Assembly: GCA_030770535.1 (NCBI GenBank)
Contig: JASVEC010000171.1
Location: 1-37,070, forward strand
Length of the DNA stretch: 37,070 nucleotides
Direction: 5' to 3'
Origin: Batkoa obscura
Lineage: Eukaryota
Made by a program: the position numbers and the translations under genes
Shown: piece by piece, positions 1-37,070 of the stretch
Numbering within the stretch: the first letter of the stretch is position 1
How the letters are laid out: every line of letters starts with the position of its first letter
Notes under the pieces: model-generated
Seen by the model: only the letters and a program-made list of their open reading frames with translations
Database searches by the model: none
Told to the model about the DNA's origin: nothing

Positions 1-420
1 ACATGTTCTGGTTGAATGATCATAGTTACTTCTTTATTGATATATTCTGCTACCTTTTTCTAGAATAAACCTTGTGAGCCATCATCGGATACAAAAGCAC
101 CTGACATAACTACTTCAGAGTCATAACTAGCCACAGGTATAATCTTTGAAACTCACAGGTAATTATTATCGCCGACAATGATACTATCTTTAGTAGATGG
201 TAGCCTTATTAAAGTGCCGTTTATTACTCTATCGCCTTCAGGCGCTCTAGTCTCAAAGTAATTTTTAAACTTTGCAATAAATTCCTGTTCCATTAAGTTG
301 GGACCATTATTTGAAGTTTCTATGGTGTTTTTTTTCTCCTTTAACTAAAGCAGGTCTACAATTAGGACTGTTATTAACTTGGGCAAATTGTCTTAGTTTT
401 TGGATTTTTTAATAGTCTTA
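1..420 (-). pseudogene. Degenerate reading frame, possibly a transposon (non-LTR ORF1-like) relic; runs off the window edge
   Basis: One minus-strand frame reads KTIKKSKN*DNLPKLITVLIVDLL*LKEKKNTIETSNNGPNLMEQEFIAKFKNYFETRAPEGDRVINGTLIRLPSTKDSIIVGDNNYL*VSKIIPVASYDSEVVMSGAFVSDDGSQGLF*KKVAEYINKEVTMIIQPEH. Composition is protein-like and GC is higher than the flanks, but there are four in-frame stops. The family assignment is a guess. Confidence 0.35.
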
Positions 421-2393
421 CATTGACTTGCATTGGAATTTATAATAGCCAAATAAATCAGTTACTTTTACTTAGCAAAGAATGGTATACCTAATGATGG
501 TTTATGTAGCCTTGAAAAATGGTAACAATCAAGCTATTTTCACCATTGAAATTAAAAGATTTATATATAGCTTCCGGATTTAGGATAAGTTGTCAGTTGG
601 ATATAATATATATGATGTGAGTCACTGGCTACATACTTTGTAACCATAGTTATTTTTAACAAGGTTACTACTATAATAGCTTAAATAGAGGCTTCTAAAT
701 TTATAGTAAATCGCCAATTACATGCAAAATTAATAGTAAATAGCTCTCAATTATGCTTGTGTAAACATCTTTGTATTTAATAAGTTTTTATTATAATAGT
801 TTAAATGACATTCTCAGTTTCGTGTACTCTCTTGAATAAGTACGGTTTCGAATTTTCAATCAGTTTTTATGAAATGGAGGGAGATTTAATAAAAGAATAA
901 AAAAGGTTATATCTACCATAAAATATTATATTTATACTTTTAATTCTTTATTCAATTGTTAATTTTATCAAGCTATATTATGTACAGAAAAACTTTAGGG
1001 GTTTAATAAGTTAACTTTTGTAACGCATCCAAAGCAAAATCTTACGATTTTTTCTGAATTGAATTCTCTTCTTAACTAGCCATGGAACTTATGTCTAAAA
1101 TGATTACTTTGGTTAATTTATTTGCTCAAAAAGTAAATATTTTTGTGCACTCACTTTAACTTGGATATGTTTTTTAACTTATTTTCCTATAAAATTAAGT
1201 TAAACTTCTATTATCAGCCTCAACTTTCAATTTGTAAAAAAAATTCAACCTGTTTCTAAAAAATTCGAGTTGATTTGAAAATAAGACTAATATAAAATTA
1301 TATATTTTTCTGGGAGTTTAAATTGATAAATTATTTATTTGAACGTCAAGATATTTAAAATTTTATTTATAATATCAAATTTTTGGATTTGTTTTAGATT
1401 AAATAGCTTTTTTATTGGTTCCACATCCAACAAGATGATATGGTTTATTTAAGTAAATTGTAAAGAATGAAAAGGAATAGAAGGTAAGATGTTAGAAGAA
1501 TTCGGGGATACTGAGGGCTTTGAACATTTTGAGTGCTTTGGCGTTAGGTTTGGTACGGCGGAAAAGATATTCAAATTCCTTATAAAGGGATTTTTGTCAT
1601 TCGAACTGCAGTATTTTATAAGAGGAAAACGCTAAGATTGATTTATAGTAGAGATTATGAAAGTTTCTGTGGACTACTCACACACTGAATAAAAAAATTA
1701 AATATCTTATTTTACAAAATCTAAGTGTGCGCAAAACTTTCGAGTCTAATATTTGGTGATTTTGACGTTGTCATAAATGTTAATAAATTATGATTTTTTG
1801 TATAGTTTTTTACTCGGTGATCAAGGTTTTATAATTTGTAATATAAATCACAAATATACTTATAGTATTTTTTTAAAATACGTTTAATTAGTTAGTACTA
1901 CCTTGTAAATCAACATCAGGCCCTAATTTTAATAGTACACTACTTTTAAAACTGTCTCAAAGTTTCAGGTGGTCAACTTTGAATGTTAATTTCTTACTAA
2001 TTAGTATTTAAAAAATAAGCTTTTTTTATAGTTATATTTGACTTTCTCATATCAACGCTTATACAAATGTCACTTTTGTAAATTTTATATTAAATAAAAT
2101 AACTTATTTTATCTCAGTTTAAAAGTGGGGCAGTTTTTGGAGGATATAACTAAAAATCATAAAAATTCAAATATCTCTTTATTTTTATTAATAACAACTT
2201 ATGTAGCTTTTGGTATATAATTAAAAGATATATGGGATGTTCCATAGAAAATTTCAGCTCAAATATGTCTATATTATATGATCATGGATCCATCAATCAT
2301 AAGTTATTTGATATTCTTAATGCTTTTTAAAACATAAGTAATATGGTATAAATGCATTTTATATAAAGTAATAATAACAACAAATAGTATAAA

Positions 2394-4139
2394 AGGGAAT
2401 TGATATACAAATCAATCAACCTAGAAATGGATAAAAACATAGATTTATTCTCTAAAAAACCAATTTACTCTTTTTCAACACTAGATAATTCAAGTAATGT
2501 GTTTAATGAATTATCTTCTCAATCTACATTAACTACAAGCTACAAGACTCCTTTACCTTATAACGCAAAAGTAATTTTATTCTTAGTTTTTTTAGTTTTT
2601 TTAGTTTTCTAATTTTTTATAGCAATTACCACCTTCTGATAATAAAGTTAATACTCGATATCACCCAGAAGATAGTTACCGCTTTCCGATTGATCCAGAA
2701 GATTTCACTCGTTATGGTTATATTAAGAATTGTAATATTAATTATTAAACAATGATAAAAATTACTAATATGTTTGAAGATATCATAAAGAATCATATGG
2801 GTGATATTCATCTTGGTATTGAAGAATCTAATCAATTAAAGATAAAAGTAAATATAAAGTATATTTCATTTTAATTATTAATACTTTTTATTAGATGAAA
2901 TCAAATATCAATTATTATCGTATTAAATATGAGATTGATGTATTACATATGTTAAATTATAATAGTAACTTCATTTATAATTAGAATTCTAGTATTTTAT
3001 ATTATTAGGTCTTATTGGAAATGAACTTTTGTTTCCAACAAAATTAGTTATTATTGAAGATGAATTTAAGTCAATTACTCTTGAATTATTACAATTGATA
3101 CTCAATTGTTCACTTAAAATTATAACTGAACAAGTTGAAATCAAAATACGATTATTTAATTTACCTAATTTAGAATTGTATTTTATTATTTATTTTAATA
3201 AAACTTTTACTTACTAATTTAGATTTACGCCAAGTACAATTAAGAAAGAACATTGTGATTATTTCAACAAACAAAATGAACCATTTATAATTTTAAACGG
3301 AATTATTAATAGTATTTGGGAGAAAAGATATAAAATGTAATTATTAATTGATTAATTGATAATTAATTAATAATAATAATACAATCAAATATTGATATAA
3401 TATTTAGAATTACTAAAAAATATAACTGTCAAAATAGTTTATGTCGAGATAAAAATTATTTGACTTCAAGTAAATTGAATATGAAATATAAAGTTATTAA
3501 AAGAACAGAAGCTAATTATTATTCCCCAATAACTACAAAGTAAATCAAATTAAATCAAATTAATTTAATCTATTATTAATAGCTATTATTTAAATAGTAT
3601 TGAATTACATAAATTAGATTTATTGTGTTCAAGTTGTTTAAAAAAAATGGAAGAAATCGTAGAAGATAGACTATACAAAGGTAATATAATATTTTATCTA
3701 AATTAATATTTTATCTAAATTAATATTTTATCTAAATTATTATTTTATCTAAATTAATATTTTATCTAAATTATTATTTTATCTAAATTAATATTTTATC
3801 TAAATTATTATTTTATCTAAATTATTATTTTTACAATTATTAGAAATTCAATGGATATTAATAATAGAAAAAGGTAATAATGTTTGTAGTGTTATGTTAC
3901 GTTGTGCCCTTTTATTACTTGAAAGTAAATAAAATAAATAAATAAAATAAAACATAATTAAAAATAAGATGATTTAATAAATAAATTTAATATTGGCCAA
4001 GAAATTCAATTTTTATGTAAGCCAACATATTTATTTAATTCGAAAGGTAAAATACAATTTATTATTACTATTACTAATTATTATTTACTATTATTATTTA
4101 CTATTATCATTATCATTATCATTATCATTTAATATTGTT

Positions 4140-4170
<31 letters not shown>

Positions 4171-6296
4171 TATATTAATTAATAAATAGAATTATCAAAA
4201 GAACTTGATGGATTAAATTATATAAATAAAAGTGTTCTATTTGAAGTAACTTAAATCAGTACTTTATAGCTATAATTAATATTATTTTAGGTGAACAATT
4301 ATTATTATAAACAAGTATAAATAATATTTTAGCTATATATTATTTGCTTATAACAGATATAGGATAAAATAGAGAATAATGTTCAATTAAATTCAATTGA
4401 ATTTCAACTTAACATTATGTATCAAACTATATTAAGTAACTATTTTAATATTTTATAAATTTATAAATTTATAATTGATTTTAGATTGTTTATATTTTAA
4501 TAACAATTTTAATCAAATTAAACATGTATTGTTATTAAAGTAAGTTATTATCATTCTTAAATACAAGTTATGGGGATGTATTTTTTGTTTAAGAATTTTA
4601 CTACAATCCTTCCATTCAAATAGCGCTTAAAAAGTGGAAAGATAATGAAGCTAAAAAAAACAGCCCCTTTAATATCACTATTTATAATAATATTTCATTA
4701 TAGTTTAACATCTAATAATCTAAAAACATTAATGTTTTATAATGATGATGATTTAAAATTAAATTATTTATTTCAAATAATTTCAAAAGTTAAAAAGTAA
4801 TAAAATCAAAAGATTAAAATTGATAGATTAAAATATTAATATTAATATTAACATTAATATCAGAATTAATTATTGGCAATTTCAAAATAATGAATTAATG
4901 AAATTAGATTACTTTGATAATCAAAAAGTAACTAAAAATAATATATCACAGGGAATACATGGTAAAAGTATTTATTTTTATTTAAATATATTATAATATT
5001 TTTATTAGCAAATTTAATTTCAGATTTAAAGAATGGTTTATTGTGTATAAAATTATATACTTTTACATTAAAAAATATAAAAAAATTAAAAGGTAAAATT
5101 AAAGAATTAGTATTAATTGTAAGTTAATGAATCATTATAGAGTTATTAATTAAAATCACTAAATTTCAATCTTTAAACATATCAATAATATTATTATGTA
5201 ATATAGAATTATTAAAAGTAAAATAAATAAATAACAAATAATAATAATTAACAATAATTAACAATAATCAATAATTATCAATTTAATAGAAAAAATATCC
5301 GTTTGATTTGAATGTTTTATTAAAGTAAATAATATATTAATATTTTATTTATATTATTAACATTAATTGAAGTGACTTTGATATTATAATCAAAAAGAAA
5401 GATATTAGTACTAATGAAGAAATTAATTTGTTTTTAAATAATACATTGATTGATGATAATTATTTAAATAATCATTATCAACAGAACGATGAATTATTTA
5501 TTAAAATGAAAAATGTAATTCAACTAATAATCGATAAATTCTAACTATTTTATTTTTAGTATTTGGAATTATTATATAATTTAGATATAAGGTAATTAAA
5601 TTATATAATTCAATAATAATATACTATTATTATAATAGTTTAAGTGAATGTTGTCAAGAAATAATACAAATGTATTTCAAAGCATTAAGAAACTTACAAT
5701 TAAATAAAAAGAAATGTATATTAAATCCACATGATTCATTATCTGTAAGGAATAATAAAAATAATATCAAATATAAATATTAAATATGAACATTAAATTC
5801 ATTATGCATAGAGTTTAGCCAAAATCACTATTTTAAATGCTAAATGTTTTCATAGAAAAATAGCAACTATTGAAGATGCTTTAATAAGGTAATTATATTT
5901 ATTCTACTATTTTATTGTTATTTTATTGTTATTTTATTGTTATTTTATTGTTATTTTATTGTTATTCTATTTAACTTGTATTTAGTATAATTTACTTTGA
6001 AAATAATTTAAAAGTTAAATTTCATTATAAAGCTATCTACATTAAAAAGAATGATAACATTGGTAAATAAACATATATATATTATAATGGAACATTTATT
6101 AATATTTGTAGATTATAATATCTTTAATACAAATGATATAAATAATGAATTGTTATTTAGTTTACCTATTAATAACATTTCTTTTTTATTAAAAAAAGAA
6201 GTACAATATTGGCTATCAAATAGTTTATTAAATAATTGTTATGATTATACAAAAACGGATCTAATTAAACATCTCATTCATTTATTAAATCTATAA
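2394..6296 (+). CDS. MCMDC2: MCMDC2-like (divergent MCM-domain, meiotic recombination) protein, left copy; first ATG mutated to AGG, next in-frame ATG at 2427
   Basis: Manual splicing across ~24 short GT-AG introns (e.g. 2571-2622, 2717-2779, 3681-3843, 4540-4703) gives YYRIKYEIDVLHMLNYNSLIGNELLF...EQVEIKIRLFNLP, FIILNGII...KYNCQNSLC, DLLCSSCLKKMEEIVEDRLYKEIQWI, DLINKFNIGQEI, ANLISDLKNGLLCI and LSECCQEIIQMYFKALR...SLAKITILNAKCFHRKIATIEDALISIIYFE. These blocks are collinear with my recollection of animal MCMDC2: N-domain, zinc finger, OB fold, degenerate AAA+ and lid. I saw no intact Walker A motif. Some splice sites in the 3' half are approximate. Confidence 0.75.
3689..3824 (+). repeat. 17-bp minisatellite (A/T)TATTTTATCTAAATTA x8 filling an MCMDC2 intron
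   Basis: Eight consecutive units counted inside intron 3681-3843. Confidence 0.95.
4569..4671 (+). mobile_element. ~100-bp MITE inserted in an MCMDC2 intron
   Basis: TATGGGGATGTATTTT...AAATAGCGCTTAAAAAGTGGAAAG...AAACAGCCCC; same family as the copies at 21962, 29584, 35536 and 36077. Confidence 0.85.
5910..5965 (+). repeat. 11-bp tandem repeat (TTTTATTGTTA) x5 in an intron
   Basis: Directly visible; mirrored in the right arm near 13785-13840. Confidence 0.9.
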
Positions 6297-6567
6297 CAAA
6301 ATAAATTAAGTATTCAATGCTCGTTAATTATATTATCAATATTTACCATTTATAGCCATTAGTAATTCAATTGATTGGTAGTATAATCAATGGCCAATAA
6401 AGAGTAAGTTAACTAAGGATAAAAATTAAGATGATGGTATAATTCTTGAAATGATTAGTTGTATTGAGTCATCAAAATTAGCGATTTAAAATTTGAAACA
6501 ATAAAAACTAAAATTAATTCATAATCTTATTCATTTATCCTTAACTTTAAAGCTACATAAAAGAAAG

Positions 6568-7805
6568 ATGCCACTTAATTTCAACTTAAAATCTATTGTA
6601 CGTCCCAACATCCTCTCCTTAGAACCTTATCGTTGTGCTCGTGATGATTATAATGAAGGTATCTTATTAGATGCCAATGAAAATAGTTATCCTTTCAATC
6701 TATCATCAGCTTGTTTAAATCGATATCCCGATCCTTATCAATTATCACTAAAGCAAAAGATAATGTCATATAAAAAGATTGATAATGTAAAGAAGCTATT
6801 TTTAGGAGTCGGATCGGATGAAGTAATTGATTTAGTATTAAGAATATTTTGTATCCCAAGTCAAGATAGTATATTAATTTGTCCACCAACTTATGGTATG
6901 TACAAAGTATGTGCTAAAATTAATGATGTTAAAGTAGTTACTTGTCCTTTATTAAAAGAGAAATTCCAATTGGATGTAGATAATGTGGGTTATTTTTATT
7001 ATTTTATATTAATATTAACAATTCAATTCTTATCTAGATATTAAAAATGTTATCATCTACTCCAACAATTAAAGTCATCTTCCTTTGCCATCCTGGTAAT
7101 CCAACTGGAAGTTTATTAAACTTAGATGATATTGAAATTCTATTAAACAGTTCTTTTAATGGTATTGTAGTAGTCGATGAAGCTTATATTGATTTTGTAG
7201 ATTCTAAATATTCTTGTTTAAATTTATTAAATTTATATCCTAACTTGATTGTAACTCAGACATTATCCAAAGCTTTTTCAGCTGCTGGAATTAGGTAAAT
7301 TAAAATTATTAGGATACAAATTAAAATTTTATTGATTGATTGATGAATTTATTATATTAGATTAGGTATTGCTTATAGTCATACGGAAATTATTCAATTA
7401 ATGAATAATACTAAAGCACCATATAACATCTCTTGTTTAACTATTGAAAAAGGAATGGAAATTTTTGAGCCAATAAATTTATCTACAGTTTCCAATAACA
7501 TCTCTAAAATCAGTGAATCTAAACAATCTCTAATTAAACAAGTATCAGATCATCCTCAATTAACTTTATTAGGTACTTCAGATGCTAATTTTTTATTAAT
7601 GCAAGTCAAAAATAAGGATAACAATCCATGCTCTAATAGAGCAAAAGAAGTTTATAAATACTTAGCGGATGAATTGAAGATTGTTATTCGTTACAGAGGT
7701 AATGAAATGCATTGTCAAGGATGTTTAAGAGCTACGATAGGTACGGAAGATGAGAATCAAAAAATGTTAAGTGGCTTATTCAAGGCTTTAGAGAAAATTG
7801 AATAA
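6568..7805 (+). CDS. HIS5: Histidinol-phosphate aminotransferase
   Basis: Motifs VRPNILSLEPYRCARDD, LLDANEN, NRYPDP, GVGSDEVID, PPTYGMY, PGNPTG, VVVDEAYIDF, TQTLSKAFSAAGIRLG (PLP lysine) and CLRATIGT. Introns at 6985-7037 and 7295-7360. Confidence 0.96.
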
Positions 7806-8127
7806 ATAAAATAAAAATAAAATATAAAATAAAATATAAAAATGGAATAGTTAGATTAGGATTTTATTTTGTCATCAATTGATTTAAAAAAAATCACATT
7901 AATTCAATAATTAGCATCCATTTTAATATTCTACCAATGAAAGTAAAAAAAGTTATTTCAACTAGTACCAATAGGAACACATATTCAAAATAAAATAAAA
8001 ACAAAACATCACATTTACTGACTATTTTATTTTCAAAGTAAAGATTTCATTCTATCCATACATCAAGAGGTAAGCATGTAAAGGAAAGAAAGTTCAAGCT
8101 TACAAAATTTCATTAAAAAATTACTCT

Positions 8128-10301
8128 TTAATTTTTACGAATTTTTAAACTATCAATCATATCTTCAAATTTCGAAATATTACGAATATACCAATCTCCA
8201 TATCTTCGAGCAATTTTATGTTCTGTTACCATAATAATATCCTAATAATAGATAAACGAAATTAATGTACATTTCTAGCAATTTAATTTATAAACTAAAC
8301 CTTACCTTATTGACTGTAAAATCTAAATCACTAGCTAAAGTATATTGGCCATCCAATAAATTACCTACGTTTAATTGCTTCTTTTGTTTTGACTTTAATT
8401 TTAATATTAATAATTGTCTTCGAACTTCATCTTTATCAATATTTAAGAAACTTGCCAACTTCTCAATAGATAAAGTTGAATATAAAGCAAGATAAGATCT
8501 TAAAGTAGGAATAAGATATTGATGTTTAACTTCTTGTAAAAAGATACTTAGTTGATATTGAGTAGCTGATTGCTTTTTGTTCTGATTCATCCATTTTAGT
8601 TAATGTTGGTGAGATAAATTTAGGACAAGAATATAGATATAATTCTTCATAAGTGGATAAATTCGATTCTAATGTGCGCATAGATGACATTTGTTCACTA
8701 TATTTTTCTTTAAGGGTATTATGAATATGCTCATCAACTCGACTAGAGAATAAGGAGATGCACATAGCTAATAAAGCATACATTTGATCTACTTTTTTAT
8801 TCATCTAATATTAAAAAATATTATAAAAAATATTAATTAATTATATTGTTAAATATATTAAAAATATTCTACTTTACCTGATCAAATTGATAACTTTTGG
8901 TTTGAAATATTTTAGTTCTTGCCATAAAAGATAATATATGAGAAAAAGAACGAATAGCATCTGCATATCTTCTCATCATCATATAACAAAATCCAATATA
9001 ATAATAAACAGTTACATGGCATGCAATAACTCTATGAAATGGTGATTTTTTACTTAAATCTACATTATCTAAAGTTTTTAAGGCCATGGTATAATTGCCT
9101 AATAAACAATGAACTCGAAGTAATCCAATGATTGAGAAATAACCTAACATTTTATATAATGGTTTATTGATATAATCTTCTTTTTCTTCTCTATTAAAAT
9201 AAAATTAATACAACAGTATAATAGTAATTTAGTCATTTTAAACTTACACTTCCAATTGTAAACCTGGCTCTTCTCCATTTTTTAAAGCTTCTAAATGTTC
9301 ATAAATACTTGATTTTTGAATTAAAGAGTAAAGAACGTTTAAAACAGAATAACAAGACCAAACCTAAATAATAATAATTAATATATTTACCTTTCATAAT
9401 AAAATAAAAACTTACTTGTGGATTTTCTTTTAATAAAATTAACTCTTCTTCTGTTTTACTTTTGATTTTATTTCTAAATGTTGAAAATGTTTGAAATTGA
9501 TAAATAAATTCATCAATAATATCCCATAACCATTGGTTAGGTAATTCTAATGGTACTGGGCCATCTGAATCTATTAATATTAGTAATTAGAATTAATATA
9601 AAATAACATAATATGATAATTTTAGTTATAGTTTGACACTGTATGTGAGGATATAAAGAATAGTATTAAACTTTAGCTTACTTAAAATATAATTAAATAA
9701 ATCACAATAATTTTCATATGATTGAAAACGGTGTTCAATACTTGGTTGTAATTTAGAGTAAATATGACGATAATAAAGTTCACGATATAATGTTAAAAAT
9801 ACTTGATCTATAAAAATAAAAGTAAAGTATTATTAATTATTCCATAAAAGTACATAAATCATCAATAAATTTCCTTTGCATGATTTTTGAAATTCTTAAA
9901 TCAAAACTTACCATCGCTCACTAAATGACTCACAACCTCTGGATCTGGCCATGAGCTTTTAGCATAATATCTTTCAGTTAGTTTATTGAATAAATTTTCA
10001 TAAATGTATTGTAATTCATAATAATTATTTTCAACTAAAGCATGATGAAATTTAAAGATAAATTTTTTAATTTCTTCTGGTAATCCGTTAACTGCCGAAT
10101 TAACACTTTCAATCGAATGACTATGCTCTAAAAACGAGGAAAAAGAAATGGGTTAATGAGAACATTTGACAAATGTGAGAACTGGATAATATTTGAAAAA
10201 AATTACTTACCATATTCTTCTTCCTCAAGATTACTTGGATATAAATTAGGTGTTAATACTAATTCTAAAGGAATATCATCATCTTCATAATCGTTATACA
10301 T
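8128..10301 (-). CDS. EIF3L: Eukaryotic translation initiation factor 3 subunit L (multi-exon)
   Basis: Motifs [93 protein letters not shown] and [15 protein letters not shown] at 10301, stop TAA at 8128-8130. Confidence 0.95.
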
Positions 10302-10618
10302 TTTAGTATTTTCTTTCTTTTTTTCTTTTATCTATAAATTTAACTATCTTAGTTGCTCTCTTTATATAAAAAGTAATTTTGAATATTAAATTTTGCTACA
10401 ATTAACACTATGAATTTCATGGTTTTAATTGGTTCAATTTAGAAAATTGAAGTGTTATTATGGGATTTTATGTTGTTTTGACAATTTTAAGATTTCAATA
10501 TTAAAAATGTGATCAAAAAAAACAAAAAAAGTCCACAAAAAAAAATCAAAAATATATCAATTAACATAATCATAATTCATTTATTATTATTCTTGCATTA
10601 TTTTTCATTTATCTTCTT

Positions 10619-13058
10619 TCATTTCTTACCCTTTTTTCCACGAGTAGCCTTGGTTCCTGCCGCCTTTGATTTTCTTTTAGCTGCAGTTCCCTCTTTAGCT
10701 TTTGATATCAATTTATCTTTCATTACATCCTCATCATCTTCTTCCTCTTCTTCTTCTTCTTCTTCATCATTCAATTCACCTTCACCCAACACGTCCTCTA
10801 AATCTGGTATGGCTTCTTTTTTAGTCTTAACCGAAGCAATAACTACATTCAACATTGTTGGATGAGGCTGTTTATTGTAACTAAAATAAAAGAAATAAAA
10901 ATAATGTTAGTTGGATTTTCTAAATATAAAGTAGTATAGCAAAACATACGTTCTAGTAAATGCTGATTTGACACTAGTTGGTATGCCTTTTAGAATTTCA
11001 CTACCAGCTTGAGAACCAATACCTAAATCTATTAATGTGTCCCAATCTTCTTTATCAAGATAATAATTATCCATCAATTGAATTGTTTTTGATATACCAT
11101 TCTAATTTAATTAATATATTAATAAAAAATAATATAAAAAAAGATTCACTTAAAATAGTAAAATGATAAAATAGTATTAATTGACTTACATTCCCATCCT
11201 TAATTAGTTCTTTAGTCAATTTATTATTTAATGCTAATAAATAATTTTGTCTTAATTCATTTTTATCTCCTGAGATTTTCACTTTCATATGTAAATGAGT
11301 TTGTTTTAATAATCGATTATATTTATTTGTTTTTGAGTTCTGTCCTAACCAACTAAAATAACATTGTTAATTGATATTAATTATTAATATTCTATTACTT
11401 AATAACAGCGACAATCATTATTTAACTTACCTTGGAAATCGATATCTATCACTCATTTTACCATGCATAAAATAAGACGGAATTGCACAAGAATAGGCAG
11501 CATGTAAAGGCATTAAATCCCAGTTTTGAGAACTAAATTATTAATCAATTAATCGATAATTAATAAAACTGAATTTTACTTACGTATGAATAGATTTTTC
11601 AATTAAATCTGCTTGAGAAATAAATTCAGAAGCATGGACTATTTTATCTAATGTTTCTAATTCTTTTTGTTTAAAATTCATTGTTGAACTACTAGGTTGA
11701 CAATATATATAATTTTCCTATCCATTTATTTTAGTATAAATTAAGTATTGTCCTCTATCTATTTCATAAATGTCTTAATAAACTTACTTGTACCATTAAC
11801 GGAGCCAATTGATAATCATGAAAATATAACTCAATTCGATCAGTGAACGAATCATTCATATAATTTTCATTACTAAAATAACGACTAGCAATATCAAATG
11901 GATTTAATAATACATTTTTTTTCATCATATTTGAACTAAATTTAATATTGATATTAATATTAATAATTCGACTTAAAAGCTTGTTGATTATCCTATAATA
12001 AATAACTTACAATTCTTTCGATTGTTCTTTAGACATACTTTTACTAGTTAATCTCCAACTTGATAATAAATTAATAATTTGTCGAATATCATTACGACTG
12101 GTTTCGACTAAAGTTTCTAATACATTTTCAGATAATTCAAGTCCTTCTTTAGTAATGATTCTTTGAATCAAAGGTCTTATTTGGGCAGCTGTAGGTCTAT
12201 TGAAATTAATTAATCAACAATTAATTGTTATATTACTTAATTTATTTAATATATGAATTAAATTTACCTTCTAAATCGATAATCAAAACAATGATTAGCT
12301 AAGGATTTAATTTTCACTGAGTTTCGGTCATTACAGATACAAATAATTGGTACCTAATTAATTAATTGTTATTAGTTATTATTAATTAAAAAATACATTA
12401 ATTAATATAATTAATACCTTAGTAGTCTTTAATAACTTAATAATTTCTTGAATACCACCTCTATCTCCACCTGACATACCATCAATTTCATCCAAAATCA
12501 GTACTTTTTTTCTACCTTTACTTTTATCCTTATCTCCTTCCTTCCCATCCTGCTTCGTTTTATCCTTTTTAAAATATGATAAAATAGAATTACAACTTAA
12601 TATTTCTTTAATCTTTTGTTCAATACTTTTTTTTGATCTTGTATCTGAAGCATTAAATTCAATAGCTTCGTAACCAGCTTCTTTACAGGCTATGTAAGCT
12701 GCACTTGTTTTTCCAATACCTGGCGGTCCACTGATTAACACAGAGCGAAAATTGACTTTGGTTTCAAGGCCATTAGGGTCCCTAACAAACAAGAAAAAAA
12801 TAAATTAACTGAATTTATAAATAACAAATATTTTTAAATTGAAATTGAAATTGATAAAAAGGAGTGAAATGAAAAGTATTTGATAAAACTCACCATGTTT
12901 TTAAGAATATAATTAAATTATCTATTAATGTTTTATTACCAATTAAATCGAGTTTGTTTACTGGTCGATATTTTTCTACCCATAAACTATATTGATAATT
13001 ACTATTGAATATTATTAAATTTGAATTAATGTTACTCATTCGTTGCTGCAACACTCAT
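10619..13058 (-). CDS. RFC1: Replication factor C large subunit (RFC1), no N-terminal BRCT region visible
   Basis: Motifs LWVEKYRP, LISGPPGIGKT (Walker A), IEFNASDTRSK, LILDEIDGMSGGDRGG (Walker B), PIICICNDR, YFHDYQLAPLMVQENY, WDLMPLH, FPSWLGQNSK and TSVKSAFTRTYNKQPHP, with an acidic/basic tail. Predicted start is MSVAATND, an intron, then NYQYSLWVEKY. Confidence 0.93.
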
Positions 13059-13452
13059 TTATATTTTATATTAATTGTAATTTAATAAGTGAACAAAAAA
13101 GGAAAATTGAGTTATTTTTTCTTTTGATAAATTAAAGGATGGAAGTTACGTTGATAAAAAGTTGATTGGTTGAATTATTTTAATGAGATAACATTTTTAT
13201 TTTATTTTGTTCACTTCTCATATAATATAAAGATTGAAAATTAAAAGAATAACTATTTTCATAATTAAAATGATTAATAGAATGATTAATATTTTTGACC
13301 ATTTTGTTAGATAATCTAATATCCAACTTGATCGAGCTGAGAAAATAAAACTTATGAGTTGATTTATAGCCACTTTATTGAGAAATAAAAATCATTGATA
13401 ATATAATATAATATAATATAATTAACGAGCATTGAATACTTAATTTATTTTG

Positions 13453-15578
13453 TTATAGATTTAATAAATGAATGAGATGTTTAATTAGATCCGTTTTTGT
13501 ATAATCATAACAATTATTTAATAAACTATTTGATAGCCAATATTGTACTTCTTTTTTTAATAAAAAAGAAATGTTATTAATAGGTAAACTAAATAACAAT
13601 TCATTATTTATATCATTTGTATTAAAGATATTATAATCTACAAATATTAATAAATGTTCCATTATAATATATATATGTTTATTTACCAATGTTATCATTC
13701 TTTTTAATGTAGATAGCTTTATAATGAAATTTAACTTTTAAATTATTTTCAAAGTAAATTATACTAAATACAAGTTAAATAGAATAACAATAAAATAACA
13801 ATAAAATAACAATAAAATAACAATAAAATAACAATAAAATAGTAGAATAAATATAATTACCTTATTAAAGCATCTTCAATAGTTGCTATTTTTCTATGAA
13901 AACATTTAGCATTTAAAATAGTGATTTTGGCTAAACTCTATGCATAATGAATTTAATGTTCATATTTAATATTTATATTTGATATTATTTTTATTATTCC
14001 TTACAGATAATGAATCATGTGGATTTAATATACATTTCTTTTTATTTAATTGTAAGTTTCTTAATGCTTTGAAATACATTTGTATTATTTCTTGACAACA
14101 TTCACTTAAACTATTATAATAATAGTATATTATTATTGAATTATATAATTTAATTACCTTATATCTAAATTATATAATAATTCCAAATACTAAAAATAAA
14201 ATAGTTAGAATTTATCGATTATTAGTTGAATTACATTTTTCATTTTAATAAATAATTCATCGTTCTGTTGATAATGATTATTTAAATAATTATCATCAAT
14301 CAATGTATTATTTAAAAACAAATTAATTTCTTCATTAGTACTAATATCTTTCTTTTTGATTATAATATCAAAGTCACTTCAATTAATGTTAATAATATAA
14401 ATAAAATATTAATATATTATTTACTTTAATAAAACATTCAAATCAAACGGATATTTTTTCTATTAAATTGATAATTATTGATTATTGTTAATTATTGTTA
14501 ATTATTATTATTTGTTATTTATTTATTTTACTTTTAATAATTCTATATTACATAATAATATTATTGATATGTTTAAAGATTGAAATTTAGTGATTTTAAT
14601 TAATAACTCTATAATGATTCATTAACTTACAATTAATACTAATTCTTTAATTTTACCTTTTAATTTTTTTATATTTTTTAATGTAAAAGTATATAATTTT
14701 ATACACAATAAACCATTCTTTAAATCTGAAATTAAATTTGCTAATAAAAATATTATAATATATTTAAATAAAAATAAATACTTTTACCATGTATTCCCTG
14801 TGATATATTATTTTTAGTTACTTTTTGATTATCAAAGTAATCTAATTTCATTAATTCATTATTTTGAAATTGCCAATAATTAATTCTGATATTAATGTTA
14901 ATATTAATATTAATATTTTAATCTATCAATTTTAATCTTTTGATTTTATTACTTTTTAACTTTTGAAATTATTTGAAATAAATAATTTAATTTTAAATCA
15001 TCATCATTATAAAACATTAATGTTTTTAGATTATTAGATGTTAAACTATAATGAAATATTATTATAAATAGTGATATTAAAGGGGCTGTTTTTTTTAGCT
15101 TCATTATCTTTCCACTTTTTAAGCGCTATTTGAATGGAAGGATTGTAGTAAAATTCTTAAACAAAAAATACATCCCCATAACTTGTATTTAAGAATGATA
15201 ATAACTTACTTTAATAACAATACATGTTTAATTTGATTAAAATTGTTATTAAAATATAAACAATCTAAAATCAATTATAAATTTATAAATTTATAAAATA
15301 TTAAAATAGTTACTTAATATAGTTTGATACATAATGTTAAGTTGAAATTCAATTGAATTTAATTGAACATTATTCTCTATTTTATCCTATATCTGTTATA
15401 AGCAAATAATATATAGCTAAAATATTATTTATACTTGTTTATAATAATAATTGTTCACCTAAAATAATATTAATTATAGCTATAAAGTACTGATTTAAGT
15501 TACTTCAAATAGAACACTTTTATTTATATAATTTAATCCATCAAGTTCTTTTGATAATTCTATTTATTAATTAATATA

Positions 15579-15609
<31 letters not shown>

Positions 15610-17413
15610 AACAATATTAAATGATAATGATAATGATAATGATAATGATAATGTAAAGTAAATAATAATAGTAAATAATAATTAGTAATAGTAATAATAA
15701 ATTGTATTTTACCTTTCGAATTAAATAAATATGTTGGCTTACATAAAAATTGAATTTCTTGGCCAATATTAAATTTATTTATTAAATCATCTTATTTTTA
15801 ATTATGTTTTATTTTATTTATTTATTTTATTTACTTTCAAGTAATAAAAGGGCACAACGTAACATAACACTACAAACATTATTACCTTTTTCTATTATTA
15901 ATATCCATTGAATTTCTAATAATTGTAAAAATAATAATTTAGATAAAATAATAATTTAGATAAAATAATAATTTAGATAAAATAATAATTTAGATAAAAT
16001 AATAATTTAGATAAAATATTAATTTAGATAAAATATTAATTTAGATATAATAATTTAGATAAAATATTAATTTAGATAAAATATTAATTTAGATAAAATA
16101 TTAATTTAGATAAAATATTATATTACCTTTGTATAGTCTATCTTCTACGATTTCTTCCATTTTTTTTAAACAACTTGAACACAATAAATCTAATTTATGT
16201 AATTCAATACTATTTAAATAATAGCTATTAATAATAGATTAAATTAATTTGATTTAATTTGATTTACTTTGTAGTTATTGGGGAATAATAATTAGCTTCT
16301 GTTCTTTTAATAACTTTATATTTCATATTCAATTTACTTGAAGTCAAATAATTTTTATCTCGACATAAACTATTTTGACAGTTATATTTTTTAGTAATTC
16401 TAAATATTATATCAATATTTGATTGTATTATTATTATTAATTAATTATCAATTAATCAATTAATAATTACATTTTATATCTTTTCTCCCAAATACTATTA
16501 ATAATTCCGTTTAAAATTATAAATGGTTCATTTTGTTTGTTGAAATAATCACAATGTTCTTTCTTAATTGTACTTGGCGTAAATCTAAATTAGTAAGTAA
16601 AAGTTTTATTAAAATAAATAATAAAATACAATTCTAAATTAGGTAAATTAAATAATCGTATTTTGATTTCAACTTGTTCAGTTATAATTTTAAGTGAACA
16701 ATTGAGTATCAATTGTAATAATTCAAGAGTAATTGACTTAAATTCATCTTCAATAATAACTAATTTTGTTGGAAACAAAAGTTCATTTCCAATAAGACCT
16801 AATAATATAAAATACTAGAATTCTAATTATAAATGAAGTTACTATTATAATTTAACATATGTAATACATCAATCTCATATTTAATACGATAATAATTGAT
16901 ATTTGATTTCATCTAATAAAAAGTATTAATAATTAAAATGAAATATACTTTATATTTACTTTTATCTTCAATTGATTAGATTCTTCAATACCAAGATGAA
17001 TATCACCCATATGATTCTTTATGATATCTTCAAACATATTAGTAATTTTTATCATTGTTTAATAATTAATATTACAATTCTTAATATAACCATAACGAGT
17101 GAAATCTTCTGGATCAATCGGAAAGCGGTAACTATCTTCTGGGTGATATCGAGTATTAACTTTATTATCAGAAGGTGGTAATTGCTATAAAAAATTAGAA
17201 AACTAAAAAAACTAAAAAAACTAAGAATAAAATTACTTTTGCGTTATAAGGTAAAGGAGTCTTGTAGCTTGTAGTTAATGTAGATTGAGAAGATAACTCA
17301 TTAAACACATTACTTGAATTATCTAGTGTTGAAAAAGAGTAAATTGGTTTTTTAGAGAATAAATCTATGTTTTTATCCATTTCTAGGTTGATTGATTTGT
17401 ATATCAATTCCAT
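13453..17413 (-). CDS. MCMDC2: MCMDC2-like protein, right copy with intact ATG
   Basis: Same exons as the left copy; starts AAAATGGAATTG (MELIYKS) at 17413 and ends LIHLLNL* at 13453. Confidence 0.78.
15078..15180 (-). mobile_element. MITE copy in the right-arm intron, identical to 4569-4671
   Basis: Exact reverse complement of the left-arm MITE. Confidence 0.85.
15935..16118 (-). repeat. 17-bp minisatellite, 11 units (one shortened to 14 bp)
   Basis: TAATTTAGATAAAATA(A/T) units counted by hand; the left-arm counterpart has 8. Confidence 0.93.
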
Positions 17414-17910
17414 TTTATACTATTTGTTGTTATTATTACTTTATATAAAATGCATTTATACCATATTACTTATGTTTTAAAAAGCATTAAAAGTATTAAA
17501 AAGCTATGATTGATGGATAGTATCCTAGAATTAAAATGTCGATTTATTATAATATTTGTAAAATGGATTGTAGTTTAGTGCTACAAACAATTTATGTTTA
17601 GTATTTTTTATTTATTTTCATATAAAAAATGGCTAGTTATTTGAGCTATTACACATTTGTTAGAATAAGCTTATAGCAAATACACTAAGTTTTCAAAAAG
17701 AGTAACTAATAGTAATATTTGCAACAATTTTGCTTTGTATTCAAAACATAAATAACCTCACTTTTATTTAATAAACTGCAGCCTCTTTTATATAAAAACC
17801 GTTAGTTACTTCCTATTAGTATTTCTATTCCTAAATACCTTATATGATTATATAAAAGCACTTTGCCTATTCAAACACCTAAATTCTTTGTTCGAATTCC
17901 ATTAGCATAG

Positions 17911-18013
17911 TACGGGAATGCATTCTTTGTTTAAGGATTGTACTAACAATCTTTCCGCTCAAATAGCGCTTAAGAGATAGAAAAAGTAATGAAGCAAAAA
18001 AAACATCCCGATA
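17911..18013 (+). mobile_element. MITE copy (diverged)
   Basis: TACGGGAATG...TACTAACAATCTTTCCGCTCAAATAGCGCTTAA...AAACATCCCGATA. Confidence 0.8.
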
Positions 18014-18349
18014 TATTATAATAACGATACATTCAACCAACGTAATAAGCATATTTATTTATAAGTTACACATTGACCCCTTCACTAGAACATAGACTTG
18101 ATGAACTATACAATTACAGTAACCAACGTGAGCAAGTTGTTGGCATAATATAACTTACTGTGATAGGAAAGAAATTCCCAATGGTGATTACTATTAACTA
18201 TGTATATAGGTTTTGGCAGAAGCTATTATATAAGCATTTATGTTTTATTGATCTATACAGTAAAATGGGAAATTATAGTTTAACGTGGTTTTTACAATGA
18301 TAAAGATACGATATAAAACTAATTAAAGTGAAAAATAAATAACATTTTA

Positions 18350-19027
18350 TTAAAATTTTAACCTTAAAGGGGAAGGATTAAAATAATTGATGATAGATGA
18401 TCTTTGAGATATAATATGACCTAACATAAATACAATTAAACCTTCAGGTAAATCTAAAATAGTATTAATACTATCGATTGTAACTTTAGCCACTTCTTTT
18501 AATTTTATAAAATCAAATTTGACTGTGCCTAAAATCTGTTTACTTTCCACTACAATTAGCTTCCAATCATTCATATTATTAGTAGCATCTAACAACAGAA
18601 GCACAGTTTCATTATTCGATATAAACTCTATCATAAACCATTTACCATCCCCAGTTTCGATACAGATAGTATGATAATCCAAATCATTAAAATACTTCCA
18701 ATTACAGATAGAAATAGACCACATCAATTTTTGTTTTGTCGATATATTACTACGAAGAGTAGCCACAGTTCCAACGCCGCTTAATGATAGAGTGGAGTGT
18801 TTATAAGTTTTGCTGATACAATTTAATTGTTTAATCGAATTTTCAAAACTTTCTCGAATGATTATATGGTTTAAATTGAATATACTCTTTGATGTGAAGT
18901 CATATTGACTTTCTTTAATTTCAATGGGGCGGTATAAATAAACCAAGGTACCAGTAGAAAATCTCTTTCTGTCCTGCCTATCCACTTTACTAGTGTTACA
19001 CTTTGGAAATAATATGCTCAAAAACAT
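18350..19027 (-). CDS. Hypothetical protein, 225 aa, intronless
   Basis: A 678-bp ORF is long for this AT content and starts at ATG. It shows a beta-strand-like pattern followed by a hydrophobic C-terminal helix. No family recognised with confidence. Confidence 0.7.
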   Translation of the reverse strand: MFLSILFPKCNTSKVDRQDRKRFSTGTLVYLYRPIEIKESQYDFTSKSIFNLNHIIIRESFENSIKQLNCISKTYKHSTLSLSGVGTVATLRSNISTKQKLMWSISICNWKYFNDLDYHTICIETGDGKWFMIEFISNNETVLLLLDATNNMNDWKLIVVESKQILGTVKFDFIKLKEVAKVTIDSINTILDLPEGLIVFMLGHIISQRSSIINYFNPSPLRLKF

Positions 19028-19989
19028 GATTTATTCTTTCTTTTAAAATATTTATTCTTTTTATACTTTTTATATACTTTAAATCACACGAATAATTAAT
19101 AATATAAAAGCCTTCTTAATCTACTAGGGGTATTTAATGTCCATATTAATACACTTTCGTACTTAATTAGTAGTTGGTGTTCGGTGAGTTAACAATTAAG
19201 TCAACATTTTAAAAATCAACTTTAAATTAGCAAAAGTTAACAATTTTAAAACATATTCATTACTTTGATCGTACTTTTAAGCTTAAAACTAGCTAGAAAT
19301 GTGGCAACAAAGGGTGTCATTCATAAAATTAAACTTATTCTACTTGTATACTATATTTTAGCCTAGCCTTATGTAGAACAGGGTTATTAATCACTTTTAA
19401 TAAGTGATCTTCAATTTTGCTATTATTTTTTACATTTGTAAGCTCAAATGTACACTGAAAATTATCCACTTAAGACTAAAATTTTGAGTTTCAGGCTCCA
19501 AGTTAGTGAAATTATAAACTATTAATTATAAAAAACATCGCTAACTAGCCCACATTCAAACTTAAACAGACTTTAATAGATGTTTTTAATGCTATTTTTT
19601 AAACTGTTTTGCATAACCATGCTATTTTAGCTTTAAAACAAAAATTAATAAGTCAAAACAACTATCATTTAATATAATAATACCAGTATAAAGAAAATAA
19701 CCTAATAAAATGCTAACTTTTTAAAAATAAATTCTAAACTAAAGAATTATTATGCTATAATTTTAAACTACACACTAACTAATTTGCTATTATAATAATA
19801 TTCTATTGGTATTATCAAAAATAAAAGCCTGCTATTTCTTTTTGTAGGATGACGTTGTCAACTTACAAAAAAATATAATTACGCGTCTTTTAAAATAAAC
19901 TATTTGGGTACACATATATTATATTACGACTTAGAAAATTCAGTTTATAAAGACAGGAATATATAAAATAACTTATACTTTATTATCTC

Positions 19990-20661
19990 TTATAGCAATA
20001 TTGGAAGCGACAAGTGGATGTAATATAAAAATAAAATAATAAAAATTAACCCTACACCACCAAAGAAATGCCTATGGATGAATACAACTTTTTTTTTTAA
20101 TATACTTGTATCAACATTCTTATATTGCAACAATGGAACATCCCCAATATAATGCGAGTTGCCAAACCCACCAACCCAATAAATAGACTGAACTTTAATA
20201 CGATAAAATTGAAAGTCTTTCCAGCCCAACCAAAACTTAGTATCACTATGTTTTTTCAAAAACGCTTGTTTTGCTAACTCAATTAACTCTTCTTCCAATG
20301 GTGCTATTTCTCCCATCAAACAAAATCTACTATTTCCCATGATTTTAGTACCCCCAGGTTCACGGACTGTAAAAGCTACTTTAGGATTAGAACTGAAATT
20401 ATGGTAGCTTTTTTGCATGGTTGATACCAGCAATATAGGATCTCCATAAGTTTCATTAAGATCAATATAGTAGTCGAAGATACAAAATGGGTAACCGGAT
20501 AAATTATTGCCTGCCTCTAGTTTCTCAAGGTTGTGATGACCACCCTGTTGTGGTGATGGATTATAAATAGTAGATAATGTCCCGATCCCTTCCTGTCGTA
20601 ATAACTTTCTTGCTGCTATTCCTGCTTCGTTGGAGTTACTTTCAAGTGTGTTGAAGGTCAT
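19990..20661 (-). CDS. CREG-like / pyridoxamine-5'-phosphate-oxidase-like split-barrel protein with a C-terminal hydrophobic segment
   Basis: Motifs ARKLL...IGTLSTIY, GYPF...DYY, GDPILL, SRFCLMGEI, FLKKHSD..FW and FYRIKVQSIYWVGGFG..YIG are typical of the CREG/Pyrid_oxidase_2-type family. Confidence 0.85.
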   Translation of the reverse strand: MTFNTLESNSNEAGIAARKLLRQEGIGTLSTIYNPSPQQGGHHNLEKLEAGNNLSGYPFCIFDYYIDLNETYGDPILLVSTMQKSYHNFSSNPKVAFTVREPGGTKIMGNSRFCLMGEIAPLEEELIELAKQAFLKKHSDTKFWLGWKDFQFYRIKVQSIYWVGGFGNSHYIGDVPLLQYKNVDTSILKKKVVFIHRHFFGGVGLIFIILFLYYIHLSLPILL

Positions 20662-20789
20662 TTTGAAAATAAAGCTAAATTAAAAATGTATAATCTGATT
20701 TTTGTGGTTTTAATCTGATCTAATTTTTGGATTTCAGGTCACTTTTTGCAGTTTAAGTGACTGCAATTTAGTTACTGCTTTTATTATGG

Positions 20790-21160
20790 GCTAAAATATT
20801 GAATATTAAGAATTAATGGATTTCTAGGATTTTGGAGTGGGCAATCTATTGGAATTGAATTTGAAACAGCTATTAAATATAACTTCAAAATTTTTAAGTC
20901 AAACTCTACCAAAATTTTTACTAGGAGTTAAAGTTGTCTGGTTAAAAATTCATTTGATGCCAAATAAAGTTTTATGTTATAAAAATCCAAATAAATTTTC
21001 ACTACATAGAATATAGCATTAGCTTTAACCTAGCCTTGAGATTAACTTTAATACTAAAATAATATCATTTTTAAGATTCACCAATACAATACTTTGTTAA
21101 CTTTAATATCTCCCTTACCAGGATTATATTCCTGCCACCATTTTTAAAAACATTGAACCT
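20790..21160 (-). mobile_element. Probable decayed Tc1/mariner transposase fragment
   Basis: Minus strand, in the expected order: FKNGGRNIILV...TKYCIGE (from 21148; cf. KHGGGSIMVWG...GVG), a frameshifted CAGACAAC (20933-20940; cf. QDN) and IDCPLQNP (~20826-20849; cf. LDWPPQSPDLN). Many stops and indels. Confidence 0.45.
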
Positions 21161-21961
21161 AAGGCAAATGTTTATTATGAAAACTAAAATGAAATATAAA
21201 GTAATTTTTCAAATAATTTGAAATTTTTTGATGGAAAACTCAGTAACAGTAGTAAATTGTAACTAGAAAAATTGCTGATTTTTAATAATACTGTAAAGTA
21301 TTTTAAGATGGTAATAGTGAAGCTTACAATCGATTAAAAAAATTAGATCAAAGTTTAATTTGAAAATAAATCAAAGTTCAAGCTAAATATTGCGCCATAT
21401 TTAATAATATAGCTAACAGCAGATTTAAATAAACATACTTAACATAAATAAACGAACCTTATTTTGAAATTTATTATCTGAGAAGTCTAATTTAAGTATT
21501 ACAAACATCAATCCAAATTAAATTATTTTTCAAATCATTGGGCTGAAAAATTTATTGAAAAAATTGATATTAAAATTCCACCTATTTTCATCAGCAACAT
21601 TCTTAAATATTATACAATATGAACATCTAGTTTTTATTAATGCAATTATTTCTAAAATATTATAATGGCTAAAGAGTTTTTTATAGCGGATGATTGCCAC
21701 TAAAATAAAAGTAAAAATGTCAAACATGTTTTTGGCTTTAATGTTATTTGTATGACAGATGTCTTATCTTTTTAAAACAATGGAGCACTTTTAGCTGATG
21801 TCATTTTACAGCATTTTCTTTAAAGATCTTGAATGAACTTGAGAAATTTATAAGTGTATTATTGTTAGTGGAGAATTATCTCAACTTTAATTTGAATGAA
21901 AAGAGTTTTTATAGCATCTTGATTTTTTTTTGATATCCTGGATTATGTTATTTAAATAAAC

Positions 21962-22065
21962 TATGGGGATGTATTTTTGTGTTTAAAATTTTACTAACAA
22001 TCTTTCCACTCAAACAGCGCTTAAAAGATAGAAAAAGTGATGAAGCTAAAAAAGGCACCCTCCTA
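21962..22065 (+). mobile_element. MITE copy
   Basis: TATGGGGATGTATTTTTGTGTTTAAAATTTTACTAACAATCTTTCCACTC...GCACCCTCCTA. Confidence 0.85.
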
Positions 22066-23020
22066 CACTGTTTTGTATGGTAACAAATCAAATACAAATC
22101 ACTTATACTAAAGGATAATTAAAGGTTCATGATTATGCATAATAACAGTATTTTTTGGCAAAAATATTACTAAATAAACATTCTAAAAAAGTTATATGAT
22201 AATGAAGCCAAGGTTAGTTTATTTCAACAACATTTATTGATATAAGCGCTTATTGATACTTTAGAATTCATTTAAGTATATTTAAGTTTTATAAGATACA
22301 TACAAATTTCAACTATTCATATACATAAACATTTGAAATTTATGATAATCAAACATTGAAATTATTATTTGAATTGTCAATAGCGTTTTTCTATTCCATA
22401 TAATTTTCCACTACTTTTCTTCACTAAGTCGGACTAAATTTAGTTCCTGTTAGAGCCACCAGTTAATTAATCTGACTTGATTCTGTATAAAACATCCACT
22501 GTTTTTATTTCAACAATTAATAATATAATATTAACTCCTTGTTAATATTGTATCTAAAATTTAATTTATTTCCTTTGTTTCATAATATGTAGACTTAATG
22601 TTAATCTTTAATGTTGTAAACCTGCTTAAAAAAATAATTAATTAATAAAAACCCAAAGATAAATAATGTATTTGGTAGATTATCAAGTAAAGAATTTTTT
22701 TGATTTTGTGGTTAATATGATCGAATGCTTGCTCATTTTAATTATTATTAGATAAAAGTTTGTCACAATTAAATCCAACCATAAATTAAGTTAATGAGAT
22801 TTTATTGGGGGACCCCTGGTTAGCCGAAAAAAAACAATCTATTTATATTCTGATATTAATTAAGCAAGAACATCTATCATAATTGGCTACGTATTTGCAT
22901 CTCCTACTATTATTATTAAAAAGATTAATAAATTAAAATAATTTCTATGGAGAACATTCTTATTCAAAAAAGGATATAACTACAAGCTGAACGAAAGTTT
23001 TTTTAGTTATCTATTTCAAA

Positions 23021-24237
23021 ATGAAAAGTACTTTAGTTAATTTGTTAATTGGTATCCTTGCTATAGGATATGTTCAATGTAATTTTTTATATCATATTAC
23101 TATTACTTTTATTAATTATATTTAGCTGATTGTAGTGACGATGTAGACATTGAAAAACAAGGCGACTTGAAATCATTATCTGGCTGTTCCACTTATAGTG
23201 GTAAAATTACCTTCAAAAATGCTGGTATTTCAGAAGTTAGCTTCTCTGATCTTGAGAAGTTAGAAGGTGAACTTAAAATCTCTGGGGACAAAGCCATTTC
23301 TGGTATTAGCTTTCCAAAGCTTAAAACTGCCAATAAAATTACCATTGCTAATTTAACTGGACTTGGAAAACTCGACTTCCCTAAACTTAGTGAGGTAACA
23401 GAATTAGTTTTGCAGGATTTGACTCCACTCCAACAATTGACTTTTAACGGTGGTTTAAGTAAGGTTGGAAAGTTTGAAATCTCCAGAACTCAATTAACCA
23501 AGGTTGATGGTTTATCTTTTGAATCTGCTGATTCAGTTAAAGTACTTTCAAATGTTAATCTTCAAGAGATCAACTTTCCTAAACTAAAGCAAACTAAAGG
23601 TGAAGTTCGATTTGAAGCCAACAATATTGCAGCCAAAATTCAAGCTCTTAAACTTGAAACTGTTGGCGGTGATGTTTATTATACCAATTCAAGTGTATTC
23701 TCTGCCCCAGAAATCAAAGAAGTCAAAGGCCTTGTACATATTGCAGGTTGCTCCGATACTAAATTTGAGTTCAAAAAGCTTGAAAAAATTGAGAAAGGTT
23801 TAACTCTTACTACTAATCTTAAACTTAAGGAGGCTTTATTCCCTGTCCTTGCAGAACTTACTCATGGTGGTATATTGGTTGTTAATAATACTAATTTAAA
23901 GAAATTGGACATCAAGAGTCTTGAAAAAGTAGCTGGAGGCTTTACAATTGAAAACCCAAGTATTGCTACGTTAAACCTAAGTAACCAAATCTCTGTTGAT
24001 GGTGCTATTTCTGTCTTTGCAAACTTGACTTGTGAAGGAGAAGGAGCTTTTAATGAGAGAATCGGTGGCCATGCATCTGGCTCAATTGACTGTAAAAACT
24101 CTAACGGAAACGGTGATCTCAAATTGAATGATACTGACTCGGGCAGTAAAAATTCCGAACCTAGTGCCTCATTAACTTCAGTTCAATTCTCATCTATCCC
24201 TTTATTAGCTTTGTTTGCTGGATTTTATTTACTTTAA
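23021..24237 (+). CDS. ECM33/SPS2/Meu10-family GPI-anchored cell-surface protein (receptor L-domain repeats)
   Basis: Signal peptide MKSTLVNLLIGILAIGYVQS, intron 23079-23125, then DC...LSGCSTYSGKITF. Repeated F-P-x-L-x-x-x-x-G-type units follow, then a Ser-rich omega region and hydrophobic tail. Confidence 0.88.
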
Positions 24238-24496
24238 TTATTACCTAATAAAATTGCATTTCCTATTATACACTAGCTTTATAAACAAATCCATAAATAG
24301 ATCAAAGTGTTCTTACTAATATTCCGATTATTTTAGGATATTAAATATAATTATTTTAAAAATAGAATATTTATTGAGGTTTAATATAAGTTAACGATAT
24401 TAAATTTTGATTATTAATATTTTATTAAAATTAATTATATTACTATTCACCCAAGCGAAAAAAGATATAGCTTTTAGAAGGAAAGGCCAAATAGAA

Positions 24497-25099
24497 TTAT
24501 AAGCTAAAGTATGTAGCCATAAAAGAGATGGCAGCAAAGGAAACCAATGAATATGAAACGAAAACTGGGGAAGAATCAGATCCTGCAAGTTCTTTTCTTT
24601 GTTCATCTTTGTCCTTAGTTTTATTTGCATTATCTTTGTCTTTCTTTTCATTATCTTTTTCAGTGGTTTTACATTTATTATTTTTGTTTACATTAGGTTC
24701 ACATACATAGAGATCAGTTTCGCATTTCTCAGTACAAGTTGGGTTGGATCCTCTCCACATTTATCCATACAAGCAAATGCTTAATACTACAAGTTGCAAA
24801 ATGAGCACTAAAGGTAGTGTCTAATAAAATTTAATGGTTTAAAGCTAAAATTAAAAAAAAATTACTTGTTACTGGTGGAACATATCCGGATTCACAAAGA
24901 CATGTATATGTAAGAGTATTTGGCTCACACTCATTCTTTTTGGGGTTGGACTTATCTTGGCAGTAACATGCAGTTACACAATCTTGCTCAGTCTCTACAC
25001 AAATTTGTTCGCGTGTGCTTGTGATTCAACATAAACACTAGCATTAGCAAATGAAGCAGCAGCTAAAGTAGTGATAAGGAGGGTAGAAGAGAATTTCAT
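24497..25099 (-). pseudogene. Frameshifted small Cys-rich secreted/GPI-anchored protein gene
   Basis: Signal peptide MKFSSTLLITTLAAASFANA. The reconstructed domain is TREQICVETEQDCVTACYC...NECEPNTLTYTCLCESGYVP-(intron)-TCSIKAFACMDKCGEDPTCTEKCETDLYVC, followed by a charged linker and hydrophobic tail. Reconstruction needs -1 shifts at ~25020 and ~24781 and removal of a CCAAC duplication at 24738-24747. Confidence 0.8.
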
Positions 25100-25740
25100 T
25101 AAAAATTATTGTGATAAAAAGTGAAAAGTGAGAATTGAAAAGATTAATTATAGTTTATATAGAAATTGCAGTAGTAGGAGTAGCTTTACCACTTTAGGTG
25201 AACTCTTAGTCTCTTCAACTTTAATTATTCCGTAAACCTGGTAATTTTATTTTCATTCAAGAACTTTAGGTGTTTATAGCCAATAATAACTTAAATTTAA
25301 ATCCAACATCAACCAATGAATAGCCGAAAAAGATTACCACAACTAAATTTGAGTTCTGCTATTTTTAGATCTATAGTTGTGTTTACCACTTAATTTCATG
25401 TGTAATTAAATTTCTCACTTTTAAATTGTCATTAATTATATTGAAACTATGATTCTATAGCTTGTAAACAAATAAACATATTATGTACGATGTTGTAGTT
25501 AATAAAATAATATTATTATAAGTACGTTTTGTAAACTTTACCCCCATTATATGACCCTTAGTTTTTTTAAATCAAAAATCTATTAGAATAAGCGTAAGCC
25601 GCCTTATCTTTACCTTTTTTATCTTTTTTTATTTTTATCAAAATCAAAACAATTCATAATTAAGATACACCTTGATTTTAGATATAACTTTTATTAAAAC
25701 AAAACATAATATATAAAAAAATCAAGCTCAATCAATTTCA

Positions 25741-27668
25741 ATGATTAATACCCTCTTACTACTGCCATATATAATACCAGTATTATTAGCGCCCTATGTC
25801 CTTTACCTTAAATTAAAAAAATATGTAAGAAAAGGTTTTATTGAAAATAGAAGAGTTATATTGCAAAATACAAAACCAAATATTGAACAGTTACCCCCTT
25901 TTATTCTTGGTTACTTCCATCCTTTTTGGTAATTTATTTCTTTACTTCTTTATTTCTTTAATTATTAATTATTAATTATTAGTAATGATGGCGGTGGCGG
26001 TGAAAGAGTTCTTTGGGCTATGATAGAAGCATTACAAAATAAATATCCAAATTTAGTACATGTGATTTATACTGGAGATGATATTGAAAGAGAAGAATTG
26101 GTTGAAAAAGTTAAGGTAAATAATAACAATAAACATAATATACTATGTCCTTATATTAATGTTTAGACTAACTTTAATATAAAAATTAATGTTGATACTT
26201 TGTATTTAATTCATTTAACTAAAAGGAATTGGGTGGAGGCTAAAAAGTATTTATTTTAAAAACACAACAATCATATTTATTCCATTTTTAGCTACCCAAG
26301 GTTCACAATGTTGCTCCAAAGTTTAGCAAGCACAGTGTTAGGATGGGAAGCTATGTCTAAACTTATTCCAGACCTCTTTTTTGGTATTATAGAATATGTT
26401 TTTACGTTTTTTGCTTACATTATTTTAATTAGATACTATGGGGTATGCATTCACCTATCCGTTAGTTTCAAACTTAGTCGACTGTAAAATTGCAGCATAT
26501 GTACATTATCCAACTATCAGGTATTTGTCAATATAAATATAAATACAAATACAAATATAAATTAATTATTTAGTACGGATATGATAAGTTCAATTCAACA
26601 AAGAGATGACGATGTGGTCAATAATTCTTCAGCTATTTCAAATAGCAGCGTATTATCCAACTTAAAATTAATGTAAGTTTTTTAAGTGTACTATCATTAA
26701 TACTAAACTTGCTAGTTATTATAAATTTTTCGCATTTTTATACTCATGGTGTGGCTCTTTTTCTAACTTAACTATGGTATTTTTATTAGATGTAAGTAGA
26801 TAATATATAACACGTTTAATAGGTAAATTCATCTTGGACTAAAGGTCATATTGATAGTTTATGGGGAATTCAATCAAATATTTTATATCCACCATGTTCT
26901 ACTATAGAATTTAATCAATTAAGTTTAAAAGATAGAAATCCAAATATCATATCTATCGCACAATTTAGGTAAAGCGTTTATATCATTAAATTGTAATTAT
27001 TAATAGCTTTGATTACATTATAGGCCAGAAAAAAATCAAATATTACAAATATTGGCAATCAAAGATTTATATAATAAAAATAAAAAATATTTTGCTGATG
27101 GTTGGGGAAATAGAAAGAATAAGAAAGTTCAGTTGAATATAATTGGAAGTGTAAGGAATGAAGAAGACTTAGAAAGATATCAACAACTTGAAGATAAAAT
27201 TGATGAATTCGGTTTATCACATATCATTCAATTAAGAAAGAATTTACAATTTAGTGAATTAAAATCTTTATTGAGTGATTCAGTCATTGGCTTACACTCT
27301 ATGAAAATGGAACATTTCGGTATTAATGTTGTAGAGCTATTAGCTGCCGGTACTATTCCTATTGCGCATAATTCTGGTGGTCCAAAGATGGATATTATTA
27401 ACAACCAAAATAAGGAGGATTATGGTATTTCTTTTATTTCTTATGTCATTTATATGTTTACTTTTTTTTAATAGATTATTATGGATTTTTAGCTGATAGT
27501 GCTGAACAATATTCAAGTTATATTCAACAAGTATTAGAGTTATATGATGGCGACTATGGCCAGTTTTTAGAGAATCAAAAGTTAAATCAAAAAGCATCAA
27601 ACTATTTTTCAGCACAAAAAATTAGTACTAGTTTATATAATTATATAGATCCTTTTTTAAGTCATTAA
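25741..27668 (+). CDS. ALG11: Alpha-1,2-mannosyltransferase (GT4), multi-exon
   Basis: Motifs [73 protein letters not shown] and [34 protein letters not shown]. Stop TAA at 27666-27668. Confidence 0.96.
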
Positions 27669-27722
27669 GAGTTTAATAAATAAATTAGTTTTTATAGCTG
27701 TCTTCATACTTTATTTTTATTT

Positions 27723-28569
27723 TTAAGTATAGATATTTAGTTTTCCATAATCCTTAAAAAAAGATTTTACTAAGAATAATCCCAAGTTTGTAGGTTGGGA
27801 AAAAGCAATATAATTTAATGGCAATTGAGAAATACCATAGTAAACATCATTCCTTAAACAAGATAATAATGTTTTAGCAATTCCCAATTGACGGTAGCTA
27901 TCTAATGTCCAAATACGCTTAACTCCAATGATCATCTTTTCCTGTTTTTTAATATCACAAAGGAATTCAACATCAAAGTTTAATCTTTTATAAGCACTAA
28001 CATGTTCGCTTATTAATACTCCTATCACGTCATCACATTCATTTAAATATATTAAATACTAAATCTTTTTTCAACTACTTCAATTTATTTTTATATAAAT
28101 TACCTTATAATTTTTTATTTCATCATTTTCTAATTTTATCCCATCTATCTTTCTATTTATAAACTCATTAATTTCTATCAACTATTATTGTATTAGTTAT
28201 TATAAATGAAACAAATTTGGACCTACTTTCTTTAGTTCAAATCCTCGAGCCCTTGAGCCATGAAACAATATAACTTTACCCAAAGTTTTACTTAAAGGTC
28301 GAATAACAACTCTCTTTAGCAAACTACTATTTTTGTATGTTTTCTACTTAAAGATTAAACTTAATCAACTAAATCATTTCAAATACCTTAATTTTTACAC
28401 CTTCTTTTCTACTATTACAATATTTCTTGTGGAATACCAAATCCTTTTTTGTCTTGTTATAGACCATTCCACATTCTTGACATTTTTCAATATTTCCTTG
28501 TGTTCCTGGATGATAATATATTTCTTCTTTAAACTTCCTTATATTATCCTTCTCTGTAATTGCTTTCAT
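27723..28569 (-). CDS. ECO1: Cohesin acetyltransferase Eco1/ESCO, multi-exon
   Basis: N-terminal zinc finger CQECGMVY...DLVFHKKYC and C-terminal GNAT motifs IGVKRIWT...RQLGIAKTLL and IAFSQPT..G. Confidence 0.9.
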
Positions 28570-29582
28570 TTAGATAAAAAGAATTGTAATTATGATTATT
28601 TTAATTGAAAATATTTTTACAATCTCAGCAAATCATTATTAAATTGACTTTATAAAAATAGTAAATCAAATCACAAAGTAATTAACAAAGTAATAATATA
28701 AGGTTGTAAATTTTATAGCTAAATTTAAATGATCATATATTAATTGATTTATAATGACCTATTATATAGTTTTGCATATTTTTAAGTATATTGCGTTATT
28801 TAAATATGATTATAAATTAAATAGTTATTATAAGGATAGAACATAAAGCTATGTAAAAAATATATACATTTGAATAACACATTTATAATGCTTATAGCCT
28901 TTCCTTACTAACGACTTCATATTTATATTAAAATATTTTTTATTGCTAAATTTAACTCAGTTCTTTTATAGATTACCTATCTTTTATAATAAGTATTAAC
29001 AATATTATTTTTGATAAGTTTAAATATGGGAAAAGTTTAGTAAATCTAGATACAAAAGCCATTAAAAAGATTCAAATAGTTTGCTATTAGGATACTTTAT
29101 GCTTGGTTGTTTTAATGAGATAATGTTATAAATTAAGATTATATTGGAAGTAAAAAAATACCATTTTAAAGCTTTATAGAATAATATTATATTAAAATTA
29201 ATTTACTTTAATAACATTATCTAAAAATAACTTGGGATAATAAAAATAAAGAACTGAGCTAAATAGAAGTTTGATGTCATGAAATGTCACTTATTACAGA
29301 AATCGCTTTAAAGTTATACTTTAAAATCAACGGAGTTTAATTCTATACCTTTTTATTTATATCTTTAAATATACTATTATTTTTATATTATTATCACTTT
29401 TCTTAATTGTTTATTTTAAAAGCCCCCTTGTTTTCATAATTCCGTCCATATGATAGTTTGTAATCTGTTACATAATTCAAATTTACGGATAAAAATGATT
29501 TTGTTCTAATAGAGCTAGCTACCTTAACTTTATTTTAAAAAAACCCATAAAACTGACTTTTAATTTTTGATCAATAAAATTA

Positions 29583-29756
29583 ATATGGGGATGTATTTTT
29601 GTGTTTAAGAATTTTACTAACAATTTTTCCACTCAAATAGTGCTTAAAAGATGGGAAAAGTAAAGCCAAAAAAACACTTCTATATACAGAATGAAGCACT
29701 ATTTGAGTGGAAAAATTGTTAGTAAAATTCTTAAACACAAAAATACATCCCCATAT
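29583..29756. mobile_element. Full MITE plus inverted 5' half, forming a hairpin with perfect 63-bp arms
   Basis: 29583-29645 is the exact reverse complement of 29694-29756; the spacer is 48 bp. Confidence 0.92.
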
Positions 29757-30387
29757 GTTTATTAACGTGCGAATATAAAGCTTTGCTCAAAGTATTTTCT
29801 GATTCAATTCTTTTTTTTTTGATTCTGAAATAGGAACTCAGATTCAATAATTTTTTCATTTAAATAAAAGTAAGCTACAATAAAAGGCACAACAGACTTT
29901 ATTAAAATTATGCTATGTTAAATAAAACGTGGATGTCTCTTATTAATACCATATTTGGAAACAAATCTACCTCATAAACGGCCATTAAAAATGACTAAAA
30001 AGATGTATATTTGTTTTAAAAAAATGCCAAAAATGTAAACTATTTTGCTATAATATAATATAACCCTTAAATTATATATATGTGATATGTTTTTATTTTT
30101 ATAGTTAAAAAGATGTGTAAAGATAATTATATTTAAAAATGTATTTAAAATTTTAAAATCCAACTACTAATAAAGCATAACCATAACATGATGTTCAGTC
30201 TAGTTACTTTAACTTTTGAGGGTATCATATGCGATAAAACAGTTTAGATAAGTTATATGAGGGTTGGTTCTGTAGATACTGAGTTAGGAGTCAAAATGAG
30301 ATAAAAGAGAATGAAAAAGGGAGGGATATAAGACGTTATAACTTTGTTACCCAATTCAAATAAATAAATAACCCGCGTTAGACTTTA

Positions 30388-31249
30388 TCACCATTCAAGA
30401 TAATCTAGATATTCTGTCAGTCTTTGGATTAATATATCCATCTTGTCCAATAAGGGTGGAAGTACATCTGGAGTGAAATGAAAGAACCCATTATCTCCCT
30501 CTTGAGAAGAAGATGAGTCCGATGCTAAAGAGCACCCATCCGGAGTTACTGGACTTGGGGGTCTAGTCCTTGATAATAAAGTTTTAAAAACTTCATTTTG
30601 TTCAAGTATCTTATGCCTTTGCTTCTTTTTTAACTCCATTGCAGATGATGCGTCACCACTATCGGGAGCCAGTCCCTTTTCTTTTTCTTCATGTAGGTGT
30701 TGAACTAACGCATCTGCTTCTTGTAAATCTTGGCTATATGCTTGCCCTACCTCATCAAAAGCCTTCTCAGGCTCAGTCTTCATTTTGAGATGCACACGAC
30801 GAAGTAAATCTCGAAGCACTATAGTTTGGATAAATAAATATTATTAGTAAAAAAATGTGTCGGATTACCTATTTTCTTTTCAGAAAGATTTCTAAAATTA
30901 CTAGAATCTTTATTTGCAAGATCAGATGAGCTACGTACACTGGTCGGGATTTTTAGGCTAGCTCTTGGCTCAAGTTCAAAATCTCCGTCCCAATTTTCAC
31001 TACATCTTCCTAAAAATTAATTAATTTAAAATAAGCAGTAATTACATTAAACTTACTGGATCTTGGTGTTAATGAGCTTGGATAAGTATTAACTTTTCTA
31101 GTTCCCGTATTAAACTTCTTCATATCCCCGTATTTTGAATTATTAGCCGATGGTATATTACTGTTATTGTTTTCTTGGGTATCCATTTTAAGTAATCCTT
31201 CTTCAGGAATGGAGGATATGAAAGTAGGATTGCTTGATACTATACTCAT
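30388..31249 (-). CDS. Hypothetical protein, 3 exons (31249-31057, 31009-~30869, ~30818-30388)
   Basis: GT-AG introns join the two listed ORFs in frame through RCSENWDGDFELEPRASLKIPTSVRSSSDLANKDSSNFRNLSEKKI. Function not recognised. Confidence 0.78.
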
Positions 31250-33820
31250 ATATGTAGTATAGTTATGAACTTTTTGTTGATTTTGTATAGATAAGGTTAG
31301 ATTCGTAGCGGGATATTAAGCTGGGGTAATTCAGTCCAATGTAGTTTGTATATTTATATACTTAGGTTGATAGAAAACAAGGATAAGGTTGTTGATATAT
31401 GGTGTTCTTAATATATACTACAGACAATAGTTAATTAAAAGGCTTTACGTGGTTTAATAAAGATTAAGTTTAAGGGAATAAAAATATGAATTCGCAAAAA
31501 GAAAGGAGACAGAATAGTATATATAAAATTGGATTATGTATAATGTATGGCAAATGTATTTAAAAATAGGTATATAAAATTTGAAACACTGTACACATAA
31601 AATCAGTCTTTCTTAGAATGAAAGAGAGAAATTGAAAGAAGTTAGGTTTATACAGACCAAAATTGGAAAAATAAAAAAGGGGTGGAAATGTAGGGTACAA
31701 AATATTGCAATTTTGATTGAGTATTGTTATAAAATTCGAGTTTAATTCTTTAAGTTAGGTTAATTTAATGGTTGAAATCTTGAAATCATTATTCATTTTT
31801 TTTTTTATTCCTGATTGATTGGAATCAAAATAGAATGCTTTAATTGGCTGCTTTTGAATTTTAATAATTTTTCTACCAAGATTAAATAAGATAGAAGTAT
31901 AAATTAGACAATATATTGCTACTTAAATCATTTTATTTATTATAACCTAAAAAACAATCAGTATAAAGGAATTTTACTACTTATTAGAACGGTATATTTA
32001 ACTAATTAGAAAGAATCTCTACTATACTTTTAAAGTCATAAAATTATTAAATTTTTATTGATTTCTATGACCACAATCTAGTCATTTGATTGACTTTGTT
32101 GTATCACTACTATTTAAAAATAATATTCAATTAAATTAATACATCATTTAAAATAGTATTTAGATAATAATTTGGAATATTTTAAACATGAATTTAAACC
32201 ATATATTCTTTAATTTGATACACATTATACCTTGATCTTTTTGATCTACTTAATCATTTAAAATACTTCATCATTAAGCTAAGCTTATTCTTATTCTATC
32301 TTTTCTTCTTATTCAATATTTTAATATAAGATACCTAACTTATAGCTATTACATTTAATGAGCACTGCATTCTTAAAATCAACTTGGATTTAATATTCAT
32401 TGTCAAAATTGATGACGAATATTGTTAACAATTACTTTAATAAAGTCCATACTATATAATAAAACTAAAAACCATAGCTGGTAAGATTTCAACAAGAACA
32501 AAGATATAAAAATTAAACAAACATCTTTAATTATATAAGCTTACTACAAAGTCATATACGTTTTCTACTAAATTCGTTCTTTATTTCAACTTTGTTTTTC
32601 TTACAATAAAAGGTTATTTGAATTTGAAATATACAATGGGAGCATAACTTATTAAACCTGAAAATTCTTGAATGAATTATATTTTAATACCGTTTAACTA
32701 AATTGGGTAATATGAGATATTCCCATAAAAACAGAAAATGTAAAAGTATAATGTCAAAAAAATATAAAGAAGCAGAAATCTAACCTGGAAGGATTTGATA
32801 TTAGAGGAAGATCATGAAGAAAAAATATTACTAATACTAAAAGGGTGTAGCGTAAAATTTAATTACACTTGTCAAGTGACTTTGATAAGGAAAAGCATAT
32901 TAATTATAAGTTTGAATATCAAATGGATTCATTCTCTGGTTGAAAAAAGATGTGACTTTAAGCTTTTTTACCTTTGAAAACCACAACATGTTATTATCCC
33001 TTTATTATTTATTTTTAGAAATGACGTAAGTTAGACACTGATAAGGTCAGCAAAAACCTGTTCAATATATTTCGCTAGAAAATAGGTTGTATAGAAGGTT
33101 ATAAAAAATTTAATGTATACTATACTAAAGCATATGCTCATATATTATTGCCAAAAAGGGCTAAGATATATTTGTACTACATTAAAGTAAAACTATGTAT
33201 GATTTTCGATGAAAATGCCATTGGCATTAATAACATTAAAAGAAAAACGTGATAGATGGAGCTTCAATAAAATTTATTTATTTATAAATGTCACATTTAA
33301 TAATGAACCTGTTAGATATGAGGGATAAATAAGAAAGGATAAGTTATTTAGGCACTTTAAGCTTTAATATTTTATACATTAACCTTAATTTTTCATAAAT
33401 CGAATACTGGATCATATTTTACATAGTTTAAATATATCTTCAAGGTCAACCTTAATTTTACTTTATATTGTAAAATAGTTGATATTATCTTTAAGTGATA
33501 TAGCTTGAAACTATTTATTGTATAAAATTATTGATTATATTTAACATAATAACAGCAAATTTGTTAAAACATGTTAAAATTTTCAATAAACTCTTGATTA
33601 TACTATTTGTACTATTTTACTATTTATACTATTTGAATGAGATTTTATTGTTATTAAACCATTTATGTAAAAATACAAAGCTATAGCTTGGTCAAGAGAA
33701 CTTTAGACTATAGATACAAAATTTACATAGTTTTATTCTATCCCTAGTACTATTACCTGAATCCAAATCTCAGAACTTGTTAACTATATTTTAACAAATT
33801 TCAAGGCTTCAAGTCTTGAA

Positions 33821-33915
33821 TTGGAGATATTTCTTTTAATTTTATCACTTTTTCGATTTCTTAAATACTATTGAGTAGAAAAAATCCTGATAAATTTCTT
33901 AAAAAAACACCCTTA
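33821..33915 (-). mobile_element. Highly degenerate MITE copy
   Basis: TTGGAGATAT...ATCACTTTTTC...CTATTGAGTAGAAAAAAT...TTTCTTAAAAAAACACCC resembles the reverse-strand copies at 36077-36284. Confidence 0.55.
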
Positions 33916-34101
33916 ATTAATAAAAATGAAAATTTATCAGTAGACGATATACAAGAATTAGTATACTCATTTCTTTACTTTTTTACTATATACTTCTTTT
34001 AAACTCTAGCTATAAATTGCCTTTTTGATTTGTTATCAAAACTTTGTCAAGTATATTTAACAATAAGATATTCAGCTGTTGGGAATTTTTTTAAGAATAC
34101 A

Positions 34102-34196
34102 TATGGGGATGTATTTTTTTGCTCAAGAAGTTTACTAATAGTCTTCTCAAATAGGGCTTAAAAAAATGAAAAAATGAAATCAAAAAACATTCTTAT
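34102..34196 (+). mobile_element. MITE copy (diverged, internal deletion)
   Basis: TATGGGGATGTATTTTTTTG...CTCAAATAGGGCTTAAAAAAATG...AAAACATTCTTATA. Confidence 0.8.
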
Positions 34197-35366
34197 ATTT
34201 TGTTCAAAGGCACTTTTTAAAGATTTTAGAAGCTTCAAAATAAGTACTTATATAATAAATAATATAAATTGTATTATTACTTTCGTATTATATTTATAGT
34301 TGATAGATGGCTTTAGTATATTTGAGATTTAACTGTTGAGAACGGAACAGTCGTGTTATTTCAATAACCAAAATTCATTATTTAATATATTGGGTATATT
34401 TGTAAAAACATAAAGTCTAGTTTGCATAATCATCATATAGAATGGCTAACTGTATGATTAACTTGCATAAAATAAATCCAATCATTTAAGTTAAATTTGT
34501 TAATTACAAATATTAGTTATGATCGGAACCTCAAAACATTATTTTTGCATTTGAAATGAATTAAATTTGGGACCTGCATATTTTGAAAAATCAATTTATT
34601 TAATGTGAGAACTTTGCTAGTATTTATTTTATAATCTATCTTATTTTATAGATTTTTTTTACAATTTTGCGCAAGTTTATCCCAATAAAACTATAGGTTG
34701 CAATAATAAGAAGCTTTTATTGGAAAAGCATGCTTATTTTAAACTAAGAGATAATCTTACATTTGTAATTAATAATAGGTAGGAATGGTCTGCTGAATCG
34801 ATTTCACTTTTTTATCTAATTTTTAAAACTTAAATTATGAACAAAACAACCAATAAAACAATACTAAAATAAAACTCAATTTTTCAAGCATTTTATATTA
34901 AATTTTTGCTTAAAATTATAAAACAAACTCTTTATTAGAAAGCAAAGGTATCTGACAGTTTTAATTATTTTATAATTTATGTTACAAGTTAGTGGAATTT
35001 GTATTGAATTTAACACAAATTCACGGATTAGCAAGGCTTTTACTAATATAATCTATATATTGATATTAATCAAAGTTGTATGCAAATAGATACATCTTTC
35101 TACAAAACTTTATTAAAAATATATATTATTAACTCCTTCATAGTCAACATTGAAGATTTAGTATCAAATAAACAGATTGTTTTAATGTTATAATTGTATT
35201 ATCAATATATCATTAAGTTGATAGATAGCTGTATAGGAGGAAATGTTGGCTTTAAAACTATAGTTGATTATATATATAATATAAATAATATAATAGTCTT
35301 TATTTATTAACTTAGCTGTTAATAACTTAAACAATATTAAGATTTAATAATTAATTTTTATCACTT

Positions 35367-35414
35367 AATAAAATACTCAATAAAATACTCAATAAAATAC
35401 TCAATAAAATACTC
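35367..35414 (+). repeat. 12-bp tandem repeat (AATAAAATACTC) x4
   Basis: Four exact units visible. Confidence 0.95.
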
Positions 35415-35535
35415 ACTTACTTAGTAAGTATTGAAACTTTTAGATCTTGTAATGTTTTTATGAAATAAACTGAGGTTGATTTTTTAATTTACTAAATATT
35501 ATATAACATAATTTATTGCTATATTTAATAAAATA

Positions 35536-35640
35536 TATAGGAGTGTATTTTTTCGTTTAAGAATTTTGCTAATAATCTTTCCACTTAAATAGCGCTTAAA
35601 AAGTGGAAAAGTAATGAAGCCAAAAAAAAACACTCCCATA
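35536..35640 (+). mobile_element. MITE copy
   Basis: TATAGGAGTGT...AAATAGCGCTTAAAAAGTGGAAAAGTAATGAAGCC...ACACTCCCATA. Confidence 0.85.
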
Positions 35641-35834
35641 TGTATATTTTCTATATTATTTGACAAAAAAAATCAAAATCAACTTTTAAAGTATTACTTA
35701 TTTCATAAACTTATATATAATATAAAAACTTTCCAAATTTAGAATAATTCCCTATATCTGCTTATATATTAATTTTTATAAACTTTTTAAATAAAAGCTT
35801 TTTAAATATTAAAGTAATTGCATAACTTTATATA

Positions 35835-36011
35835 TGTAAGGATATATTTTGTGTTTGAGGATTTGATTTTACTAACAATCTTTCCGCTTAAATAATGTTT
35901 AAAAAATAAAAAAATAATGAAATCAAGAAATACCCCTCCTATATGTGAAATCATAATTTGAGTGGAAAGACTGTTAGTAAAAATTGCTAAACACAAAAAT
36001 ACATCCCCATT
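35835..36011. mobile_element. Diverged MITE plus inverted 5' half (same layout as 29583-29756)
   Basis: Full unit at ~35835-35943, then ATTTGAGTGGAAAGACTGTTAGTAAAAATTGCTAAACACAAAAATACATCCCCAT at ~35957-36010. Confidence 0.8.
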
Positions 36012-36076
36012 TAAATAACTAGTTTTATTTTCAAGCTAGATAAAAAAATTTGATTAAAATTTTGAATTTAATTACA

Positions 36077-36284
36077 TATGGGGATGTTTTTTTTGGTTTC
36101 ATTACTTTTCCACTTTTTAAGCCCTGTTTGAGCGGAAAGATTGTTAGTAAAGTTCTTAAACAAAAAAATACATCCCCATATGGAGATGTTTTTTTGACTT
36201 CATTACTTTCTCCACCTTTTAAGCCACTATTTGAGTAGAAAAATCGTTAGTGAAAATTCTTAAACATAAAAACACATCCTCATA
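36077..36284 (-). mobile_element. Two head-to-tail MITE copies sharing one TA
   Basis: TATGGGGATG...ACATCCCCA-TA-TGGAGATG...ACATCCTCATA, with the junction TA at 36179-36180. Confidence 0.9.
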
Positions 36285-36376
36285 TTAAAAACTTATAAAG
36301 TTGAAAACTTGAACCCAAAAATTAGATTGGTTTCTAATTAAATTTAAATATTATTTACTTTAATTATTATAAAAGA

Positions 36377-36533
36377 GTGTTTAGGAATTCTACTAACAAT
36401 CTTTCCACTCAAATTATGATTTAACATATAGGAGGGGTATTTCTTGATTTCATTATTTTTTCATTTTTTAAACATTATTTAAGCGGAAAGATTGTTAGTA
36501 AAATCAAATCCTCAAACACAAAAATACGCCCTC
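36377..36533 (-). mobile_element. Inverted duplicate of the composite at ~35846-35994
   Basis: Shares private variants (GAGGATTTGATTTT, AATAATGTTT, GAAATACCCCTCCTATATGT, AAATCATAATTTGAG) with the 35835 composite, in reverse complement. Confidence 0.88.
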
Positions 36534-37070
36534 GTTTATTTACATAAAGGTAATACTTTTAGATAATAAATGCATTAGAAATAAAGGACAAATTAAGTGA
36601 TGACAAGTTGTAGATATTAATTTTAGTATTCATATAATAAAGCTCGTTTTCACAAATCAAATACCATTGGAGACCATTAAAACATTCAAGGTTAATAAAA
36701 TGTTAAGTTAGTCTTTGCATTGTTTAATACTACGTTACACAGTAGTTTCTATTTTCTCAAGCGCTATATTTTGAAACTACTGTATAAGAATAATATTATT
36801 CATTACATACAGTTTCAAAATATTATGTATTAGTTCTTGAAATATATACATTTTAATATCCAATAAATTCCTGATAATACTATTTGATTAATTAATTTAA
36901 AATTTTGCCACACTATAGCATTTTTCTAAAAATACAAAACTAAAGAATCTTATCAAGCATAATTAGCCATAAGTCGCTTGATAGGAGCATCAGCTATATA
37001 TAAAAAACTTTAATTACCTTAATACCCCTTAAATACTTCTTCTACTTCAGCTCCAATACTTGATAATTTT

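Follow-up and report, generated by a model that had tools for sequence, protein, structure and literature searches.

The window, that is, the whole stretch of 37,070 nucleotides analysed here (contig JASVEC010000171.1 of Batkoa obscura), contains two inverted arms that each carry one copy of an MCM-like gene and that enclose a spacer with three further genes. The host fungus is close to the aphid pathogen Neoconidiobolus thromboides. The features of the locus, numbered by position in the window, are as follows.

2289–2316, forward strand: eroded outer rim, left, ~79% like 17491–17518
2317–6336, forward strand: left arm of the inverted repeat, 4,020 bp, defined by alignment (a contig starts exactly at 2317 in four of four other sequencing runs)
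2427–6296, forward strand: MCMDC2-like gene, copy 1, 742 aa in 24 exons by a hand-built model
3687–3831, forward strand: 17-bp tandem array in intron 8, 8.5 copies (right arm, 15928–16117, 11.4 copies)
4557–4667: MITE-like dispersed element of ~110 nt in intron 13, identical in both arms and ~87% like other copies in the window
6337–13412: unique spacer, 7,076 bp, the segment that any inter-arm crossover would invert
6568–7805, forward strand: HIS5-type histidinol-phosphate aminotransferase (PF00155), head to tail behind copy 1
8128–10301, reverse strand: eIF3 subunit L, Paf67 family (PF10255)
10619–13058, reverse strand: RFC1 without the N-terminal BRCT region, 570 aa (Pfam and homologue search), head to tail behind copy 2
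13413–17490, reverse strand: right arm of the inverted repeat, 4,078 bp, defined by alignment
13453–17380, reverse strand: MCMDC2-like gene, copy 2, which predicts the protein of copy 1 when read from the shared ATG and has an extra upstream in-frame ATG
17491–17518, reverse strand: eroded outer rim, right, counterpart of 2289–2316
18353–19030: open frame of 226 aa

Alignment of the two ~4-kb arms confirms the near-identity, introns included, that was noticed in a first-pass annotation made from the letters by a model. Identity is ~99.9%, and outside the tandem arrays a global alignment finds three substitutions (left/right letters G/T at 2395, A/G at 2510 and A/G at 2838). The arms also differ by a 48-nt change in copy number, with three T/A changes, in the 17-bp intronic array and by a 10-nt indel in an intronic microsatellite, and positions 4103–6336 are 100% identical to the right arm. 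All three substitutions lie within the outer 522 bp of the arm, which gives a gradient of 3/522 outer against 0/3232 inner sites (p 0.003). The 28-bp rim at 2289–2316 aligns with its counterpart at a score of 32, reached by 0 of 200 shuffles, and no homology was found outside this rim (53/200 shuffles as high) or inward of the arms (148/200). The eroded rim is likely to be the unconverted remnant of an older, slightly longer duplication. The ends of the repeat coincide with the ends of the gene, but not quite where they had been placed: the ATG from which near-identity was said to start ~77 bp upstream exists in the right arm only (T at 2395, where the left arm reads AGG), and identity ends 40 bp past the stop codon (49 bp with the ragged edge) instead of ~45–60 bp. 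The locus is also a spaced inverted repeat and falls short of a perfect palindrome.

The three housekeeping genes reported in the spacer were recovered, the aminotransferase and eIF3L by Pfam and RFC1 by homologue search as well, which matches it to N. thromboides. We take the gene at 6568–7805 to be HIS5, Pfam itself giving the aminotransferase class alone. RFC1 starts 355 bp from the right arm. The idea that the arm had split RFC1 gains no support from the window, the displaced BRCT-coding 5′ half being absent from all six frames of the window in a search whose positive control scored 222 bits. The right flank includes ordinary genes (CREG, an L-domain protein, ALG11 and ECO1), and the window includes 2.3 kb of left flank. 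No Rfam families or tRNAs were found in the window and, in agreement with the first-pass annotation, Pfam searches of 141 open frames of at least 45 aa outside the right arm returned no mating-type (HMG, homeodomain or alpha-box) or recombinase families.

The MCM-like gene in each arm

An automatic exon search ran through obvious introns near the 3′ end of the gene and a hand model was used in its place, with 23 introns of 41–164 nt, all GT-AG. The upstream in-frame ATG is private to copy 2, and the contigs of three other runs (X1, X3 and X4, described below) carry the left-arm letter at 2395, as read from their counts of other letters; the shared start is therefore likely to be 2427, 110 bp inside the repeat. 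Both coding differences between the copies are synonymous. Overall, synonymous changes make up 8/12 of those in coding sequence, where 35% would be expected (p 0.024), and 6/10 of the strain-only ones (p 0.09).

MCM profiles built from 125 proteins are collinear on the predicted protein, in which the domain order is that of an MCM, an N-terminal OB fold with a C4 zinc finger (202–334, including all four zinc cysteines) followed by an AAA lid (592–665). The joint ordered score was reached by 1/1000 full and 2/1000 local shuffles, with a spacing window chosen by the analyst. Single-domain scores are weak: 96/1000 and 9/100 shuffles were as good for the N-terminal domain, and 5/1000 and 2/100 for the lid alone; the last exons, which depart from the automatic model, were picked by hand in expectation of an MCM lid. 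The AAA profile performed no better than on shuffles. Neither Walker A nor the arginine-finger SRF motif, in the forms we take these patterns to have, is present in the predicted protein, in which wrong middle exons could hide motifs. Searches with single exons returned no MCM family from Pfam (20 exons), no MCM from the PDB (three exons) and none from the protein collections, and an MCMDC2 sequence came up in none of the searches. With exon 5, a set of 5.8 billion proteins gave 26 candidates, none of them scored, and Atlas gave no usable match. Several matches were set aside: Sushi-domain PDB entries for exon 10 (a chance motif summed over repeats), one spurious tandem-repeat protein for exon 5 among 1.84 billion representatives, and two metagenomic loci for exon 5, both unrelated.

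We consider the arm gene likely to be a degenerate MCMDC2-type MCM, whose motifs its own appear to resemble. The description of a meiotic MCM gene in the first-pass annotation thus stands in part: the MCM identity has weak statistical support, and the word meiotic derives entirely from the likeness to MCMDC2. By that likeness, the gene is predicted to act in meiotic recombination. It shares with MCMDC2 and MEI-217-218 the MCM layout, a length of ~700 aa and the loss of the Walker motifs, which are described as not conserved in MCMDC2 (PMC5070785), but it differs in having diverged far and in lacking any annotation in the protein collections searched. It may otherwise be a decayed MCM8 or MCM9, or a lineage-specific MCM of the kind described for Tetrahymena Mcmd1 (PMC6922451).

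The repeat in other strains

For comparison we used short-read contigs from four DNA runs (X1–X4; four studies, three organism labels) over positions 1–4400; such contigs drop variants, and their depth is a rough measure of copy number. Each run is ~0.75% diverged from the window, with at least 17 differing sites in the flank, which means that the window comes from none of them. A contig begins at exactly 2317 in all four. In X1, X2 and X4 the contig from the flank reaches 2346, an overlap of 30 bases such as a branch point leaves, and this point lies exactly where the arms of the window stop matching. The first-pass annotation proposed depth over the arms as a check, and the arms stand not at half the depth of the flank but at about twice in X1 (1.95 and 2.08 per contig) and X2 (1.73, 1.95, 1.90 and 1.87) and about three times in X3 and X4. 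The shared break at 2317 and the raised depth together argue against misassembly and against a duplication private to one strain; the second copy in these runs is assumed to sit at the same place as in the window, the outer boundary at 2317 being the one compared.

The arms are closer to each other than to those of other strains, another pattern that had been suggested as a check. Between window and strain, differences amount to 17/2346 (X1) and 18/2346 (X2) in the flank and to 11/1669 (X1) and 17/1670 (X2) in the arm, the latter ~0.66–1.0%, whereas the two arms of the window differ at 3/3754 sites overall (0.08%) and at 3/1739 in the stretch compared (Fisher p 0.03 for X1 and 0.001 for X2). 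The likeness of arms within the window thus exceeds that between strains about tenfold. At 18/18 listed strain-difference sites in the arm, from a tally covering 40 of 102 difference rows, both arms of the window share the same letter, and at six of these all four runs carry the other letter. Depth in three contigs carrying such differences is 2.08, 1.90 and 1.95, against 1.66, 1.53 and 1.74 expected for collapsed arm-versus-arm bubbles; two contigs are uninformative in this respect (1.95 against 1.88 in X1; 1.73 against 1.62 in X2). Arm variants mostly follow the grouping of the flank, X1 with X4 and X2 with X3 (sites 3485, 3197; 2633, 2963, 2977 and 3100), site 2349 running counter to it by grouping X3 with X4.

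Greater likeness within the window than between strains, together with strain differences in double-depth contigs, points to concerted evolution of the arms, for which gene conversion is the most likely cause. The boundary at 2317 recurs in runs under three organism labels, yet the strains are ~0.75% apart, and a great age for the duplication would go beyond that divergence. We think it probable that the locus is a whole-gene inverted duplication common to these strains and maintained by conversion, in which the arms carry a likely MCMDC2-type MCM and an occasional crossover would invert the HIS5-eIF3L-RFC1 spacer. This agrees with the first-pass proposal of arms maintained by gene conversion, on the strength of the common boundary and of the within-window likeness.

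Alternative readings of the repeat

The best-surviving alternative, although an unlikely one, is a dynamic gene family of two to four copies depending on the strain, selected for dosage, in which all copies swap tracts and the inverted pair is merely the most visible. X4 has arm contigs at 2.8–3.4 times flank depth and a diverged single-depth contig with seven differences in 105 nt. In X3 a contig with 28 differences over 312 nt, at 0.8 times depth, lies beside a double-depth contig, and the two merge into a contig at 2.7 times depth at 2999–3196; the X3 flank contig runs unbroken over 3,048 nt, and this speaks against the sample containing a second whole genome. X3 and X4 are likely to carry extra, part-converted copies, and the two-copy picture is incomplete there. 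However, X1 and X2 stay twofold, and the extra contigs could stem from a mixed or heterokaryotic sample or from a duplicated region, depth being a rough guide. We regard this reading as adding to the conversion-maintained pair more than excluding it.

A plain recent inverted duplication, with arms alike because they are young and without conversion, would account for 99.9% identity that extends through the introns and for the lack of a recombinase nearby. The first-pass annotation held it to be equally possible, a balance that the strain data shift strongly: four of four runs, each at 0.75% divergence from the window, have the same boundary, the differences between strains are fixed in contigs of double depth, and both the 79% rim and the gradient toward the outer end suggest an older event. 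It is implausible that independent events would have produced an end identical to the base in every strain, and we consider a recent origin very unlikely.

Equally poor are the prospects of a regulated flip/flop switch, in which inversion would be induced during zygospore formation and change cell state, as at the Ogataea MAT locus. The geometry permits inversion, the repeat gene is likely to be meiotic, and the Entomophthoromycota are described as homothallic with sexuality unexplained (PMC3734969). MAT in Ogataea polymorpha and Komagataella phaffii, likewise homothallic fungi, also has kilobase inverted repeats on either side of a segment of several genes, and in Ogataea nitrogen starvation is described as inverting 19 kb, which places MAT genes under centromeric repression (PMC5720833). 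Here, in contrast, the spacer holds three housekeeping genes and none for mating type, the right flank includes ordinary genes, and the window, with its 2.3 kb of left flank, gives no sign of an adjacent silencing domain. Moreover, because the same gene lies in both arms and both copies point inwards, inversion leaves the immediate neighbour of every gene unchanged. Induced inversion is described for Ogataea, whereas the present locus is known from sequence alone, and the closest known case, in Saccharomyces, is described as having kept its orientation through ~53,800 mitoses and 950 meioses (PMC9731477). The MAT-like invertible locus of the first-pass annotation finds no support, mating-type and recombinase families being absent among the 141 open frames.

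Least probable of all is an assembly artefact or merged haplotypes. Misassembly classically yields arms as alike as these, and the support from other runs covers the outer left boundary. Against it, double depth and a base-exact branch point recur in four independent runs, three sites and two arrays distinguish the arms and, as a weak further point, RFC1 of N. thromboides FSU 785 lies on a 9,404-bp contig, as a break at repeats would give.

Proposed mechanism and comparison with known systems

For the conversion-maintained duplication that we prefer, we strongly infer that a break in one arm would be repaired from the other, so that a new mutation would be either erased or copied into both arms. 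Conversion would fade toward the outer end, leaving the three substitutions in the outer 522 bp and the 79% rim beyond. The inverted layout of the arms predicts that crossing over between them would invert the spacer on rare occasions, as a by-product, without a dedicated recombinase and with gene content unchanged. The arm gene itself would have a role in zygospore meiosis. A bolder version, which we think improbable, is that the locus is self-referential: the arm gene would encode a meiotic recombination factor stabilising the very arm-to-arm exchanges that homogenise its own copies, give rise to part-converted extra ones and flip the spacer, and in zygospores orientation would be a heritable record, or even a switch, of the sexual cycle.

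We regard the flip/flop (FF) region of Saccharomyces chromosome XIV as the closest known case and a better comparator than MAT of Ogataea and Komagataella. There, 4.2-kb repeats (IRL and IRR) carry YNL018C/YNL034W and YNL019C/YNL033W, and these repeats of sporulation genes are described as homogenised, with inversion as a by-product and a conversion mechanism proposed (Salzberg et al. 2022; PMC9731477). Both loci have ~4-kb inverted arms of protein-coding genes, identical through non-coding parts and placed around ordinary genes; in both, boundaries are common across genomes and arms are homogenised within genomes without a dedicated recombinase, and the repeat gene is tied to the sexual stage, here by its presumed function. 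The present locus differs in having one intron-rich gene per arm, higher identity (99.9% against 97.6%), a shorter spacer (7 kb against 24 kb), no tRNA at the repeat ends, a gene that is likely to encode a recombination factor and not a prospore-membrane protein, and probable extra part-converted copies in some strains. Two orientations, centromere linkage and cross-species conservation are features of FF, whereas this locus is known from one orientation and from close strains. Mammalian X and Y palindromes likewise hold germline genes in arms whose identity, above 99.9%, is attributed to gene conversion, with rare inversions (PMC3723533), but the arms here are 4 kb and equal one gene, the spacer is longer than the arm and holds housekeeping genes, and no sex chromosome is known. 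Our verdict, drawn from these comparisons, is that the locus would be an independent case of the Saccharomyces flip/flop kind and not a MAT-type switch.

Salzberg et al. did not settle why the 4-kb sporulation-gene repeat of Saccharomyces has stayed homogenised (PMC9731477). An unrelated, likely meiotic gene arranged in this way in an early-diverging fungus would add an independent example, and would suggest that sexual-stage genes are linked more generally to self-correcting inverted pairs, like those of mammalian sex chromosomes. That none of the protein collections searched contains this 24-exon gene implies that fungal MCMDC2-like genes may be overlooked by annotation. For zygospores of the Entomophthoromycota, karyogamy and meiosis are called undemonstrated in one account (PMC3734969), and nuclear fusion is reported in C. 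thromboides in another (PMC8588673). An intact, converted MCMDC2-like pair would offer a marker whose expression, conversion tracts and orientation could be followed through zygospore formation.

Architecture of the repeat and its neighbourhood

The window contains one long inverted repeat, the arms of which lie 7,076 nt apart.

Features of the repeat and its surroundings
2317-6336, + strand, left arm (inverted repeat half)
13413-17490, - strand, right arm (inverted repeat half)
10619-13058, - strand, RFC1, 570 aa, without the N-terminal BRCT region
4557-4667, 15082-15192, 17911-18014, 21952-22053, 29573-29765, 34096-34198 and 35535-36527, MITE-like copies

Apart from two tandem arrays in introns, only three substitutions separate the arms (2395, 2510 and 2838); all lie within the outer 522 bp, and the 3,232 bases of the inner arm that are not part of an array have none (p 0.003). 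Outside the arm ends, a rim of 28 bp is ~79% alike, a score reached by 0 of 200 shuffles, and shuffle-tested alignment found no homology past this rim on either side. As the first-pass annotation had claimed, the spacer carries three housekeeping genes (a class I/II aminotransferase of the HIS5 type, eIF3L and RFC1) and no recombinase or mating-type family was detected, here among 141 open frames of at least 45 aa (125 + 16) outside the right arm. Searches of the window for tRNAs and Rfam families gave no match. Both copies of the arm gene are directed inwards, with a head-to-tail housekeeping gene behind each.

The RFC1 start lies 355 bp away from the right arm and is preceded by in-frame stops. 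The BRCT region is likewise missing from RFC1 of Neoconidiobolus thromboides FSU 785 and is kept in Entomophthora, Massospora and Basidiobolus (850-987 aa); no BRCT remnant was found in the window, and the loss is possibly, but not necessarily, linked to the duplication. The MITE-like family (~110 nt, ~13-bp terminal inverted repeats, no Rfam match) has a dozen copies, 77-90% alike, which include a back-to-back pair at 29573-29765 that folds into a long hairpin and copies crowded together around 36 kb; many lie in the gene-poor, AT-rich 5.6-kb stretch at 31400-37070, which has no Pfam match. Just outside the right arm is a 226-aa open frame (18353-19030, -) with no Pfam family. An ECO1/ESCO-type cohesin acetyltransferase gene (27723-28569, -) is found 10 kb away from the repeat, in a tail-to-tail arrangement with ALG11, and together with RFC1 and the MCM pair places several chromosome-maintenance genes within 30 kb, possibly by chance. 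A spliced gene at 30391-31315 (-) gave only a weak, below-cut-off match to the Etd1 septation protein (E 0.0035).

Comparison of the arms within and between strains

The region is present in twelve runs, and four DNA runs from four studies (X1 to X4), all short-read contigs with 32 of 196 contigs and 40 of 102 differences listed, were compared over positions 1-4400, which include the left outer junction. The window differs from X1 at 17/2346 positions in the flank and 11/1669 in the arm, and from X2 at 18/2346 and 17/1670, against 3/1739 between its own arms over the compared stretch (3/3754 overall; Fisher p 0.03 and 0.001). Among the strain-variable arm sites listed, both window arms carry the same letter at 18 of 18, and at six of these all four runs carry the other letter. 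The arm variants listed mostly track the flank grouping of X1 with X4 and X2 with X3, site 2349 being the exception. Since contigs can hide arm-versus-arm bubbles, we computed the depth expected if every strain difference were such a bubble. Three contigs reached 2.08, 1.90 and 1.95 against expectations of 1.66, 1.53 and 1.74, with a difference-free X2 contig (1.87) as the baseline; two did not discriminate (1.95 against 1.88, and 1.73 against 1.62), the last suggesting that X2, too, has differences between its arms close to the outer end. Because a mutation that follows a shared duplication reaches both arms only via exchange, the arms likely evolve in concert, with gene conversion as the probable mechanism.

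Over positions 2317-3700, X3 and X4 show approximately threefold depth and single-depth contigs diverged 7-9% in patches. In X4, arm contigs among those listed stand at 2.8-3.4 times flank depth, and a single-depth contig has 7 differences in 105 nt; in X3, a 0.8-times contig with 28 differences in 312 nt lies beside a 2.2-times contig, the two joining into a 2.7-times contig at 2999-3196. The pattern is likely due to an older, patchily converted third copy of the arm gene that some strains carry. The unbroken X3 flank contig of 3,048 nt makes a mixed or heterokaryotic sample a less likely source of the extra contigs. That the inverted pair belongs to a wider multi-copy family we regard as unlikely.

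Arm-to-arm divergence is about one-tenth of that between strains, so the average site was re-copied far later than the strains split, and a converted inverted gene pair is well supported. A young plain duplicate, previously held equally possible, is now a very unlikely account, the conversion reading being the probable one.

A contig starts exactly at 2317 in all four runs and the flank contig ends at 2346 in X1, X2 and X4, a pattern typical of a branch point, which falls on the base at which the window arms stop matching. Read depth over the arms, a check that had been proposed earlier, is 1.95 and 2.08 times the flank in X1 contigs and 1.73-1.95 times in X2 contigs, a rough measure taken from single contigs within one run (summed depth is not copy number). 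No run is the source of the window, because each differs from it at no fewer than 17 flank sites. The best match of the window RFC1 exon is KAI9290817.1 from FSU 785, and the proteins are nearly but not fully identical, so the window comes from a different strain or from a very closely related species; in FSU 785 the RFC1 contig is only 9,404 bp long, a weak indication of a break at the repeats. An assembly artefact is the least credible explanation.

The arm gene

Our hand-built left-arm model (2427-6296) comprises 24 exons, separated by 23 GT-AG introns (41-164 nt), and encodes 742 aa with no stop; it is a prediction from DNA, and its last exons, which differ from those of an automatic search, were chosen with an MCM lid in mind. 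With this model the repeat extends 110 bp upstream of the start codon and 40 bp downstream of the stop codon, so the earlier view that the repeat unit is essentially the gene stands, and its figures of ~77 bp and ~45-60 bp are revised. In the right arm alone, the substitution at 2395 creates an in-frame ATG 11 codons ahead of the start (17413-17411, -, facing 2394-2396), which accounts for the former figure; X1, X3 and X4 contigs carry the left-arm letter.

Single exons matched no family in Pfam, PDB, protein collections or the Atlas, and MCM profiles were therefore scored on the whole model, using a reference set of 125 proteins, nearly all archaeal. The N-terminal profile aligned on residues 202-334 (five exons), with all four zinc cysteines and the OB-fold end in register, and the lid profile on residues 592-665. 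Each match alone is weak, being equalled by 96 and 71 of 1000 shuffles (9/100 in hhalign) and by 5 and 4 of 1000 (2/100), respectively; both domains jointly, in order and within a spacing window of our choosing, were equalled by 1 and 2 of 1000. The ordered match lends weak support to the MCM part of the former label 'meiotic MCM gene', and the predicted meiotic role is plausible. Neither an AAA core profile match nor a Walker A motif was found in the 742-aa model. In our reading the gene would be MCMDC2-like, a likeness drawn from described Walker loss and partly from motifs that we presume to be characteristic, rather than from MCMDC2 sequences. Coding changes are synonymous in 8 of 12 cases against 35% expected (p 0.024; p 0.09 for the ten strain changes alone), which lends mild support to a live gene in the modelled frame. 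Loss of Walker A and B from MCMDC2 is described in PMC5070785, and divergent meiotic MCMs in PMC6922451.

Proposed mechanism and related systems

We consider it probable that arm-to-arm repair keeps the copies alike, with crossover inversion of the spacer as a predicted by-product. A break in one arm would be repaired from the other, erasing a new mutation or spreading it to both; conversion tracts would fall most often on the inner arm and become sparser towards the outer end; and a crossover would invert the spacer, leaving gene content and immediate neighbours unchanged. Inversion as a regulated switch seems highly doubtful.

The closest known system is the Saccharomyces chromosome XIV flip/flop region, where 4.2-kb inverted repeats of sporulation genes are homogenised within strains and species and inversion is a proposed by-product; according to PMC9731477, the orientation does not change under laboratory conditions and what selects for the arrangement is unexplained. 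Shared with that region are kilobase near-identical inverted arms around a unique multi-gene segment, the same repeat boundary in diverged strains (outer boundary 2317) and arms more alike within than between genomes. The likely conversion between arms is also shared with mammalian palindromes. The first-pass annotation's gene-conversion-maintained locus is supported by window arms ~10 times more alike than arms of different strains; its comparison with the mating-type flip/flop loci of Ogataea and Komagataella failed on gene content, no mating-type family having been detected among the 141 open frames. None of the titles and abstracts listed, on MCMDC2 in fungi, on MCM8/9 or MEI-218 in early fungi and on Conidiobolus mating type, dealt with a fungal MCMDC2 or with this locus; the original MEI-218 phylogeny may list fungal members. 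Background on fungal sex is found in PMC3734969, PMC8588673 and PMC11105155. The kind of locus is already known, and this instance of it appears to be new and independent.
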